Shown: positions 1 through 64,000, numbered from the stretch's first letter. The stretch: DNA of 64,000 nt from Alphaproteobacteria bacterium (GCA_965261735.1 OZ253470.1:4352001-4416000); one strand, 5' to 3'. The notes: generated by a model from the letters alone, not told the origin. Made by a program: numbers and translations.

Positions 1-32
1 ACGCCGTCAGATGGGGGCGTTCACCCCATCGC

Positions 33-943
33 TTCAGGAGATGAGCGATGCTCTCTTGCAACACCTTGTTGGCGGGCAGCCGGATGGCGTAGGGCATTCC
101 TTCGGCTTCGAGGTAGTCGTAGATCTCCGGTGAGGCGAAGGCCGCATCGCCGCGGAAGTAGGGGCGGATGGCTCGTTCCTTGTAACGTTCGACCACCGGT
201 ACCAGGCATCACGCCATCCGTGGGCGCTGTGCACGTTGCCGGGGCGCAGCGCGCAACGCTCCAGGTCGCCGAACTGGTTGAAAACGAACAGCGGGTGATA
301 ACAGGTGCAGCCGAAGTGGCCGTTATAGGCCGTGCTCTCCTGCTCACCGAATGTCGGGCTGACGGAGCTGTCCATGTCGAGCACCACGCGCCTCGGCGGA
401 TCGTGGTCGTGAACCCGGTCGATCCACATCCCCGACAGGTCCGCAAGGGCCGCGAGGTTCTCGTTGTTCGCCAGCAGCTCGGTCTCGAACCGCCCCATCT
501 GGCTGGTCGATGCCCCGCCGCGCTCGACCGCCTTGCCGCCGACGATCCAGCGCATCGCGGGATCACGCCCGAGCCGGTCGGCGTCGTTGACATCCTCGTA
601 GCCGGCGAGACGCCCATAGACGGACTGGCGAAGGAGGCTGACGATGCCGTGCCAGCTGTTCCTGCCCGTGCGGCTATCCGCGAGCACGCCGCCCGCCAGT
701 GCGGTCAGCCCGAGTGCGTCGTCCAGTTCGCGATAAGCGAGCAACCCCGCATCGGAGGTCACCCGCGATCCGTGGAACTCCAGTTTCAGGCGGCGGTCGA
801 AAAGGGGCCGGAGTGGCCCATGATCCGATTCACCCTCCGGGTTCCGCATCCGGGCCGCCCTCCGACACCCTCAAGCCAGTGATTCTTATAGCAGAATCGT
901 GCCAATCCGGCATCAGGCGAAGCGGTCACTTGAGAAATGCGGC
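33..943 (-). mobile_element. IS1380-family element, 3'-truncated; transposase frameshifted near 200
   Basis: ORF 34..849 has FDRRLKLEFHGS, LDMDSS and YNGHFGCTCYHPL, colinear with the intact copy at 22511; frame breaks after HGWRD; left-end motif CCGCATTTC near 942. Confidence 0.9.
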
Positions 944-944
944 G

Positions 945-1083
945 TTAGTCACCGGTTCGCTTGAGCAGCTGGTGCCCGGGGATCACGTCCTGGCCCGTGT
1001 GGACCGTGTTCTCGATCTGGGCTGGCTGCACGAGGAAGTAGCGGACTGCTATTGTCCGGGCAACGGTCGCCCGGGTATCGGAC
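945..1083 (+). pseudogene. IS5/IS1182-like transposase N-terminal fragment
   Basis: SLEQLVPGDHVLARVDRVLDL...GRPGI matches the typical DUF772-type transposase N-terminus. Confidence 0.7.
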
Positions 1084-1087
1084 TAGT

Positions 1088-2398
1088 CTACCTTTGAGTG
1101 AGCTTGAACTCGATGCGACGGTTTCGGCGATAAGCTATTTCGTCGCCGCGATCATCGATCGGTTGGAATTCACCAAAGCCGGTCGCAGCTAATCGGGTGG
1201 GCGCGATACCTAGGCCCACCAGGAACTCAACAACCGATACCGCGCGGGCGGTTGACAACTCCCAATTCGATGAAAAATGCTCGGTAACGATGGGAACTCG
1301 GTCAGTGTGGCCATCAACGCGCAGTATCCAATCGACATCTGCAGGAATAAGCGCCGCTAACTGCTTGATCACGAGGGCGAGTTGGGCGAGTTTTCGCGTT
1401 CCGGATTGGCCGATCCGCGCCGAGCCCGACGCAAATAGTATTTCGGACTGGAGCACGAAACGATCGCCTACCACGCGTACATCGCTTTGGTCACCGAGCA
1501 CGTCCTGAAGACGACCGAAGAACTCTGACCGATACTTTTCGAGTTCCCGCACCCTTCCGGCAAGTGCTGCGTTCAACCGCCGGCCAAGCTCATCGTTATT
1601 TTCTTTCTGGGCAGCCTCGCGAATCCGCGCCTGTGCAAGCGCGGCCTTGAATTCCTTAAGGTCGGCGCGGAGCGCCGCAACTTGATTGCTGAGGGTCACA
1701 ATCTCGGCTTGCCGCCGACCGATCTCGCTGGTGCCCAGGTCAATCGCAGCGTGTGCGGATTTTAGATCGGCATTGAGGGCGGAGCGTTCTCGACGGAGCG
1801 CGGACACGGTCTCGGTTAGGGTGTTGCCCTGCCGAGCGAGAGCGTCGCGGACAGCGCGTTCGCTCTCCATCTCAACCGTCAACGCCGCGAGTTGAAGCTG
1901 AAGGTCGTTCAATTGTTGTTTGGTCCGTTGCTCGGCGGATTTGAATTCGTTCTCAAGCGTCGTTCGAGCGCTGGTCATTTTATTGAGCTGTTGCTTGAGC
2001 GCACTGGCCTTGACCACGAGTGCCCCACTGACTCCCCGCTCACTTTTTAGTTCTTCAGTTACTGCAGCGAGTTGCTGCTGCATTTCACGTGTGGCGGCAA
2101 GGGAGGATTTTTCTAGTGCGCGGTGCGCATCGCTGATTTCGCCAAGTTGCCATTGGAGCATAGCGTTCTTTGCTCGTAGCGCTTCGTTTTGCGCTTCGAT
2201 CTCGGTAAGGCGGACGATGGCCCGCTGGACTTGGCTCATTAAATATTCCAGCTCCCCCCGCCTCGCGGTTGTGTTTTCGACAACGGCTCTAGCGCGTTCG
2301 ATTGGTTCTGAAGCCGTGGGTTCCCCGGCCGTGGGAGAGCCGATGGTGGCCAATAGAACTATGGCAAAGAATTTGAATGCATGCCGGGTTTGCATCAT
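1088..2398 (-). CDS. Coiled-coil OmpA/MotB-family peptidoglycan-binding protein
   Basis: Signal-like N-terminus from Met 2398, long coiled coil, C-terminal LRVDGHTD...NWELSTARA...NRRIE OmpA motif. Confidence 0.85.
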   Translation of the reverse strand: MMQTRHAFKFFAIVLLATIGSPTAGEPTASEPIERARAVVENTTARRGELEYLMSQVQRAIVRLTEIEAQNEALRAKNAMLQWQLGEISDAHRALEKSSLAATREMQQQLAAVTEELKSERGVSGALVVKASALKQQLNKMTSARTTLENEFKSAEQRTKQQLNDLQLQLAALTVEMESERAVRDALARQGNTLTETVSALRRERSALNADLKSAHAAIDLGTSEIGRRQAEIVTLSNQVAALRADLKEFKAALAQARIREAAQKENNDELGRRLNAALAGRVRELEKYRSEFFGRLQDVLGDQSDVRVVGDRFVLQSEILFASGSARIGQSGTRKLAQLALVIKQLAALIPADVDWILRVDGHTDRVPIVTEHFSSNWELSTARAVSVVEFLVGLGIAPTRLAATGFGEFQPIDDRGDEIAYRRNRRIEFKLTQR

Positions 2399-2522
2399 CT
2401 GGAATCCACCCCATTCTCTCCGGTTCCTCGAGGGGTCTTGAGATCCTCCCGCTCCTAATTTTCTTGGCTGGGATTTCCCATATAGAACCCTCCAGACCCT
2501 AAACATGTCCCAATTACCTTTG

Positions 2523-2615
2523 CACCGTATTCGCAGCCGTGCCGGGATCAGGGACGTGCAACTCCACGACCTGAGGCACACTTGTGCATCTCTACCTTAT
2601 AGCTTGGTTGCTTGA
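2523..2615 (+). pseudogene. Tyrosine integrase remnant
   Basis: Manual translation HRIRSRAGIRDVQLHDLRHTCAS resembles RRIRARAGLDGVRIHDLRHSFAS of the integrase at 32295. Confidence 0.7.
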
Positions 2616-2788
2616 GTGACTGTATCTTACTGTATATATTATATTTATTTCTCCTTTCCGCAGCCTCCCAAAATCGCGGAAGTCCAATCCGTGTACAAGC
2701 GGTCAGCGGATTGGACTCAATGCAGGGGGTGACATGTCCACCCTGGGCTATCATTTTCGGGAATTCGCGACATCGGCGGATCGGCGGG

Positions 2789-4720
2789 GCCGGGTAGGAG
2801 GGGTCGTTGCCGAGCCCCTCCCCCCACAGACCCGAGCGTGCGCGATTGACGCACTCGGTTCCTCACCTGACAGGTTCGCTCAGGGTGCTTTGCCATGAGC
2901 GCGTGATCGTTGCTGGCGGCAGGGGATATTTCTTGAGGAGGTCTGCCATCCGGTCCCAGTTCAAACGCCTGAGGCGGCTGCGGCGTGCGAGCCACTTTCG
3001 CCAGATGCGGACGACCTGGTAGCGGAACCAACCGAGACGTTTGCCGTTCCCCGTCCGACCGTAATATGCGCAGTGGCCCCGGATCACCTTGGCGAGGTGC
3101 TCCCGCTGTGCCTCGATCGGCAGGTGCCGGTATCTCTTGCACCAGTCGTGCACCGATTTGAGCGCGCGGGCGAAGCGGCCTTTCGCCGTTATTTGACGAA
3201 CGACGTCCTTGCCTTTCATCGACCGCCCCCATACGTGGGTGAAGCCGAGGAAGTCGAACGTCGTGGCCGATGCCATCCAGTGGCGCCCGTAAGGGCGCCT
3301 CCGGCGGAAGTCCACATAGCGCGTCTTGGTCTCATGGAGCGTGAGCCCGTATCGACCGAGACGTTTGCCCAGCACGTCAAGCATTCGCTTGCCGCTGTGG
3401 CGGTCTTCGAAGGCAATGACAAAATCATCGGCGAATCTCACCAGCTGGCACCGTCCGTGGAGGCGCGGCTTCGCCACGTTCTCGAACCACTCGTCCAGCA
3501 CATGGTGCAGGTAGACGTTCGAGAGCATCGGCGAGATCACCCCGCCCTGAGGGGTGCCAGCCACCGGCCTATGCAAGGTGTCCTCTTCGAGCACCCCCGC
3601 TTTCAGCCATTTGTCGATCATGCGCCTTGCGACGCCGTCCTTGATCCGCAGGTCGAGGAATGACCGGAGGTGGGAGTGTGTAATCGAGTCGAAGTACTTC
3701 GAGATATCGGCATCGATCACCCACCGCTGGCGCTGCTCGATGATGCCCGTACGCAATGCGCTGAGGGCATCGTGGGCTGACCGTCCGCGCCGGAAGCCGT
3801 ACGAGCACGGCAGAAAGTCCGTCTCGTAAATCGGCTCCAGCAGCATCAGGATCGCCCGCTGCGCCACCTTGTCTTCAAACGTCGGAATGCCGAGAGGGCG
3901 TTTCGTGCCGTCCGCCTTCGGGATGTAGTGCCGTCGCACCGGCGGCGCGCGGTAGTTGCCCGACTTGATCCGGTTCAGGAGGCTTTCGAGATTGGCCTCA
4001 AGGTCCTTTTCGTAGTCGGCAGCCGTCACGCCGTCGATGCCCGTCGCCCCATCCTTGCGCGTCCGTCGGTACGCCTCCGACATCCAGCCGATGTCGATCA
4101 GGTGGTGCAGTGACGTGAACACCCGGTCCGGATGCTCCCTCGCCTGTTCGGCTATCCACTGCTGTTTCGTGTACGTGTTGGTGGAACTCAGCGTTTCCTC
4201 CAGCGTTTCCCATCAGTGGGTCTGTGCAAGTGACGCCCCGCTTCCCTCCGGCGGGTCCCGATGGCCACGGTTCCCCGCCTTCAGCGGTACTATCAGAGCG
4301 CTACGACTTCCTGCTCCCGCATGTCCTTCGGCTTATTGATTTCGCCAGCCGGCTCCGCAGGCGTCTGCCGGGATTCGTGTTCGCCGGAGCGCTCCCGCCG
4401 CCATGCAGACCTGACGACGGGCCGGGGTCTGGATTGTTCACGCTGGCCGTCCCCCTTCCAGCGATCTTGCCCACGGGCAAGAGCAGGATCTCCCAGGTTC
4501 CCTGGCGGTCCATCCCGTGACTTTGCGCCGGTCCACGACCCCGGACGACCCGTTGCGCCTCGCCAATAGCGGCGCTTCCGGTGCTGCCCCCACAAGATTA
4601 ACAATGAAGGCGTCATCATTTGACGATTTCGAGGCTGCGCGACGCTTCGTCACCTGCTGTCTACGCTTCACGACGGGCGTTGCCGCACGCCATGCAAGAC
4701 TCGCTTCCGGCTGGCGGGGG
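2789..4720 (-). mobile_element. Group II intron, 5' end apparently deleted
   Basis: After the RT stop, domain V GAGGAACCGAGTGCGTCAATCGCGCACGCTCGGGTCTGT and domain VI ending CCTACCCGGC; ~500 nt structured leader breaks into helicase sequence at ~4720 with no 5' splice consensus at the junction. Confidence 0.85.
2863..4203 (-). CDS. ltrA: Group II intron reverse transcriptase/maturase, no endonuclease domain
   Basis: RPLGIPTFED, GTPQGGVISP, RFADD, FDFLGF and X domain; frame stays open upstream of 4122 to a CTG at 4203 (LEETLSSTNTYTKQQWIAEQARE). Confidence 0.9.
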   Translation of the reverse strand: MEETLSSTNTYTKQQWIAEQAREHPDRVFTSLHHLIDIGWMSEAYRRTRKDGATGIDGVTAADYEKDLEANLESLLNRIKSGNYRAPPVRRHYIPKADGTKRPLGIPTFEDKVAQRAILMLLEPIYETDFLPCSYGFRRGRSAHDALSALRTGIIEQRQRWVIDADISKYFDSITHSHLRSFLDLRIKDGVARRMIDKWLKAGVLEEDTLHRPVAGTPQGGVISPMLSNVYLHHVLDEWFENVAKPRLHGRCQLVRFADDFVIAFEDRHSGKRMLDVLGKRLGRYGLTLHETKTRYVDFRRRRPYGRHWMASATTFDFLGFTHVWGRSMKGKDVVRQITAKGRFARALKSVHDWCKRYRHLPIEAQREHLAKVIRGHCAYYGRTGNGKRLGWFRYQVVRIWRKWLARRSRLRRLNWDRMADLLKKYPLPPATITRSWQSTLSEPVR

Positions 4721-5838
4721 AACCCGGGGCGGTGCCGACTACTGCGTGATCGTACTTGTCGGATCGAAGCTCGTGGGCTGGATCGGGCGGAAGAAGAACC
4801 TCGATTTCCTGACCGCCAGCACACGCGTCCAGCTGAAGATGGGCCAGGAGGTGAGCGAGGCGGTCACGACGCCGAAGGAGGTGTGGGGGACGATCCTAAA
4901 ATGCCTCAAGCGCGATCCGGACTGGGTCGCTTACCACGCGTCGGAGTTGGCCGATGCGGCTCACGCCGCCCCAGTGAATGAACTGCCGCTTAAGGTGGCC
5001 GCAGTCGAGCGCAAGGCGTTCGGGTTCCAGCGGCTCGGCCAATACGAGAAGGCACTTGCAGCGCTGGAGACGCTGATCGGCGACAAGGCACTGGCCGGCG
5101 ATGCACAGCGCCGGGCCTGGCTGGCCGCATCGGCGGCGCGGATCGCCTATCAGATGGAGGACGAGGCGAAGGGGCAGAATCTTCAAACGACGGCGCACGC
5201 GCCCGACCTACGCAGCACGGCCCGCTCCAGGGAAGCAGGCGAGCGCGATTGTTAGGCGTCTGCGGGAGTATGACCGGCGGGCGGCACTCCTCGCCGACTA
5301 CGACGAAACGATGAGCAACCTCGTACCAGAGGCTTCGGCTTCGCGATACGAGGAAGCTTTAGCCAACCTCGGCGCCTATCTCGGGTTCGAAGCTGAGCGC
5401 CCGGAGAAGGCTCACGGGGTCGGGCCTGACGTGCTGTGGCGGACGGACGCAGCGTTCGACTTCGTGATCGAGGCCAAGAGCGAAAAGGACGAGGATAACC
5501 CGCTCTACAAGAAGGATCATGCCCAGCTGCTTGAGGCCGAGCACTGGTTCAAGCAGGCCTATCCAATGCGCGAAGCAGTGCGTGTCTCAGCGTTGCCGGA
5601 GGCGGTGGCCGATGAGAAGGCTACGCCGGTCGGCAGCTTCGCCTTTCGGCTGAACGAAGTCACTAAGGTAGTTAGCGCACTCCGCGACGTCTTAGTCGAA
5701 CTAGTCGGCGCGAGCGGAGGATCAGAGGCGTTGCGCGAGCAGTGTGAGGCCGGCCTCATCAAGGCTAGGCTGAAACCGGCTACGATCCGGAATACATTCA
5801 TGAAACCATTTGGAAAGGCTAAGTCGAAGGTTAAGTAA
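4720..5838 (+). pseudogene. C-terminal part of an SF2 helicase/PD-(D/E)XK nuclease fusion (Hna-like); 5'-truncated and frameshifted ~5200
   Basis: Begins at the end of helicase motif VI (GTRGGADYCVIVL); second frame carries GPDVLW...FVIEAKSE nuclease motif. Confidence 0.6.
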
Positions 5839-6197
5839 TATCTTCGCGCCTAGGCGAAGCACGATCCCATCATCACCTGAATTGTCGCTCTTTACGCGTA
5901 AACGAGAAGTGTGTGTAAGATGTTTCTGTCTAGAATAGATCCAGATTGTTCAACTCTGGCACTGCCGCGGCGCGGATCACGGGAAGCATCGGCGGACACT
6001 CGATGAAAGAAGCAAACGCCGATCCCCGCTCCAGACCGTCGAAATAACCCGATCAGCCGCTCACGAGATAATCTGCGATACAATATCCGATTCGACCCGC
6101 TGTTCATACCAGCGAACCAGTCCATGTAGTGCCACGATGCCGAGAATAGGCTGTATCTTTTAGTTAATCAACTCTTTGTAGGTCGACCGTTCGGTAT

Positions 6198-6339
6198 ATG
6201 GAAAATCTGATCAAGCTGCACAAGGGCCAACTCGCCTCCGACCGGACCTCCTGCCAGAGCCCGCTCGCCAACCAGTTCAGGCTCGTTTTGCACACCGCGG
6301 CCTACTGACTGATGCTCGCCCTGCGCGATGCCGTACCCC
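6198..6339 (+). pseudogene. IS1380-family transposase C-terminal remnant (different subtype)
   Basis: MENLIKLHKGQLASDRTSCQSPLANQFRLVLHTAAY*LMLALR. Confidence 0.75.
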
Positions 6340-6569
6340 GCAGGATTCTGCTCGGCTCTCTCCCGGATACAATCAAGGACGAATGGATCGAAGACATCGA
6401 AACGCTTGGCGAAAAGATGGACGAGTACATAAATGCCCGGCGTGAAGCTACGGGCTTTGAACTCCGCTACAAGGCGACTGCAGAGCCGTCAGATAAAGAC
6501 TGGCGCGAATGTACAGAAGTTCTTTCAAGAAGAGATTTTGCTCAGCTGATGAGAACTGGCTGGAGTTAA
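6340..6569 (+). pseudogene. 3' tail of a PLD/SNF2-type helicase gene
   Basis: LLGSLPDTIKDEWIED...FELRY...DWRECTEVLSR...MRTGW resembles, from memory, C-termini of PLD-SNF2 proteins of DUF499/DUF1156/DUF3780 loci. Confidence 0.5.
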
Positions 6570-6728
6570 GCCAAGCAGCAGCTGTCCACTTAGAGCATAA
6601 CCGAAAATTGAACTGAGCCGCGTTCTGCGGCGGGGTGGCGTGACCTCCTTCACGAACAGCTGGGTCTCGCCGCGCGCGCGTTCGATCAAGAGCGGCACAA
6701 ACGGCTTCCCACCTCGCGAAGCACCTTC

Positions 6729-7127
6729 TTGCGCCGCTCGCGCGCACCCATTGAGGCCGCCAACGAGGATCCGGCCGGCTGGAAATCGACCGGCCATGTC
6801 AGCGACTCGCATATCGACGCAGTCTGCGAGGGCGCCGACGCAGACCCGTGGGGGGACGGCACGTTGCCGGTCCCGGACCGCTTCACCGAGCGCGAGGAAC
6901 CGCCGGTCGTGACCCTCGCCGGTCCCGTTCCGCCCGGTGCCGTCGAGGTCTCCGGCGGCCGGGTCCTGGTCCGCATCTCGACCGAAGCCGGCACGGTCAC
7001 AAGCGAAGTCTGCGACCCGCCGCATCCGCCCGCGAACAAGCCGCTGGTGACGGTTTCCATCGGACCCGACGGGAAACCCCGTGTCGGGGTTACCGGCGGC
7101 AAGGCCAGGATTCGAATCGTCGGCTGA
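6729..7127 (+). CDS. Hypothetical protein (start uncertain)
   Basis: GC3-rich frame, co-oriented with the downstream small-gene cluster. Confidence 0.4.
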   Translation: MRRSRAPIEAANEDPAGWKSTGHVSDSHIDAVCEGADADPWGDGTLPVPDRFTEREEPPVVTLAGPVPPGAVEVSGGRVLVRISTEAGTVTSEVCDPPHPPANKPLVTVSIGPDGKPRVGVTGGKARIRIVG

Positions 7128-7282
7128 GCCCGACGCCGGCCCGTCGCCACCGGCAATCCATCCATCCCGAACCCGTCGCCGCTCCGCGCGGAGCGGTGGC
7201 CCGCCGTCGTCAGGGCGAAGGGGCGGGGGCCCGGAGAGACCCGTTCCTCCGCGCCTCCGCATCCAGCCACGGGAGACCCCCC

Positions 7283-7519
7283 ATGAAACTCGATCCAACT
7301 CCCATCCCTGCTGCCGCCCCGGTTGCAGCCACACCGGCCGCAGTCACACCGCCCGGACCCACCGACGAGGCGCACAGGCGCGCCATCGCCGATGCCGTCT
7401 GGACCGACCTGCTCTGGCTCATGCCGCCCGACCGCACCGTCACGATCACGGTCGACGGCGGCAAGGTCGCGGTCGAGCTCGGCCCCGCCGCCGCGGCGCG
7501 TTGCGCCATTTCCCACTGA
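7283..7519 (+). CDS. Hypothetical protein
   Basis: GGGAG RBS before ATG 7283; 78 aa; close spacing to next gene. Confidence 0.55.
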   Translation: MKLDPTPIPAAAPVAATPAAVTPPGPTDEAHRRAIADAVWTDLLWLMPPDRTVTITVDGGKVAVELGPAAAARCAISH

Positions 7520-7532
7520 CCGGAGGCGGCCG

Positions 7533-7928
7533 ATGAAACTCTTCACCAAGGCGCAGCGCGAGAAGCTGCTCGCCAACGGCACACGCCGCGGGGCCGATCA
7601 CAAGCCCGTCGTGAGGTTGTTCAACCCCACGGGAGCGGGCACCTGGCTGCTGACCGAACTCGATCCGGACCACCCCGATTACTACGGATTCGGGCTCGCC
7701 GATCTGGGCATGGGGTGCCCCGAACTGGGCGATATAGGCATCCGCGAGATCTCGGAATTTCGCGGACTCATGGGCCTCGGCATCGAGCGCGACATGTATT
7801 TCCGTCCAAAATACGCAATCTCGATCTACACCGAAGCCGCGCGGGCCGCTGGGCGCATCGTCGAGTTCGGACCCGAGCTCGACGCCGCCGCCGAGCGAAG
7901 CCGGGCCGAGAGCACCGCCGGCGCCTGA
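7533..7928 (+). CDS. DUF2958-family protein
   Basis: GGAGG RBS; LLANG, PVVRLFNPTGAGTWLLTELDP, FGLADLGMGCPELG, GIERD motifs. Confidence 0.85.
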   Translation: MKLFTKAQREKLLANGTRRGADHKPVVRLFNPTGAGTWLLTELDPDHPDYYGFGLADLGMGCPELGDIGIREISEFRGLMGLGIERDMYFRPKYAISIYTEAARAAGRIVEFGPELDAAAERSRAESTAGA

Positions 7929-7950
7929 TCGCGTTCCACACACCGCATTT

Positions 7951-7990
7951 CGCCCCGTCCCGGCATCCCCGGGGCGGGGCGTTTTCGTTT
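7951..7990 (+). terminator. GC-rich hairpin followed by T-rich tail
   Basis: CGCCCCGTCCCGG-CATC-CCCGGGGCGGGGCG-TTTTCGTTT. Confidence 0.6.
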
Positions 7991-8014
7991 CCGACCCGAC
8001 CAGGGAGACCTCGA

Positions 8015-8788
8015 ATGACACCTCTCGACGCCCCCGAAGCGGGCTTCCGCGACATGGCCCTGCTCGACATGCCCGCACCGCCGGCCCCGGATCGGAGTCC
8101 GGGGCAGGCCCCGGTCCGGGAAGCCACCAGCCGCCGCCGGCTCCAGGGCCGCTTCCTGCGCGCCGGACGCGAGGCCGTCGACGACCGCGAACTGCTGGAG
8201 CTCCTGCTGTCGGGGCGCGATGCCGGCGGCAACGCCGCTGCCATCGCCGCGAGCCTGCTCGACATCTTCGGCACGGCGCCGCGCGTCCTCGCCGCCCGGC
8301 CGGACAGGCTGCGGACCGTGCCCGGCCTGTCGGACGACGCCATTGCCGCCATCAAGACCGCCGAGGCGCTGGGCATCCGCATGGCCCGGGCGGACGTTCC
8401 GGAAACCGTCCGCCCGTCCTTCGGCAACTATTCGAAGGTGATCGACTATTGCCGCACGCTCGCCGGACACCGCGAGGTCGAAGAGTTTCATGTCTTGTAT
8501 CTCGACCGGAAGAACCGGCTCATCGCGGACCGGCTGCATCAACGCGGCACCGTCAGCCACACGCCGGCCTATCCCCGGGAGCTCTGCATCCACTGTCTGG
8601 AGCTTCAGGCCAGCGCGATCATCGCCGTCCACGATCACCCCACGGGAGACCCGGAGCCGTCCCGGGCGGACATCGACATGACGGGCCGCATCCGCGACGC
8701 GCTGAAGACGATCGAGGTCACGCTGCTCGACCATGTCATCGTCACCCCGACCGGCTCGCTGAGCTTCCGCGAGCGCGGCCTGCTCTGA
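8015..8788 (+). CDS. radC: RadC-like JAB/MPN domain protein
   Basis: ELLELLL, HhH region, EEFHVLYLDRKN, HDHPTGDPEPSRAD, LLDHVIV. Confidence 0.9.
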   Translation: MTPLDAPEAGFRDMALLDMPAPPAPDRSPGQAPVREATSRRRLQGRFLRAGREAVDDRELLELLLSGRDAGGNAAAIAASLLDIFGTAPRVLAARPDRLRTVPGLSDDAIAAIKTAEALGIRMARADVPETVRPSFGNYSKVIDYCRTLAGHREVEEFHVLYLDRKNRLIADRLHQRGTVSHTPAYPRELCIHCLELQASAIIAVHDHPTGDPEPSRADIDMTGRIRDALKTIEVTLLDHVIVTPTGSLSFRERGLL

Positions 8789-8804
8789 CTGCCGGCGGCG
8801 CGCA

Positions 8805-9071
8805 TCAGTCTTTCTCGCCGTCCTTACCGCCGCTCCGCCGCGACCCCCCATGCGGATCGGGCGTGCTGTGGCCGGGCGCCGGCTCCCTCGAAAAACAGCG
8901 CATGCCGCAGAGCTCCAGATGCGCCACCACGGCCGCCGCCACCGGCCTCAGGCGGTCGTGGTCGCCGGGCACGCGTTTCTTCGGCCAGAACCGGCTCGCC
9001 TTGCGGAGCGCCATCTCGACCGTGAACAGCAGGTCGTCCCTGGAGACCGGGCGGTCGTAGCTCTCGTCCAT
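8805..9071 (-). CDS. Hypothetical protein
   Basis: 88-aa ATG ORF with coding-like composition, convergent on radC. Confidence 0.5.
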   Translation of the reverse strand: MDESYDRPVSRDDLLFTVEMALRKASRFWPKKRVPGDHDRLRPVAAAVVAHLELCGMRCFSREPAPGHSTPDPHGGSRRSGGKDGEKD

Positions 9072-9170
9072 GGCGTGCAGCCTGGCACAGGAACATTACA
9101 AGAACAATATCCGGCGGCAGCCATTTCGCTGCGGATTTCGGCGCACCCGGCCCCGATGCTCCCGACATCC

Positions 9171-10013
9171 GGCCGTCCGAATCGGCATTGCGGCATCGCT
9201 GGAATAGGGATCAGCACCCACATCCCGCTCACTCGACTACGGCAAGACAGCACGGATTATTTCCTGTTCCCTTCATTTGCTTCCCTGATATCGACTGCCC
9301 TTCCCCCTGTTTTGCAGAAAAGACCCCCTGTTCCGCAGAAAAGGCCCCCCTGTTCTGCAGAAAAACAGGAAAGTTCAGAAGTCATTGATAAAAAAAGATA
9401 ATTTCTTCATTTTGGTCGGCAGTTCGCTACAACCTCCCTGTTTTGAGGCCGTAATCGCAAAAATTCCCTGTTGCCACCAAACTCACCCTTGCATCGCGCT
9501 CGCGGAGACCGCACGCCGGGAACCCCGGCAATGGCCGGAAATGCTCCCGCGTTCGGGAGCTCCGAATTGAGATTGACCGCGAAACATGCCCTGTTTTCCG
9601 TGGCTTGGCCGCGACATGCGATGAAGAGACAGCTGCGCCGGGGTGGCTGGCTGTGGGCGCAGTCTGCTGCGAACCTGTCTCTTCGGATTTCCCTGTTAAA
9701 CAGGGAAAATACAGGGAATTTTCACGAAAATGGGAGAATTCGGGCCGATGACCGGTGGTAACCCACTGGAAACAGGCGGTTTTTCCGCTGAATTCCCTAC
9801 AAAACGTAACAGGGAAATTTAAAACCCGAACAGGGACATTAATGCGAGGAACAGGGTATTTGAAACTGCGAACAGTAAGCGATGGAGTGGCCCCCCCGAC
9901 GGCATCGCGATGTGCCATGTTGGCGGTGTTGTCAACGCCAAGATGAGGAAGGGGCGACCATGGAACAAGTTATCATCATCGGGATCGATCTGGCGAAGAA
10001 CAGCTTTCAGCTG
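9171..10013 (+). repeat. Long direct repeat, copy A (partner 49066..49889): last codons of serine recombinase, phased-repeat site and IS110 left end
   Basis: Nearly base-for-base match from GGCCGTCCGAATCGGC to CTTTCAGCTG; copy A has one extra ~22-bp unit. Confidence 0.95.
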
Positions 10014-10370
10014 CACGGTGCGCGGGCGGACGGGTCGGTTGCGTTCCGCAAGAAGGTGAGCCGGGCGAAGCTGCTGGACTTCGTGGCCGAGCAGCCGCGC
10101 GCCACGGTGGCGATGGAGGCGTGCGGCGGCGCGCATCATTGGGGCCGGGAGATCGGCGGTCTCGGCCATGCAGTACGGCTGACCCCGCCGGTTTATGTCA
10201 AGCCCTACGTCAAGCGGCAGAAGAACGACGCTGCGGACGCCGAGGCGATCTGCGAGGCGGCCTCGCGGCCGACCATGCGGTTTGTGGCTGTGAAGACGGA
10301 GGAACAGTCGCCGCAGATCGCGTTGGCCCATCTTCGATAACCGTCCTGAAGCGGAAAAGGTCCCGGCCAT
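9881..10370 (+). mobile_element. IS110-family remnant: left end, N-terminal transposase 9960..~10307, then an inverted C-terminal scrap
   Basis: IGIDLAKNSFQ, VAMEAC, KNDAADAEAICEA; minus strand 10308..10370 encodes GRLSKMGQRDLRR. Confidence 0.85.
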
Positions 10371-10404
10371 CGCCTCGGATGTCCGACAGGATTTTCTGGA
10401 TCAT

Positions 10405-10683
10405 CCTGTCTTGCAGCGCCTCGACACCGCCTTCCTCGACCGCGTCGCGATAGCGGTAAAACGTATCGCGTGACAGGCCCATGACCTGACAGGCCTTCGA
10501 CACGTTGCCCAGTTCTTCGGCCAGATTGAGAAGGCCAACTTTGTGACGGATGATTTTTTGATTACTCTGTAGCATGAGGGTTACCTTTCATTGTGTTTCC
10601 ATGGTTCGGTTCGCACCGCCATCAAAACCGGTAACCCTCGCTCCTGCAACGGAGCAGTGTCAGATCAAGTCGGAACTAATACA
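10405..10683 (-). mobile_element. IS481-family left end and transposase N-terminus
   Basis: KVGLLNLAEELGNVSKACQVMGLSRDTFYRY; terminal TGTATTAGTTCCGACTTGATCTGACA at 10683. Confidence 0.85.
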
Positions 10684-10684
10684 T

Positions 10685-10995
10685 CTAAGTGGACACGATC
10701 GCAGATGTCGGAAGCAGTGGAGAATCCGGGGTTCGGGCGGGAAGGCCCGGGTGCCCTTCGTCGTCGCTGGAGCGATGCCGAGAAGCGCCGGATCGTAGCG
10801 GAGAGCTACCAGCCCGGGGTTTCTGTGCCGGTTGTGGCGCGGCGCAACGACGTGAACGCCAACCTGGTGTTCAACTGGCGGCGCCGGTTTCGCGAGCAGG
10901 CTGGCGGGACTGGCGGCTTGGTGCCGGTGGTTGTGGAGCCGCCGCCGTTGGATGCTGCCGCGGGGGATGCGCCGGCGGCGGGACGGATGGAGATC
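10685..10995 (+). pseudogene. tnpA: IS66 tnpA fragment
   Basis: RRRWSDAEKRRIVAES...VARRNDVNANLVFNWRR; near-identical to the reverse complement of 30240..30548. Confidence 0.85.
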
Positions 10996-11039
10996 CTCGA
11001 GAAGGTCGAGGGCGAGTGGACCCTGGTGGCTCTCGCCTA

Positions 11040-11530
11040 CGAAGGCCTTGGCCTGGATCGCCTGGCCGGTCTTCGACAGGGCGTCCATGCGGGAGAACTT
11101 GCGCTTCAGGTCGGCCTTCTGGCTGTCGGTAAGACCCTCGCTGATCTTGTCGAACCACTTGTCGATCACGCCGCGGCGTTCCGGTGAAGCCGAGATAGCA
11201 GGCTTTCGGCAGCAGGCGACGCATCCGGGTGGCGAACTGGCTGTGGCCGCCATAGCGGCCGGTCTGCGAGCGATGGCTCTCATCGACCAGGACAAAGACC
11301 ATTGGCGTCCTCGTCGACATCCTCGACGGCTTTGGTCGGTCGGTGACGATCAGAATGCGCGGATTAGGGATCGCCTTGTCGAGCGCGAGAGAGCGGCCCA
11401 GCATCACCATGGTCAGCGACTTGCCGGACCCTTGGGTCGGATCAGCTCGATCAGGTGTGCGCCGCTGGTCGCCCGGACAGGTTCCAGCTCACAGGACTTG
11501 AACGTGTCCTTGATCTGCGCCCGCCCTGAC
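11040..11530 (-). pseudogene. hsdR: Scrambled type I restriction subunit R fragments
   Basis: Pieces TQGSGKSLTMVML, ILIVTDR, LVDESHRSQ, LGFTGTP and QIKDTFKSCELEPV in different frames and non-native order. Confidence 0.75.
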
Positions 11531-11566
11531 AAAGCAGCGAGTGTCGCACCCCCGAGACCGAAGGGA

Positions 11567-12997
11567 TCAGCGGATACCGCCGAACCCGGCCGCGAGGTCC
11601 TCGCGCGCGATGACGCCACCCATGCCCTCGTGCTCGGGTCCGAAGAACGCGCCGGTCACCGTTCCGGTATCTCCGCTGGCCCGGAGGAAGGTGTTGCCCC
11701 GTACTTCGACTCGGTAGCCGAGATCGCCGTCCCGCCACGTCGACCCCGTGCCGACGGCGCCGGGCGCGGCGCCCTCGGGCCAGTATTCCAGTCCGGTGAA
11801 GTTCAGGTCGCCGTCGAGGGATTCAAGGTGGACGGCGAGGTCGGCGACCCCGGCGACAGCCTCCGCCGCGGGGGTAAGCCCGAGTAGACGTCCGGACCAG
11901 CGCACGGTTCCGGCGAGGCGCGGGTTCTCCGCAAGTGCGGTGTCGGGCGCTGGGCCGGAAGCCCAGGGCCGTAGGAGGCCGTTCGAGAAAGCCGCCCCGA
12001 AGGCGACCTCGCCCGTGGGCAGGCCGAGCACGCCGTAGATATGCGTGGAGGTGTCGGCCCACGGCCCGAGGTCGATGGCGTCCGGCGTGCCGCGAGGCTC
12101 GACACGGCTGTAGACCGCGAGCAGCGCCGCGCGGTCGAGCGGGTGGAGGATGTGCTCCGTCGGACCGTCGCCACCGCCCGCGACCATGATGCTGTCGGGG
12201 AACCGTGCCGGGTCGGGATGGGCGCGCCCGAGGACATGAATGAGCTCGTGGGCAATGACGCCCAGCCGCTCGTCGCCCTCGGTGCGCGTCGGATCGATCC
12301 AAATTCGCCCGCCCGTGATCTCGAGGTTGAAGGGCCGATCCGGATCGCCAGTTGCGTAAAGCCCATAACGCGGCAGGGCGAGGCCGATGCCGATGTCCTC
12401 GCCATCAGGGGGCCGGACCTCTTCCGGCCAGTCCTCCTGCGCTGCGAACGCGATAATGACCTCCGAGGAGCCCGGCTCGGCCGTCCCGGCCGGGCCGGGC
12501 TCGTCGCCGAAGACAATCTGCCAGTCACGCGGCAGGGCCATGTTCAGGATCTGCACAACGCGCACGGCCTCGTCGACGAGTTCTGGCGGGGTGCCTTCGG
12601 CGGCGCGGACAATCGGCGGGTCAGCCGCAAATCGCAGCAGGAGACCGTCAGGAAACAGCTGCTCGTCGAAGCCCGCCTCGGCACCGGTGGGTACGTAAGA
12701 AATCGCGTCCTCATGCAGATAGGCGACCAGTTCGGCCCGCGTTACAGCGTTGGGCAGCTCGCCATGGTGAACGGAAGCCCCGCCGTGACGGGCGGCCGGC
12801 GGCAGCGCATCGACCGCGGGCGCGGCCGCCGCGCCGACATGCAGGACATTGTCAAGGTCGAGGACCGGTGCCTGCGCGGCGTGGGTGGGTTCCTGCATCG
12901 GCAGGACGGGCGATGCCAGATGGGTGTTCTCGACGCGCGTGCAACACGCGATGACGAGAAGACCGGCGACGGCGGCCAGGTAACGGATCGTGGTCAT
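11567..12997 (-). CDS. Putative surface lipoprotein: metzincin-like protease domain plus C-terminal TbpB-type beta-barrel
   Basis: Lipobox-like LLVIAC; HELIHVLGRAH (HExxHxxGxxH) and DSIM Met-turn; GTVTGAFFGPEHEGMGG...AGFGG barrel end. Confidence 0.75.
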   Translation of the reverse strand: MTTIRYLAAVAGLLVIACCTRVENTHLASPVLPMQEPTHAAQAPVLDLDNVLHVGAAAAPAVDALPPAARHGGASVHHGELPNAVTRAELVAYLHEDAISYVPTGAEAGFDEQLFPDGLLLRFAADPPIVRAAEGTPPELVDEAVRVVQILNMALPRDWQIVFGDEPGPAGTAEPGSSEVIIAFAAQEDWPEEVRPPDGEDIGIGLALPRYGLYATGDPDRPFNLEITGGRIWIDPTRTEGDERLGVIAHELIHVLGRAHPDPARFPDSIMVAGGGDGPTEHILHPLDRAALLAVYSRVEPRGTPDAIDLGPWADTSTHIYGVLGLPTGEVAFGAAFSNGLLRPWASGPAPDTALAENPRLAGTVRWSGRLLGLTPAAEAVAGVADLAVHLESLDGDLNFTGLEYWPEGAAPGAVGTGSTWRDGDLGYRVEVRGNTFLRASGDTGTVTGAFFGPEHEGMGGVIAREDLAAGFGGIR

Positions 12998-13021
12998 GGC
13001 GAATGTCTCCGGGCAATTGAT

Positions 13022-13912
13022 CCGAGATTTCCCATTTGGACACCTTATCGGCGAGTTGATCGTGACTCGGAACCGCTCGCATTGTAACTGGCTTGCGTCC
13101 TGCGGCCGCCTGTAATCCGATTCCATCGGATGGAGGGACAATTGGCGGGGGTGGCGGGGCAAACGTGGCGGGGGTGGCGGGGCAAACGGACTCTTCGGCT
13201 GCATACCAGATGCACCGATCCTGTCGTCTGCGTGGATGAGCGGGATGCCGTCGGTCATGCCGGAGTGAGCGTCGGTCTGAGCCGATCGATGCGGCGCAGG
13301 ATGTCGGCGAAGAGGTCTCTCGGGATGGCGACCTCGGCCATCTGGAAGATGACGTAGCGGCCGTGGCGGACGATCTTCGCGCCGATCTTGATCAGCTTCT
13401 CCCGCAGCGTCGTCAGCGACCACTGCTCCACGGAATCGGGCAACGCCAGGGTGCGCATGAAGTTGCCGAGGTTATAGGCCAGTGCATGCAGCTGGAGCCG
13501 GACGGCATTGTGGTCGAACTTGCGGCAGGACAAGCGTCCACTTGATGGCGTTCTTGCCTTCCTTGATCCATTGCTCGGCGGTGCCGCGCTGATTGTAGAA
13601 CGCAACCATCCGCTCGGCAGGACGGCTCAGGTTGGTGACGATGAAGCCGACGCGGGGGTACAGTTCGCCGGGATGCCATTCGACCTTGGCAACCACACGA
13701 CGTTTCTTGTTCCACGAACCGGCCTGATAGCTGAAGTTGGCGTAGTAGCGGCGAACATGGTTGGGCGGCCGACCAACGGGCCGGGTCAACAGGTGGGCGA
13801 TGCTTTTCTGAAGAACCGCGTTGGCCGGAAGGCGGATCGCATACAGAAAGCCCTCGGCTTCGAGGTATTCGTAAATGTCCGGCGAGGCAAACGCCGCGTC
13901 ACCGCGAAAATA
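13022..13912 (-). mobile_element. IS1380-family element, 3' half only, frameshifted
   Basis: YFRGDAAFASP...FYNQRGTAEQWIKEGK, then second frame LQLHALAYNLGNF; right end CCGAGATTTCCCAT. Confidence 0.9.
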
Positions 13913-15605
13913 GAGTCCCACAGAAGCAACCGAAACGGGGCAGGCTGTGGCTCAACGACGGATCCTGCATCCGTCTGCGGCCGTGCTGGCCCAATCACGT
14001 CTGGTCCTATGACTTCGTCATGGATCGAACACACGATGGGAGGAAGTTCCGCATGCTCACCGTGATCGATGAGTTTACCAGGCGGTGCATGGCCGTTGTC
14101 GTCGAGCGAAGATTGAACCTTGCCTATCCGGTTTACACCCACACCCACTAGGGCTAGAATGGGCGCAACCCGGATATAGGGGAGCGCGCCATGGATGTTC
14201 TCGACCGCGCCGATCTCCCATTCCCGCATTCGCTACCCGAGTTCCAGCGACTTTTCCCCGATGATGCGGCCTGCGCCGCCTACCTGGAGAAAGCCCGCTG
14301 GGGAGACGGCTTTGCCTGCCCGCACTGCGGCACGGCGGGAGAGCCGTTCCACTTTGAAAACCGCCCTGGCGTCCTGCGCTGCCGCAAGTGCCGCCAGAAC
14401 ACCGGGCTGACGGTGGGAACAGTGATGGAGCGTAGCCACACTCCGCTGAACGTCTGGTTCTGGGCCGCTTATCTGGTCGCCAGTCAGACGCCCGGCATGT
14501 CCGCCGTGCAGTTTCAGCGGCAACTTGGTCTTTCGCGCTACGAGACGGCCTTTCAAATTCTCCACAAGCTCCGCTCGGGCATGGTGCGGCCCAACCAAGA
14601 CAGGATCGGTGGACAGCCCAAGAACCATGTTGAGGTGGACGAAACCTGGGTTGGCGGGCGAACGCGTGGGGAAGGCCGTGGTGTTCACCACAAGGTTCCC
14701 GTCTCCTGTGCCATCGACGTCGTGCTCGACCGTAGCGCCGAGTCGCTCTGTGGGTTCGTCGAGAGCACCGTCGCGCCGGGATCGCTGATCGTTACTGACG
14801 ATTGGAGCGGCTATGCTGGCCTCGGTAAGCGCGGCTATGAGCACTTCGCTGTTGCCGAGTGTGGTGATCCAGAGGTTGCCGAGCAATACCTGCCGATCAT
14901 CCATCTGGTTTTCGCCAACCTGAAGACGTGGCTGATCGGTATCCACCACGGCGTTAGCCACCAGCACCTACAAGCCTACCTCAACGAGTTCACCTTCCGC
15001 TTCAACAGGCGGTTCTACCCGTTCAACGCCTTCCGCTCATTGCTCGGCATCGCGGGCGACACCTCTGCTCCAACCTATGCCGAGCTTTACTCGGGAGAGT
15101 GGTGGCACCCTACATGTAGCGGTCATGGGCGTTAACCGGATAGGCAAGGATTGAACTCGGACAATGTACTCCATTGTCTGACCGAGCTCTTCGTCCAACA
15201 TGGCCCGCCGGATCATATCCGTTCCGACAACGGCTCAGAGTTTACCGCTCATGCCGTCCGCGACTGGCTCGGCAGGATCGGCGTCAAGACCCTCTATATC
15301 GAGCCCGGGTCACCTTGGGAGAACGGATACAACGAGAGCTTCAACTCAAAGCTCCGGGACGAAATCCTGAACACGGAGATCTTCTCTACACTGAAGGAGG
15401 CCAAAGTGCTGATCGAACGATGGCGGCATCACTATAATACCATCCGGCCGCATAGCTCGCTCGGATACAGACCGCCGGCCCCAGAAACCATCTTGCCAAA
15501 CGTTGAGGGGCCAACCTACGCTGTTGATGGGCTACGGTTGGCCCATCAACTTAACCCGCGCCAAACTCTAACTTAAGCGCTGGACCACTAATCGGGGGCA
15601 GGCCA
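13913..15605 (+). mobile_element. IS3-family element (orfB 3' part) interrupted by IS1595
   Basis: NHVWSYDFV...LTVIDEFTR before the insertion; IRSDNGSEF...PWENGYNESFN after it; end GGACCACTAATCGGGGGCAGGCCA. Confidence 0.9.
14119..15148 (+). mobile_element. IS1595-family element copy 1 (transposase 14191..15135, 75-bp in-frame deletion)
   Basis: TIR CTTGCCTATCCGGTT; 8-bp TSD GATTGAAC; Zn ribbon and VEVDE/VTDD/YLNEF; 314 aa versus 339 aa in copies 2 and 3. Confidence 0.95.
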
Positions 15606-16701
15606 GTTTTCTGGGTCATCCTGTCTTACCTATGGCCTGGCTGGCGCCACGCCCTGGTAATTGTCAGGCCCGAGACCGTCATCGGTTGGCACCGCAAGGG
15701 GTTCAGACTTTTCTGGACATGGAAGTCGCGGCGGGGAAAACCGGGCCGACCGCCGGTGTCGAGGGATAACCGCTATCTGGTCCGACGGATGTCGCGGGAG
15801 AACACACGGTGGGGCGCACCTCGGATCCATGGCGAGCTTTTGAAGCTTGGCTTTTCCATCTCCCAGGCCGCCGTCTCGAAATACATGGTCCGTTACCCAT
15901 CGCCGCCATCGCAGTCGTGGCGGACATTCCCTACAAATCACGCCGATTGCCTGGCGTCGATCGAATTCTTCGTGGTCCCCACGGCCACGTTCCACCTCCT
16001 GTTCGGGTTCATCGTGCTCAACCACGAGCGCCGCCAGATCGTGCATTTCGGTGTAACGGCGAACCCGACGATGGCGTGGGTCGCACAGCAGATCCGAGAG
16101 GCATTCCCGTGGGGCACGGCGCCGCGGTACCTGATCCGCGACCGGGACGGCGCATACGGGCAATCGTTCCGCTCGACCGTGACGGCGATGGGCGTGGAAG
16201 AGGTCGTTACGGCGCCACGGAGCCCGTGGCAAAATCCGTATGTGGAACGCCTGATCGGCAGCGTGAGGCGCGAATGCCTGGACCATTCGATCATCCTCAA
16301 CGAGCGGCATTTGCGGCGCATTCTTGGCTCATACCTCGACTATTATCACGGTTCAAGGACCCACTTGTCGCTCGGCAAGGACACACCGGATGGACGACCC
16401 GTTCAGCCGGCCGGGTCCGGAACGGTCGTTTCCTTGCCCAAGGTCGGCGGTCTGCATCATCGTTACGAACGCCTCGCGGCCTGACCACCCCCGCTCGGAT
16501 TCGATCAATTCCTCTCTGTGGCGACGTGGACGCTGCCGGCATCCGCATGCCCTTGCATAGGTTCGCTGGCACGATCCGGCGGAATAAGCATCGTGATGAC
16601 CGCGCCCATGGTCGATTACAAAATCCACTGCCTCAAAATGATGTCCGTGCCGGAGAGCCGAGCCGTCGTTGGGAGGCACGATGGAAAAAATGGAAGGGAC
16701 A
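15606..16701 (+). mobile_element. Integrase-core (rve) transposase element, 5'-truncated; CDS ends 16484
   Basis: WGAPRIHGELLKLG, LIRDRD, SPWQNPYVERLIGS, GGLHHRY; probable end GGAAGGGACA at 16701. Confidence 0.8.
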
Positions 16702-18055
16702 GGTGTGGGCAGGTCGGAGGACGAGTAAGGGCAAACGGTCGACCGAGACGGGATCGGGAAAACCAGCGGTGGGTCAAGGGGCTTTCAAGCCCGCAATATT
16801 GATCTTGGACCCGGTTCGCGCATCTCCATACGGGCCTGCGGCGTCAAACCAGCCGCATCATGAGGCCGGACAGATGACCGCACCTGACCACATGCCCCGA
16901 GACGTTCAAAGCTTGCCTATCCGGTTTACACCCACACCCACTAGGGCTAGAATGGGCGCAACCCGGATATAGGGGAGCGCGCCATGGATGTTCTCGACCG
17001 CGCCGATCTCCCATTCCCGCATTCGCTACCCGAGTTCCAGCGACTTTTCCCCGATGATGCGGCCTGCGCCGCCTACCTGGAGAAAGCCCGCTGGGGAGAC
17101 GGCTTTGCCTGCCCGCACTGCGGCACGGCGGGAGAGCCGTTCCACTTTGAAAACCGCCCTGGCGTCCTGCGCTGCCGCAAGTGCCGCCAGAACACCGGGC
17201 TGACGGTGGGAACAGTGATGGAGCGTAGCCACACTCCGCTGAACGTCTGGTTCTGGGCCGCTTATCTGGTCGCCAGTCAGACGCCCGGCATGTCCGCCGT
17301 GCAGTTTCAGCGGCAACTTGGTCTTTCGCGCTACGAGACGGCCTTTCAAATTCTCCACAAGCTCCGCTCGGGCATGGTGCGGCCCAACCAAGACAGGATC
17401 GGTGGACAGCCCAAGAACCATGTTGAGGTGGACGAAACCTGGGTTGGCGGGCGAACGCGTGGGGAAGGCCGTGGTGTTCACCACAAGGTTCCCGTCTCCT
17501 GTGCCATCGAGGTGCGTCATCGAAAGCCGGGCACCAAGCTCGACAACCGGAAAGACGGACGCTATGCCGGACGCGTTCGGCTCGCCGTCGTGCTCGACCG
17601 TAGCGCCGAGTCGCTCTGTGGGTTCGTCGAGAGCACCGTCGCGCCGCGATCGCTGATCGTTACTGACGATTGGAGCGGCTATGCTGGCCTCGGTAAGCGC
17701 GGCTATGAGCACTTCGCTGTTGCCGAGTGTGGTGATCCAGAGGTTGCCGAGCAATACCTGCCGATCATCCATCTGGTTTTCGCCAACCTGAAGACGTGGC
17801 TGATCGGTATCCACCACGGCGTTAGCCACCAGCACCTACAAGCCTACCTCAACGAGTTCACCTTCCGCTTCAACAGGCGGTTCTACCCGTTCAGCGCCTT
17901 CCGCTCATTGCTCGGCATCGCGGGCGACACCTCTGCTCCAACCTATGCCGAGCTTTACTCGGGAGAGTGGTGGCACCCTACATGTAGCGGTCATGGGCGT
18001 TAACCGGATAGGCAAGGTTCAAAGATATGCTTGCATCAACGGAGGCGTCCACAGA
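16702..18055 (+). ncRNA. Orphan IS1111-type (IS110 family) 3' non-coding end, candidate bridge/seek RNA region, interrupted by IS1595
   Basis: GGACCCGGTTCGCGCATCTCCATACGGGCCTGCGGC...GCCGCATCATGAGGCCGGACAGATGACCGCACC...CTTGCATCAACGGAGGCGTCCAC resembles IS1111 right ends; no transposase upstream. Confidence 0.6.
16912..18016 (+). mobile_element. IS1595-family element copy 2, intact (transposase 16984..18003)
   Basis: Same TIRs; 8-bp TSD GTTCAAAG. Confidence 0.95.
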
Positions 18056-18132
18056 TGACCCCCCCCCATGGTTTGTTCCCATGACCTGCCCGTAATCGAC
18101 ATCCGCACCGAAGGCCCGCTCGACTGCATCAG

Positions 18133-18938
18133 GGTGCTGTCAACTTAACGAAGGCAGGTCGCAGTTGAACGTCTGAACTGAGCGGCTCAAGCAGCAGCGG
18201 TCACGGTCCGCCACGTGTTCATCGCGGCACCGCGGAATTGGCGCATTGTCTTGCGAGTGATCAGATGACGTTGGACATTGAAGGTGTTGTAGATGGCGGC
18301 GTGGGTGGAGAGAAACCTTTGCGCCGATCCTGATGACTTAAAGCCCTGCATCCTGCGTTCTCGTTGTCGAACCGGCAGGTGCGAATTCTCCGCCCGATTG
18401 TTGCTCCGTCCGCCGGTAACGTGTTTCCCCGTCATGTTGAGATCACGCAATGCTGCCCCGTAAGATGGCAGTTTATCGGTCACCACCTTATTCGGCGCAT
18501 ACCCCTGCTTCTTGAGCAGTTTGCGCATCAGCTTGAGTGCTGCTTTCTTGTTCCTCCGGGACTGAACCAGGATATCCAGCACCTCACCCTCGCTGTCCAC
18601 CGCCCGCCATAGATACATCCGTTTTCCGTTGATGGAGGAAAACACCTCATCAAGGTGCCACCGGTCGTCTGGTCGAGGGCGTGATTGTCTCAGTTTTCGG
18701 GCATAGGCCTGCCCAAACTTTAAAGCCCAGCGCCGTATCGTCTCGTAAGAAACATCCACACCACGTTCAGCGAGCAGATCCTCCACATCGCGGTAACTGA
18801 GCGGAAACCGGAAACACAGCCAGACGGCGCGCTGGATTATCTCTGCAGGAAACCGATGTCGGCGGTAGCTGATCTTGTTCATAACAGGAAGCTACTCGCC
18901 ACCCGCAGCTGACACCAGCCAGTTACCGTGACAGCACC
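18133..18938 (-). mobile_element. IS6-family element copy 1 (transposase 18187..18882)
   Basis: TIR GGTGCTGTCA; WHLDEV, LWRAVD, VTDKLPSY, NNRAENSH. Confidence 0.95.
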
Positions 18939-19700
18939 CTAATTTGCATCTTTGTCGCCGTAAAACACGGACTTGAAAGTACCGAGGTCTCCCGTTCCTA
19001 GCCCGGGCGCGCTAATGTCACCGCCCATGTATCCGGCAACCCCTTCGGCGTTCGCCCCTCCGAACGCGCCTTCTCCAGCGAAGGTTCCGGTGACCGCAAT
19101 TACTGTAGCACCCAACGGAATCTGAATCGAATGCGTTATTGTGGGCTGAAACGTGCCGCCTGTTACTGGAACGCGCTCAGAGGTCAATTCAGAAAGGCCC
19201 AAGTCGTCCAGTCCAATGTCCTCGTAGGTCAGGTCCGCTTCAACGCTGTTGCTTCCAAAGTATGCGGTGATGATCGCGCTGCCGCTTAACGCCTGGAAGT
19301 TGCTCGCGGCCAGGCCGACGAAAGTCAGAGCCGGAGCAGCAGCAGGATCGAGGTCGATGTTACCCGACCACATGCCGGTCCAGGTCGCCGTTCCCATACC
19401 TTCAGGTTGTACCGGCGCACCAGCTACGACGTGAGCGCCGGATGAGTCGTAATATGCTCTCAACAAACCGTTTGCGTCGCTCAAATCGAGACCACCCGGC
19501 ATCGGGAAATTCCATTCCCCGAGTTGGGTCATCATCAACCTTCCGCCGTTGCCGGGCATGGCATCCTGCTCAGGCGCACCCGTCATCTGGTCGCCACTGC
19601 CACTTCCACCGCTGCTGCAAGCCGCAATCAACAGTCCAGTTACCAAAAGCACCAAACTCGTTCGCAGGCCGTTTATTGCCACGCAACCACCGATTTTCAT
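18939..19700 (-). CDS. Putative surface lipoprotein with TbpB-like beta-barrel
   Basis: AGAGGA RBS, lipobox LIAAC, SSGGSGSG linker, GTATWTGMW and GAFGGANAEGVAG strands. Confidence 0.7.
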   Translation of the reverse strand: MKIGGCVAINGLRTSLVLLVTGLLIAACSSGGSGSGDQMTGAPEQDAMPGNGGRLMMTQLGEWNFPMPGGLDLSDANGLLRAYYDSSGAHVVAGAPVQPEGMGTATWTGMWSGNIDLDPAAAPALTFVGLAASNFQALSGSAIITAYFGSNSVEADLTYEDIGLDDLGLSELTSERVPVTGGTFQPTITHSIQIPLGATVIAVTGTFAGEGAFGGANAEGVAGYMGGDISAPGLGTGDLGTFKSVFYGDKDAN

Positions 19701-19853
19701 TCCTCTTGCCTCCTTATCCCAATTTTGAACGCGCCCACCCCGGAGCACGCGCGCAGACGGAACTCGTACTCCCGACCCTATTCACGAACGATAATCATTA
19801 GGCATACGCAGTGCAACACGTCTTCGGTGGCAGAACCCGCCGCTGTGGATCGA

Positions 19854-20035
19854 TCAGGCCTGAAGTTGGGTGCGATCCTGCCGAATCGGATCAACGACGG
19901 TCAGAAACGGGAAACGGTGAAAGTCGATGTCGCGCGTGCAGATCCGACTGACGCCGTGCTCGCGCATCACCACGGCCGTGTACAGGTTGTGACACAGGTT
20001 GCCGCGCACACCCGGCAACTCATCAAGCGCCAGCA
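19854..20035 (-). pseudogene. PIN/VapC toxin C-terminal fragment
   Basis: GNLCHNLYTAVVMREHGVSRICTRDIDFHRFPFLTVVDP. Confidence 0.7.
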
Positions 20036-20059
20036 CCGACGCATGGCGCGGCATTGTCG

Positions 20060-20400
20060 GCCACGGGCGCTATTTCCGGATGCACCTGGTGGGCTACTTC
20101 GAGGGCATCGACAGCGAGCGCGGGCTGGAGTGGCGCTGCTCGGACTCGCTTTCGCTGCGGGCGTTCCTGCGACTGGGGAGCCGTGATCGGGTACCGGACC
20201 ATTCCTGGCTGTCACGGAGCCGCACGCGCTTGCCCCACTGCAAGGGGTCATAAAACACATGACCCGGAGAGCGCGGCATCGCCGACCAGCTCACCATCAG
20301 GTACCCCTGACCATCCTTCTGCCGTCCCATCGCCATCGGCAAATCCCCCTGCAAATCAGGGAACCAGAGAATCAGACGGCGCCGACTTAATCAACGGGCT
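20060..20400. pseudogene. IS1182/IS5-like transposase relic with internal inversion
   Basis: Plus strand YFRMHLVGYFEGIDSERGLEWRCSDSLSL...PDHSWLS; minus strand MAMGRQKD...PRSPGHVFYD (N-terminus of the same family). Confidence 0.75.
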
Positions 20401-20612
20401 GTTATGCCGACCGGCTCTATCCCCCGTTTTTCTCGCCCGATCAACTGGTCGGGTCGGATGACCGTACGGCTTGGTTCACCATGTTCGCCCTCGGATCCTT
20501 CCAATTGATCGGGCGAACACAGGACGGTCAGCATCGGAGCTATATCGAGGGCGGCCGGCGCGACGGATGGTGGCCGGCGCTCGCGTTGCTCATCGAGGGA
20601 ACTCACGTTTTA

Positions 20613-20959
20613 ACCTAATGGTCGGCGCCGCCTGATCATCAATTGTCTAGGCGGCAGCGACGCTTGTCGGCGACAGGGAACACTGGCCACGATCGTGGTT
20701 GGGCTCAACCTCGCAGTCCAGAATCCGGCTGAGTTGGTCCGCGCCACCAACATAATCGCCATCGATCCAAATTTGCGGCACCGTAATAGGGGTCTTGGGA
20801 CCAACGAGGGGTTTGACCCGGGCAAGCATTTCGTACAGTGCCCGAGGGTCCTTGACCACATCGTGATATTCATAGTCGATGCTGGCCTGTTTCAAATATC
20901 CCTTGGCACGGACGCAGTAGGGGCAGGTGGCCTTGCCGAACAAATGATTACCCTCAACC
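20613..20959 (-). pseudogene. Partial duplicate of the glutaredoxin gene (C-terminal domain), cut by IS6
   Basis: Near-identical to 30684..31030; CPYC here, CPHC in the full gene. Confidence 0.9.
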
Positions 20960-21765
20960 GGTGCTGTCAACTTAACGAAGGCAGGTCGCAGTTGAACGTC
21001 TGAACTGAGCGGCTCAAGCAGCAGCGGTCACGGTCCGCCACGTGTTCATCGCGTCACCGCGGAATTGGCGCATTGTCTTGCGAGTGATCAGATGACGTTG
21101 GACATTGAAGGTGTTGTAGATGGCGGCGTGGGTGGAGAGAAACCTTTGCGCCGATCCTGATGACTTAAAGCCCTGCATCCTGCGTTCTCGTTGTCGAACC
21201 GGCAGGTGCGAATTCTCCGCCCGATTGTTGCTCCGTCCGCCGGTAACGTGTTTCCCCGTCATGTTGAGATCACGCAATGCTGCCCCGTAAGATGGCAGTT
21301 TATCGGTCACCACCTTATTCGGCGCATACCCCTGCTTCTTGAGCAGTTTGCGCATCAGCTTGAGTGCTGCTTTCTTGTTCCTCCGGGACTGAACCAGGAT
21401 ATCCAGCACCTCACCCTCGCTGTCCACCGCCCGCCATAGATACATCCGTTTTCCGTTGATGGAGGAAAACACCTCATCAAGGTGCCACCGGTCGTCTGGT
21501 CGAGGGCGTGATTGTCTCAGTTTTCGGGCATAGGCCTGCCCAAACTTTAAAGCCCAGCGCCGTATCGTCTCGTAAGAAACATCCACACCACGTTCAGCGA
21601 GCAGATCCTCCACATCGCGGTAACTGAGCGGAAACCGGAAACACAGCCAGACGGCGCGCTGGATTATCTCTGCAGGAAACCGATGTCGGCGGTAGCTGAT
21701 CTTGTTCATAACAGGAAGCTACTCGCCACCCGCAGCTGACACCAGCCAGTTACCGTGACAGCACC
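20960..21765 (-). mobile_element. IS6-family element copy 2 (transposase 21014..21709)
   Basis: 806 bp, same TIRs; one amino-acid difference from copy 1. Confidence 0.95.
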
Positions 21766-22343
21766 GTTGGATGACTTCGCGCGGTGTGAAATGGTCACCG
21801 GCCGTCTCGTTGGCGGCTTCGTTGAAGCGGCGGATCAGGTCTTCGAACACCAGCCCCATGGTGATGTTGTCTACCTGCTTGGGGTGCAGATCAATCTCCG
21901 CAAACTGAGCTACGACCTGGTACAGGCGATTGGATTCTTCGAGCTTCTCGATTTCCTTCTCGAACTCGAACCGCTCGAAGATCTTGCGGACGTTCTCGGA
22001 GAAGCCGTTGATGTAGTCCACTAGGTGGCGGCCGATGTTGTCGGGGTCGCCCTTGAGCTCCTGGAAGTCGAGTTGGCTGTGGTTGTGGAAGCCCAGCGAG
22101 TTGCCCTCGTCATCCATGGCCGAGTTGTTGAGGATTGCATCGACGTTTGCGATGCCGTTGGCGCTGAGCTCGGCGCGGCGTTTTAGGACTGCTTCTTTGC
22201 TGGGTGCCAGCACGGCGTCGAAACGGCGCAGCACGGTGAGTGGCAGCATCACACGCTCATACTGCGGCGGACGGTAGGGACCGCGCAGCAGGTCGGCCAC
22301 GGACCAGATGAAGTTTTCCGAGTTGCTGAAAGCTGGCACTCAT
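21766..22343 (-). pseudogene. hsdM: Type I R-M methyltransferase N-terminus, truncated by IS6, frameshift near the start
   Basis: FIWSVADLLRG, VMLPLTVLRRFD, AGDHFTPREVI; ATG 22343 (MSASFQQL) is out of frame by one extra A. Confidence 0.85.
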
Positions 22344-22425
22344 GGGCGCATCCTGACTGCCATTGTGGATTGCACCCGGCATTCGATGCCCTTGAGAATG
22401 GCTTGGTTCATTGGTCTTCTTTAGG

Positions 22426-24095
22426 CCCGCATTTCCCAGATAAGCCTATGGATATGAACGTGATTCTGGTATAAGAATCAAAGTGTTATAGGGGGATTTG
22501 GGGTGTTGATATGGCTTACCCGATGGGTGAATCGAAAGATGGAGTTCTGAGGCTGGATTTCGACCGTCGCCTGAAGCTGGAGTTCCACGGCTCCAAAGTC
22601 ACGACCGACGCCGGACTGCTGGCCTATCGCGAACTCGATGATGCCCTCGGCTTGACCCTAATGGTCGGCGATGAACTCGTTGATCCGCGCACGGGCAAGA
22701 ATGGCCAGCACGCGATGAAGGGCTTGTTCCGGCAGTCCGTCTTCGGCCGCCTTGGCGGCTACGAGGACGTGAACGACGCCGACCGCCTGGGTCGTGATCC
22801 GGTGATGCGCCGGATCGTCGGCGGTCGCGCCGTGGCCAAGGCTGCTGCATCGACCAGTCAGATGGGGCGCTTCGAGACCGAGTTCCTTGCCACCGACGAG
22901 AACCTCACCGCCCTTGCTGGTTTGTCAGGCCAATGGATCGACCGCGTGCATGCGCGGCACCCGCCGAGGGTGATCATCCTCGACATGGATTCCAGTGTGA
23001 GCCCAACCCACGGCGATCAGGAGGGCACGGCCTACAACGGGCACTTCGGGTGTTCCTGCTATCATCCGCTGTTTGTGTTCAACCAGTTTGGCGATCTGGA
23101 GCGGTGCGCCTTGCGCCCCGGCAACGTCCATAGCGCCCATGGCTGGCACGACGTTCTGGAACCCGTGGTTGCCCGTTATCGGGATTGGAAGGTGCGGCGC
23201 TACTTCCGAGGCGATGCGGCCTTCGCCTCGCCGGACCTCTATGAGTTCCTGGAAGCCGAGGGTTACAAGTACGCGATCCGTCTCAAGGCCAACGCGGTTC
23301 TTCAAGCAAGCATCGCTCACCTGCTCACGCGTCCCGTCGGTCGCCCGCCCAACCATGTGCGCCGTTTCCATGCCAGCTTCAGCTATCAGGCCGCCTCGTG
23401 GAACCGGAAGCGCCGGGTGGTCGCCAGGGTTGAATGGCATCCCGGGGAACTGGTTCCCCGGGTCGGCTTCATCGTCACCAACCTGACCCGACCCGCCGAA
23501 CGCGTGGTGGCCTTTTACAACCAGCGGGGCACAGCGGAACAGCATATCAAGGAAGGCAAGAATGCCATCCGGTGGACGCGCCTGTCGTGCCAGAAATTCC
23601 GCAACAACGAGGTCCGGCTTCAGCTTCACGCCCTGGCTTACAACCTCGGCAACTTCATGCGGACGCTGGCCTTGCCGAAGGCGGTGGAGCACTGGTCTCT
23701 GACCACGCTCAGGGAGAAGCTGATCAAGATTGGTGCCAAGGTCGTGAGCCACGGCCGGTACGTCACTTTCCAACTGGCGGAGGTTGCGGTGCCGAGGGAG
23801 CTGTTCCGAAAAATCCTCCGCCTCATCGATGGGCTGCGGCCGGCCCTTGTGCCGCCGTGACAACGGCCCATCCAGTGGCAATCCCGGCCGCCCGACAGGA
23901 CAGGTGTGTGCTGCGCAGGTCGAAGTGCGCCCTCACAATGCGGAGTGGTCACCGGGTCGGGCTTCTCATCACCAAATCAGCCCGATCAAGTGCAGACTAC
24001 AGCCTATCATGACGGCTCAGGGCCGGATTCGCGGTCGGATGCCCATTCTGCTATCACTGTCGGCGGCTGGGAGAAGCAATCCGGGGAATCCCGGC
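22426..24095 (+). mobile_element. IS1380-family element, apparently intact
   Basis: Ends CCCGCATTTCCC and GGGAATCCCGG (approximate) around a full-length transposase. Confidence 0.9.
22511..23860 (+). CDS. IS1380 transposase
   Basis: 449-aa uninterrupted ORF with LDMDS, RGDAAF and AEQHIKEGK. Confidence 0.95.
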   Translation: MAYPMGESKDGVLRLDFDRRLKLEFHGSKVTTDAGLLAYRELDDALGLTLMVGDELVDPRTGKNGQHAMKGLFRQSVFGRLGGYEDVNDADRLGRDPVMRRIVGGRAVAKAAASTSQMGRFETEFLATDENLTALAGLSGQWIDRVHARHPPRVIILDMDSSVSPTHGDQEGTAYNGHFGCSCYHPLFVFNQFGDLERCALRPGNVHSAHGWHDVLEPVVARYRDWKVRRYFRGDAAFASPDLYEFLEAEGYKYAIRLKANAVLQASIAHLLTRPVGRPPNHVRRFHASFSYQAASWNRKRRVVARVEWHPGELVPRVGFIVTNLTRPAERVVAFYNQRGTAEQHIKEGKNAIRWTRLSCQKFRNNEVRLQLHALAYNLGNFMRTLALPKAVEHWSLTTLREKLIKIGAKVVSHGRYVTFQLAEVAVPRELFRKILRLIDGLRPALVPP

Positions 24096-24107
24096 TAATA
24101 TAACCAA

Positions 24108-25919
24108 ATGGCGAAGGCGGAGCCAGTGCATCACCCAGCGCCCGAGCGCAGCGATGCCCGCGATCTCGATCCGGTAACGCTCGAGATCATCCGGCACGGC
24201 CTCGGCTCGATCACCGAGCAGATCGAGACCAACATCATGCGCACCGCCTACAGTCCGCTCGTATACGAGTACAAGGACTACGCCGTCGGCATGGTCGACG
24301 TGGAAGGCCGGCTCATTTCCCAGTCGCGGGGCGGCATCCCCATCTTCGTGGCCAATGCCCTCGGCCGCGCCGTGCAGGACGGTATTCACGTCTACGGGCT
24401 CGACAACATCAACCGTGGCGACATCATCATCAGCAACCACGCCGCGACTCTCGGGCAGCACCTCAACAACATGGCCATGTACACCCCGGTGTTCGCCGAC
24501 GAAGCCGCCGACGAGGTCGTCGCCTTCATGGGGGTGATCGTCCATCACATCGATGTCGCCGGGCGCTACGTCGGATCCTGCCTCGGTAACCGCAGCACCG
24601 ACATATTCCAGGAGGGAGTCCAGTACCGCAGCGTCAAGCTCTATGCCGAGGGGCGGCGGGTCGAGGAGATCTACAGGATCATGCTCGACAACACCCGCTT
24701 TCCCGCGATGTTCGCCGGAGACCTAGAGGCTCAACTCGGCGGCGTGCTCATGGGCCGCGATCTGTTCTCGGAGATGATCGCGCGCTACGGCGCGGCAACG
24801 TTGCAGAGGGCGTTCCTGCGCATCTGGGAGCAGTCCGAGCGCAAGGCGCGGGCGGCGGTACTGGCCATCCCCGACGGGACCTACGGCGCGCGGGCGAGCC
24901 TCGATGACGACGGCATTTCGCTCGGCTCTCCCGTGCCGATCGACGTCAAGGTTGTCGTGTCGGGCGACGAAATGACCGTCGATTTCAGCGATCTTGCGCC
25001 GCAGATGGCCGGCCCCTTCAACTCCGGCCGCTATGGCGGCGGGATCACGGCGGCGCGCATGGCGCTCAAATACCTCACGACCCCGCACGAGACGGCCAAC
25101 GAGGGATGCTTTCGGCCGCTCAAGGTGATCCTGCCCGATGGGACCTTCCTGAGTGCGGGCAAGAACGCGCCGATGGCACTCTTCAGCGCACCGATCGCCT
25201 CGGTGATCGACGTAATCATACGGGCGCTCGAGGAACCCGCCCCCGGACTCGTGACCGGCGGCCACCACGCCACGTTCGGCATACACCTCTTCCATGGCAA
25301 GGACCCCGAAACGGGCGAGCTCTACCAGCATTTCGACGCGGTTTCCGGCGGCTACGGGGCGAGCGAGAGCCAGGATGGCGGCGGGCCGTACAAGACGATG
25401 ATCGATGGCGATACCAAGGATATCCCGGTCGAGATTCAGGAAGCGCTGTATCCGCTGCGCGTCGAGTCCGTGACCTACCGCACCGATTCCGGCGGACCGG
25501 GCACGTTTCGCGGCGGGCTCGGCGTCGACAAGGTCTACCGCACGATCGCGCCGATGAAATTCACGGCAAGCTTCGATCGCACGCTCACGCCGGCATGGGG
25601 CGTCCGCGGCGGAAAGGACGGCGATCCGGGGTGCGCTATCGTAGAGAGGCCCGGCCAGCCGGCGCAGATCGCGTTGAAGGAGGACGACATCGATCTCGTG
25701 CCGGGAGACGTCGTTCGCATCCTGTCTGGCGGCGGCGGCGGATTCGGCCCGCCGCATGAACGCGACCCGGGCCAAGTCGCCGATGACGTCCGGCTCGGCT
25801 TCGTCACGCCCGAGGGTGCGCTTGCCGACTATGCGGTCGCGCTGGACTCCGAGCTGCGCGTTCTCGCCGACGAGACGGCCACGGAACGCCAGCGTCGATC
25901 GACGGCTGAGGTGACGTGA
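24108..25919 (+). CDS. Hydantoinase B/5-oxoprolinase family protein
   Basis: DPVTLEII, RTAYSP...KDY, HLNN, HHIDVAG, DSGGPGTFRGGLG, GGGGFGPP. Confidence 0.92.
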   Translation: MAKAEPVHHPAPERSDARDLDPVTLEIIRHGLGSITEQIETNIMRTAYSPLVYEYKDYAVGMVDVEGRLISQSRGGIPIFVANALGRAVQDGIHVYGLDNINRGDIIISNHAATLGQHLNNMAMYTPVFADEAADEVVAFMGVIVHHIDVAGRYVGSCLGNRSTDIFQEGVQYRSVKLYAEGRRVEEIYRIMLDNTRFPAMFAGDLEAQLGGVLMGRDLFSEMIARYGAATLQRAFLRIWEQSERKARAAVLAIPDGTYGARASLDDDGISLGSPVPIDVKVVVSGDEMTVDFSDLAPQMAGPFNSGRYGGGITAARMALKYLTTPHETANEGCFRPLKVILPDGTFLSAGKNAPMALFSAPIASVIDVIIRALEEPAPGLVTGGHHATFGIHLFHGKDPETGELYQHFDAVSGGYGASESQDGGGPYKTMIDGDTKDIPVEIQEALYPLRVESVTYRTDSGGPGTFRGGLGVDKVYRTIAPMKFTASFDRTLTPAWGVRGGKDGDPGCAIVERPGQPAQIALKEDDIDLVPGDVVRILSGGGGGFGPPHERDPGQVADDVRLGFVTPEGALADYAVALDSELRVLADETATERQRRSTAEVT

Positions 25920-25955
25920 GCCGGATCGCTTGAAGCCGCGCAGCAGGAGGAACCC

Positions 25956-26351
25956 ATGGAACGCTTTGTGTTCAACCCGAAAACCCTGGGCGAGCCGGTT
26001 GGCTATTTCTCGCGTGCCGTCCGCATCGGCGACACGCTCCACGTCTCCGGAACCTCGGCGATCACCGGCTTTACCGGCGACCTCAACGATCGCCGCATTC
26101 CAAGCGGTATCGAGGAGCAGACCCGCCTTACGCTCGACAACATCAAAAAGGTGCTGGACGACGCGGGCGCCAAAATGGCCGACGTCTTCGAAGTGTTCGT
26201 GATGTTCAAGCGTAAGGAGGACTTCCCCCAGATCGACGCGATCTTCAGGGAGTACTTCCCGGAACCGAGCTTTATCGCTACCGGATTCCAGACCGAGTTG
26301 GTGCGCGAGGACATGCTGGTCGAAGTGGCCGTGAGGGCGCACGTCGCCTGA
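25956..26351 (+). CDS. RidA/YjgF family protein
   Basis: AGGAGG RBS; GYFSRAVRIG...VSGT...EQTR...LVEV. Confidence 0.9.
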   Translation: MERFVFNPKTLGEPVGYFSRAVRIGDTLHVSGTSAITGFTGDLNDRRIPSGIEEQTRLTLDNIKKVLDDAGAKMADVFEVFVMFKRKEDFPQIDAIFREYFPEPSFIATGFQTELVREDMLVEVAVRAHVA

Positions 26352-26440
26352 CGTCGCCCCCGGTGCGCTAGCGGCCGATTCGGTCACGGTCGGTCCGTGC
26401 CCACCTTGAATTTCATTCACATTTGCCGCACGCTCGGACA

Positions 26441-26740
26441 ATGCCGAAGGGCAAGGCCACGCTGCCACCGTTTGCCGCGTTGCGCGCGTTTCACGCCGCG
26501 GCCACGCACGATCGATATCGCGATGCGGCCGAGAGCCTCGGCCTGACGGAATCGGCCATTAGCCATCAGGTCCGACGTCTCGAGGAATTCCTCGCTACCG
26601 CCCTGATCAACCGCTCGGGCAGGCGCCCCAAATTGACCGATACCGGTCGCCGCTACCTCGAGCAAATCGAACCCGCGATACACCAGATCCAACGGGCTAC
26701 CGAAGCCCTGCTGCCGGTCGTGTCCCAGGACGTGGTGTAG
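26441..26740 (+). pseudogene. LysR (GcvA-like) regulator, HTH only; truncated
   Basis: LPPFAALRAF...AAESLGLTESAISHQVRRLEEFL; no substrate-binding domain. Confidence 0.85.
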
Positions 26741-27706
26741 GAGTTGTTGGAGCCTCTGGTAGCTGTGGGTAGGCGGCTTGCCGTAGCGACCGCCGAGAGT
26801 CTGGCGTAGGCAAGCCGGCTATCCACAGCGGAGGCCATCGCGGTTCCGGTTTAGGATCACCTTCCAGCGGCGCGGGATCACCTCCAGCGTCTCGGTCACG
26901 TCCTCGCCGATCTTCGACAGCTTCTCCGATCCGCAGCACGCGCAGGCAGTCGGCGCCGGCACCACCACGCGCTCGCGCGGCAGGTGCGCCGGGAACGGCT
27001 TGCGGGCCAGCTTGCGGCGCGCAAACCCCCTGACCTGCGTGGTCCCCGCCGCCGCCAGCTCGTCCTCGGTCGCGCTCGCCTTAAGCTCGTCGAGCTGCAG
27101 CTCCAGCTGGTCGAGAAGCCGCTGCTTGCGCTCCGAGCGCCAGCCGTACATCTCGCGCCTGAGCTTCACGATCGTCAGCTTCAGGAAGGCGATCTCCGCC
27201 TCGGCGCCGGACACCTTCGCCTCGGCGTTAGCAGCCCGCGCCTCGGCCGCCGCGAGGGCCGTCTTCAGGGCTGAGATGTTGGACCCGCCGGTCATCGGCG
27301 GGATCGAATCACATCGACCGATTCGGCGCTACAACATTCCTCCCGCCCGCGTCGTTCCCCCGCCGATCAGCCCGCGCGAGACGGTCGCCAGGTCCGAACC
27401 GGGTTCCGCCAATCGATCCCCTCGAGCAGGTAGCCCAGCTGCGCCGCGCTGATCGACACCGCACCCCCCGGCGTCGTCGGCCACTGGAACCGGCCGCGCT
27501 CAAGCCGCTTGGCGTAGAGCGAGATCCCCACCCCGTCATGCCACAGGCATTTTACGAGGTCGCCTCGACGACCGCGGAAGATATACAAATCCCCCGCATG
27601 CGGGTCGCGCCTGAGATCCTCCTGGGTAACTACCCAGGTCTGATTGGCCCGAGCGTTTGTATGTGAGGGATCGTGGGGGTCCGGGCTGGTAGCGGTGCCG
27701 GTGTTC

Positions 27707-29245
27707 TCAGAGGCGCAGTTGGGGGATTAGTTGCATCGGATCGGGATGCACCAGGGTCTGGAGGACGTTCCAGCCTTGCTTTCGGGCGGTGGCGATGACG
27801 GCACGCATTCTGGCGAAGTTGCAGGCACCCCTCTCGGAGCGGAAGCCACCGGAGATCTTCTGGCGCAGCTTGGCCATTCGGAGGTCACGTTCGGCCTCAT
27901 TGTTCGTAAACGGCGTGCGCGGGTCGGTGAGGAATCGCAGGCATCCCTCCTTGTGCTTGCGGAGGCGGAGCGCGAGGTTATGACCGATGCGGCGTTTCTT
28001 TCGTCCGCGCTTGCCGGTCCGGAGCGGCGGCTGCGCCTCGTGGAAGGCGATGGCGTGGTCGAGGATGCGGGCCCAGGCCCGCGAGATCCGGGCCACCAGG
28101 GAGGCGGGCGCGTCGCGGCCGTTCTCACGGGAGAAGCGGGTAGCCCTGTGTGCGCGCTCAAGGAGGCGGTGCATGCTCTTTGCCCAGTCTTCCTTCTCGA
28201 TGTCGATCAGGGCCTGGAGTTCGCGCAGGTGATGGGCGTTGCAGGCGCCGTGGCGCACGCCCTTGAGGGTGAAGTAGGCGGCGTAATCGTCATGGATGAG
28301 GATGCCTTCGAGGTCCTTTTCGACATCGCCGCGTCCCGCGCCGATGCGCAGGACGGTCAGGAATGGGGTGCACAGCACGTGGAGCCAGCGGGTACGGGCG
28401 GCGATCCGCAGGCCGGTTTCGTCGAGGTGCTTGACCGGGACCGCTGTGCGGATCACGTCTGCGACATGGGCGAGGAAGGGCTCGAAGCGCCTGGCGGTTC
28501 GCCGGCCCATGGCGGTGATCGTGGCTGTGGAGATGGACACTGCGAAGAGGTCGCTCATGAGTTCGGCCAAGCGCTTCTCGGGAACGAACTGGGCGTACAG
28601 CAGGTAGCTCACCCAGGCGGTGATGCGTGGCCCGTACTGGACCGGGGCGGTCACGCCGTCCGCGAAGACGGCTCCTGTCACGGTGGCGCAGGCGCCGCAG
28701 AGGCAGCGATGGGCGCGGTGTTCGGTGACCTCCAGGGGGCGTGGCTCGGGCACATCGAAGACCTGTCGACAGACGGGCGCGCGGTGACGGTCGGCGTCCG
28801 ACAGCGGTGCGCCGCAGCCCGAACAGGCGGAGGGGTCATGATCCACAACATGGTCCGGGCTCTCGGTCCGCGCCAGCGTCGTTCCCTTGTGGCCCGGCTG
28901 GCCGCCGCTTGGCCTGCCGGACTTGCCGCGCTGGCTTCGGGTGCGCCTCTGGGTTCCGCTCTTCTTGCGCAGGCCGTCGCTGGCGGGCGGCTTGCTGCTG
29001 GTGGTGCTGTCAAGCGCCGCGCTCCGCTCGAGCTCGGCGATGCGGTCCCGCAGGGTCGCGTTCTCCCGCTCGAGCGCGGCATTCTCCCGGACGAGCGCCG
29101 TGGCCAGGCGCAACAGCCCCTGGCCCCATTCCCCGAAGGCCTTGACGACTGTGGTTGCGAAGGATGAGGGGTCAAGAAGATCTTGCAGGCACGCGAAGGC
29201 CTCGTCATGGGCGGCGAGGTCCTCGTGCCAGCGCGACAGCGTCAC
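27707..29245 (-). CDS. IS66-family transposase (TnpC-like)
   Basis: SSKPPASDG, GGQPGHKG, CxxC ribbons, HLDETG, CNAHHLREL, TNNEAERDLR. Confidence 0.95.
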   Translation of the reverse strand: MTLSRWHEDLAAHDEAFACLQDLLDPSSFATTVVKAFGEWGQGLLRLATALVRENAALERENATLRDRIAELERSAALDSTTSSKPPASDGLRKKSGTQRRTRSQRGKSGRPSGGQPGHKGTTLARTESPDHVVDHDPSACSGCGAPLSDADRHRAPVCRQVFDVPEPRPLEVTEHRAHRCLCGACATVTGAVFADGVTAPVQYGPRITAWVSYLLYAQFVPEKRLAELMSDLFAVSISTATITAMGRRTARRFEPFLAHVADVIRTAVPVKHLDETGLRIAARTRWLHVLCTPFLTVLRIGAGRGDVEKDLEGILIHDDYAAYFTLKGVRHGACNAHHLRELQALIDIEKEDWAKSMHRLLERAHRATRFSRENGRDAPASLVARISRAWARILDHAIAFHEAQPPLRTGKRGRKKRRIGHNLALRLRKHKEGCLRFLTDPRTPFTNNEAERDLRMAKLRQKISGGFRSERGACNFARMRAVIATARKQGWNVLQTLVHPDPMQLIPQLRL

Positions 29246-29907
29246 GGGTCCTCGGCATCGACGGCCATCATGGCGGCCAGCACCGCGAGGCGTTCGCCCG
29301 CCGGCAAGGCCTTGTAACGCCGGCCCCAGTTGGCCGCCTTACGCTTGATGCGCTGGCGGTCGGTGAAGTTCCGGCCTGCGTAGCTCGCCCAATGCACCCG
29401 GTCGGGCGCGAAGTTGAACCACACGACCTCGGTCCGCACCTGGGCCTGGGTCGTCACCTGCAGCGCCAGACTGCGCCAGCCCGCCAGCATCTCGTCATAG
29501 AGCGCCGAGGGATGGCCCGAGACCATCACCTGGCAGGGCAGATCCTTGAGCAGGTCCAGGAGCGCGACATGGTCGACCTCCTCGAAGTCGAAGCGATAGC
29601 GCCGTGCCGAACGGCGGGTCGCGTGCAGATAGGGGGGATCGCTGTAGACCAGCTCCGGGCCCAGAAACGGGAACGAGGCCAAAAAGGCATGGGCACAGCC
29701 ATGCACCAACTCGACCGGGTAGTCACAGGCAAAGGCCTCGAGCGCCTGCGCATCGCGGTCGATGCCGATCGAGCGCACGCCCGTTGGCTTGCGCTTCATC
29801 AGCGCACCGCCCCCCAGGTGGCTCTCGATGTAAACGCTGTGCGGCGGCATCAGCGCAATCAGCGCCTGGCACAGACCGCTCGTCGCCTTCGACCCGAAAT
29901 ATCCCAC
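29242..29907 (-). CDS. Short Dam/D12-class N6-adenine DNA methyltransferase
   Basis: YFGSK, YIESHLGGGA (motif I variant), LVYSDPPY (motif IV); 221 aa; GTGA overlap with the transposase. Confidence 0.85.
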   Translation of the reverse strand: MGYFGSKATSGLCQALIALMPPHSVYIESHLGGGALMKRKPTGVRSIGIDRDAQALEAFACDYPVELVHGCAHAFLASFPFLGPELVYSDPPYLHATRRSARRYRFDFEEVDHVALLDLLKDLPCQVMVSGHPSALYDEMLAGWRSLALQVTTQAQVRTEVVWFNFAPDRVHWASYAGRNFTDRQRIKRKAANWGRRYKALPAGERLAVLAAMMAVDAEDP

Positions 29908-30716
29908 GCGCCGCTCCCGTCACACGAGAGCGCAACCCATAGACGCCCGATTCTATGGAGTCAAGAGACGATCAACGACGCGGCGGCGGAAACCCGGCCC
30001 CGGCGACCACCTACATCATCCTCTCGCGGTCAGGAGCGGGGTACCTGGGTAGTTACCCTCCTGGACCTGAAGCGCCAGGGTGTTCATGCCGCGCCGCATG
30101 TCGGTCACGCCACTCGCCAGCCAGACACGAGCACCTCCCGGAACCGGGATCATCGGCGTGCCAGAACCGCCAGCACCCGCGCCAGCGCCGAACCGTCCAC
30201 CTCCCGGTCGACGATCACCCGCGAGCCATCGGCCAGCGCGATCTCCATCCGTCCCGCCGCCGGCGCATCCCCCGGGGCAGCATCCAACGGTGGCGGCTCC
30301 ACAACCACCGGCACCAAGCCGCCGGCCCCGCCAGCCTGCTCGCGAAACCGGCGCCGCCAGTTGAACACCAGGTCGGCGTTCACGTCGTTGCGCCGCGCCA
30401 CAACCGACACAGAAACCCCGGGCTGGTAGCTCTACGCTACGATCCGGCGCTTCTCGGCATCGCTCCAGCGACGACGAAGGGCACCCGGGCCTTCCCGCCC
30501 GGACCCCGGATTCTCCACTGCTTCCGACATTTGCGATCGTGTCCACTTAGACCTTGGTGGACACCAAACAGGTGTCCACTCCCGATCGCACAACCTCGCC
30601 TGATTACACTAATCCGAGAAGGCGGCCCACTCCGGAGGCTTACCCGGAAGCAAACGCATGTCACAAATCGTGGAGCCGCACTTCCTAATGGTCGGCGCCG
30701 CCTGACCATCAATTGT

Positions 30717-31403
30717 CTACGCGGCAGCGACGCTTATCGGCGACAGGGAACACTGGCCACGATCGCGGTTGGGCTCAACCTCGCAGTCCAGAATCCGGCT
30801 GAGTTGGTCCGCGCCACCAACATAATCGCCATCGATCCAAATTTGCGGCACCGTAATAGGGGTCTTGGGACCAACGATGGGTTTGACCCGGGCAAGCATT
30901 TCGTACAGTGCCCGAGGGTCCTTGACCACATCGTGATATTCATAGTCGATGCTGGCCTGTTTCAAATATCCCTTGGCACGGACGCAGTGGGGGCAGGTGG
31001 CCTTGCCGAACAAATGATTACCCTCAACCGATGATCGCCTGGCATGGGCATCGATGATGGCTTCTGTCAGCACGCCGCGGTTAAGGGCATGACCCTGGCT
31101 TACCACCCGGCCTTCAACCATGACGATGGGCGCGTGCCAGCCGCGCTTGAGCAACGGCTTCCACCATTCGCTCAGCCATTCGCGGACATCGAGCGCCACC
31201 GGAACGCCGGCAAGCTCGGTTTCGAACGTGTCGGTGATGACATCGAGGGTCAGCGAACACTCGCCGCAGGGGATATTGACTTTGAATGGACCCCACGTGC
31301 CGGCCCAACGATATAAGACAATTTGGACATCTTTTGCTGTAGTTCCAGGATCCGACATGATGTGAAGCTTTACTCCTTCCCTACGGCACTGTTTGTTCGG
31401 CAC
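30717..31403 (-). CDS. Two-domain thioredoxin/glutaredoxin protein (alternative start 31358)
   Basis: CGEC and CPHC active-site motifs; TVPQIWIDG...GGAD glutaredoxin signature. Confidence 0.85.
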   Translation of the reverse strand: MPNKQCRREGVKLHIMSDPGTTAKDVQIVLYRWAGTWGPFKVNIPCGECSLTLDVITDTFETELAGVPVALDVREWLSEWWKPLLKRGWHAPIVMVEGRVVSQGHALNRGVLTEAIIDAHARRSSVEGNHLFGKATCPHCVRAKGYLKQASIDYEYHDVVKDPRALYEMLARVKPIVGPKTPITVPQIWIDGDYVGGADQLSRILDCEVEPNRDRGQCSLSPISVAAA

Positions 31404-31562
31404 ATGGTCCGTTGTGGTAAAACGATGCCGTCGCAGGGCAATGGTTTATTTGCTCAAGCGCGCACGCCATTGCCCGTAAACTGCTGCGGAACAGTGGCAA
31501 TCGGTTATATCAAAGCCGCGCTACTCTAGGGTGAAAGAAGTTGGAAGTGAGAGGTTCAAGAA

Positions 31563-31856
31563 ATGGATATCGATGAAACCGGGCTCACCAAAGGTCTAAT
31601 GAGAAAATTGAACGCACTTCGGAAATCTGTTGGCGCCGACCTCGCCGAAGAGGTTTTCGCAAAGTGGTTGGAGCGCCAGGCTGCCTCGCAAGCCAAAGAA
31701 AACCCCGATCCCGTGGCGATGAAGATCGGAGAGGCTTTCGCGGGCTTTGTGAATGATCCGAAGTTCAATCTCGGCAATCATGGTTACACACTACGCCGCG
31801 CCAAAGGCAAGGGCGCGTCGGGCTTCATCGCATACAAGAATGAAAAGGCGAAATAA
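31563..31856 (+). CDS. Hypothetical basic protein
   Basis: 97-aa ATG ORF with GAGG upstream and protein-like composition. Confidence 0.6.
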   Translation: MDIDETGLTKGLMRKLNALRKSVGADLAEEVFAKWLERQAASQAKENPDPVAMKIGEAFAGFVNDPKFNLGNHGYTLRRAKGKGASGFIAYKNEKAK

Positions 31857-32294
31857 GCGCAGCCCTGTCTTCTATGCTCGACGGATCGGCTTGCTATTAT
31901 GTGTGGCATGAACGAACGAGGATCCAACGGGCGCCGCGAATTCGGGCCGTTAGCTGCTGTTGTGGCTGCTGGCGGGGGTCATCGCGACGTCTACATTCCG
32001 CTTCATGCCGCAGGCGACACCGTCGGAGATGTTCGGAATGTGGCTGCCGATGGCGTTGTCGCTCATCGTCGTAGCGGCTTGGCGCTGGCGTGCCGCCGGA
32101 ACGTGGTACACGGCGTAACGATCTGTTTTCCGGCCTTCGGGTTACCGATTTTGAGGGCAGGGCGACCATAGCTTTCAATGTAGGCGCGAATACCGTGACG
32201 TTCCTCAGAATTGTCGACGGAGGCCGTGATATAGAAGACGCTTCGATGAGTCATAAAGTGCATCACCACTATCGAACGGGTTGCCCGGTAATCA

Positions 32295-33416
32295 CTACCT
32301 CTCCGCCGCGTCGAGGTCCTGATCTATACTGTCTCCGATGCGGGCGGCGGATGCCTTGACGGTGTCGCGGGCAAGATGGGCGTATCGAGCGGTCGTCTGG
32401 ACCTGCGTGTGTCCCAGCAATTTGCCGATCATGGGCAAGCCCTCGCCGAGCGCCAACGCGCGGGAAGCGAACGAATGGCGGAGGTCGTGAATTCTCACCC
32501 CGTCGAGTCCGGCGCGGGCTCGGATACGCCGCCAGGGGTGCTGCAGGTCGGTGAGGTGCCAGCCCGGCTTGCGGCCCGCGATCACCCATGGATTGTCCTC
32601 GTCGCGGGGCAGGGAGGTCAGCAACCGTACGGCGGAGGGCGCAAGCGGGACCGCCCGCCCGCCGGTTTTGGTGTCGGGCAACCTCAGCTCGCCCGCGTCG
32701 AGATCGACATGGTCCCAGCGCAGCTTCTGGATCTCCGACAGCCGGCAGCCGGTCAGCATCAGGAGACGGATTGCGGCTACCGCCGAGCGGGTCTCCGATC
32801 CGTCCCCCAGAATCTCGTCGAGAACCTGGCCAAGCCGGGTGAACTCCTCCGCGCTCAGGAATCGTTCGCGCTTCTCCTCCTTGTAGCGCTTGACGTGCAG
32901 ACAGGGGTTTGAGCCGTCCGGACGCAGACCCCACAACTCGGCCAAGTTGAACATTTTTGAAAGCACCCCGAGGGTCCGGTTGGCCTGATAGGGAGTCTCC
33001 CGCATGCCATGGTGCAGTTCGGCGATGTCGCTCCGCTGAATCTCCGTCACCTTGCGGGTTCCGATCCTGGGGTCGATGAAGAACTTCACCGAACGCTGGT
33101 ACTCGTAGGCCGTGCTCGGCTTGCAATGGACTGGGACATACTCTTCCAGAAAGCGTTTGCCCAGAACCTTCATCGTTGCCGCCTTGCGGCCCTTGTCCCG
33201 AAGGGCGGCCGGATCTTTACCGCCCTTGGCCTCCGAGATCAGCGCCATGGCCCGCCGCCGTGCGGTCTCCGGCGTCACTGCCCCATGACGACCCAGGGTC
33301 ATGCGGCGCAGCCGACCGTTGGCGCGGAACTGGACCACGTAATACTTGCGTCCCGAGGCGCGGACACGCAGGCCGAAACCGGCGAGATCGCCGTCCCAGT
33401 AGAACTTGTCCGATCC
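32295..33416 (-). pseudogene. Tyrosine integrase (arm-binding type), native N-terminus lost
   Basis: WDGDLAGFGLRV arm domain; TGCRLSE, DTKTG, HDLRH, LLGH and ARYAH catalytic residues intact. Confidence 0.9.
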
Positions 33417-33990
33417 GTCGGGGCGTGCTCGCCTGATGTGTGCGACTTCGCTTGCAAGCTGCGCCTTCAGCGTGAGCTTGCCGCTCTCCGGCATGGGGCC
33501 GAGATAGAGGGTCTTCAGGCGCTTGCCCTCGGCGTCGTGGAAGGAGACCGTGCCGCAGGCAGCCTCGCGCCAGGAGGCCTTGGCGCGACCGTCCTCGCCG
33601 GGTCTCAGCGGCACCATGACGCCGTCGAGGGAGACCGAGGCGGTGGTCGCGTCCTGCGGTATGCCCTCGGCCTCACGGATGCTGCCCAGCGTCTCCGGGC
33701 CGAGGCTCTCCCAGCATTCGTGCATGCTCAGGGTCAGGCGCTGCAGGGTGCTCACCGACGGCGTCATGGCGCCGGTCTTCGCAAAGAACGCCGCCGCTTC
33801 CCGGGCCGTGCAGTGACCCATCATCAGCAGACCGAGCTCGGCCGCCGGCCGCGTCAGGTAATCGTCGACGAGGCCCTGGCTCTCGTCGACTGGCACCGGC
33901 GATGCCCCGCTCGCGCCGCTGCGGTAACGCGCTCGCCGGTAGGTCACCGGACCGAGCGAGGTCATGATCGTCTTCGCCGTCACCGCGACC
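33417..33990 (-). pseudogene. ISKra4/ISLre2-like transposase fragment fused in frame to the integrase
   Basis: TSLGPVTYRRARY, SLDGVMVPL, WREAACGTV. Confidence 0.7.
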
Positions 33991-34482
33991 CGGAACTCGC
34001 TTGCTTACGCACAGGTCAAAGAGAAATTTGTCGGCATGGTTGAAAACCATATCGATGAGTGTGGTGGGTTACCGCCGGAGATCGCCGGTGCGAGAGCGTT
34101 TGTCGATACACTCAAGTCGCATCCCGAGGCTTCCGTCGCCCTGGCAACCGGCGGCTGGAAGGAAACGGCGATGATGAAGCTTCAAGCGATCGGGATAGAC
34201 CCACAGGAACTGTGTCTAGCTTCAAGCTCCGATTCAGTCAGCCGGATTGAAATCATGAAGATCGCTGAACAGCGGGCCTTACTTGGAAGACCCGCGTCAC
34301 GAAGAACCTACTTTGGTGACGGACCCTGGGATAAGACGGCGTGTCAGGAGTTGGGGTACGAGTTCATCGTGATTGGAAGCGGGGTTGAGAATCCAACGCG
34401 GTATGCTGATTTCAGAGACGCTGAAAGAATTCAGGCAGAACTGAGATTGAATACCACGGAACTGAGGACGCCTATTGACTGA
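33991..34482 (+). pseudogene. HAD-family hydrolase lacking the N-terminal DxD motif
   Basis: ALATGGW (motif II), YFGDGPWD (motif IV). Confidence 0.8.
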
Positions 34483-34892
34483 CATGCACATCAAGCCGAT
34501 TCACAGAGCCTCATGCCACTGCGGCGGCGGCAGCGCCATGGGGATCGTTGCGTTGGCCGGCGGCACCGCTACGGGCGTCATGGCCATCAGCGGCGGAAGC
34601 AGCAGAAGCGCGATACCGATCTAGTTCGGCACATCCAGCAGCGTCAGATGCACCGAGTTAGCTGTGCCTCCCCCCTCGCCACCCGGCGGGAGTCCGGGCG
34701 GTGAGGGGTTCAACGCAAGTGCTCGTCGTCGCGGATAGGATCCAGGAACCATCGTTGCCGTTGACCTACGGCAATCACACACTAACGAACAAACCTGACC
34801 ACTCAAATCGGAGGCGGTCATCTGTTCGCTCATAGAGATTTCGGCAAATTGGTCACCAGCCAGGTGCCGAAGAATTGTTCAAGAGAGAAACG

Positions 34893-35425
34893 ATGGCAGA
34901 ATTTAGGATAAATTCTGATCGCTTCGATTGGTTAATAAGACGCATCGAGAAGGGCGACTACATCGACGGTGAGAACCTTGCGGACGCCCTCCGAAACAAG
35001 GACAATCTCCCCTTTCCGAAAATCTTCTTGGACTACTTATGCCGATTCCTCGCCGGGGAAGTCAGGAGACGGAGAGGTCGGCCGAAAGTCCCCAACTCAA
35101 AAAGTCAACACCTCGGAGAGACCCACCGGCGCTACCTGGGGCACATCACGAAACGAATACAGTCGGGCGATTTTATCAGCGGCCCGGAGCTGGCCGACGT
35201 CTTGCGACGTGAAGACGCAGGCGAGATCCCGAATGTTCTTCTGGACTACCTCTGTAAGTTCCTCGCCGGGAATATCAAGCCGCCCCTGGGTCGACAGCCA
35301 CTGCCGCCAATCGACAAGCGTCAGCGCGATATGATCGTCAATGGTCTGTACAGGCGCTACACGGAGAACCTCATCAAGAGGAAAGCCCGTGAAGGTCATG
35401 CCGCCGGCTGGATCCACCTGCGCCT
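34893..35425 (+). CDS. Hypothetical protein with a tandem ~55-aa repeat; C-terminus replaced by an IS1380 scrap
   Basis: RIEKGDYIDGENLADALR...LDYLCRFLAG and RIQSGDFISGPELADVLR...LDYLCKFLAG. Confidence 0.65.
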
Positions 35426-35427
35426 GG

Positions 35428-35575
35428 CTGGGAGCAGCACATCAAGGAAGGCAAGAACGCGATTGTGTGGACCCGGCTGTCGTACATGAGGTTCCGCAAC
35501 AACGAGTCGACTGCAGCTTCATGCGCTGGTCTATAATCTCGCCAACTTCATGCGCACCCTGGCTCTGCCGGAGAA
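35428..35575 (+). pseudogene. IS1380 transposase scrap
   Basis: EQHIKEGKNAIVWTRLS...LQLHALVYNLANFMRTLALP. Confidence 0.8.
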
Positions 35576-35594
35576 TAAGGAGGAAGACTCGCAA

Positions 35595-35666
35595 GATGAA
35601 CGTTTGAACTCAGCCGCGTGCGAAAGACGTCGACCGTAGCACGTCGGCTGAAGCGAATGGTTGGTC
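35595..35666 (-). other. Integron attC-like recombination site
   Basis: GACCAAC...TCAGCCG(A)CGTGC-loop-GCACGCGGCTGA...GTTCATC; 72-bp hairpin with an unpaired base, 6 bp after the HNH stop. Confidence 0.75.
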
Positions 35667-35672
35667 GCCTGG

Positions 35673-36194
35673 TTACGCAATGTCGATCCCTGCGGCAAAC
35701 CTCTTGAGGAACTCAAGACCCGCATCAGTTACCCAGTAAGTAAACGTCATTGGAAAACTCTTCCGAAATCCATCGCTACCGATCACATCGAACTCCATGC
35801 CAGCGACATGTTTGTCCTCGAAGAAGCCATCCTTGACAGCGTTGGCGACGAGCAGATCGCCCGCAACGCCCAAGATAAAGACCCGTTCACCGGTCTTCGC
35901 GAGAACTTCGAAGATCCTGCGTTCAAACTCGCCGTAGCGGTTGTTCAAGATTCCAAGGTTGTGCTTGTACATCTTCACCGCAATTCGGTCGATCTCCTTC
36001 TTCTGATCGAACCGCATGTGGCAATTTGGACAAAGGGCGATCAGATTTTCGAACGAGTTGTCCTGGGATTCAGCCCAAGGCACGATATGAGCTATCTCCG
36101 TGGTGGTTGCTCTACACGTGGGTATGGCGCACCTGTGACCGGCTTCTACGAGGACGGCGCGTTTGACCTCAGCGGAAACAGCGTCTCGCTGCAT
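35673..36194 (-). CDS. HNH endonuclease (gene cassette)
   Basis: CAIPTC...EIAHIVPW...NLIALCPNCH; GAGG RBS. Confidence 0.9.
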   Translation of the reverse strand: MQRDAVSAEVKRAVLVEAGHRCAIPTCRATTTEIAHIVPWAESQDNSFENLIALCPNCHMRFDQKKEIDRIAVKMYKHNLGILNNRYGEFERRIFEVLAKTGERVFILGVAGDLLVANAVKDGFFEDKHVAGMEFDVIGSDGFRKSFPMTFTYWVTDAGLEFLKRFAAGIDIA

Positions 36195-36222
36195 TGCTAC
36201 CTCGTCGGCTCAGGCGGCTAAT

Positions 36223-36300
36223 ATATGACGTCGTCGTTGAGCGGCCGAGCAAATGAGCGAAGCCCGCTTGTGAAGGTCCGCTTCGATTGGCTTGCTATGC
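36223..36300 (-). other. Degenerate attC-like site
   Basis: GCATAGC...AGCGG(A)CC...GGCCGCT...GTCATAT; core AAC/GTT mutated to AGC/GTC; overlaps the upstream stop codon. Confidence 0.55.
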
Positions 36301-36570
36301 GTCATTGGCCTGCCTGTGAGCAACGTACTCTTGTATCTGCTGCTCGATCCATTCTTTGGTGATACCGAATGACTCCCAAGCTGTCATCCAGAGCGCATCC
36401 ATTCGCGTATCGACTAACCTGAGGTGTTCCAGGATTTCAATCAGTTCGTCGATCATTTCCCTTCTACCGGACGGAACCATGAGATCGATGTCGTGGATCA
36501 CGAAGAACCGATGAGCGAGATAGTTGCGCTGTTTCAATGCGATGGCGAGATCGGCCTCAAGGTCGCTCGA
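36295..36570 (-). pseudogene. HEPN-like protein C-terminal fragment
   Basis: LKQRNYLAHRFF contains an Rx4H motif in a helical context. Confidence 0.5.
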
Positions 36571-37080
36571 GGCGGGCCAAGCGGAAATTGTAGCTGACGG
36601 TTATCTCTTCGGAAACCTCATCCGTTTGGAATCTGTGTTGACATGATAAGCCAAGACTCTGTCCCTCACACTTACCTAACTGGTGGTGATTTAGGTGTGG
36701 TATTCTGTTCACCCGGTTATCGTATTGTCGTTCGTATACGCAGCACGGAAGGAAGACACCGGGCCGCTCGGGATGCTGGCTTGGTGGAGTCTATGATTCA
36801 TGTTGCCAGATTAAGCTTCAGAAATGAACGCAATTCTTACTTGCTAGACATCGCATGATCTCTCTGCGATCGAAGCAAATTATTTCTCGCTCCGTCACTG
36901 GCAGACACGAATTGCCTTAGCTGCGCCCGGATGCGCTGAGGTGCGATTTAGCGTCATGGGCTTTGTGCGGCTATCCAGGGACGAGGTGGAGATCGTCGTC
37001 GACCGCTCACCCATGCAGTCAATGGTCGGCGGCTGAACCCTCTACCGAACGGTCCGGGCGAACGTGTCATTGCCCGCAAC

Positions 37081-39336
37081 CTCGCCTATCCGGTTTACAC
37101 CCACACCCACTAGGGCTAGTGGATTGATTCCAACGTTTGGAACCCTCTGTTTCGTGCGGCGATGATATGATCGGGGTCGGCTTTCCAGATGAAGGGTTTT
37201 GGGTTTGCGTCATTGTATTCGCGGACAAATCGGTTGATGGCGTCCTGAAGGTCGACGACGGATTGGAAGACGCCGTATTTGAGCCTGCGCCGCGTTAGTT
37301 TGGCGAAGAAGCCCTCGACGGCATTGAGCCACGAGCACGAGGTTGGCGTGAAGTGGAAGGTCCAGCGTGGATGGCGGGCGAGCCAGGCGCGGACCTTGTC
37401 CTTCTTGTGCGCGGCGTAGTTGTCGAGGATGACGTGGACGGCCTTGTCCGTCGGCACCTCGCGCTCGATGCGGTTGAGGAAGCGGATGAACTCCTGATGG
37501 CGGTGGCGCTGCATGTTCTGTGCGATGACCGTACCGTCCAGCACGTTGAGCGCGGCGAACAGCGTCGTCGTGCCATGCCGTTTGTAATCATAGGTCATCG
37601 TACCGGCGCGGCCCTTCTTCATCGGCAAGCCGGGTTGGGTGCGGTCGAGCGCCTGGATCTGTGATTTCTCATCAACCGACAGCACCACGGCATGGGCCGG
37701 CGGATCGACATACAAGCCGACGATATCTGTGAGCTTCTCGGCGAAGGCGGGATCATTGGAGAGCTTGAAGTGCCGCCAGCGGTGCGGGCTGAGGCCATGG
37801 GCCTTCCAGATCGCTTGGACCGTCGACGCCGCGACGCCAGCAACCTTCGCCATCGCGCGCAGCGTCCAGTGGGTCGCCTCGTGCGGCGGCGCTTGCTGGG
37901 TCAGGCGGACGATCTCGGCGACGCGCTCCGGCGGGATCGGCGCTTTGCCAGGCGGACGGGACCTGTCGCGAAGCAAGCCGTTGACACCCTCGTGCATGAA
38001 CCGCTCCTGCCAGCGCCAGACACAGGTCTTGGACTTGCCGGTCTCGGCCATGATCGACGAGTTCCCGAGCCCCTCGTCGCTCTTCAGGATGATCCGCGCC
38101 CGCCAGACATGTTTCTGCGAGCTCTTCGGGTCCGCGACGATAGCTTGCAATCGCTGACGGTCGCCAGACGTGACAGTAAAATAGATGCCGGTGCGCATAG
38201 CACAGACTCGCATGACACCGCACCATACGGAATCTCAAATCGGACTCTTTCGTTCCGATCAATCCACTAGAATGGGCGCAACCCGGATATAGGGGAGCGC
38301 GCCATGGATGTTCTCGACCGCGCCGATCTCCCATTCCCGCATTCGCTACCCGAGTTCCAGCGACTTTTCCCCGATGATGCGGCCTGCGCCGCCTACCTGG
38401 AGAAAGCCCGCTGGGGAGACGGCTTTGCCTGCCCGCACTGCGGCACGGCGGGAGAGCCGTTCCACTTTGAAAACCGCCCTGGCGTCCTGCGCTGCCGCAA
38501 GTGCCGCCAGAACACCGGGCTGACGGTGGGAACAGTGATGGAGCGTAGCCACACTCCGCTGAACGTCTGGTTCTGGGCCGCTTATCTGGTCGCCAGTCAG
38601 ACGCCCGGCATGTCCGCCGTGCAGTTTCAGCGGCAACTTGGTCTTTCGCGCTACGAGACGGCCTTTCAAATTCTCCACAAGCTCCGCTCGGGCATGGTGC
38701 GGCCCAACCAAGATAGGATCGGTGGACAGCCCAAGAACCATGTTGAGGTGGACGAAACCTGGGTTGGCGGGCGAACGCGTGGGGAAGGCCGTGGTGTTCA
38801 CCACAAGGTTCCCGTCTCCTGTGCCATCGAGGTGCGTCATCGAAAGCCGGGCACCAAGCTCGACAACCGGAAAGACGGACGCTATGCCGGACGCGTTCGG
38901 CTCGCCGTCGTGCTCGACCGTAGCGCCGAGTCGCTCTGTGGGTTCGTCGAGAGCACCGTCGCGCCGCGATCGCTGATCGTTACTGACGATTGGAGCGGCT
39001 ATGCTGGCCTCGGGAAGCGCGGCTATGAGCACTTCGCTGTTGCCGAGTGTGGTGATCCAGAGGTTGCCGAGCAATACCTGCCGATCATCCATCTGGTTTT
39101 CGCCAACTTGAAGACGTGGCTGATCGGTATCCACCACGGCGTTAGCCACCAGCACCTACAAGCCTACCTCAACGAGTTCACCTTCCGCTTCAACAGGCGG
39201 TTATACCCGTTCAACGCCTTCCGCTCATTGCTCGGCATCGCGGGCGACACCTCTGCTCCAACCTATGCCGAGCTTTACTCGGGAGAGTGGCGGCACCCTA
39301 CATGTAGCGGTCATCGGCGTTAACCGGATAGGCAAG
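37081..39336 (+). mobile_element. IS1595-family element copy 3 (transposase 38304..39323) with IS630 in its 5' UTR
   Basis: TIRs C(T/C)-variant CTCGCCTATCCGG and CCGGATAGGCAAG; 8-bp TSD CCCGCAAC. Confidence 0.95.
37119..38267 (-). mobile_element. IS630-family element (transposase 37116..38198)
   Basis: TIR GTGGATTGAT; TA duplication in a CTAG target; SVDEKSQIQA, ILDNYAAH, SWLNAVE. Confidence 0.95.
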
Positions 39337-39479
39337 CCCGCAACTACCAGGGCTGCCGGCCTGTATTCCTTACATAGCAGCCCCGGCGCCGGCCCACCAA
39401 CGCATTGATTTCGCTTGCCTTGTCGGTTGTAGTGATTCACTCGGAACCAAACCTGTTACTGAAACGGTAGCTGCAAGCT

Positions 39480-39719
39480 TCAGCCTTTGATGTTGCGTGG
39501 ATCATTCCCGTGCGAGTCAGATTGGCTGATCCGACCGTCGCGATTGTGAATCTTGAATTCTGTGCCGGCATTCCGGCTTATCTCCCGGCCACGGTCCACC
39601 GCCTCCTGTTTCGTGTCGAAGAGCCCACTGGCACGTTCGGCACCCCCGCGGCGGACATTCCAGCCCCCGCCGGGATTAGGCACGACGTGATGGGTCCCAG
39701 ATCCTTTGCGCTGTGCCAT
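39480..39719 (-). CDS. DUF2188-family protein
   Basis: HHVVPN..GGWNV...TKQEA...IHNRDGRI..SDSHGNDP; AGGAGG RBS. Confidence 0.9.
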   Translation of the reverse strand: MAQRKGSGTHHVVPNPGGGWNVRRGGAERASGLFDTKQEAVDRGREISRNAGTEFKIHNRDGRISQSDSHGNDPRNIKG

Positions 39720-39753
39720 ATCGGCCTCCTGCATCGTGTTTGCGATAGTCAAA

Positions 39754-39833
39754 GTTCGTGATCACGAACCGTCGGGCAAGTTAGGTGTTGCAGATATTGT
39801 CTGTCAAGGACTAAAAGTATCGTTATAGCGAAC
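39754..39833. promoter_or_regulatory. Divergent promoter region with palindromic operator
   Basis: Perfect GTTCGTGATCACGAAC at 39754..39769; related TATCGTTATAGCGAAC at 39818..39833; TTGACA on the minus strand at 39802..39807. Confidence 0.65.
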
Positions 39834-39858
39834 CTGGCGATGCAACTGGAGGTCATCC

Positions 39859-40182
39859 GTGCCAACGCCCCTGGGAGAGCGCGTGCGAGAGGTCAGACTG
39901 AAGCGTGGCTTGACCTTGGAAGCTCTGGCCGAGCAGGTCGGATCGAGCAAGAGCTACATGTGGGAGATCGAGAACAAGGCCGTCGCCCGCCCATCGGCCG
40001 AGAAGCTGCACCTGATCGCTGTCGCGCTCGACACGACCGCTGAGTATCTGCTCGCGGCGGATGAGGTGACCGAAGTTGAAGCAGCCGATGTCGCCTTCTT
40101 CCGCAAATATCAGAAGATGAAGCCCAAAGGTAAGGAGCAGCTTCGGGAGATGCTCAAGATATTGGATAACAAGAACGAATGA
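39859..40182 (+). CDS. XRE-family HTH regulator
   Basis: LGERVREVRLKRGLTLEALAEQVGSSKSYMWEIEN; GGAGG RBS. Confidence 0.92.
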   Translation: MPTPLGERVREVRLKRGLTLEALAEQVGSSKSYMWEIENKAVARPSAEKLHLIAVALDTTAEYLLAADEVTEVEAADVAFFRKYQKMKPKGKEQLREMLKILDNKNE

Positions 40183-41111
40183 GCCCAAGCGGAGAAAAAT
40201 CGCCCCAACGTGCGGCCAACGACTTGACGGTTCTCCTTCGCACCGTTCTGGGGGAAGACCGGTTCCCCGTGGATGTCGGAGCGCTGGCGCGAGAGGTGTC
40301 GCGCAATCACGAAGATCCGATCACCACGATCCAGGGCGTCGACATTGCCGGCTTCGAAGGCATGCTGCGTGCACGGCGAAGGAAACCCGGCTGGCAAATC
40401 CTCTACAGCACTCAGCCTCGCTATCGTGGACGCGAGCGTTTCACTCTTGCGCACGAATTTGGCCACTACATCCTGCACCGTCGCCGACTGACCGCTGACG
40501 ACTACAAGAACGGCGAACTCGCTGACGATCTCGATTTCGAATGCTTACCTTTGCAGGCCGACCGATGGAGAGCGCCCGAGAAGCAGCGTGAGGAGGAAGC
40601 TGACACGTTCGCCTCATATCTCCTCATGCCGAGCGATGACTATCGGAACCAGGCCGACGGCCACGAAATGACCCGTGACCTGCTCAACCACATCACCCAT
40701 CGCTACGGTGTCTCGCTCTTAGCTGCCGTCCGAAAGTGGATTGAGTTCACCGGCTCGCGGGCCGCGATGGTCGTAGCGCGCGATGGCTTCGCTCTGTGGG
40801 GCCGTGCAAGCGCTTCCGCATACAGGGGCGGTATATTCGTCCCATCGGGTATGGCGCTTCCAGAAGGATCGGTGGCAGCAATGCCGCCCACTTCACGGAA
40901 CGGGAAAGCCAATCGTCCAATTATTCTTCCCGCCGGCGTCTGGACCTTCAGCCGCGGCTCTGAACCGACACGGGAGCTGACCATCTTCTCCACACGGCTC
41001 GGCATTTCCGTCTCCGTACTCCAATTCGACGATGATGCCGGCGACGCTGTGCTCGAAGAGGAAGCCCCTTGGGACAGCTACGACCAGCTCACAACTTGGG
41101 AGCAACGATGA
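40179..41111 (+). CDS. ImmA/IrrE-family metallopeptidase
   Basis: RERFTLAHEFGH, EEEADTFASYLLMP, RYGVSL; ATGA overlap. Confidence 0.92.
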   Translation: MSPSGEKSPQRAANDLTVLLRTVLGEDRFPVDVGALAREVSRNHEDPITTIQGVDIAGFEGMLRARRRKPGWQILYSTQPRYRGRERFTLAHEFGHYILHRRRLTADDYKNGELADDLDFECLPLQADRWRAPEKQREEEADTFASYLLMPSDDYRNQADGHEMTRDLLNHITHRYGVSLLAAVRKWIEFTGSRAAMVVARDGFALWGRASASAYRGGIFVPSGMALPEGSVAAMPPTSRNGKANRPIILPAGVWTFSRGSEPTRELTIFSTRLGISVSVLQFDDDAGDAVLEEEAPWDSYDQLTTWEQR

Positions 41112-41480
41112 TCGACCGGCCATTTCAAATTGGCGCTGTTGGCGAGGTTCTGGAGAGGGCAAAGCAAGCTGCAATTGACTATTACCGCCTGACCGGAAAA
41201 CCACTTGGCATTACCGGCGAAGTCGGCGAATACACCGCTACCCGGCTGCTCGAGCTAACGCTCGCTGATGCAAGGGCTCCCGGATATGACGCGATCGACG
41301 CGCACGGTCGACGCTATCAGATCAAAACCCGAGCATTGTCGCAATCGGCGAGACAGCGCAGCCAGCGTGTGGGCTCGATCAGGCTCGACCACGAATGGGA
41401 CTCGGTTCTCCTCGTACTGTTGGACGAGAAACTTGAGCCACGTGAAATTTGGGAAGCCAATAGACAGTCCGCCGCTGAGG
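41108..41480 (+). pseudogene. Small PD-(D/E)XK-like nuclease (DUF6998-like), 3'-truncated by an IS
   Basis: GEVGE...APGYDA...RYQIKTR; ATGA overlap with the peptidase. Confidence 0.65.
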
Positions 41481-42569
41481 GGCTTTGGTGCATGGACCTG
41501 AGGATTAGTATATCTGGCTCCGCTTCCGTCTTTGAGAGTTTGTCATGCCTTTCAAGTTCCACGCATCGCGTCGCCACCATATCCCCAGAGCCAAGTACCG
41601 GGTCATGAACTGGCCGGATTATGACCGTGGTTTGGTTCGGCGCGGCGACATTCGTTTCTGGATTGATGAGAGCGCCCTGGAGCAATGGGACGCAGCCAAA
41701 CGGCGAACTCCTGGTGGCCAGCGGCGGTTTTCAGAGTTGGCGATTTCCACGACACTGATGCTGGGGATGGTCTTCAGACTGCCGCTGCGCCAGACGGAAG
41801 GCTTTGTGCGTTCCCTCGTGGACTTGATGGGGTGCGATTTGCAGGTGGCGGATCACACCACACTGTCGCGGCGGCGGCGAACGGTGGATGTCGTTGTGGA
41901 AACCAGCACGAACAAATGGCCTACGGATATCGTGCTGGATTCCACGGGCCTGAAATTCTTTGGCGCTGGCGAGTGGGCTCGCGCCAAGCACGGTGAAACG
42001 CGGCGCTCGTGGCGCAAGCTGCATATCTCGGTTGACCCGGCCAGCAGCGAGATCCGGACGCATGAACTGACCGGTGACGACACGGCCGATGCGACGATGG
42101 CGGGACCGCTGGTCGCCGGTTCCGGTGGGATGATCCGGCGCGTGTTTGCCGACGGCGCCTATGACGGGGAGCCCGTGACAAAAGCGATCCGAGAAGCTCG
42201 GCCACCGAATTCACCACCTGAAATCATCATCCCGCCACGCGCCACATCCATTCCTCCCCCGGACACGCCTCATGGCGGATCGGAACGGGAGCACCATGCG
42301 GCGGAGATCGCGTCGAAGGGAAGGATGAACTGGCAGAAACGACAGGGCTACGGATTGAGAGCGCTTGGCGAACCAGCCATGGCTCGCGTCAAGAGGCTCA
42401 ACGGCGGCAAGCTCAACGCTCGCACATTCCAATCCCAACAAACCGAAATCGCCATGCAGATCGACGCACTCAATCGCTCTATCCGTGCGGCGAAACCAAA
42501 CACAATCAGGATCCGCTAACCAACCGGGGAATGGGCGATCACACCATCGCGGCTCCATGCACCAAAGCC
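41481..42569 (+). mobile_element. IS5-family (IS903-like) element, transposase 41545..42519
   Basis: TIR GGCTTTGGTGCATGGA; NWPDYDRGLVRRG, LDSTGLK, WRKLH, ADGAYD; no TSD. Confidence 0.92.
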
Positions 42570-42589
42570 CTAGTGTCATAAAGCAGGAC

Positions 42590-42673
42590 ATGAGCCACCA
42601 CCACCTCCACCTCAACGCGCGCCGCTGGGCTCAGGTCCGGCGGCGCGTCTCCGCGCACGACAGCTGGCGCTAG
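42590..42673 (+). pseudogene. Phage-type HNH N-terminal scrap
   Basis: MSHHHLHLNARRWAQVRRRV resembles the ORF at 46495. Confidence 0.45.
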
Positions 42674-42769
42674 CGGACCCTGCACAAGCGCCTCACGTGG
42701 CACGGCCTGTTCGGGGTTCGGGAGAATGAAAAGGTAGCGTATCGAGGGAAACATGGAACATGTCTACAA

Positions 42770-43460
42770 TATGGATGAAGCCAACATGGAACTAAAAGAC
42801 AGAATCAGAGACAGGGCCGAGGTCTTGTCTCCGCACTTGGCGAGAACGGCGGACAATTGCTGGCAGTGGCCGAGGCGCGCAGCCTCGGGCGCTGCGGGAT
42901 CAAGCTGGTATGGGAGGTCACCGGAGTTACGCTTTCGACTATCGACCAGGGGCTCAGAGAACTCGACGCGACATCGGTGCGGTGGAGGCGGGTGACGGAA
43001 CCACAGCCGAGGCGCCTGGCGGCCCTAGCGGCGCTTGTCGAGCCGGCGACGCGGAGGTGGAGATCCGGAGCGGCCGTTCTTGTGGGTCTCAAAGAGTTGC
43101 CACCATCTTGCGCCCGGCCTGGGGGCACAGGTTTAGTCAGGCTCCCGTTTGCTTGTGGAATAGCTTCCCGGACAACTGGCTACCCGCTGCAGGCAAACGC
43201 GAAGACGCGGGAAAGCGGTGCGCATCCCGACTGCAACAGACAGTTTTCCTATATATGCGTAAGCGGTTGGGGTTTTTTCCGTGCTGCTGGGGCGCCGGAA
43301 ACCTCAGTGGATACCAAAAGAAGCAACGGGTCCGCATCGACGATGCCCAGAGTGAAGACCCTCGACGTCCGATGTGTGGATTTCCGTGGCGAGTGGAGTT
43401 TTATCTTCCTGCCTACACCTCACAACGAACCGGCAAATTCTTGATGAATCCCAACTAGGC
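42770..43460 (+). pseudogene. ISAzo13-family transposase relic
   Basis: AEARSLGRCGI, GYPLQANAKTRE...HPDCNRQF, SVDTK, GEWSF. Confidence 0.75.
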
Positions 43461-43489
43461 ACCTAATAACTGACGGAGTAAACGCAGGA

Positions 43490-45138
43490 GTGTGTGCGAC
43501 CTTTTCGTTTTTGGTTCCCACTAAGGAGAAGGTATTGGAAATTAAAATGTCTTCGGGGGGCTCTGTATTTTTCGTCGGCGCCAATGGAGGGGGGAAGACA
43601 CGATTAGCAGTTCATATCGAACGGCAACTGAAACTCAAGGCTCATAGAATTTCGGCGCACAGGGCACTATCGTTGAACCCCGATGTGGCAAAAATAGGCG
43701 AAAAGAAGGCCTTAATGGGTCTACGTACGGGAAATGCTAGTGAAACCTCTAACTTGCAATACAGAGAAGGTCATCGGTGGAACTCTCAGAGTGCAGTGAC
43801 TTTTCTCAATGACTTTGACTTCCTTATTCAGGCGTTGTTCGCTGAACAGTCTAATACATCGCTCGATGCATATAATCATCATAAGTCCGGCGGGAAAAAA
43901 TTAAAGAGAAAATTTCAACTCACAATGTTTGATACGTTGAACAAAATTTGGCATCGATTATTGCCACATAGATCACTTCAGATTACAGGTGACGATATCC
44001 AAGTGTCGATACCCAGACAAACGGGTGCATATAAAGCATCAGAAATGAGTGATGGTGAGAGAGCAATTTTCTATCTGATCGGTCAGGTATTAGTTGCAGA
44101 AAAAGATTCCATGTTGATTATCGATGAGCCTGAATTGCATGTGCACCGCTCCATAGTGGCGAAACTGTGGGATGAATTGGAGGCCGCCCGATCTGATTGT
44201 GCATTCGTGTTCATTACTCATGATCTTGAATTTGCAGCTACGCGTGCTGGGAAGAAATATATTTTGGACGATTATAGACCAGAACCATATTGGGTTATTA
44301 AGGAGGTGCCCGAAGAATCTGAGTTTAATGAGGAACTTATTACACTGATACTTGGAAGTCGTAGGCCAATTCTATTCGTGGAAGGTGATGCTAATAGTTT
44401 GGATATAGCCATATATCGGTGTTGCTATCCCGACTGGACGGTCATACCCCGCGGATCTTGTGCGGACGTAATCCATTCGACTGTCACTATGCGGAGCAAT
44501 GCCTCTTTATCACGGGTGAAGTGTTGTGGAATTGTGGACGCCGACAACTATGACCAAGGGGATAGGGACTACTTAGGTAAGTGCGGTGTCGCAATTCTGC
44601 CAGTGTCGGAGATTGAAAACATTGTGTTGCTCCCAGACGTTGCCCGAGAAATTCTACAATTGGAAGGATATATAGACAAAGAGATTGACAAATCCTTGAA
44701 TATGTTGATCGACGCGGTTTTGAAGAGAGTCAATTCATCAGGAGAAATGGAGAAATTTCGAGTTCGTTATTGCAGGAGACGTATCGATCGAGAATTGAAG
44801 AATAGTGATTTTCAGAAGGCAGCCACCGTTAGCGAGCTTAGAAGGCATATTAAGTCACGAACGGAAACCCTGGATGTACAAGCAATTGCGGATCAGATCA
44901 CAAAGAAATTGCAAACTGCTATAATTGAACGAGATTTGCGAGGAATATTGGCCTATTATGATGATAAGGGTTTTTTTTGGCAATAGCTGCTTCTCATATG
45001 AGAAATTGTCGTAAGGTCGAGTTTATCGAAAGGCTAACCCGAATTTTGCGAAACGGCACCGTTAATCGCTTATCTCGTGCAATCAAGTCGGAGCTGCCAA
45101 CAATACCACCGGTAAATGAAGTGGCAAGTGGCACGTGA
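43490..45138 (+). CDS. ABC/AAA ATPase fused to a TOPRIM-like (DUF4435-type) domain; frameshift in a T8 run
   Basis: GANGGGKT, MSDGER, IIDEPELH, ITHD; FVEGD and GIVDAD; removing one T at 44971..44978 extends the ORF from 44986 to TGA 45138; AT-rich. Confidence 0.8.
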
Positions 45139-45249
45139 ACTCCATGCCGGGATTCGGTGCGTTGGCGCGGACGTGGGCCCGCCGAGTGCCTGAATTGCCG
45201 GCATATAAATTCAAACCGCCTGCCGCCGTAAGGAGCCACTTCACGCTTG

Positions 45250-46304
45250 GTCGAGCGGCGACCGCTTAGTGTCTATGCGGAGGCGCTGCAATGAACGCTC
45301 CGGCGCCGGCCCGGCGCGACCGGCTGCGGGCAATGCTGGCGGACCTCAAGATGCCGGGCGCGCTGGAGGCCGTCGACGGCATCCTCTCGGACGCCGACGG
45401 CGGCACGATCTCGGCGGCCGAGGCCATCGAGCAGTTGCTGAACGCCCAGATCGTGCTGCGCAACAACCGCCGTCTCCAGACCGCCATGCGCTCTTCGCGG
45501 CTTCCGGCTGTGAAGACGCTCGATCAGTTCGACTTCGCCTTCCAGCCCAGCATCAAGCGCGAGCAGATCGAGAGCTTGCACGAGCTCGGCTTCCTGGACC
45601 GCGGCGAGAACGTGATCCTGCTCGGCCCACCAGGCGTCGGGAAAACGCACTTGGCGATCAGCCTCGCGATCGCGGCGGCCGAGGCCGGCCGGCGCGTCTA
45701 CTACGGCACGCTCGCGGCGCTGATCGAGTCCCTCACCGAGGCCAAGGCCGCCGGCAATCTGACCCGGCGGCTGCGCGTGCTCACCCATCCGGCCCTGCTG
45801 GTGGTCGACGAGATCGGCTACCTGCCGGTCAACCAGGACGGCGCCGTGCTCTTCTTCCAGCTCATCAACGCCCGGCACGAGAGGGCGTCGACTGTGCTGA
45901 CGTCGAACAAGGGTTTCGAGGACTGGGGTGGCGTGCTCGGCGACGAGGTCATGGCGGCGGCTCTCATCGACCGCCTTGTGCACCACTGCCACATCGTCAA
46001 CATCCGGGGCAACAGCTACCGGATGAAGGAGCATCAGAACCTGCTGCAGTCCGGCTCGGATCGACGCAGGAAAAGAGCCGCCGCGTGATCGCCGGCTCAA
46101 ACGGAGACAGGAGCGGTGACACCCGCCCGCTGTGGATAACCGGGTTGTCGCCGCCAGACTCTTGGCGGTCGCTGCGCCAACCCGGTTACCTACAGCTCGA
46201 CCAAGTCCGACACCCCAAACACCGCGTCTGGGGGTACGACCGAACGCTCAAAGTGAGAAATATTTCGATCGACAAAAGTGGGAAATTTTCAGTCGCAATT
46301 GACA
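45250..46304 (+). mobile_element. IS21-family 3' half: istA tail, istB and right end
   Basis: RRPLSVY tail; terminal ...AGTCGCAATTGACA. Confidence 0.9.
45291..46088 (+). CDS. istB: IS21 helper ATPase
   Basis: GPPGVGKT, LVVDEIGY, LTSNK, IDRLVHH, GNSYR. Confidence 0.95.
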   Translation: MNAPAPARRDRLRAMLADLKMPGALEAVDGILSDADGGTISAAEAIEQLLNAQIVLRNNRRLQTAMRSSRLPAVKTLDQFDFAFQPSIKREQIESLHELGFLDRGENVILLGPPGVGKTHLAISLAIAAAEAGRRVYYGTLAALIESLTEAKAAGNLTRRLRVLTHPALLVVDEIGYLPVNQDGAVLFFQLINARHERASTVLTSNKGFEDWGGVLGDEVMAAALIDRLVHHCHIVNIRGNSYRMKEHQNLLQSGSDRRRKRAAA

Positions 46305-46498
46305 ACAACCTCGCGCTGGCCACGGCGATCGTCAAATCGACCTTGCGGCGGGACGGCAACGGCAACCCCGGGCTCGACCGGGCCACGTCGCGCGGGCGCA
46401 TCGACGTGCTGTCGGCGGCGGTGATCGCGGCCGGCCTGGCCGAGCCGATGTTCGACCGGCCGCCGCGCCGGCGCTTCCGCTTCGCCGTCGCCGGATGA
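46305..46498 (+). pseudogene. Phage terminase large subunit C-terminal fragment
   Basis: RRDGNGNPGLDRATSRGRIDVLSAAVIAAG (RID motif). Confidence 0.6.
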
Positions 46499-46640
46499 GC
46501 CGCAATCACGACAAGCTCGACCCGCGCCGCTGGGCCAGGGGTGCGCCGCCAGGCGTTCGATCGCGACGGCTGGCGTTGTCGAGCGTGCGGCCAGGCCGGG
46601 CGGCTTGAAGGACACCATGAGCCGGCCCTGCCGCAGAAAG
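46495..46640 (+). pseudogene. Phage-type HNH endonuclease, frameshifted and truncated
   Basis: RRWAR/VRRQAFDRDGWRCRACG...LEGHH; extra G at ~46540. Confidence 0.65.
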
Positions 46641-46810
46641 AACATAACGTGAATACAACGAGCTGTAAGGCCGGGCTGTTGCAGTCGCCGCGTCGTGCAA
46701 GAGCACTGGACTTGCCGGCGCAAAGGAGCGTCAGTGCGACCACGCCCGGCCACCCCGGGCTTGCCCCGGTAGCGGCGCCGATCTGCGCCGCAATACCGGA
46801 GGAGAACACC

Positions 46811-47107
46811 ATGACCATCAAATCATCGAGGAAAAAGTCGGGATCGCGCGCCGCGAAGGCCACCACCCGCAAGAACTCAAAGGCGACAGCTCCGAAGCAG
46901 CCGGGGACCACGAAGCTCGCTCTTCTCGTCGCCCATCTCAGTGCCCCGGGCGGCGCGACCATCGCCGAACTCTGTAAGGCAACGGGCTGGCAGCCCCATT
47001 CGGTTCGAGGCGGGCTCGCCGGTGCGCTGCGACGCAAGGGCCACGTCATCCGGTCCGAGAAAGAAGGGGGCCTGCGCCGCTACCGCATCGAGGAACCGGT
47101 GGTATGA
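46811..47107 (+). CDS. DUF3489-family (winged-helix-like) protein
   Basis: TKLALLV...GATIAEL..ATGWQPHSVRG...RYRI; GGAG RBS. Confidence 0.9.
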   Translation: MTIKSSRKKSGSRAAKATTRKNSKATAPKQPGTTKLALLVAHLSAPGGATIAELCKATGWQPHSVRGGLAGALRRKGHVIRSEKEGGLRRYRIEEPVV

Positions 47108-47517
47108 CCGGCGTGGCGCCGCTTGCGGACCAAATCGAGGCGCTTATGCCCCTTCGTCTCGAAGGGCTTCGAGAGGTTTGGCGCAACCGCTATGGTGCCC
47201 CGCCGAAGCTGCGCTCGGCCGAGCTGTTGCGTCATTGTCTGGCCTGGCGGTTGCAGGCAGAGGCTCTCGGCGGTCTCGATCGTGACACACGGCGCCAGCT
47301 CAAGCGCCGCCAGCGGGTCCAGGCAGAAGGTCTTGAGCTCGGGATCGGGACCACGCTGCGGCGTGATTGGCGAGGGCGGATCGTCCAGGTCACGGTCGAA
47401 GAAGAGGGGTTTCGCCATAAGGGCCAACTCTTCAAGAGCCTCTCCGCCGCCGCGACCGCGATCGCCGGCACGCGCTGGAATGGCCCGCGTTTCTTCGGTC
47501 TTCGATCCGCTAAATGA
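47104..47517 (+). CDS. DUF2924-family protein
   Basis: LAWRLQ...GGL, GTTLRRDW, SLSAAATAIAGTRWNGPRFFGLR. Confidence 0.9.
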   Translation: MTGVAPLADQIEALMPLRLEGLREVWRNRYGAPPKLRSAELLRHCLAWRLQAEALGGLDRDTRRQLKRRQRVQAEGLELGIGTTLRRDWRGRIVQVTVEEEGFRHKGQLFKSLSAAATAIAGTRWNGPRFFGLRSAK

Positions 47518-49102
47518 GCCAACCCCGTCTCCACTCGCCCTCTATACGAGGAAGAGCAGCGAGGAAGGCCTTGAGCAGGCGTTCAACTCCCTCGATGCGC
47601 AGCGCGAAGCCTGCGCGGCGTATGTGAAGAGCCAGGCCGGCGAAGGTTGGAGAGCGGTCCCGACCCGCTACGACGATGGCGGCTTCTCCGGCGCATCCAT
47701 GGAGCGGCCGGCGCTCAAGCGGCTTCTCTGCGACATCGAGGCCGGCAAGGTCGACGTCATCGTCGTCTACAAGATTGACCGCCTGACCCGGTCCTTGGCC
47801 GACTTCGCACGCATGATCGAGATCTTCGATCGCCGTCGGGTCAGCTTCGTCAGCGTCACCCAGGCCTTCAACACCACGACCAGCATGGGCCGCCTGACAC
47901 TGAACGTGCTGTTGTCCTTCGCCCAGTTCGAGCGCGAGGTGACGGGCGAGCGCATCCGCGACAAGATCGCGGCCTCCAAGGCCAAGGGCATGTGGATGGG
48001 CGGCATTGTGCCGCTTGGCTACGAGCCGCCTGAGAATGACGCGCGCGCCCTGGCGGTCAACCAGGAAGAAGCCGAGATCGTGCGCACCATCTTCCGAGCC
48101 TATATCGACCTCGGCTCGGTGCACGCGCTGCAGCGATGGCTTGAGGATCGGGGCATCCGTTCGAAGCGGCGCGTGACGCGGGCGGGTCGACTATCCGGCG
48201 GCGGGCCGTTCAGCCGTGGCGCGCTCTTTCAACTGCTGCGCAACAGAGTCTATCGCGGCATGATCGTCCACAAGGGGAGGGCGCATCCCGGCCGGCACCA
48301 GGCCATCATCGATGGCGATCTTTTCGCGGCCGTCCAGGCGCGGCTCGACGCGAACACCCGCCGCCGGGCATCGAATCGCGAGCAAAAGGCGAATGCCCCT
48401 CTGGCCGGGCGCCTCTTCGATGCGGATGGTCGGCCGATGTCGCCGACCTTCTCTTATGGGCGGGGTGGCAGGCTCTATCGCTACTATGTCTCGGCACCGC
48501 TGCAGCAAGGGGCAAGGCGCGATCCATCCGACACAGCCATCCGGCGCATATCCGCCCCACCGCTCGAAGTCGCCCTCGCGACCGTGCTGCGTCGCCTGAT
48601 CGCGGGATGTCCGGACGATCCCATCACGCTTGTTGTCCGCGCCGAGCTCCACGATCAGTCGCTGCACTGCTTGCTGCCGATCGACCGGATCGTCGCGATG
48701 CGCGAGCGCCTCGAGCCCCACGAACGGGTCGAGCCGGATCCGGCCGATGCACGTCTCGCCAGGCTGCATCTTCCCCTTGTCCGGCGTCGCGGCGAGACCT
48801 GGGTTCTTAAGGGCCAAAGTCCGGGACACATGCCGGACCCTGTTCTGGTCAAGGCGCTCCGCTCCGCACACGCCATGCTGCACCACGATGATGCCGGATT
48901 GCCCGTGCTCGTCACAGCGCCGGATACGCCCTATCGCCGCCGCCTCGTCCGCCTGGCCTTTCTGGCGCCGGAGATCCAAAGAGCGATTGTTGAAGGTCGC
49001 CAATCCGCAGGCCTGACACTGGCACAGCTCCTCAAGGGCCCGATGCCGCTCGACTGGCCGCAACAGGCCGTCCGAATCGGCATTGCGGCATCGCTGGAAT
49101 AG
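47514..49102 (+). CDS. Large serine recombinase; 1-nt frameshift at ~47535
   Basis: YTRKSS, DDGGFSG...RPAL, YKIDRLTRS and recombinase domain; the ATGA-coupled start MSQPRLH needs one extra G (TGC) to join ALYTRKS. Confidence 0.88.
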
Positions 49103-49889
49103 GGATCAGCACCCACATCCCGCTCACTCGACTACGGCAAGACGGGCCGGATTATTTCCTGTTCCCTTCATTTGCTTCCCTGATATCGACTGCCCTTCCC
49201 CCTGTTTTGCAGAAAAGAACCCCTGTTCTGCAGAAAAACAGGAAAGTTCAGAAGTCATTGATAAAAAAGATAATTTCTTCATTTTGGTCGGCAGTTCGCT
49301 ACAATCTCCCTGTTTTGAGGCCGTAATCGCAAAAATTCCCTGTTGCCACCAAACTCACCCTTGCATCGCGCTCGCGGAGACCGCACGCCGGGAAGCCCGG
49401 CAATGGCCGGAAATGCTCCCGCGTTCGGGAGCTCCGAATTGAGATTGACCGCGAAACATGCCCTGTTTTCCGTGGCTTGGCCGCGACATGCGATGAAGAG
49501 ACAGCTGCGCCGGGGTGGCTGGCTGTGGGCGCAGTCTGCTGCGAACCTGTCTCCGCGCCAATTCCCTGATAATCAGGGAAAATACAGGGAATTTTCACGA
49601 AAATGGGCGAATTCAGCCCAGTGATCGGCGGTAACCCACTGGAAACAAGTGGTTTTCCGGTGAATTCCCTACAAAACATAACAGAGAAACTTAAAACCCG
49701 AACAGGGACATTAATGCGAGGATCAGGGAATTTGAAACTGCGAACAGTAAGCGATGGAGTGGTCCCCCTCCCGCCGGCATCGCGATGTGCCAGGTTGGCG
49801 GTGTTGTCAACACCGAGATGAGGAAAGGGGCGTCCATGGAACAAGTTATCATCATCGGGATCGATCTGGCGAAGAACAGCTTTCAGCTG
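49066..49889 (+). repeat. Long direct repeat, copy B (partner 9171..10013)
   Basis: Same sequence as copy A; includes IS110 left end and MEQVIIIGIDLAKNSFQL. Confidence 0.95.
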
Positions 49890-50140
49890 AGCTGGTCCGC
49901 GGTGCGGCCCTGGCGTCCGGCGTGGAGTTTGGCCTCGAGGTGGTTGACCAGGTCGACGACGTTGTAGCAGCGGCCACGGGTGCCCATTCGGATGCAAGCG
50001 CGGGCGATAGCGACGGCGAGATGGGTCTTGCCGGTGCCGGTGCCGCCGGCGAGCTCCTGGATCAGGGGATCGTTGACCGGTGAGCGGGTCAACGAGATCG
50101 TCGCCAACCATGTCGGTCACCCTGTTAGTGTGACAACGCC
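49890..50140 (-). pseudogene. Mosaic of istB, IS1380 and IS6-end scraps
   Basis: GGTGTGKTHLA; LTDMVGDDLVDP; IS6-like terminus GTGACAACGCC at 50130..50140. Confidence 0.65.
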
Positions 50141-50316
50141 GCCGTTGCTGTCTTCGGGAAGAGACGGGCGGGTTGGAGTGTTATTCGGCGCGCAAGTTTG
50201 CCGCCACAGAATCGCGCGTCATCAAGGTCTTGGCGCGCCGATCGGCGTCGAACCCTCGCGCCGAACAACACCTGGGTAACGCCCGGAGCGCCGCGAAGCC
50301 GGATGACCGAGGCGTC

Positions 50317-52782
50317 TCAGCGTGGTCGCAGGATCAACGTGCCGAGGGCATTTTCCTCTACGCGGACGCGGTCGGTGAGCATCGGCAGATAGCGGCCATC
50401 ACGCCAAGCTTCGGCGAAATCATCATAGTGGACCGAGAGCGGGTTCCCGGACTGGCCGGTGCTCTGGATGAAGACAGAGCGCTCGGGCTCGCCAAGGTCG
50501 TAGACGGCCCGATAGCCGGCGCCATGATCCTGGACGAACGGGTGGTCGGGGTTGCTCACCGTGAAGCCGCCGGCCTTCACCGTCGCCCTCTCGCCCCCGC
50601 TCGGCAGCCAGACCTCGAACCAGGAGCCGATGACGGGGATCTCTCCCAGAACCCGGTGCTTCATCCACACGGCATGGGCCTCGCCCCACCGCCATTCCGC
50701 CAAATCGGTGCCGTAGTGGCGCGCGAGGTTCGCAATCGCGTCGCTGAGCGCGGCGGCAGCAGCGGTGGCGCAACTCTCCCGCTCATCGGTGGTCGCCACG
50801 TCGCACCAGTCGGTCCTCTTGGTGAGCACGCGGTGCATCACCTCGGTACGGATCTCCCAATAGTCCTCGAATGCCTCGCCGAGCTCGTCCGCGAACAGTT
50901 CGCGCATCAGTTCCCTGAGCCACGCCATGTAGATCAACGGCTCGGGACGGTCCCGGCCCATTCGGTGATCCCACGCGGCAAGCAGATCCAAGGCCTGGCT
51001 CGTGGCGTCGTCCGAGGGCGCCGTCAGCTCAAGGAGCACGGGCAGGAGGCGTGCCGCGGCGAGAGAGACCACATCCTGCTGGATGGCGGTAAAGCTCTCG
51101 ACGCCGTGCGCCGGGCGGGCATCGAGCAGGGCTTCGATCCGCCGGGCGCGATAGGGAGGCGTCCAGTCGTCGGTCAGATAGAACGGATAGTCAAGCCCAA
51201 CCAGCCTGTCGTTGGCGGCGACGATGCGGCCCTCGTCAGGATTGTCGGCGCGCGGCAAAGCCTCGAAAGGAATGCGATCCACCCAGTCGTGGGTCCCGGT
51301 CCAGCCCGGCGCGGGCATGTGTCCCTGGCCGGAGGCGCGGATCGGGATCCGCCCGGGCGCGACGTAGCCGATGTTCCCGGACCGGTCTGCGAATACGATG
51401 GTCTGCTGGGGCACGGCCATGTCGCGGAGTGCCGTGACGAAAGCGTCCCGATCCGCGGCGGCGACGGCACGCACCAGCGCCTCGGCGGTTCGGTCGTCAT
51501 CGTCGAGGGCGGTCCAGGAAAAGGCCAGGGTGTGGCCAGCCTCGAGAAACGACCCGCTGTCCTCGATCACGTCGGAGACGACCGGCCCGTGGCGGGTCTC
51601 GCGCACCGTGATCTCCACGGCTTCGGCCCCTGCGACACGGATCGTCTCGGTCCGAACCTCGAAGGGCAGACTGCCGTCGGGCGTCAAATAGCGAGCAGGG
51701 TCGTGCGGGTCGATGCGCTCGATGAACAGGTCCTGGACATCGGGTCCGGTGTTGGTGAAACCCCACGCGAAGTTCCGTGTGCGGCCGAGCACCGGGAAAG
51801 GCAACCCGGGCAGGGTGCCGCCCACGGCCTCGAACTCGGGGGTGCTGATATGGGCAAGATACCAGAGGCTGGGCATCTCGAGCCTCAGATGCGGATCGTT
51901 GGCGAGAAGCGGCTTGCCTGATTCGGTGTGGGCGCCGGAGAGAACCCAGCTGTTGGAGCCGAGCCCGGACACCCTCTGTTTTGGCACGGCCGCGGCGATC
52001 GCCTCGAAGTCGATATCGGCGGGGTCGAAGGATGGCCAACGCGCGGCCGGGGGCGGCGAGGCATCTCCCGGGTAGGGAGCCCAGAGATCCCGCAGCTGGT
52101 CCGGGTCAAGGCGACTGGCGAGCCTGGCACGAAGGAGTTCGTCCTCGAAATTATCGCCGAGGTCCCACGCCATCATCTTGAGCCAGACCAGGCTGTCGGC
52201 GGGCTGCCACGGTTCGGGCTCGTGCCCGAGCACCACGAACTCCAACGGAAGCAACCCGGATCGGGTCTCCAGATAGGCGTTCACACCGGCGGCATAGGCA
52301 TGGTAGATCGCCCGCGTCTCGGGCGAAAGCATCGAGAAGTTGCGCTCGGCGACCCGATAGACGCCCAGCGTCCGGAGGAACCGGTCCGTATTGAGGGAAC
52401 GGTCGCCGAAGATCTCGGAGAGCCGCGCCGCACCGACCCTACGCTGCATTTCCATCTGCCAGAGCCGATCCTGTGCGTGGACGAAGCCCATCGCGAAGGC
52501 GCCGTCCCGCGGCGACTGTGCATAGATGTGCGGGATTGCATGGGTATCGCGGACAATCTCCACGGGAGCGTCGAGCCCGGTCACGCTTTGGGTGCCGTCA
52601 TAAGAAGGCAGTGACAGCCACGAACAGGCGCCGAGGACGACCAGAAGCGCGAATATCGGAAGGGCACCGAGGCCCGCGCGGAGCCGCGGGAGCCGAAAGC
52701 CCCGCCGGATTTCCCTTCCGCCGGCTGTCCCACCAGGGGCGGAAGCGACGGGCAACGAAGGGCCGTGAGGTGGTGTTGTCAC
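50317..52782 (-). CDS. Penicillin acylase family (Ntn) hydrolase
   Basis: RDTHAIPHI, HAQDRLWQM, GSNSW nucleophile, LANDPHL, GQSGNPLSVHY. Confidence 0.92.
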   Translation of the reverse strand: MTTPPHGPSLPVASAPGGTAGGREIRRGFRLPRLRAGLGALPIFALLVVLGACSWLSLPSYDGTQSVTGLDAPVEIVRDTHAIPHIYAQSPRDGAFAMGFVHAQDRLWQMEMQRRVGAARLSEIFGDRSLNTDRFLRTLGVYRVAERNFSMLSPETRAIYHAYAAGVNAYLETRSGLLPLEFVVLGHEPEPWQPADSLVWLKMMAWDLGDNFEDELLRARLASRLDPDQLRDLWAPYPGDASPPPAARWPSFDPADIDFEAIAAAVPKQRVSGLGSNSWVLSGAHTESGKPLLANDPHLRLEMPSLWYLAHISTPEFEAVGGTLPGLPFPVLGRTRNFAWGFTNTGPDVQDLFIERIDPHDPARYLTPDGSLPFEVRTETIRVAGAEAVEITVRETRHGPVVSDVIEDSGSFLEAGHTLAFSWTALDDDDRTAEALVRAVAAADRDAFVTALRDMAVPQQTIVFADRSGNIGYVAPGRIPIRASGQGHMPAPGWTGTHDWVDRIPFEALPRADNPDEGRIVAANDRLVGLDYPFYLTDDWTPPYRARRIEALLDARPAHGVESFTAIQQDVVSLAAARLLPVLLELTAPSDDATSQALDLLAAWDHRMGRDRPEPLIYMAWLRELMRELFADELGEAFEDYWEIRTEVMHRVLTKRTDWCDVATTDERESCATAAAAALSDAIANLARHYGTDLAEWRWGEAHAVWMKHRVLGEIPVIGSWFEVWLPSGGERATVKAGGFTVSNPDHPFVQDHGAGYRAVYDLGEPERSVFIQSTGQSGNPLSVHYDDFAEAWRDGRYLPMLTDRVRVEENALGTLILRPR

Positions 52783-52935
52783 GTTATTGAACGGTCGTGC
52801 CGCGAATTGGCATAGAACTCAAGCTCAAGCGGCAGCGGTGGCAGTTTGCCACAGGCCCATTGCCTGGTTGCGAAACTGGCGCAATGATTTTCGGGAAATC
52901 AGATGGCGTTGGACGTTGAAGGTGTTGTAGACGGT
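52772..52935 (-). pseudogene. IS6-family 3' remnant
   Basis: TIR-like GGTGTTGTCACGTT at 52772; VYNTFNVQRHLISRKSLRQFR. Confidence 0.7.
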
Positions 52936-52951
52936 TGTCCCTTCTATTTAT

Positions 52952-54318
52952 CTGGGATTCCCCATGTTGGAACCGATCCACGCGGGAAAGCGTGCCAAAA
53001 TCGTTCCGGATTGGCAAGCCGCTTGCTGCTGACGGTCGGCGTTGGCCACGTGCGCGATAGAGGGGGCTGGGGGCCCTGGCGGCGTCCGATATTGGGTTCG
53101 ACACGACATTCGAGACGCACCGGTCCCGTGATCGGCCAGCGGTGATCGGTCTGCCGACGGTCATGCCGGACTTGGATTCGGTCTGAGCCGGTCGATGCGG
53201 CGCAGGATATCGGCGAACAGGTCACGGGGGATGGCGACCTCGGCCATCTGGAACGTGACGTAGCGCCCGTGGCGGACGATCTTCGCGCCGATCTTGATGA
53301 GCTTCTCCCGCAGGCTGGTCAGTGACCACTGTTCCACGGCATCGGGCAACGCCAGGGTGCGCATGAAATTACCGAGGTTGTAGGCCAGCGCGTGAAGCTG
53401 CAGCCGGACGGCGTTGTGGTCGAACCTGCGGCACGACAGCCGGGTCCACTTGATGGCGTTCTTGCCTTCCTTGATGTGCTGTTCCGCCGTGCCGCGCTGA
53501 TTGTAAAAGGCGACGACGCGCTCAGCACGGCGCGAGAGGTTGGTCACGATAAAGCCGACGCGCGGGTACAGCTCACCTGGATGCCACTCGACCTTGGCGA
53601 CGACCCGACGGGGCTTCGTCCAAGTGGCAGCCCGATAGCTGAAGCTGGCGTAATACCGGCGCACGTCCTTGGGCGGTCTGCCGACGGGACGCTTGAGCAG
53701 ATGGCCGATGCTGTCCTGGAGCACTCTGTTAGCCGGCAGGCGGATCGCGTACCTGAAGCCTTCGGCTTCGAGGAACTCGTAAATCCCGGGCAATGCAAAC
53801 GCAGCATCTCCTCGGAAGTAGCGCCGAAGCAGCCTGTCTCGATAACGAGCGACAACCGGCTCGAGCACGTCGCGCCATTCGTGGGCGCTGTGCACGTTGC
53901 CGGGGCGAAGCGCGCAGCGCTCCAGATCGCCAAACTGGTTGAACACGAACAGCGGATGATAGCAGGTGCAGCCGAAATGGCCGTTGTAGGCCGTGCCTTC
54001 CTGCTCGCCATGGGTCGGGCTAACGGAGCTGTCCATGTCGAGCACGATGATCTTCAGCCGGTTCCGTGCATGCACTCGGTCGATCCAGACTCCCGGAAGA
54101 GCGGTGAGCGCGGCGAGGTTGTCGTCGATTGTCAGCAACTCAGTCTCGAACCGGCCCATCTGGCTGGTCGATGCGCCGCCGCGCTCGACAGCCTTGCCGC
54201 CGACGACCCACCGCATCGCGGGATCGCGCCCGAGCCGGTCGGCGTCGTTCACATCCTCGTATCCGGCGAGCCGTCCAAAGACGGATTGGCGAAGCAGACC
54301 GACGACACCGTGCCAACC
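52952..54318 (-). mobile_element. IS1380-family element, 5'-truncated (transposase ends 53161)
   Basis: 363-aa ORF colinear with the 22511 copy; right end CTGGGATTCCCCAT. Confidence 0.9.
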
Positions 54319-54736
54319 TGAGGTGGCCCCGGAAAATCGGGCAGGTGTTTAAGGTGTATTCCCCCGACTGAGGAGGGATACGCGATGAGTAAGAGACGCA
54401 GGTTTTCCGGGGAGCTGAAGGCGAAGATCGCGCTTGAGGCGCTTCGTGGCGACCGGACGCTTCAGGAGATCGCCTCGAAGCACCAGGTTCATCCGAACCA
54501 AGTGAGCACATGGAAGCGCCAGGCGATCGATGGTCTTGGCGAAGTGTTTTCGAACGGGGGGCGAGCGCCGCCGTCGGGACCATGAGAGCGAGATCCGTGA
54601 TCTTCACGCGAAGATCGGCGAGTTGACGGTGGAGCGGGATTTTTTGTCTCGAGGGTCCGGTCGATGAGCCGGGCCGAGAGGCGAACGATGGTGATACGCG
54701 CTCACCCGGCGCTGAGCTTGAGCCGTCAATGCCTTA
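54319..54736 (+). mobile_element. IS3-family left end, frameshifted orfA and start of orfB
   Basis: TGAGGTGGCCCC end; RRRFSGELKAKIALEA...VHPNQVSTWK; LSLSRQC. Confidence 0.85.
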
Positions 54737-55762
54737 CCTGCTTATCCCTGAAAGTCATCCGGCGATGAGGAGGCGATAGGGCATGGGCTGGTTTCGTGCG
54801 GCGCTATGGACGAAACGCGGGATCATTGTCTGGAGTTGATAGCGCCGGTTGTAGCGCCAGGCGAAGCTGGCGAGATAGCGTCCGGCATGGTCGGGGCCGA
54901 GCTTGCGATAAGTCCCGGTGATCGCGCTCTTGATGTTGCCGAGCGTCGTGTTCACCCATTTGAACGATGCCATGCGGGCCGCCTGGCGGCCCGACCCGGT
55001 GCGGATCGCCTGGTGGCTGCAGGCGGCTTCTTCGAGTGCGCTCCAGCAGCCCAGGCCGTCCGTCACAACCGCCGCTCCGGGGGCCAGCCAGTGCTTGGCG
55101 CCGCGCGCGATCTCGCGCTTGCGGAAGCCCTTGACCGGCGCCAGCTTCAGCTTGCGCGGGCGCCCCTCGGGACTGGTCGAGACCGCCGCCACGAAGGGCG
55201 TTTTGCCCGCCGCGCCGCGGCCCCGCTTGCCGCCGGAGCGCACCCCGCCGAGATAGGCGTCGTCCATCTCGACCCGCCCCGTAAGCGCCGTCTCCCCCTC
55301 GCGCCGCGCCATCACCGCCATGATCTTGTGCTTCACGGCCCAGGCCGTCGGCTGCTTGACCCCGAGACGGCGGCCGAGTTCCACCGACGAGATGCCGTTC
55401 TTCGCCGTCACGATCAGGTGGATGGCGGCAAACCAGACTGTCAGCGGCAGCTTGGTCGCGTGGAAGATCGTGCCCGCCGTGGGCGATGTCTGCTTCTTGC
55501 ACCGGTTGCATTGATAGAGACCCCGACCCGCCAACACGCAATGCTCCCGATGGCCGCAGCAGGGGCAGACGAAGCCGCCCGGCCAGCGCAGCCGGACCAG
55601 CGCCGCGCGGCACTGCTCCTTGGTGCCGAAGGCCTCCCGAAACGCCTCGTCGTTCAGACCACGCACGCGCGATGCAACCTTGAACCCCATAACCGTGACG
55701 CCCTCATACAGAACATATTGAGAACATACATCCCCACAGGCAGAGTGTCACGGATAAGCAGG
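54737..55762 (-). mobile_element. IS1595-family element, second type (transposase 54755..55690)
   Basis: TIR CCTGCTTATCC; VEMDDAYLGG, VTDG, FAWRYNRR; no TSD. Confidence 0.92.
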
Positions 55763-56373
55763 AACAACGATGGTCGAAGTCTGTTCCGCATGGAACCGTG
55801 CAACGGGGGTTCGGGTAACATGGACCGGCCTCCGAGCCTTCCTGACTTGCCGCGCCGTTTTACGCGTGATAACGCCAGTTATCGAGCGCAATAACGGGGG
55901 GCTGACGATGCGCTATTCCGGGCGTGATCAACAGACGGGCGGTCGCCGGGTGGCGGCGTCCACCGCACAGTGGCTGGTGGATGGTTTGGTCCCGGCGTGG
56001 TGTCGCCGGGCATGGGCGTGGGCGCGTTGGAGCGTGGCCGGGGCCGGGCTGCCGGTCTCTCCCGAGCGAAGAGAGCGCCGGGAGTCCTCTTCAGCTTCGC
56101 CGGCGGCATCTGCCTGCCCCGGCCCGGACGGCGGTGCGGCGGGACGCGGCTTGTCCGCGCGCGCCGCGTGATGCGGACGGCCGAGGAGTGTGCCGTACCC
56201 CGGCCGAGCCAGATAGTGAATGCGACCTAGGAGCTTGCGTCGCAGAACGCTTTTGGGCACCTTCGGACACCATATGTAGTGGTAAGGAAGATCTGATATA
56301 GCTATATATGGTAACCAATTTTTCTACGGCGCAGGCTCCTAGAGGTCAGCCTACCGTCGGCCGCCGCTAATCA

Positions 56374-59300
56374 TCACGCCGCCCTCGCAAATTGGTCGTT
56401 GACGGCCTGCTGCCAGACATGGGCGTAGACCTCATCCGCGACCGCCCCCTTTTCCTCGTTTGTGAAAGGCGGTGTTGGCAGGCTGGCGTAGTCTTGGTCG
56501 AGGATGAACATCTTGACCTCCGCCTTGGTCTGTTCCTTCTCCCAAAAGCGGTCGAGCTCAGAGAGGCGCGCCTTGATCGTATCCAAGAGGTCCCGGCTCG
56601 CCTGCTTGACTCGCTCTCTTTCGCCTGTGGCGAGATTATCCTTCTTCAACAGGTCGAACAGGGCGAGCTCGTCCTCGCTGAGCCCTTCCTCGACTGCGCG
56701 CTTCTCCTCCGCGTCCAGCTCTTCAACCAAGTCGACCAAACGCTGGAAGGTCTCCTCGATGGTGGCGCGGTCCTTCTCGCGGTTGTAGTCGGCGACGATC
56801 TCTTCGTACTTCTGCTGATAGTCCATGCGCGACGGGTTGCGCGCCAGCATCTCGGCCAGCTTCTGCTCGATGATCTCGCGGATGTCCTGGAGCGCGGTCG
56901 CCTGGTGGCGGACCTTGTTCGCGAACTCGTTACGTAGCTTTTCCATGTCGATCTGGCTGAGGTCAAAGGTCAGCCCCTCGGCCTGGTCGTCACCTGGCGT
57001 CTGCGTGCGGATCGCCTCGTTGACGATCCGGTGCAGCTCCTTGAGCAGCGCCGTCACGTCTGCGGTGTCGCGCCGCTCTGTCAGCTTCTTGTAGATCGCT
57101 TCGATGTTGTCGTGCCGCTCGGCATACGCATAAACGCTGGGCTCCATCAGAAGTGCCTTGAAGCGCGTGAACACCTGCCGTGCCAGCAGCTCGAACCGGC
57201 GCTTCGCCTCATCGCTCGAATAGACGGCCTCGACCGCGTCCTTCAGCCCCTTGATGCGGGCGAAACCGGTCGAGCCGACGAGCGTCGCCGGGTCGAACCC
57301 GAGGTCACGCAAGTGCGCCTCCGTCGCCTCGATGGCCTCGATCAGGGCCTGCACGCGCTCTTCTACCGGTTCGACAATCTCCCCGTCGCCGTCGCCGTCG
57401 CCGTCGTCGCCCAACGCATATTGCGCCAGCGCCTCGCGCAGGCTCTTCAGCATGCCGTTGTAGTCGACGATCAGGCCGAAATCCTTGCCGGGATAGACCC
57501 TGTTCGCCCGCGCGATCGCCTGCATCAGCGTGTGCGCCTTCATCGGCTTGTCGATGTAGAGAGTGGACAGGCATTCCACGTCGAAGCCCGTCATCCACAT
57601 CGCGCACACGATGGCGACACGGAAGGGATGCTCTGGATTCTTGAACGCGCTCTCTACATCGACGCGCTCCCCATCTGTGGTCTCGAAACCCCGCTTCATC
57701 ACGGCGCGATGAGGGATGATGTCGAAGCCCCATCTCGCGAAGTCTTTGACCTCGTTCTGCGCCTCGCTGATGATGATCTCGACGACGGTCTCATCCATCC
57801 AGGCAGCCTGAGCCGCCAGCTTGTCAGCCTCCTCCATAAGCTTGGCGCGGCCGATCTCGTCGCCCGCTGTCGCGGCTTCCGCTCGTTTCGCGTCTGCAGC
57901 CTCGCGGACCTCTGTCGCCTTCTCCTTCCATCTCGGTTGGATTAGCTGGAGCATCCGGGCACACGTGATCTTGTCGATGCAAACCAGCATCGACTTGCCC
58001 GACTCCCACCGGGTCGCGCAGTGTTCGACGAAATCGACGGCGATCTTGTCCAGCCGTTCGTCGGCAGTGATGACTTCGTAATCTTGGCCCAGCAGCTTCT
58101 CGAGCAGCGCCTCCTGATCGGGATTGAGTTCGGCATACGCGATCGTTGCCGCGATGATTTCGTTCAGGTCGGTGCGCGCCACGCCCAGCTTCTCGCCGCG
58201 ATTCTCGTAGACCAGCTTGACGGTCGCGCCGTCCTCCTCGGACCGCTTGAAGTCGTAGCGCGAGACGTAATCGCCGAAGATGCGTTTGGTAAGCTCATCC
58301 TGCTTGAACAGCGGCGTGCCGGTGAAGCCGATGAAAGCCGCGTTCGGCAACGCGAGCCGCATGTTGCGCGCCAGCCGCCCTGCCTGCGTGCGATGCGCCT
58401 CGTCGGAGATCACGATGATGTCGTCGCGCTCGCTGTAGGGCTGCTTCGGGTTCACGTCCTTGTTGAACTTGTGAATCAGGCTGAACACGTAGCGGCGGTT
58501 CTCCTTCAGAAGCCGCTCCAGATCGTGACCGGACGCTGCTCGTGGCGTCTTTTCGTCCGCGACGCCGCAGCCGACGAAGGTCCTGTAGATCTGGCTGCTC
58601 AGATCGTTGCGGTCGGTCATCAGCAGGAAGGTGAAGTTGCCTTCCAGTTTCCGCCGCACCTTCTGGGCGAAGAAGGCCATGGAGTATGACTTGCCGCTGC
58701 CCTGCGTGTGCCAGAACACGCCAAGCCGGCCCAGATCGGGATGCGCCCTCTCGATGATATCGACCGGCCCCTCGGGGATGAACGGCGAGGCCGCTTCGGT
58801 CAAAGCCTGTGCCGGCAGCGTCCTTGCCGAGGCGCGGGACTCGAGCGGCAGTTCGACGACGCGGTGCCTAAGGCGCTGCTCTGGCGGGAACTCCAGCTTC
58901 AGCGCCTCCTGCTTCGCCACCGATGCCACCGCCCTGTTGACTCCCAGCACCTGGTGGTTGCGCGCGATCACCTTCCGCGTCGTGCCGGGCTTGCTGTCAT
59001 CGAACAGGATGAAGTTTTCGACGATATCGAGCAGCCGGTCGTGTGCCAGCATGCCGTTCAGCAGCACTCTGGCCGCCAGGTCGCCACTGTCGGCCTCGTC
59101 GTGCCGTTTCCACTCGGCAAAGTGCTCCCACTCGCTGGTGATGGAGCCGTAGCGGGCGCGGTCGCCGTTCGAGACGATCAGGAAGGCGTTGTGATGGAAG
59201 GCTTGCGCAATGACGCTCTCGTCCATGTAGTCGGAGAGGTTGTTGTCGAAACCCTCGCGGATGTTCTTGTGGACGGCCTTCAGCTCGATGAAGACCAGCG

Positions 59301-59793
59301 GCAGCCCGTTGATGAAACAGACCAGATCAGCGCGGCGGTTGTAGTTGGGCGTGCGGATGCCGGTGAGCGTCAGCTCACGCACGGCGAGGAAGCGGTTGGA
59401 ACCCAGCGCGTTGTCGAAATCGATCACTCGGGCACGGGCGGACTTCCGGTGGCCTTGAGTATCCCGATATTCAACGGGCACGCCGCCACGGAGCAGGCGG
59501 TAGAAGTCCCGGTTGTGCTGCAACATTGAGCGGCTAACGTTGTATTCCGTCAGCGCCCTTAGCGCGTCCTCGATGGCGCTGACGGGCAGATCTGGATTGA
59601 GCCGTTCCAGCGCCGCCCTTAGGTCGCGGGTCAGCAGCGCGTCTTTGGTGTCGGAACGGCCGAGAGTGCCGTCCGGCCCGAAGATCTCCTGGTTCCAGGC
59701 ATAGACGCTGTCCCAGTCCAGCACCCGCTCCAAATGCTCGGCGAAGGTCGCCTGCACCAGCCGATCCTCGCTGTTGACGGGCGTCACCGCCAT
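56374..59793 (-). CDS. hsdR: Type I restriction endonuclease subunit R
   Basis: RADLVCFINGLPLVFIELK, HTQGSGKS, DEAH, FTGTP, QAIARANR. Confidence 0.95.
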   Translation of the reverse strand: MAVTPVNSEDRLVQATFAEHLERVLDWDSVYAWNQEIFGPDGTLGRSDTKDALLTRDLRAALERLNPDLPVSAIEDALRALTEYNVSRSMLQHNRDFYRLLRGGVPVEYRDTQGHRKSARARVIDFDNALGSNRFLAVRELTLTGIRTPNYNRRADLVCFINGLPLVFIELKAVHKNIREGFDNNLSDYMDESVIAQAFHHNAFLIVSNGDRARYGSITSEWEHFAEWKRHDEADSGDLAARVLLNGMLAHDRLLDIVENFILFDDSKPGTTRKVIARNHQVLGVNRAVASVAKQEALKLEFPPEQRLRHRVVELPLESRASARTLPAQALTEAASPFIPEGPVDIIERAHPDLGRLGVFWHTQGSGKSYSMAFFAQKVRRKLEGNFTFLLMTDRNDLSSQIYRTFVGCGVADEKTPRAASGHDLERLLKENRRYVFSLIHKFNKDVNPKQPYSERDDIIVISDEAHRTQAGRLARNMRLALPNAAFIGFTGTPLFKQDELTKRIFGDYVSRYDFKRSEEDGATVKLVYENRGEKLGVARTDLNEIIAATIAYAELNPDQEALLEKLLGQDYEVITADERLDKIAVDFVEHCATRWESGKSMLVCIDKITCARMLQLIQPRWKEKATEVREAADAKRAEAATAGDEIGRAKLMEEADKLAAQAAWMDETVVEIIISEAQNEVKDFARWGFDIIPHRAVMKRGFETTDGERVDVESAFKNPEHPFRVAIVCAMWMTGFDVECLSTLYIDKPMKAHTLMQAIARANRVYPGKDFGLIVDYNGMLKSLREALAQYALGDDGDGDGDGEIVEPVEERVQALIEAIEATEAHLRDLGFDPATLVGSTGFARIKGLKDAVEAVYSSDEAKRRFELLARQVFTRFKALLMEPSVYAYAERHDNIEAIYKKLTERRDTADVTALLKELHRIVNEAIRTQTPGDDQAEGLTFDLSQIDMEKLRNEFANKVRHQATALQDIREIIEQKLAEMLARNPSRMDYQQKYEEIVADYNREKDRATIEETFQRLVDLVEELDAEEKRAVEEGLSEDELALFDLLKKDNLATGERERVKQASRDLLDTIKARLSELDRFWEKEQTKAEVKMFILDQDYASLPTPPFTNEEKGAVADEVYAHVWQQAVNDQFARAA

Positions 59794-59830
59794 GGCGCAC
59801 ACGCGCATGTGCCGGTGATCTGCGTCAGCA

Positions 59831-61024
59831 TCAGACCGCGATCTCCCCGTCCATCAGGCGCGGGAGGAGAAGGTCGCGGGCTTGGGCCAACTTCTCGTTC
59901 TGATTAGTGAGGCATAAGACTTGTTCGTCAAAGGAATTCGCTTGACATTCAAACTCCTTCAGCAGTCGTGGCGTGGGTCCAATAAGCGCTTGGCTTTCAA
60001 GCTCTTTCTTGTTTGTTGCTGCGTAGATTGATCCTGAACCGATGATGTCCTCTGCATGGAAATGGTTCTTCAACGCATAGAACAAGAAAGATTGCTGTGC
60101 AGCCCGCGAGCGGATTGCGGCAAGGCCCCTTCCCAGCACAATGTTGTTTCGGGTAATATTGATCCGCCCCACAGGAGCACGAACGCTCACAAGAATGTCG
60201 CCCGCCGCAGCGACTTTAGTCACCGCAGAAGAGTAAATTTGGTCTGTGAGGAAGCGTCGTCCGTAGCCTGTAACGCCTTGATGAAAGGGAAAGCCTTCAC
60301 CGATTTCATTGTAAAAAATTGACTTAGGGCTTTGCCCCATCACCACTTCAGCAATCTCAATCAGGGGCTTCCACCCCCACCCCTCAGGAAGGCCATCGTC
60401 GAACTTGACGTGTTCGTGACCGGGAAAGCGGAAGTGGACGAACCATTCGCGGTACAGAAGCCGCGCCGCCTCTTCCAGCAACGCAATCCGCCGCCGGTTA
60501 TTTTGGATCAAGTCATCGTAGGCAGAGAGGATATCACATATTTTTCGCTGAATAGCGACCGGGGGAGCTTCTACCCTAATTGCGTAAATGCGTTTCGGAG
60601 CTGTGTGCTTGACTTTCGTTCCTGAGGCGGTAGCTCGAATTTGTCCTCTTACCTGCGGAGTGTTGAACAGCCGATACAAATATCCTTTGTTCAGCTTGCG
60701 CTCGTCAAGATTTTGAATTAACCCGATACGCTGGTTATGTAAATAACTCCCGTCTTCAGGGATCAGGGCGCTGCTACCTAGCAAGCCCTCTCCTTGTTCC
60801 GTCATTGCAATCACTAGATCACCGGGTTGCAATACAAACTCGTCGGGCGGCTCGATGGTATAGAAGCGGTCCTTGCCAGGCCGGGAGCGGAAGCCACCCG
60901 GCTCAAAGAAATTACCTGGTGTCAAAACGATGTGTTCGCCACTGTTTCCAAAGTACCGACTCTTGAACGCCGAACCATGTTTGATTGTGAAACACTCGCC
61001 TAGAGCAATCTCCTGCCAGCTCAC
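59831..61024 (-). CDS. hsdS: Type I R-M specificity subunit
   Basis: Two TRDs; QRKI..ILSAYDDLI.NNRRRI and RDLLLPRLM conserved helices. Confidence 0.95.
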   Translation of the reverse strand: MSWQEIALGECFTIKHGSAFKSRYFGNSGEHIVLTPGNFFEPGGFRSRPGKDRFYTIEPPDEFVLQPGDLVIAMTEQGEGLLGSSALIPEDGSYLHNQRIGLIQNLDERKLNKGYLYRLFNTPQVRGQIRATASGTKVKHTAPKRIYAIRVEAPPVAIQRKICDILSAYDDLIQNNRRRIALLEEAARLLYREWFVHFRFPGHEHVKFDDGLPEGWGWKPLIEIAEVVMGQSPKSIFYNEIGEGFPFHQGVTGYGRRFLTDQIYSSAVTKVAAAGDILVSVRAPVGRINITRNNIVLGRGLAAIRSRAAQQSFLFYALKNHFHAEDIIGSGSIYAATNKKELESQALIGPTPRLLKEFECQANSFDEQVLCLTNQNEKLAQARDLLLPRLMDGEIAV

Positions 61025-63135
61025 GCCACCAACTCCTTAAATTTCTGAGCGATCCGCTCAGCGAGTTCCGCCGCTTCATCATTCAGCCCCTTGATATCGA
61101 TGTGGATCGACCGCAGCGCCTCCGCGAAGTCGAAGTCCTCGTCCTTCTCTTCGGGCGCCACGCCAACATAGCGGCCCGGTGTCAGGCTCCAGTCGTGCGC
61201 CTCGATCTCGGCGCGGTCGACCAGCTTCACCAGCCCCTCGACATCCCGCAGCTCGGCATCGGGGAAGCGCTCGTGCAGCCAGTCCGCCTGTCTCACGAAA
61301 TACCGTGCCCGGCGCAATGCCTCCACGGCCCCAGCCCGCGCGCCCTCCAGTGCCTTGCGCGCCTTGTTGATGTCCGTATTGGCCCAGAGTTCGGATCCCC
61401 GTGCATCGAGTTCCTTCACGGCGGTATCGATCGCGCGCCCCGCGAGTTTCGCGGCGAGGTCGATTTGCCTGGTCAGGTCCCGGCAGCGGTCGGCCGTGTC
61501 GTGCAAGCCTTCGCGCGCCTTGTGCAGCGCGGCATTGTCCCGACTCGGTCCGTTGCCGCCCTTCGCCCAGTCGGCAGTCCGGGCGGTGACCTCGCCTTCG
61601 AACGCCTCGATGTCAGCCGACAGGGTGGCCTGCACGGAAGTCAGCTCCTCCCAGGTGCCTGCCATCGGGTCGGGATCGTGCCTCTGGGTCGCGTAGGGTT
61701 CGGCCAGATCGATCAGCGCGCCCAGCGCCTCCTCGAACGTCCCCAGCGACTCGTCGGTCGTCTGGCCTTCCGCCAGGGCCTGTGAGAGGTAGGTCTCCAC
61801 CAGTTGGAGGAACCGCTCCGTCTGCCCCCGATAGAGCCAGACGATGGCGGCGATGTTCTTTTGCTGCTCCGGGCTGAAGTCGAAGATGGCGCGCGTGACC
61901 TTGCGGTAGATGTTGCGCGCATCGAGCATCAGCACATGGTCGCGCCGGGCCTCGTCCCGTTCTTTCGCGCGGTCAAGGAACCAGAGCTGGCAGGGCACCG
62001 TGCGCGTGTAGAAGAAGTTGCCACGGATATCGATCATTACGTCGACCGCGCCGGTCTCGATCAGCTTCTGGCGGACCTTCGCCTCGTCCCGACCGGCGCT
62101 GGAGGCCTGCGACGACATCACGATACCGGCGCGGCCGCCCTCGTTCAGATAGCTGTAAAAATACTGAAGCCACAGGTAGTTGGCGTTCGAGACCTTCTTG
62201 GCCTTGTTCACGCCAGGCAGGCCGAAGGGAAGGCGCTTGTCGCCCTTGACCTTCTCGGCGTCGACCTCGTCCACATTGAACGGCGGATTGGCCATCACGA
62301 AGTCGCACGCGTCGACCAGCTCATGCGGGTCCTTGTAGTAGGTAATGGCCTCGTTCCCAGCCCGAATGGTGCCCTGCAGGCCGTGAACGGCGAGGTTGAT
62401 CTGGGCGAGCTTCGCGGTCGTCTCGTTCTTCTCGTGACCGTAGAAGGTCACCCGCTCCATGGTGTTCTCGCCTTCACCCTCGATGAAGTGGCTCGACTGC
62501 ACGAACATACCCCCCGAGCCGCAGGCGGGATCGAAGATCACGCCGTGATCGGGCTCGATCACGTTGACGATGGTCTGGACGATGGAGGGCGGGGTGAAGA
62601 ACTCGCCGTTGTCGTGCGCACCCTGCTTCGAGAACTCGACAAGGAAGTACTCGTAGATGCGGCCGAACACGTCGCCCGAGGCCGTGCGCAGCGCCTCGGA
62701 ATCGAAGGCCCGCATCATGCCTTCGAGAACATCGTCCTCAAAGTGCGTGTAGTCCTTCGGCAACTGCCCGGCAAGCGGAGGGAAGTGGTCTTCCACGGCC
62801 TCCATGGCGGCTGTCACGGCGGCGCCGAGATTGCCGTCCTTCGGCCTCTCCAGCTGCACGTCAAAGCGGGCCGCCTCGGGCAGCATCAGGGCACGGCGGC
62901 TCTTGAAATCATCCTCCACGAGAGGCCGGTCGGGCATACCTCCGGCAGCCTTGTCGGCTTCGATTGCCTTCAGCGTCGCGTAATAGCGGTTCGTCGCATG
63001 GCGCAGGAAGATCAGGCCCAGGATGGGCATGAAGTACTCGTTCGATGCGAGGTTCGAATTGGCCCGCAGGCCATCAGCGACCTTCCAGAGGTCCGCCTCG
63101 AATCGTTCGATGCCGGTAAGGTGGTCAGCAATCAT
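61021..63135 (-). CDS. hsdM: Type I R-M methyltransferase subunit
   Basis: GEFFTP, DPACGSGGM, NPPF, SLTPGRYVG. Confidence 0.95.
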   Translation of the reverse strand: MIADHLTGIERFEADLWKVADGLRANSNLASNEYFMPILGLIFLRHATNRYYATLKAIEADKAAGGMPDRPLVEDDFKSRRALMLPEAARFDVQLERPKDGNLGAAVTAAMEAVEDHFPPLAGQLPKDYTHFEDDVLEGMMRAFDSEALRTASGDVFGRIYEYFLVEFSKQGAHDNGEFFTPPSIVQTIVNVIEPDHGVIFDPACGSGGMFVQSSHFIEGEGENTMERVTFYGHEKNETTAKLAQINLAVHGLQGTIRAGNEAITYYKDPHELVDACDFVMANPPFNVDEVDAEKVKGDKRLPFGLPGVNKAKKVSNANYLWLQYFYSYLNEGGRAGIVMSSQASSAGRDEAKVRQKLIETGAVDVMIDIRGNFFYTRTVPCQLWFLDRAKERDEARRDHVLMLDARNIYRKVTRAIFDFSPEQQKNIAAIVWLYRGQTERFLQLVETYLSQALAEGQTTDESLGTFEEALGALIDLAEPYATQRHDPDPMAGTWEELTSVQATLSADIEAFEGEVTARTADWAKGGNGPSRDNAALHKAREGLHDTADRCRDLTRQIDLAAKLAGRAIDTAVKELDARGSELWANTDINKARKALEGARAGAVEALRRARYFVRQADWLHERFPDAELRDVEGLVKLVDRAEIEAHDWSLTPGRYVGVAPEEKDEDFDFAEALRSIHIDIKGLNDEAAELAERIAQKFKELVA

Positions 63136-63243
63136 TCTTCCGTCGTCTTTCTCATGTTCTTCTCCATCGAGGCCGTACCGGTCGCCTGCGGCACCCTCAG
63201 CCGCTCATACTCCTCGACCGCCAACACGACGACAAGCGGGCGT
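63132..63243 (-). pseudogene. Phd/YefM-type antitoxin C-terminal part, overlapping the hsdM start
   Basis: Manual translation RPLVVVLAVEEYERLR...TTEE*; ATGA overlap with hsdM. Confidence 0.65.
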
Positions 63244-63600
63244 GTCGACCCGCTCGGTCGACGACCTGGTGCAGGCCATGGGCATGTCGGGCGTCTCCAA
63301 GAGCCAGGTCTCCAGGCTGTGCGGCGAGATCGACGATAAGGTCAACGGCTTCCTCGATCGATCGCTGGAGGGCGACTGGCCCTATCTGTGGCTCGACGCA
63401 ACCTATGTGAAGGTGCGTGAGGCCGGGCGCATCGTCTCGGTCGCGGTGACCGTGGCTGTGGCCGTCAACGACCAGGGCCGTCGCGAGGTCCTGGGCATGG
63501 CGATCGGCGCGTCTGAGGCCGAGACCTTCTGGACCGAGTTCCTGCGCTCGCTGGCCCGGCGCGGTCTGCGCGGCGTCCAGCTCGTGATCTCCGACGACCG
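63237..63600 (+). pseudogene. IS256-family transposase internal fragment
   Basis: GVSTRSV, SKSQVS, YLWLDATY, GRREVLG, LVISD. Confidence 0.9.
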
Positions 63601-64000
63601 GCGCTGGCGCCGCTCGCGGCGGGCTTCGTGTCGGTGCCGGCGGAGCATGACGGGGAGACGGAGTTCTGGCTGGAGCTCAGCTTCGGCGCGGCGGTCGAGC
63701 AGGGCTCGAAGTCGCACATCTGGGCGCTGCTCGGGGTGACCGGAGGCACAGTGAAGGCGATCCGCCGCAAGGACGACCGGCTCGACCAGTGGCGGATCAA
63801 GATTCAGCCCTCCTCGCACGAGGCGGTGACGGTGACGCTGTCGCCGTCCCCGGCCTGCGGGGCGACGGGCGCGGTATGCACGGAGGACGGGCGCACGTTC
63901 ACGACCGCCCTCGCGACGCAAATCCAGGGCCCGCCGGGCCTCGCGGTCGCGGATGCGGAGGTCGAGGAAGCGCCGGGCGCGCGGCTGGTGTTCACGGTCA
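63601..64000 (+). pseudogene. Internal fragment of a large Calx-beta-type surface protein (runs off the window)
   Basis: Open frame VPAEHDGETEF...VTVTL...GAVCTEDGR...GPPGLAVADAEVEE...LVFTV, absent from the ORF track because it lacks a start. Confidence 0.6.

Follow-up and report, generated by a model that had tools for sequence, protein, structure and literature searches.

The insertion sequence and its surroundings

The window, by which we mean the whole stretch of DNA analysed (64,000 nucleotides of an Alphaproteobacteria bacterium, GCA_965261735.1, OZ253470.1:4352001-4416000), harbours at positions 27626-30056 a complete insertion sequence of 2,431 bp that belongs to the IS66 family, ISBst12 group. 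The element is bounded by terminal inverted repeats identical at 14 of 14 positions, namely GTAACTACCCAGGT at the transposase-distal end (27626-27639) and its exact reverse complement at the methylase-proximal end (30043-30056), and it is flanked by two copies of the 8-bp target-site duplication CCTCCTGG (27618-27625 and 30057-30064), as read directly from the sequence and, for the inverted repeats, recovered by a repeat search. Two minus-strand ORFs fill it. The first (29242-29907, GTG start at 29907) codes for a 221-aa protein that resembles Dam-related N6-adenine methyltransferases in its motifs, profile and fold, and is hereafter called the methylase; the second (27707-29245) encodes a 512-aa transposase, whose GTG start overlaps the methylase stop codon in the tetranucleotide GTGA at 29245-29242. 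Because the transposase gene comes directly after that of the methylase, here with an overlap, we consider that both belong to one operon. Neither ORF matches the Pfam models TnpB_IS66 or HTH_Tnp_1, which indicates that tnpA and tnpB are absent. An earlier note on this DNA, made from the sequence alone, had proposed perfect 14-bp repeats, an 8-bp duplication and exactly two intact genes, a DPPY methyltransferase and a transposase overlapping by GTGA, and all of these features were recovered. Its assignment to the IS66 family also holds and can be narrowed to the ISBst12 group, the small DPPY methyltransferase being the sole extra gene.

The genome from which the window is taken contains three full copies of the element with 100% identity, all ending at the GTAACTACCCAGGT repeats, and each associated with its own 8-bp duplication (CCTCCTGG, GATAATTC and ACTCGAAC), together with a fourth copy devoid of the last 56 bp. 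Three identical copies with separate duplications exclude chance, and the element is real and recently mobile. The methylase has moved with it, since it is found in each of these three copies, and likewise in other genomes.

The insertion occurred in the tnpB gene of an older classical IS66, as previously suggested. The C-terminal part of the interrupted gene lies at 27367-27625 on the minus strand (TnpB_IS66, 3.8e-22 for the fragment 27367-27588, profile positions 36-99 of 101), and the N-terminal part, taken from the ORF list, at 30057-30153 on the same strand; the frame is continuous between them after removal of the element, and in silico excision of the element with one copy of the duplication restores a single open TnpB frame of 115 aa. 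This older IS66 also comprises a tnpA gene (30150-30410, weak HTH_Tnp_1 match) and a truncated tnpC (26819-27295, LZ_Tnp_IS66 and zf-IS66 matches). With regard to restriction genes, the 15 large ORFs scanned in the window include one hsdR-hsdS-hsdM operon (56374-63135), and not the three hsd loci announced in the earlier note.

The transposase and the ISBst12 group

The transposase passes the curated IS66 model NF033517 of NCBIfam (285.7 bits, cut-off 180) and matches the Pfam families DDE_Tnp_IS66 (2.1e-41) and DUF6444 (7e-10). Its nearest methylase-less relatives, sharing 38% to 48% identity, are single-ORF elements, three of which, from Bradyrhizobium, Octadecabacter and Fischerella, group with it on the tree (SH-aLRT 100); the ISGst1 transposase is 38% identical. 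The ISBst12 group shares with the window element the GTAACT... ends, the 8-bp duplication (three out of three full copies here) and the lack of tnpA and tnpB. The Bradyrhizobium element has ends GTAACTGCCCAGGT, with one mismatch compared with those of the window element, separated by about 1.55 kb, while the accessible part of the report on ISDge4 gives ends GTGACTACTCAGCA / GTAACTGCTCAGCA, an 8-bp repeat and a single ORF (PMC12898284). The group is defined by this single ORF, whereas the window element carries a second, conserved 221-aa gene upstream of the transposase, within a cassette of 0.75 kb that occupies the interval between the left end and the transposase and brings the total to 2.4 kb. 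Because of this second conserved gene, we regard the element as a derivative of the ISBst12 group and not as a typical member. A search of the published literature found no description of such a methylase-carrying element type.

The methylase protein

The motifs of the methylase follow the order of the alpha class, with motif X (YFGSK, residues 3-7), motif I (ESHLGGGA, residues 28-35) and motif IV (DPPY, residues 90-93), and D90 and P91 are invariant across 69 family members. Among profile models, TIGR00571 (dam) matches residues 85-155 only (1.1e-5, 25.3 bits, cut-off 114.85), and no Pfam model, the D12 model PF02086 included, reaches E <= 0.01; two relatives carry a precomputed PF02086 match. 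The protein further matches PHROG 56 and 1996, both annotated as 'DNA methyltransferase'. When the family profile is compared with the PDB, DpnM (1.1e-8) and EcoDam (5.5e-5) are retrieved, and the AF2 model (pLDDT 90.1) has as top Foldseek matches EcoDam (4rtj), DpnM (2dpm) and Mcbe1 (7m6b), with E-values of about 5e-7 and TM-scores of 0.52-0.56.

The profile alignment falls into two pieces, in which residues 2-61 and 80-156 of the methylase correspond to DpnM residues 16-73 and 184-265, respectively. The intervening 110 or so residues of DpnM (74-183), which lie between motif III and DPPY and hold the target-recognition domain, have no counterpart, and in the model strand 45-50 is followed, ahead of the DPPY strand, by just one strand (66-69) and one helix (72-78). 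The very short segment between motif I and DPPY pointed out in the earlier note is thus confirmed (residues 28-35 to 90-93), and these comparisons characterise the methylase as a predicted Dam-related enzyme whose recognition insert is missing. Its C-terminus forms a conserved, basic two-helix hairpin of about 40 residues (181-218). The low specificity put forward in the earlier note is a deduction from the missing insert and finds no support of its own; specific recognition of DNA is compatible with this hairpin and with a conserved inverted repeat in the promoter of the gene, described below. Lacking the customary recognition domain, the enzyme might also need a partner or act on another substrate. 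A literature search for activity or specificity data on the window methylase or its close relatives returned none.

Distribution of the methylase and exchange among insertion sequences

The association of the two genes is general. A transposase gene was found within 2.6 kb downstream, on the same strand, at 79/80 and 77/80 methylase loci (about 157 of the 160 fetched), whereas at the four exceptional loci either the copy is interrupted (L049) or the contig ends (three loci); among these 160 loci, no IS-clade methylase with enough flanking contig lacked a transposase. The earlier note had envisaged that the pairing might be peculiar to this copy, which is not the case, the element type being widespread. 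About 12 named phyla are represented among the 160 loci, in a patchy manner, although most records are metagenome bins and some of the phylum assignments may be binning errors; within the window's own class, only 3 of 401 genomes are hosts, that of the window counted. Translational coupling to the transposase, also put forward previously, is compatible with the GTGA overlap in the window's lineage but does not hold throughout: a 4-nt overlap occurs in 51 of 94 complete pairs, as far as seen always in that lineage, whereas spacers of about 3-36 nt separate the genes in the commonest other lineage.

The IS-borne methylases occupy one side of a branch with an SH-aLRT of 100 and a stem length of 0.78, and the methylase tree requires a single change of label between 33 IS-borne and 12 other rows. 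This clade is distributed among at least five ISBst12 lineages, whose transposases are 21-31% identical while their methylases share 69-79% identity; the transposases of lineages B, C, D and X also pass NF033517, with 228-290 bits. Methylase and transposase identities are 76% and 71% within lineage B, compared with 69% and 26% between A and B, and 79% and 21% between D and B. Moreover, the methylase-linked transposases do not form one clade (AU p 0.0014), nor do the methylases partnered with lineage B (AU p 4e-9), and DNA similarity between lineages is restricted to the methylase ORF and up to about 70 nt upstream. The clade extends beyond the IS66 family, to an IS701-like element (2.76-2.79 kb, own ends, 7-bp duplication) and to an IS4-like element of the IS4 superfamily (2,143 bp, 17-bp ends, 9-bp duplication), and in all three families the cassette immediately precedes the transposase gene and points the same way. 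These comparisons depict the cassette, with the same predicted promoter and leader, as a module shared among insertion sequences, and its presence in several unrelated families suggests that the enzyme helps the elements and is not just riding along.

The same data bear on the proposal, contained in the earlier note, that the methylase regulates the ends of the element by modifying the terminal inverted repeats and thereby controlling their recognition by the transposase. In IS10, IS50 and IS903, Dam sites within the ends influence how the transposase binds, and the methylase gene is here coupled to that of the transposase. As a specific mechanism this is very improbable, because elements of three IS families whose ends are unrelated, GTAACTAC.., CTCGAGAGTCC.. 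and CAGCAGTTCTC.., all carry methylases of one clade (65-88% identical), and the GTAAC tip, or GTAACT, is shared with methylase-less ISBst12 elements (ISGst1, the Bradyrhizobium element and ISDge4). No common site is evident in the ends, and the scheme would presuppose an enzyme nearly devoid of sequence preference.

We give hardly more credence to the idea that the protein is no longer a DNA methyltransferase, acting instead on another substrate or as a DNA-binding or structural accessory of transposition in the place of TnpA and TnpB. The gene does occupy the place of the IS66 accessory genes, the recognition insert is missing, and the long stem branch to the IS clade could mark a change of function. 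Nevertheless, all 43 of the 43 distinct IS-borne sequences have kept DPPY and the AdoMet motif (E[ST]HLGGGA), which argues for retained catalysis, a specific protein partner is unlikely for a protein serving three unrelated transposase families, and the plasmid and phage relatives come without any transposase.

Selection provides a further indication. The dN/dS values of the methylase (0.23 in lineage A and 0.14 in lineage B), set against 0.43 and 0.17 for the transposase, point to purifying selection on the methylase. This weighs on the view of an ordinary passenger of a transporter IS, which would be neutral or benefit the host, for example by conferring immunity to post-segregational killing by incoming restriction-modification systems, with no role for the element itself. 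In favour of this view, the family is represented elsewhere by stand-alone orphan methylases that plasmids and phages carry. Transporter ISs whose passengers have nothing to do with transposition moreover form an accepted class in the accessible parts of two reports (PMC3129680, PMC9330008). We hold this view to be distinctly unlikely: a constraint at least equal to that on the transposase (0.14-0.23) is unfit for neutral hitch-hiking, the methylase has been kept even where the transposases of one lineage have diverged down to 62%, it has entered new IS lineages and families time and again, in each case at the same place and orientation, and every member of the IS clade with sufficient contig around it was accompanied by a transposase.

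The cassette promoter and leader

The cassette of about 0.75 kb comprises, upstream of the methylase gene, a predicted promoter of the sigma-70 type and a predicted leader hairpin covering the ribosome-binding site. The promoter (29936-29964, minus strand) combines a -35 box TTGACT (29964-29959), a 17-nt spacer and a -10 box TATGGG (29941-29936); the latter is poor, and a simple promoter scan made no call at the window copy. Alignment of 61 distinct upstream regions shows that TTGAC, the left-half TAG and the A of the -10 are invariant, and reveals an inverted repeat embedded in the promoter, CATAG (29957-29953) and CTATG (29942-29938), on the minus strand. The hairpin core spans 29912-29932 on this strand, with arms at 29932-29924 and 29920-29912, and its 3' arm contains the ribosome-binding site GGGAG, adjoining the methylase GTG at 29907 on its upstream side. 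ViennaRNA folds the segment 29941-29905 with -17.3 kcal/mol (z -2.8); for the 61 leaders, the median is -14.3 kcal/mol (z -2.8, with z < -2 in 40/61), and it falls to -3.4 once the first 12 nt, counted from an assumed start, are removed.

The repeat raises the possibility of a self-encoded methylation switch, in which the methylase would methylate or bind the inverted repeat that lies in the promoter of its gene. The right-hand half of this repeat overlaps the -10 including the invariant A; full methylation of the sites would shut down expression of the operon and the transposase, which would resume briefly after replication, and since the enzyme acts in trans, repression would rise with copy number. 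The CATAG-N10-CTATG repeat spans the spacer and the -10, and its TAG and CTA are invariant or nearly so in the 61 leaders; promoter spacers are normally free to vary. IS copies show the compensatory variants CGTAG/CTACG and TATAG/CTATA, while IncP-1 and a Citrobacter plasmid have CATCG/CGATG, and all of these preserve the symmetry. Besides, the methylase is the sole protein common to all cassette contexts, the location upstream of the transposase in three IS families agrees with a regulatory function, and a regulatory benefit would be independent of the type of transposase or ends. If true, the switch would represent a form of the Dam/IS10 logic that does not depend on the host and can pass from one IS family to another. 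We nonetheless consider it rather unlikely, given that the repeat also accompanies plasmid relatives without a transposase, where it may only autoregulate the methylase, that it was not found upstream of three of five further plasmid and phage relatives checked, and that 15 bp between the centres of the half-sites is an uncommon spacing for a protein binding as a dimer.

We likewise regard as unlikely the proposal that the cassette is a portable epigenetic controller, captured by at least three unrelated IS families to drive their transposases, and serving in addition as a restriction passport. By this account the promoter of the cassette, with the key -10 adenine, would be marked by the enzyme encoded there, transposase would be made only in the hemimethylated interval following replication, and less and less of it would appear as copies accumulate. 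Such a controller would amount to a Dam/IS10 control that is independent of the host and works in Dam-less bacteria too.

A proposed role in protection against restriction

Among these possibilities we favour an anti-restriction 'passport', followed by the self-encoded switch. According to this favoured reading, the methylase would be catalytically active as an N6-adenine DNA methyltransferase and be produced each time the operon is expressed, and the leader hairpin would silence transcripts that read into the element from outside, as happens in IS10 and IS50. Its value to the element would lie in methylating the DNA of the resident cell, and a plasmid, phage or fragment bringing the element into a new host would arrive already protected against restriction. 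Anti-restriction is the usual role attributed to orphan methylases on plasmids and in phages, and it is there that the other members of the family are found. Relatives of the methylase family occur in 191 plasmid records, 134 of them conjugative, including upf31.0 of IncP-1, and also in P2-like phages and P2-like prophage-like contexts.

Restriction shielding, evoked in the earlier note, is plausible, and would demand a broad or fortunate specificity and sufficient expression from a normally weak IS promoter. Since whatever DNA leaves a methylating donor cell is protected, the element would profit only indirectly, and the position directly upstream of the transposase, along with the promoter repeat, fits a regulatory role at least as well. 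We are highly confident in the anatomy and evolution of the element and its cassette and only tentatively propose the anti-restriction role of the methylase; the statement as a whole, covering anatomy, evolution, activity, silencing by the hairpin and anti-restriction benefit, has in our estimation a probability of roughly 0.5.

Comparison with known systems

The alpha-class Dam enzymes of the D12 class (EcoDam, DpnM or M1.DpnII, T4 Dam) share with the window methylase the Rossmann fold and the motif order X, I, (II, III), IV with DPPY, but the latter lacks the insert of about 110 residues, possesses the basic C-terminal hairpin and has no Pfam D12 match. Hia5, Hin1523 and Nma1821, non-specific adenine methyltransferases of Mu-like prophages proposed to shield DNA from many restriction enzymes, resemble it, in the accessible part of their report (PMC3299994), as Dam-related orphan enzymes of mobile elements with DPPY. 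As described, Hia5 keeps a divergent recognition region at about residues 80-170 and has DPPY near residue 194, compared with 90 in the window methylase.

Orphan methylases of conjugative plasmids (upf31.0 of IncP-1, and those of Xanthomonas, Acinetobacter and Shewanella plasmids) and of P2-like phages (Salmonella phages SEN4 and SEN5) belong to the same family and can be aligned over nearly the full length with 43-55% identity. Several of these plasmid and phage relatives share the promoter with its embedded inverted repeat, but they do not reside inside insertion sequences and fall outside the IS clade on the tree. The accessible part of one source merely lists upf31.0 among backbone genes (PMC4914505), and no functional study of these plasmid and phage orphans was found in the literature.

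Transporter ISs resemble the window element, as far as the accessible parts of the reports cited above describe them, in that a gene other than the transposase is enclosed by the inverted repeats and moved along. The passenger considered here differs in that many lineages and three IS families have it, each time with its own predicted promoter and leader; being recurrent and as constrained as the transposase, it behaves as an accessory module and not as occasional cargo. Methyltransferase passengers are also listed for an element of the IS1380 family. Finally, in IS10 and IS50 the promoter of the transposase has a methylation-sensitive site overlapping its -10, and transcripts started outside the element, and only these, form a leader hairpin. 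Their methylase is the Dam of the host, whereas the window element, with its predicted site and transcription start, would by analogy carry its own.

Anatomy of the Element and Its Place in the ISBst12 Group

The element occupies window positions 27626-30056 (2,431 bp) and is bounded by the terminal inverted repeat GTAACTACCCAGGT at 27626-27639, whose reverse complement lies at 30043-30056 (14/14 pairing), with the target duplication CCTCCTGG read from the sequence on both flanks. The ORF listing places two genes inside it, both on the minus strand, a methylase of 221 aa (29907-29242) and a transposase of 512 aa (29245-27707), which share a GTGA overlap. The insertion target is tnpB of a classical IS66: the fragment at 27367-27588 matches TnpB_IS66 (3.8e-22), and a 115-aa tnpB frame is regained on removing the element and one copy of the duplication. 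An earlier note had described inverted repeats, a duplication and two overlapping ORFs inside tnpB of another IS66, all of which the sequence confirms. The target was already a remnant, with tnpA kept and tnpC shortened to 158 aa (LZ_Tnp_IS66 and part of zf-IS66); its pieces, with tnpB split by the insertion, lie at 26819-27295 (tnpC), 27367-27625 and 30057-30410. An Rfam search of 27500-30200 returned no known RNA family, the sole match being sub-threshold (M23 RNA, 22 vs 41 bits).

Three full-length copies, 100% identical to one another, occur in the window's 5.03-Mb genome, with differing 8-bp duplications (CCTCCTGG, GATAATTC and ACTCGAAC). A fourth copy (L004, G000:C1:2583885-2586259) lacks the final 56 bp at the methylase-proximal end, and hence the inverted repeat there; the reading frame of its methylase gene is intact, at 99% identity. 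The element together with its methylase gene is a recently moved unit.

The insertion site is a nested pile of mobile elements, and genes for mobility or defence are frequent across the window (2863-4122, 22511-23860, 32295-33983, 37116-38213, 43490-44986, 47123-49102, 53161-54252 and 56374-63135). The mobile genes include a group II intron-type reverse transcriptase, two DDE_Tnp_1_4 transposases and a DDE_3 transposase; a tyrosine integrase with an Arm-binding domain, a large serine recombinase and an AAA_21 plus DUF4435 protein are also listed, and the window holds one type I hsdR-hsdS-hsdM operon. ORFs of 339 aa occur twice (16984-18003 and 38304-39323) and ORFs of 269 aa four times (17026-17835, 18939-19748, 38346-39155 and 54804-55613), their equal lengths suggesting further repeated elements.

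The transposase scores 285.7 bits against the curated IS66 transposase model NF033517 (cut-off 180) and contains the DDE_Tnp_IS66 and DUF6444 domains. Its closest methylase-less relatives are single-ORF elements on plasmids; identities are 48% in Bradyrhizobium, 46% in Fischerella, 45% in Octadecabacter and 38% for ISGst1 of Geobacillus. Their ends (GTAACTGCCCAGGT, GTAACTCCCAAG.. and GTAACTATTCA) resemble those of the window element, and of three examined for an 8-bp duplication, two have one, namely ISGst1 and the element from Bradyrhizobium. ISDge4 of the ISBst12 group has been described as a single-ORF element with ends GTGACTACTCAGCA / GTAACTGCTCAGCA and an 8-bp repeat (PMC12898284). The window element is an ISBst12-group member plus an extra gene, and the GTAAC tip is a property of that group, not of the methylase. 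The tip GTAACTAC, common to lineages with transposases 21-31% identical, was considered as a binding or target site of the methylase and rejected, since methylase-less ISBst12 elements carry the same tip.

A Dam-Related Methylase with a Short Central Segment

A Pfam search of the 221-aa methylase gave no match, TIGR00571 (dam) reaches 25 bits over residues 85-155 only, and the gene product is entered in public annotations as 'DNA (adenine) methylase' or as 'hypothetical protein'. A family profile built from 69 members matches DpnM (1.1e-8) and EcoDam (5.5e-5), each as two pieces, with residues 2-61 and 80-156 of the methylase corresponding to DpnM 16-73 and 184-265. The very short segment between motif I and DPPY, pointed out from the sequence beforehand, is thus real: about 110 DpnM residues have no counterpart in this profile alignment, a stretch which we take to be the recognition domain. 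In the AlphaFold model (pLDDT 90.1), a Rossmann core of seven strands precedes two long helices (181-200 and 203-218), and the conserved basic sequence TDRQRIKRKA lies in this helical region. The highest-ranking Foldseek matches are EcoDam, DpnM and Mcbe1, with TM-scores of only 0.52-0.56, as expected for targets with an additional domain.

In the family alignment, D90 and P91 are invariant, G32, G34, K7, P92 and Y93 are conserved at 90% or more, and DPPY and E[ST]HLGGGA are kept in all 43 distinct IS-borne methylases. From these motifs, the predicted fold and the selection described below, we infer that the enzyme is catalytically competent. 'Minimal' and 'low-specificity', as it had been labelled, are interpretations; DNA could be recognised by the basic loop following DPPY and the C-terminal hairpin.

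Pairing with Transposases and Exchange of the Cassette

Species-representative genomes queried with the window protein yielded 462 loci, and among the best 80 of these, a window-type transposase lies directly downstream in 79, the remaining one being interrupted. The pairing is therefore not confined to the window copy, a point that the earlier note had proposed to check. A second query with a relative 71% identical gave 348 loci; the best 80 of these are followed by a type B transposase (483 aa) in 59 cases, type C in 4, type D in 1, type X in 4, other IS66-like genes in 5, IS701-like genes in 4 and a contig end in 3. Types B, C, D and X pass the IS66 model at only 21-31% identity to the window's transposase (type A). 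Their elements also end in GTAACTACTC..., and the one lineage-B copy with its flanks read, at locus L155, has an 8-bp duplication.

The methylase is not confined to ISBst12-type elements, as might have been supposed. An IS701-like element of 2.76-2.79 kb carries it at four loci in two genomes (L137-L139 and L118; e.g. L139:3448-6203), with ends CTCGAGAGTCCC.. / CTCGTGAGTACC.. and a 7-bp duplication in two of the four copies. Its transposase scores 158 bits against NF049999, slightly below the cut-off of 170, and contains Pfam DDE_5; the element also has an opposite-strand 127-aa ORF (L139:3476-3859), for which Pfam and NCBIfam gave no match. A pattern search for the cassette promoter revealed an IS4-superfamily element of 2,143 bp with perfect 17-bp ends, CAGCAGTTCTCATTTTG (e.g. 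L212:843-2985), flanked by a 9-bp duplication in four of the six copies examined (L186, L189, L212, L286, L292 and L301). Its transposase of about 400 aa matches DDE_Tnp_1 (2.6e-6) and, weakly, DDE_Tnp_1_assoc, its copy number is high in several Pseudomonadales genome bins, and it makes up 19 of the 51 listed promoter-plus-methylase loci (typed by ORF N-termini, with 7 others left untyped). All three IS families have the cassette close within one end, 5' of the transposase and in the same orientation. Regulation of the element's own ends, one of the roles proposed in the earlier note, is unlikely in the specific form of methylation of IS ends, because the methylase serves three unrelated kinds of ends.

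A tree of 61 methylase family members has a branch (SH-aLRT 100, with a long stem of 0.78) that divides every IS-borne methylase, along with two sequences of unknown context, from the plasmid, phage and other relatives. When the IS701-like and IS4-like cases are included, one label change separates 33 IS-borne rows from 12 others. Lineage A methylases are nested among the B-partnered ones, as sister to those of the IS4-like element (SH-aLRT 95), and monophyly of the B-partnered methylases, a group defined after the tree was viewed, is rejected (AU p 4e-9). The transposase tree joins lineage A with three methylase-less elements (SH-aLRT 100), places B plus C beside two other such elements (SH-aLRT 90) and sets D and X apart; monophyly of 24 methylase-linked transposases versus 8 others, a grouping defined before the tree was viewed, is rejected as well (AU p 0.0014). 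Identities agree with these tests: methylases and transposases share 76% and 71% within B, 69% and 26% between A and B, and 79% (at most 87%) and 21% between D and B. The methylases thus do not track the transposases, contrary to the co-phylogeny that had been put up for testing. DNA similarity between lineages is confined to the methylase ORF and at most about 70 nt upstream. The methylases of the ISs form a single clade and have been exchanged between ISs; on the simplest reading, an IS acquired a plasmid- or phage-type methylase once, and the cassette then moved repeatedly from IS to IS.

For the methylase, Nei-Gojobori estimates of pairwise dN/dS are 0.23 (lineage A) and 0.14 (lineage B); the corresponding transposase values are 0.43 and 0.17. 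The methylase is under purifying selection. A gene carried along as a neutral passenger does not fit with this, nor with repeated transfers that keep its position constant.

Distribution and a Possible Role in Crossing Restriction Barriers

The methylase family is large: of 4,383 candidates drawn from one library 3,790 match, and a second library contributes 5,608 cluster representatives (E <= 0.001). Plasmids account for 191 related records, 134 of them conjugative, including IncP-1 upf31.0, and phages for 75, with full-length matches in P2-like Salmonella phages; all are below 60% identity. Enterobacterial relatives occur in P2-like prophage-like settings, and no fixed transposase neighbour accompanies the plasmid and phage relatives. 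An IS1380-like transposase 3' of a Sphingobium plasmid relative was considered as a fourth IS family and dismissed as a chance neighbour, since the same backbone has different ISs there in two other plasmids.

The 160 loci kept come from 15 and 48 genome bins for the two queries, under about 12 phylum names and with up to 16 copies per genome; some of these phylum assignments may be wrong because many bins are metagenome bins. In the window's class, a match at E <= 1e-70 was found in 3 of 401 sampled genomes, the window's included, and in none of the three genomes of the same family. The element is patchy and horizontally spread. Copies also occur in bins labelled as distant phyla (L020, L051 and L053-L055 in Dehalococcoidia, L050 in Longimicrobiales and L085 in Tectimicrobiota), where the methylase shares 86-99% identity with that of the window, in most cases 89% and in L020 alone 99%; these copies reflect either very recent cross-phylum transfer or misplaced contigs.

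From this context, we favour a role of the methylase as a restriction passport, whereby methylation of the donor cell's DNA would protect whatever vehicle carries the element. Its relatives live on conjugative plasmids and temperate phages, that is, on DNA that must survive restriction at entry, and the IS lineages also need transfer to new hosts.

Promoter and Leader of the Cassette

Across 61 distinct upstream regions from all IS types, the methylase is preceded by TTGAC(A), a 17-nt spacer and TATGCT, TATGGT or TATGGG, with TTGAC and the TA of the -10 invariant. An inverted repeat, CATAG-N10-CTATG, is embedded in this promoter, its right half overlapping the -10. The TAG positions in the spacer are also invariant, which promoter function alone does not account for, and the outer pair shows compensatory variants (CGTAG/CTACG in three sequences and TATAG/CTATA in one). 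The window copy has a weak -10, TATGGG, and its promoter went uncalled in a simple scan. Among the 119 matches listed from a pattern scan of the genome contigs (16 specified bases), for which about 280 chance matches are expected across the whole collection, 51 have a methylase downstream, 55 have none despite room and 13 lack the room.

The strongest rival to the passport role regards the cassette as a methylation-controlled expression module for the transposase, a reading favoured by the promoter palindrome and by the constant position upstream of the transposase. The same palindrome precedes plasmid relatives of the methylase, which may point only to self-control of the methylase. The repeat occurs in two tandem copies each in Xanthomonas and Shewanella plasmids, once each in Caulobacter and a Yersinia prophage, and as the compensated variant CATCG-N10-CGATG in IncP-1 and a Citrobacter plasmid; it was absent upstream of three of five further relatives searched. 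The plasmid loci that carry it are L086, L087, L305 and L307.

A hairpin whose sequence differs among the lineages lies between the -10 and the start codon in all of them. Leaders folded one by one have a median MFE of -14.3 kcal/mol and a median z of -2.8 against dinucleotide shuffles (z < -2 in 40 of 61), about 10 of the 14 nt preceding the start codon are paired, and the leader RNA minus its first 12 nt folds at only -3.4. RNAalifold on a MAFFT alignment returned the promoter repeat and not this second hairpin, because the alignment is not structure-aware. Assuming a transcription start about 7 nt past the -10, the element's own mRNA would lack the 5' arm and be translatable, and read-through transcripts from outside the element would fold and remain silent. 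Fold-back silencing of read-through transcripts is the arrangement of IS10 and IS50.

Significance and Comparison with Known Systems

ISs are usually viewed as a transposase and its ends, and a passenger gene as something carried only now and then. The small methylase cassette described here, which brings its own promoter and leader, has been exchanged among many lineages of a single IS group and has entered two further families, always 5' of the transposase and conserved at least as strongly. This constancy of position and conservation suggests that DNA methylation is useful to transposable elements themselves: it may help them to cross restriction barriers on a change of host or, alternatively, provide a built-in, host-independent timing and limiting of transposition. 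Either role could be put to a direct test, given an enzyme of 221 aa and an element of 2.4 kb, and a natural Dam-type methyltransferase without the usual recognition domain should be informative on site choice and possibly serve as a compact methylation tool. Searches of an open-access literature library brought up no account of a methylase-bearing IS66/ISBst12 element, nor of the cassette itself, although the element may already be named in ISfinder, TnCentral or REBASE; what specialists would not expect is a cassette that crosses IS families together with its control region.

With regard to known systems, the window element shares with the ISBst12 group its transposase, ends and duplication and departs from it only in having more than a single ORF, which makes it a transporter-type derivative of that group. 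Its enzyme resembles Dam-type methylases in its predicted working but falls outside the curated models and lacks the recognition insert. It also differs from the non-specific Hia5 methylases, which retain a divergent recognition region (PMC3299994).

Follow-up and report, generated by a model that had tools for sequence, protein, structure and literature searches.

The attP site of bacteriophage lambda is assembled into an intasome with a tyrosine integrase (Int), arm-type sites, IHF and Xis, and integration at the 3' ends of tRNA genes is common in this class. For small serine recombinases, accessory sites are represented by res II and res III of Tn3 and gamma-delta, by the Sin system with HU/IHF, and by the Hin/Gin enhancer with Fis; the iteron origins of RK2, P1, F and pSC101 comprise direct repeats of about 22 bp, an IHF site and a local drop in GC content. 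Genome engineering makes much use of large serine integrases because they need no more than one protein and a short site. In two sources (PMC1470463, PMC12286644), the known sites of these enzymes are given as approximately 40–50 bp long, with no need for accessory DNA or for a DNA-bending protein.

The window (i.e. the whole stretch of 64,000 nucleotides that was analysed) contains two copies of a repeat-rich site of about 650 bp, one of which (copy B) directly follows a serine recombinase gene. We interpret this region, with a probability of roughly 0.55, as the unsplit attP of a decayed temperate-phage-like element, whose serine integrase inserts at the 3' ends of tRNA-Ser genes and whose attP carries boxed arms. 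The site most likely comprises a P arm with 8–9 boxes and an IHF-like site, a core of 57 bp, and a P' arm; most likely, too, it is of a known kind in being the attP of a phage serine integrase, and unlike the known sites of this class in its long arms of regularly spaced boxes.

A preliminary description of the window had recognized a DUF3489–DUF2924–recombinase module, and all three genes were confirmed by Pfam. The large serine recombinase (integrase) gene (47514..49102, plus strand) encodes a Resolvase-type catalytic domain (PF00239, E 2.8e-38; profile against the catalytic domain of TP901-1 integrase, E 2e-29) and a Recombinase domain (PF07508, E 2.4e-16), and the protein falls into PHROG phrog_95 (integrase). 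The frameshift reported near 47535 is real: relatives start with MSQPRLHCALYTRKSS, and the window encodes this start in one frame and the remainder in another. The relatives are about 529 amino acids long and up to 96% identical; those at 88–96% identity were found in the protein database and none of them among the 79 genome loci collected (best identity there, 66%), and the exact site of the window was not seen in another genome among these 79 loci. A tyrosine integrase gene at 32295-33983, 13 kb off, is unrelated to the site.

Among the sequences of solved structures, the integrase matched those of the TP901-1, A118, SPbeta and phiC31 integrases. The match to A118 integrase extends as far as position 356 of the 536-position profile, and for the last ~180 positions there was no sequence match to any solved serine integrase; this C-terminal segment is conserved in integrase clades with and without boxes. 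Within the last 267 residues, Pfam gave no zinc-ribbon match even when E values of up to 10 were admitted, and a cysteine-less zinc-ribbon remnant, discerned by eye in the C-terminus, is possible.

The two small partner genes are DUF3489 (46811..47107, plus strand; PF11994, E 6e-21 on the longer ORF; PHROG phrog_10315, function unknown) and DUF2924 (47104..47517, plus strand; PF11149, E 4e-38), the latter abutting the integrase start. By their sequence assignments, all three module proteins fall into phage protein families. Upstream of DUF3489 (46109-46810), a terminase C-terminus and HNH nuclease remnants had been proposed by eye, and were rejected for lack of support from Pfam and PHROGs. 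DUF2924 was located immediately 5' of the recombinase gene in 68 of 74 loci, and Pfam detected DUF3489 in 40 of 74 loci; a profile built for this analysis detected it in 10 of another 32. The idea that DUF3489 tracks the boxes was discarded, as the gene was found both with and without them; in one locus with boxes (L007), DUF3489 was not found within 2.5 kb upstream. Loci of the family without a phased array keep DUF2924 and often DUF3489, and therefore the binding of CCCTGTT boxes cannot be the sole role of these proteins.

The DUF3489 model (pLDDT 76.7) has a folded core at residues 35–94, with a basic disordered tail and a predicted winged helix-turn-helix, for which the best folds in the PDB were winged helices of the ArsR/SmtB/MarR type (probability 1.00; E 2e-3 and weaker). 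The DUF2924 model (pLDDT 89.4) consists of four helices followed by a beta-rich domain; a fold search gave no PDB match at an E of 0.001 or below, with a RAMA-type MPND–DNA entry ranking 24th (E 1.1, probability 0.44), and the DUF2924 profile yielded zero matches against the sequences of solved structures. A weak side-match in Pfam was to DUF4357 (E 0.007, below the family cut-off), and a partial match of DUF2924 to the RAMA DNA-binding domain is mentioned in one paper (PMC11342252). The modelled complex of integrase and DUF2924 scored 0.67, 0.73 and 0.73 in three runs, compared with 0.01 for the best of three controls. Of 157 solved complexes, 116 attained this mark, as did 2 of 215 mismatched pairs, a calibration that is a rough one here since the alignments were custom-made. 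Residues 8–69 of DUF2924 are predicted to dock on integrase residues 441–507, with a partner pLDDT of at least 73 and an agreement between runs in at least 57% of the contacts. The models support binding of DUF2924 to the integrase C-terminus, and each of the small proteins has the look of a binder of DNA or of the recombinase.

In copy B, the putative P arm (49103..49496) carries boxes at 49158, 49179, 49201 and 49222 (plus strand), at 49237 (minus strand), and at 49309, 49339 and 49462 (plus strand), in the order and spacing seen in the related loci L001–L007. In copy A, the P arm (9208..9624) has boxes at 9263, 9284, 9306, 9327 and 9349 (plus), 9364 (minus), and 9437, 9467 and 9590 (plus), and is preceded by the final 36 bases of the integrase gene (9172..9207, plus strand; delimited by alignment of the copies), with no upstream part of the gene. 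The putative core attP (49497..49553 in copy B; 9625..9681 in copy A) runs from AGAGAC to GTCTC and is identical between the copies at 57 of 57 positions. It is followed by the P' arm, which in copy A (9682..9865) comprises a palindrome (9689-9707) and boxes at 9771, 9808, 9829 and 9850 (minus strand), and in copy B (49554..49737) a palindrome (49562-49580) and inverted boxes at 49701 and 49722. Both P' arms are cut by an IS110-family fragment (Pfam DEDD_Tnp_IS110; 9866..10340, plus strand; approximately 49738-49890 in copy B), whose homology to plasmids starts at 9865-9881; for copy B the boundary was transferred from copy A. From the integrase stop to the core, the P arm measures ~390–410 bp, and the P' arm is at least 185 bp long; P' arms are known from unsplit sites only, and P arms also from integrated relatives.

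Apart from one 22-bp unit and a 1-bp indel, the P arms of the two copies are identical at 336 of 339 aligned bases (99.1%), whereas positions 9682-9880 match copy B at 177 of 198 (89.4%), and the first mismatch (9682) is the first base past the core; such a drop in identity right after the core is expected if strands are exchanged at the core. From the junctions in integrated relatives we infer the exact crossover position, which would lie beside the geometric middle of the 57-bp core, at TGGC (the reverse complement of the tRNA 3' end). The preliminary description had placed the centre of the site at the palindrome, which reads TTCCCTGTT-A-AACAGGGAA in copy A and TTCCCTGAT-A-ATCAGGGAA in copy B; this placement is superseded, because the crossover core lies 8–64 bp to the left of the palindrome, at the tRNA junction of the relatives, and the palindrome is the first box pair of the P' arm, not the crossover. 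The two variants of the palindrome had been taken for a compensatory double change; both are present, but they are known from two copies only, and CCCTGAT also occurs as an ordinary box variant in other parts of the array.

The window contains 22 CCCTGTT motifs, compared with a mean of 5.27 in 100 shuffles (maximum 12; 22 was reached in 0 of 100); 17 of them belong to the two copies (11 to copy A, 6 to copy B). In both arms the boxes (consensus AAWTTCCCTGTTAT) are oriented towards the core and partly arranged in tandem at 21–22 bp, a spacing that places them on one face of the helix. On the near side of copy A, the CCTG(T/A)T motifs of the tandem series are spaced by 21, 22, 21 and 22 bp, and are followed next by the inverted box at 9364; the near-side boxes of copy B represent the same series less one 22-bp unit. 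On the far side of copy A, the inverted AACAGG motifs at 9808, 9829 and 9850 are spaced by 21 and 21 bp; in copy B, the boxes at 49701 and 49722 match the pattern used, and the third corresponding box has a substitution. The phasing of 21–22 bp that had been claimed is found in both copies; the number of motifs exceeds chance as judged by the shuffles, and the phasing as judged by the relatives. Of the four far-side boxes that had been described, the first three stand in copy A, and the fourth (9871-9875 / 49745), which reads AACAG only and sits at the start of the plasmid IS110 homology (9865-9881), is probably part of the IS end and outside the array.

An IHF-like site, with one mismatch to the IHF consensus, lies at 49252..49263 (minus strand) in copy B and at 9379-9390 in copy A, as the preliminary description had it, and it is conserved in place: one mismatch or fewer were found in 5 of 9 P arms and two or fewer in 8 of 9, for chance expectations of 0.015 and 0.08 per search. 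All coordinates of that description that were checked (boxes, palindrome, IHF-like site, frameshift) hold. The GC content of the site is 0.54–0.56, compared with 0.62–0.70 in its surroundings. A promoter and terminator scan of 49000-49900 gave one promoter-like and two terminator-like matches, near the means of shuffled sequences. No tRNA gene was found in the window. The system in the window is dead, with a frameshifted integrase, an IS110-cut P' arm, and a copy A without genes; intact attP sites inside chromosomes (window, L005) may be remnants or may have entered by another route.

The relatives link the array to tRNA genes and to one group of recombinases. In 31 of 79 loci, a tRNA gene starts between 100 bp before and 700 bp after the nominal integrase end, on the opposite strand in all 31. 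The clade closest to the window (the box clade) shares its box architecture and retains a conserved junction sequence, and a tRNA-Ser gene follows in four of its loci (L002, L003, L007, L008), beginning exactly at the end of the conserved left half of the core in three (L002, L003, L007). Every box-clade locus retains this left half; the right half (GCAGTC...GTCTC) is common to both window copies and to 4–5 other unsplit sites (among them L005, L034, L067 and L074). In integrated relatives, only the P arm stays with the module, beside the tRNA gene.

Chains of at least three like 8-mers at 20–23 bp were found in 10 of 70 downstream regions, compared with 0–1 of 70 for each of five other spacing classes. 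In L001–L007, the order and spacing of the boxes 3' of the integrase stop are conserved, with tandem boxes at 20–23 bp; an inverted box follows 15 bp past the last tandem box in 9 of the 9 arms having one, and three more boxes come after it, the first at a distance of ~73–87 bp, the second ~30 bp later and the third another ~120 bp on, which leaves ~35 bp before the core. In L034, L067 and L074, which have boxes on the P' side only, the P' arms follow the plan of the window (a core-side box, ~100–118 bp, then boxes at 21–22 bp). Each of eight box-clade loci has 4–9 boxes in the 450 bp past the stop, compared with 0.19–0.45 per 450 bp elsewhere. Because motif, phasing and order recur right after the recombinase stop in relatives from several alphaproteobacterial families, the array is linked to the recombinase module and is neither a chance nor an IS feature. 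When spacing was checked across homologous modules, as had been proposed, one clade had the phased motif and about 60 of 70 loci did not; in the integrase tree, 9 of 10 box-labelled rows fall into one clade of 12 rows (SH-aLRT 98). By this distribution, phased boxes characterize a single recombinase clade and not DUF3489–DUF2924–recombinase modules in general.

The distribution bears on an alternative that we consider unlikely, i.e. that an ordinary short attP core is present and the boxes serve another function, as an iteron origin, a partition (centromere-like) site, a pac/cos-like site, or repressor operators. Most DUF2924–integrase loci are without phased boxes, which thus are not required by this enzyme family as such; iteron origins, like some pac/cos sites, typically combine direct repeats of ~22 bp with an AT-richer stretch (here GC 0.54) and an IHF-like site; and winged helices include centromere binders, with AspA among the fold matches of DUF3489 (E 0.08). 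Against these likenesses, the module contains no Rep, ParA or terminase gene, and none of the 9 DnaA-box matches in the window (one mismatch or fewer to the consensus) lies in the copies; the iteron origin was rejected on the same grounds, Pfam having detected no Rep gene in the module, its neighbours or six related loci. The integrated P arm lies between the converging ends of the integrase and tRNA genes, with no promoter to regulate, and no other box cluster was found in up to 13.5 kb of each of the eight box-clade loci. The arrays are positioned ~35 bp and ~8 bp from the core, at distances conserved across genera, face each other across the recombination core, and are split upon integration, which leaves one arm with the module and would break any function that needs both. 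The preliminary description had left an intasome-like and an iteron-like (replication) reading side by side; the former fits, with boxes on both sides of the core and the IHF-like site in place, and the latter found no support.

With an attP as the preferred reading, the site resembles those of phage large serine integrases in the Resolvase and Recombinase domains of the enzyme, exemplified by phiC31, Bxb1, A118/LI, TP901-1 and SPbeta SprA, in the integrase gene adjoining the site, and in a core (here ~57 bp) with inverted outer motifs. It differs from them in the conserved arms on either side of the core, one of ~400 bp and the other at least 185 bp long, in the missing Pfam zinc ribbon and the ~180 C-terminal positions unlike solved integrases, in the DUF2924 partner gene that is nearly always fused in the operon, and in the tRNA genes as targets. 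The conservation of the arms suggests that the 57-bp core may not suffice as attP. Lambda attP is alike, as a sequence pattern only, in the core between two arms of repeated boxes, those of P' in tandem, in the IHF-like site between arm boxes and core, and in the integration at tRNA 3' ends; its two-handed Int, which binds core and arm, would have its predicted counterpart in integrase plus DUF2924. Unlike lambda, the recombinase here is a serine and not a tyrosine enzyme, the candidate arm-binding module is a separate protein and not an N-terminal domain, and the arms are longer, with tandem boxes at 21–22 bp. The small serine recombinases also place the crossover site inside a larger nucleoprotein architecture with a bending protein (here predicted), but there the accessory sites are occupied by Fis or by the recombinase, extend over ~100 bp on one side only, and select resolution or inversion, not integration.

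A protein of the element would bind the arm boxes. Foremost among the candidates is DUF2924, which would sit with its N-terminal helices on the C-terminal domain of the integrase and leave its beta-rich half free; the winged helix of DUF3489 may act alongside DUF2924 or in its place. A host bending protein and the arms, folded back onto the core-bound integrase, would complete a recombination complex that, as at lambda attP, relies on DNA architecture rather than a bare 50-bp site. Integration separates the arms, so that an arm-dependent complex could distinguish attP from attL and attR. In its boldest form, as a serine-integrase "intasome" that would be the first of its kind, the proposal is a tentative one: a two-part enzyme with DUF2924 might bridge core and phased arms, aided by IHF, without the usual zinc-ribbon/coiled-coil logic and with its direction read from the architecture, and the DUF2924-linked family might represent a large, overlooked group that targets tRNA genes.

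The boxes may instead be accessory sites bound by the C-terminal domain of the integrase or by a host protein, with DUF3489 and DUF2924 otherwise employed (as directionality factor or regulator), comparable to the small serine resolvases; we regard this as quite improbable. In its favour are the conserved C-terminal segment without counterpart in solved serine integrases, the retention of DUF2924 and DUF3489 in boxless clades, and the boxes of L007 without a detectable DUF3489; further, many other clades have GAGAC...GTCTC inverted pairs in their P arms, and these look like additional integrase-type sites. The C-terminal segment, however, is equally conserved in boxless clades and so does not track the boxes, it coincides with the predicted docking surface for DUF2924, and the core half-sites do not resemble the box motif.

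A small non-autonomous transposable element (with Tn7-, Mu- or IS21-like ends), or a noncoding IS110 left end with a guide RNA, is very improbable: opposed sub-terminal repeats at 21–22 bp do resemble Tn7/Mu ends, an IS110 transposase gene follows both copies, and a Mu-transposase-like gene lies 5 kb away in L005, but the IS110 homology (767 plasmid records) starts past the boxes, the array always follows the integrase and does so also in loci without IS110, integrated relatives have a single arm against the tRNA gene, no DDE transposase adjoins the array in L001, L002, L004, L006 or L007, and the 694 bp of copy A found no match in 72,556 plasmid records (distant blastn), and are not a multi-copy mobile repeat there. 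An RNA element, including an IS110 bridge RNA, was likewise rejected, as there was no Rfam match at an E of up to 1 in 46000-50500, copy B included, and RNAalifold predicted 0 pairs over seven P-arm interiors, i.e. no consensus RNA structure.

In the literature searched, in which most subscription journals were outside coverage and a prior report is therefore possible, no description of such a serine-integrase site was found. The same order of genes, small proteins and then a serine recombinase, is present in Wolbachia phage WO and Acidithiobacillus phage AcaML1, whose integrases are 32% identical over 95% (WO) and 52% identical over the first 59% (AcaML1); no chains of at least three boxes at 20–23 bp were found in the available stretches around their recombinase genes. 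For a WO-like region, one report places the recombinase just downstream of a DUF2924 protein (PMC10299305). The element class had been described as poorly characterised, and it is not wholly obscure, with phage-like elements at tRNA genes and with proteins of phage families.

If an obligatory small partner, long phased arms with a bend site, and insertion at tRNA genes are borne out for a widespread branch, the known mechanisms of this enzyme class would be widened, and new control points for directionality would be gained. For genome annotation, a 2019 survey states that integration sites were not found for most Paracoccus prophages with serine recombinases (PMC6536676), whereas 31 of the 79 relatives collected here sit against a tRNA gene.

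The finding concerns a module of three genes and the roughly 650 bp of non-coding DNA behind it. Pfam profiles place a DUF3489 gene at 46811-47107, a DUF2924 gene at 47104-47517 and a large serine recombinase gene at 47514-49102; a frameshift near 47535, proposed in the preliminary description, was borne out, as the start MSQPRLHCALYTRKSS shared with relatives of about 529 aa lies in one frame of the window and the remainder of the protein in another. The non-coding stretch occurs a second time at 9172-10020 (copy A; the copy behind the module is copy B), where just the final 36 bases of the recombinase gene are retained. Both copies continue into the start of an IS110-family transposase gene, and insertion sequences are abundant across the whole window (Pfam); the window copy of the system is dead. 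DUF2958 and RadC-like genes lie just upstream of copy A (7533-8788), a combination typical of conjugative-element leading regions, so that the mobile context of copy A differs from that of copy B.

A scan of one genome per species yielded 79 related loci (L001-L079), the recombinases of which are 43-66% identical to that of the window. At 31 of these 79, the start of a tRNA gene falls between -100 and +700 bp relative to the nominal recombinase end, on the opposite strand in all 31 (Gln, 11; Ser, 8; Leu, 4; Met, 2; six other types, one each). This arrangement typifies elements inserted at the 3' ends of tRNA genes. The closest loci carry phage-like genes upstream, i.e. a ParB-domain methylase and DUF5681 pairs, with a terminase in L005; DUF3489, DUF2924 and the recombinase all fall into phage protein families, and distant relatives with the same order of genes lie in phages WO and AcaML1. 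In L001, a tyrosine integrase gene (7688-9001) directly follows the serine-integrase site, which suggests two elements stacked at one target.

In the window, a conserved left block is followed by ..GCAGTC..CGAACC.GTCTC and there is no tRNA gene; this right half is common to the window and loci L005, L034, L067 and L074. The P arm (recombinase stop to core) is joined to host DNA in L001-L004 and L006-L008. Joined, the two halves make up a unit of 57 bp whose outer motifs are inverted and which is identical in both copies (9625-9681 and 49497-49553). Slightly left of the geometric middle of this unit is TGGC, read here as a tRNA 3' end in reverse complement. For these features the unit is taken as the putative core attP of the integrase, and the window site as an unsplit attP. 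The palindrome previously regarded as the site centre starts 8 bp to the right of this core, and forms the initial pair of boxes in the P' arm (the part beyond the core). An unsplit attP-type site also lies within the chromosome of L005, an Acidocella MAG (intervals 347-1720 and 7579-12586), flanked by phage genes on both sides (methylase and terminase downstream), with a Mu-transposase-like gene upstream; instead of inverted boxes, its P' side has boxes in forward orientation together with a short tandem repeat of another kind.

CCCTGTT occurs 22 times in the window (5.27 expected; 22 reached in 0 of 100 shuffles), with 11 occurrences in copy A and six in copy B, which lacks one 22-bp unit relative to copy A. 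Near-side boxes starting at 9263, 9284, 9306, 9327 and 9349 (spacing 21, 22, 21 and 22 bp) were recovered as first described, as were the positions of the palindrome and of an IHF-like site. On the far side, three of four proposed boxes stand (9808, 9829 and 9850; spacing 21 and 21 bp); the fourth (9871-9875) coincides with the point (9865-9881) at which similarity to IS110 elements from many plasmids sets in, and is probably IS sequence, so that IS110 truncates the array. The IS110-family element (9866-10340 and 49738-49890) occupies the same P' arm point in both copies and is differently truncated, with 126 codons left in copy A and a cut after about 18 codons in copy B, beside which the opposite strand carries a fragment resembling IS21 IstB (49883-50107).

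The box architecture recurs in the window's clade. In L001-L007, two to five CCTGTT boxes at a spacing of 20-23 bp directly follow the recombinase stop, and an inverted AACAGGAAA lies 15 bp past the final tandem box in 9/9 arms that have AACAGGAAA; then come a gap of 73-87 bp (except in L006), two boxes separated by about 30 bp and, after about 120 bp more, a further box. A highly conserved block, AGAGAC..GTGC..GGGGTGG.TGGCGG, lies about 35 bp past the last P-arm box, and a tRNA-Ser gene starts exactly at TGG of this block in L002, L003 and L007; L008 has variant boxes, plus tRNA-Ser. Matches to the IHF consensus lie on the reverse strand 25-27 bp past the inverted box in seven loci, and 14 bp past it in the window, closer by one helical turn. 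Mismatches in the best site number at most one in 5/9 arms and at most two in 8/9 (chance 0.015 and 0.08 per search).

The consensus of 73 boxes is AAWTTCCCTGTTAT. Chains of at least three boxes at 20-23 bp were found in 10 of 70 loci, nine of them of the CCTGTT/CAGGG type; in five other spacing classes the figure was 0-1 of 70. The phased motif expected of homologous modules holds for the window's clade; most of the family is without phased arrays. In a recombinase tree of 64 rows (rows below 480 aa left out), 9/10 box-labelled rows fall into one clade of 12 (SH-aLRT 98). Eight loci of this clade have 4-9 boxes in the 450 bp after the recombinase stop, against 0.19-0.45 per 450 bp elsewhere, and no other box cluster away from the stop. 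L034, L067 and L074 share the P' plan of the window, in which one box adjoins the core and, about 100-118 bp on, others follow at intervals of 21-22 bp; the P arms of these three loci have no boxes. Many other clades (L013, L014, L017, L030, L035, L046, L058, L059, L079 and others) have P arms of 170-290 bp without CCCTGTT boxes, in which an inverted pair (A)GAGAC ... GTCTC(T), about 30-50 bp apart, lies about 100-150 bp before the tRNA junction; this pair resembles an additional, complete site of the integrase type. In the window's clade, one GGAGACC is conserved, about 120 bp ahead of the core.

Copies A and B are identical at 336 of 339 aligned bases of the P arm and at 57/57 of the core; from 9682, the first base past the core, 177 of 198 are identical (89.4%), and identity beyond the core is about 92% up to the IS110 gene (9682-9959 compared with 49554-49835). 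By this alignment the copies fit mosaics, i.e. two related elements with arms exchanged at the core; ordinary recombination is a possible source of the same identity step.

Of 74 loci examined, 68 encode DUF2924 immediately ahead of the recombinase, and DUF3489 is present in 40 of 74 by Pfam and in 10 further loci among 32 searched with a purpose-built profile. The DUF3489 model has a basic disordered tail and a winged helix (pLDDT 76.7); its fold matches, at a probability of 1.00 and E-values of 2e-3 or weaker, belong to the ArsR/SmtB/MarR types. The DUF2924 model is confident (pLDDT 89.4), with four helices and a beta-rich domain; the fold search gave no significant match, a RAMA-type MPND-DNA entry ranking 24th (E 1.1), and one paper says that DUF2924 matches the RAMA DNA-binding domain in part (PMC11342252). 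Modelling of recombinase plus DUF2924 scored 0.67, 0.73 and 0.73 in three runs (best of three controls, 0.01). Among solved complexes, 116 of 157 attained this mark, and among mismatched pairs, 2 of 215, a rough calibration since our own alignments were used. At least 57% of contacts agree between runs, partner pLDDT is at least 73, and the predicted interface joins recombinase residues 441-507 (521-residue query numbering) to DUF2924 residues 8-69, leaving the beta-rich half of DUF2924 free; the model supports binding of DUF2924 by the recombinase. The recombinase (window 47537-49099; residues ~270-521) has no zinc-ribbon match in Pfam, and its last ~180 profile positions found no match among solved integrases. 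By eye, a cysteine-free stretch occupies the place of the usual cysteine motifs; for the final 50 residues the match is to a different phage family, phrog_14161, and in phage AcaML1 a separate gene annotated 'recombinase small subunit' follows the recombinase gene.

To the observed anatomy of the site, its conservation, its link to tRNA junctions and its gene linkage we add a proposed way of working. A box-binding protein would coat one face of each arm, the candidates being DUF2924 held on the integrase and/or DUF3489; IHF would bend the P arm, and the arms could fold onto the core-bound integrase into an attP-specific complex that integration would dismantle. This is likened to the working of lambda attP; the enzyme here is a serine recombinase, and the site is therefore not filed under the lambda family. 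That the boxes are an unrelated array (origin, centromere, packaging site or operators) beside an ordinary attP is unlikely: array-to-core distances are fixed, the P arm sits between converging gene ends in integrated relatives, and neither a Rep gene nor a DnaA box was found in the module and copies A and B. The earlier iteron or replication reading likewise found no support. The boxes may instead be bound by a host factor or the integrase itself, a less likely alternative that would agree with the presence of boxes in L007, where no DUF3489 was detected. A transposon end, an IS110 end and an RNA element were each checked and rejected.

Serine-integrase sites are described as short and without accessory DNA in three sources (PMC1470463, PMC12286644, 10.1101/2025.05.02.651858); according to another, tRNA genes are not known as targets of serine integrases (PMC4383910), and a 2019 survey gives one predicted tRNA-Met case, with most sites unidentified (PMC6536676). 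In the literature searched, which omits most subscription journals, DUF2924 is mentioned in three papers and DUF3489 in one, and att sites are the subject of none of these.

Other window contents comprise four IS1595-type genes (14191-15135, 16984-18003, 38304-39323 and 54755-55690), three DDE_Tnp_1_4 genes (34-849, 22511-23860 and 53161-54252), two IS6/IS240-type genes with identical scores (18187-18882 and 21014-21709) that bracket a glutaredoxin gene, and IS66, IS5-type, IS630-like and Mutator-type genes, as well as a reverse transcriptase of the group II intron type (2863-4122). Next to an IS6-type element lies a separate N-terminal fragment of HsdM (21719-22339), and a complete type I restriction-modification operon (R, S and M genes) is located at 56374-63135.
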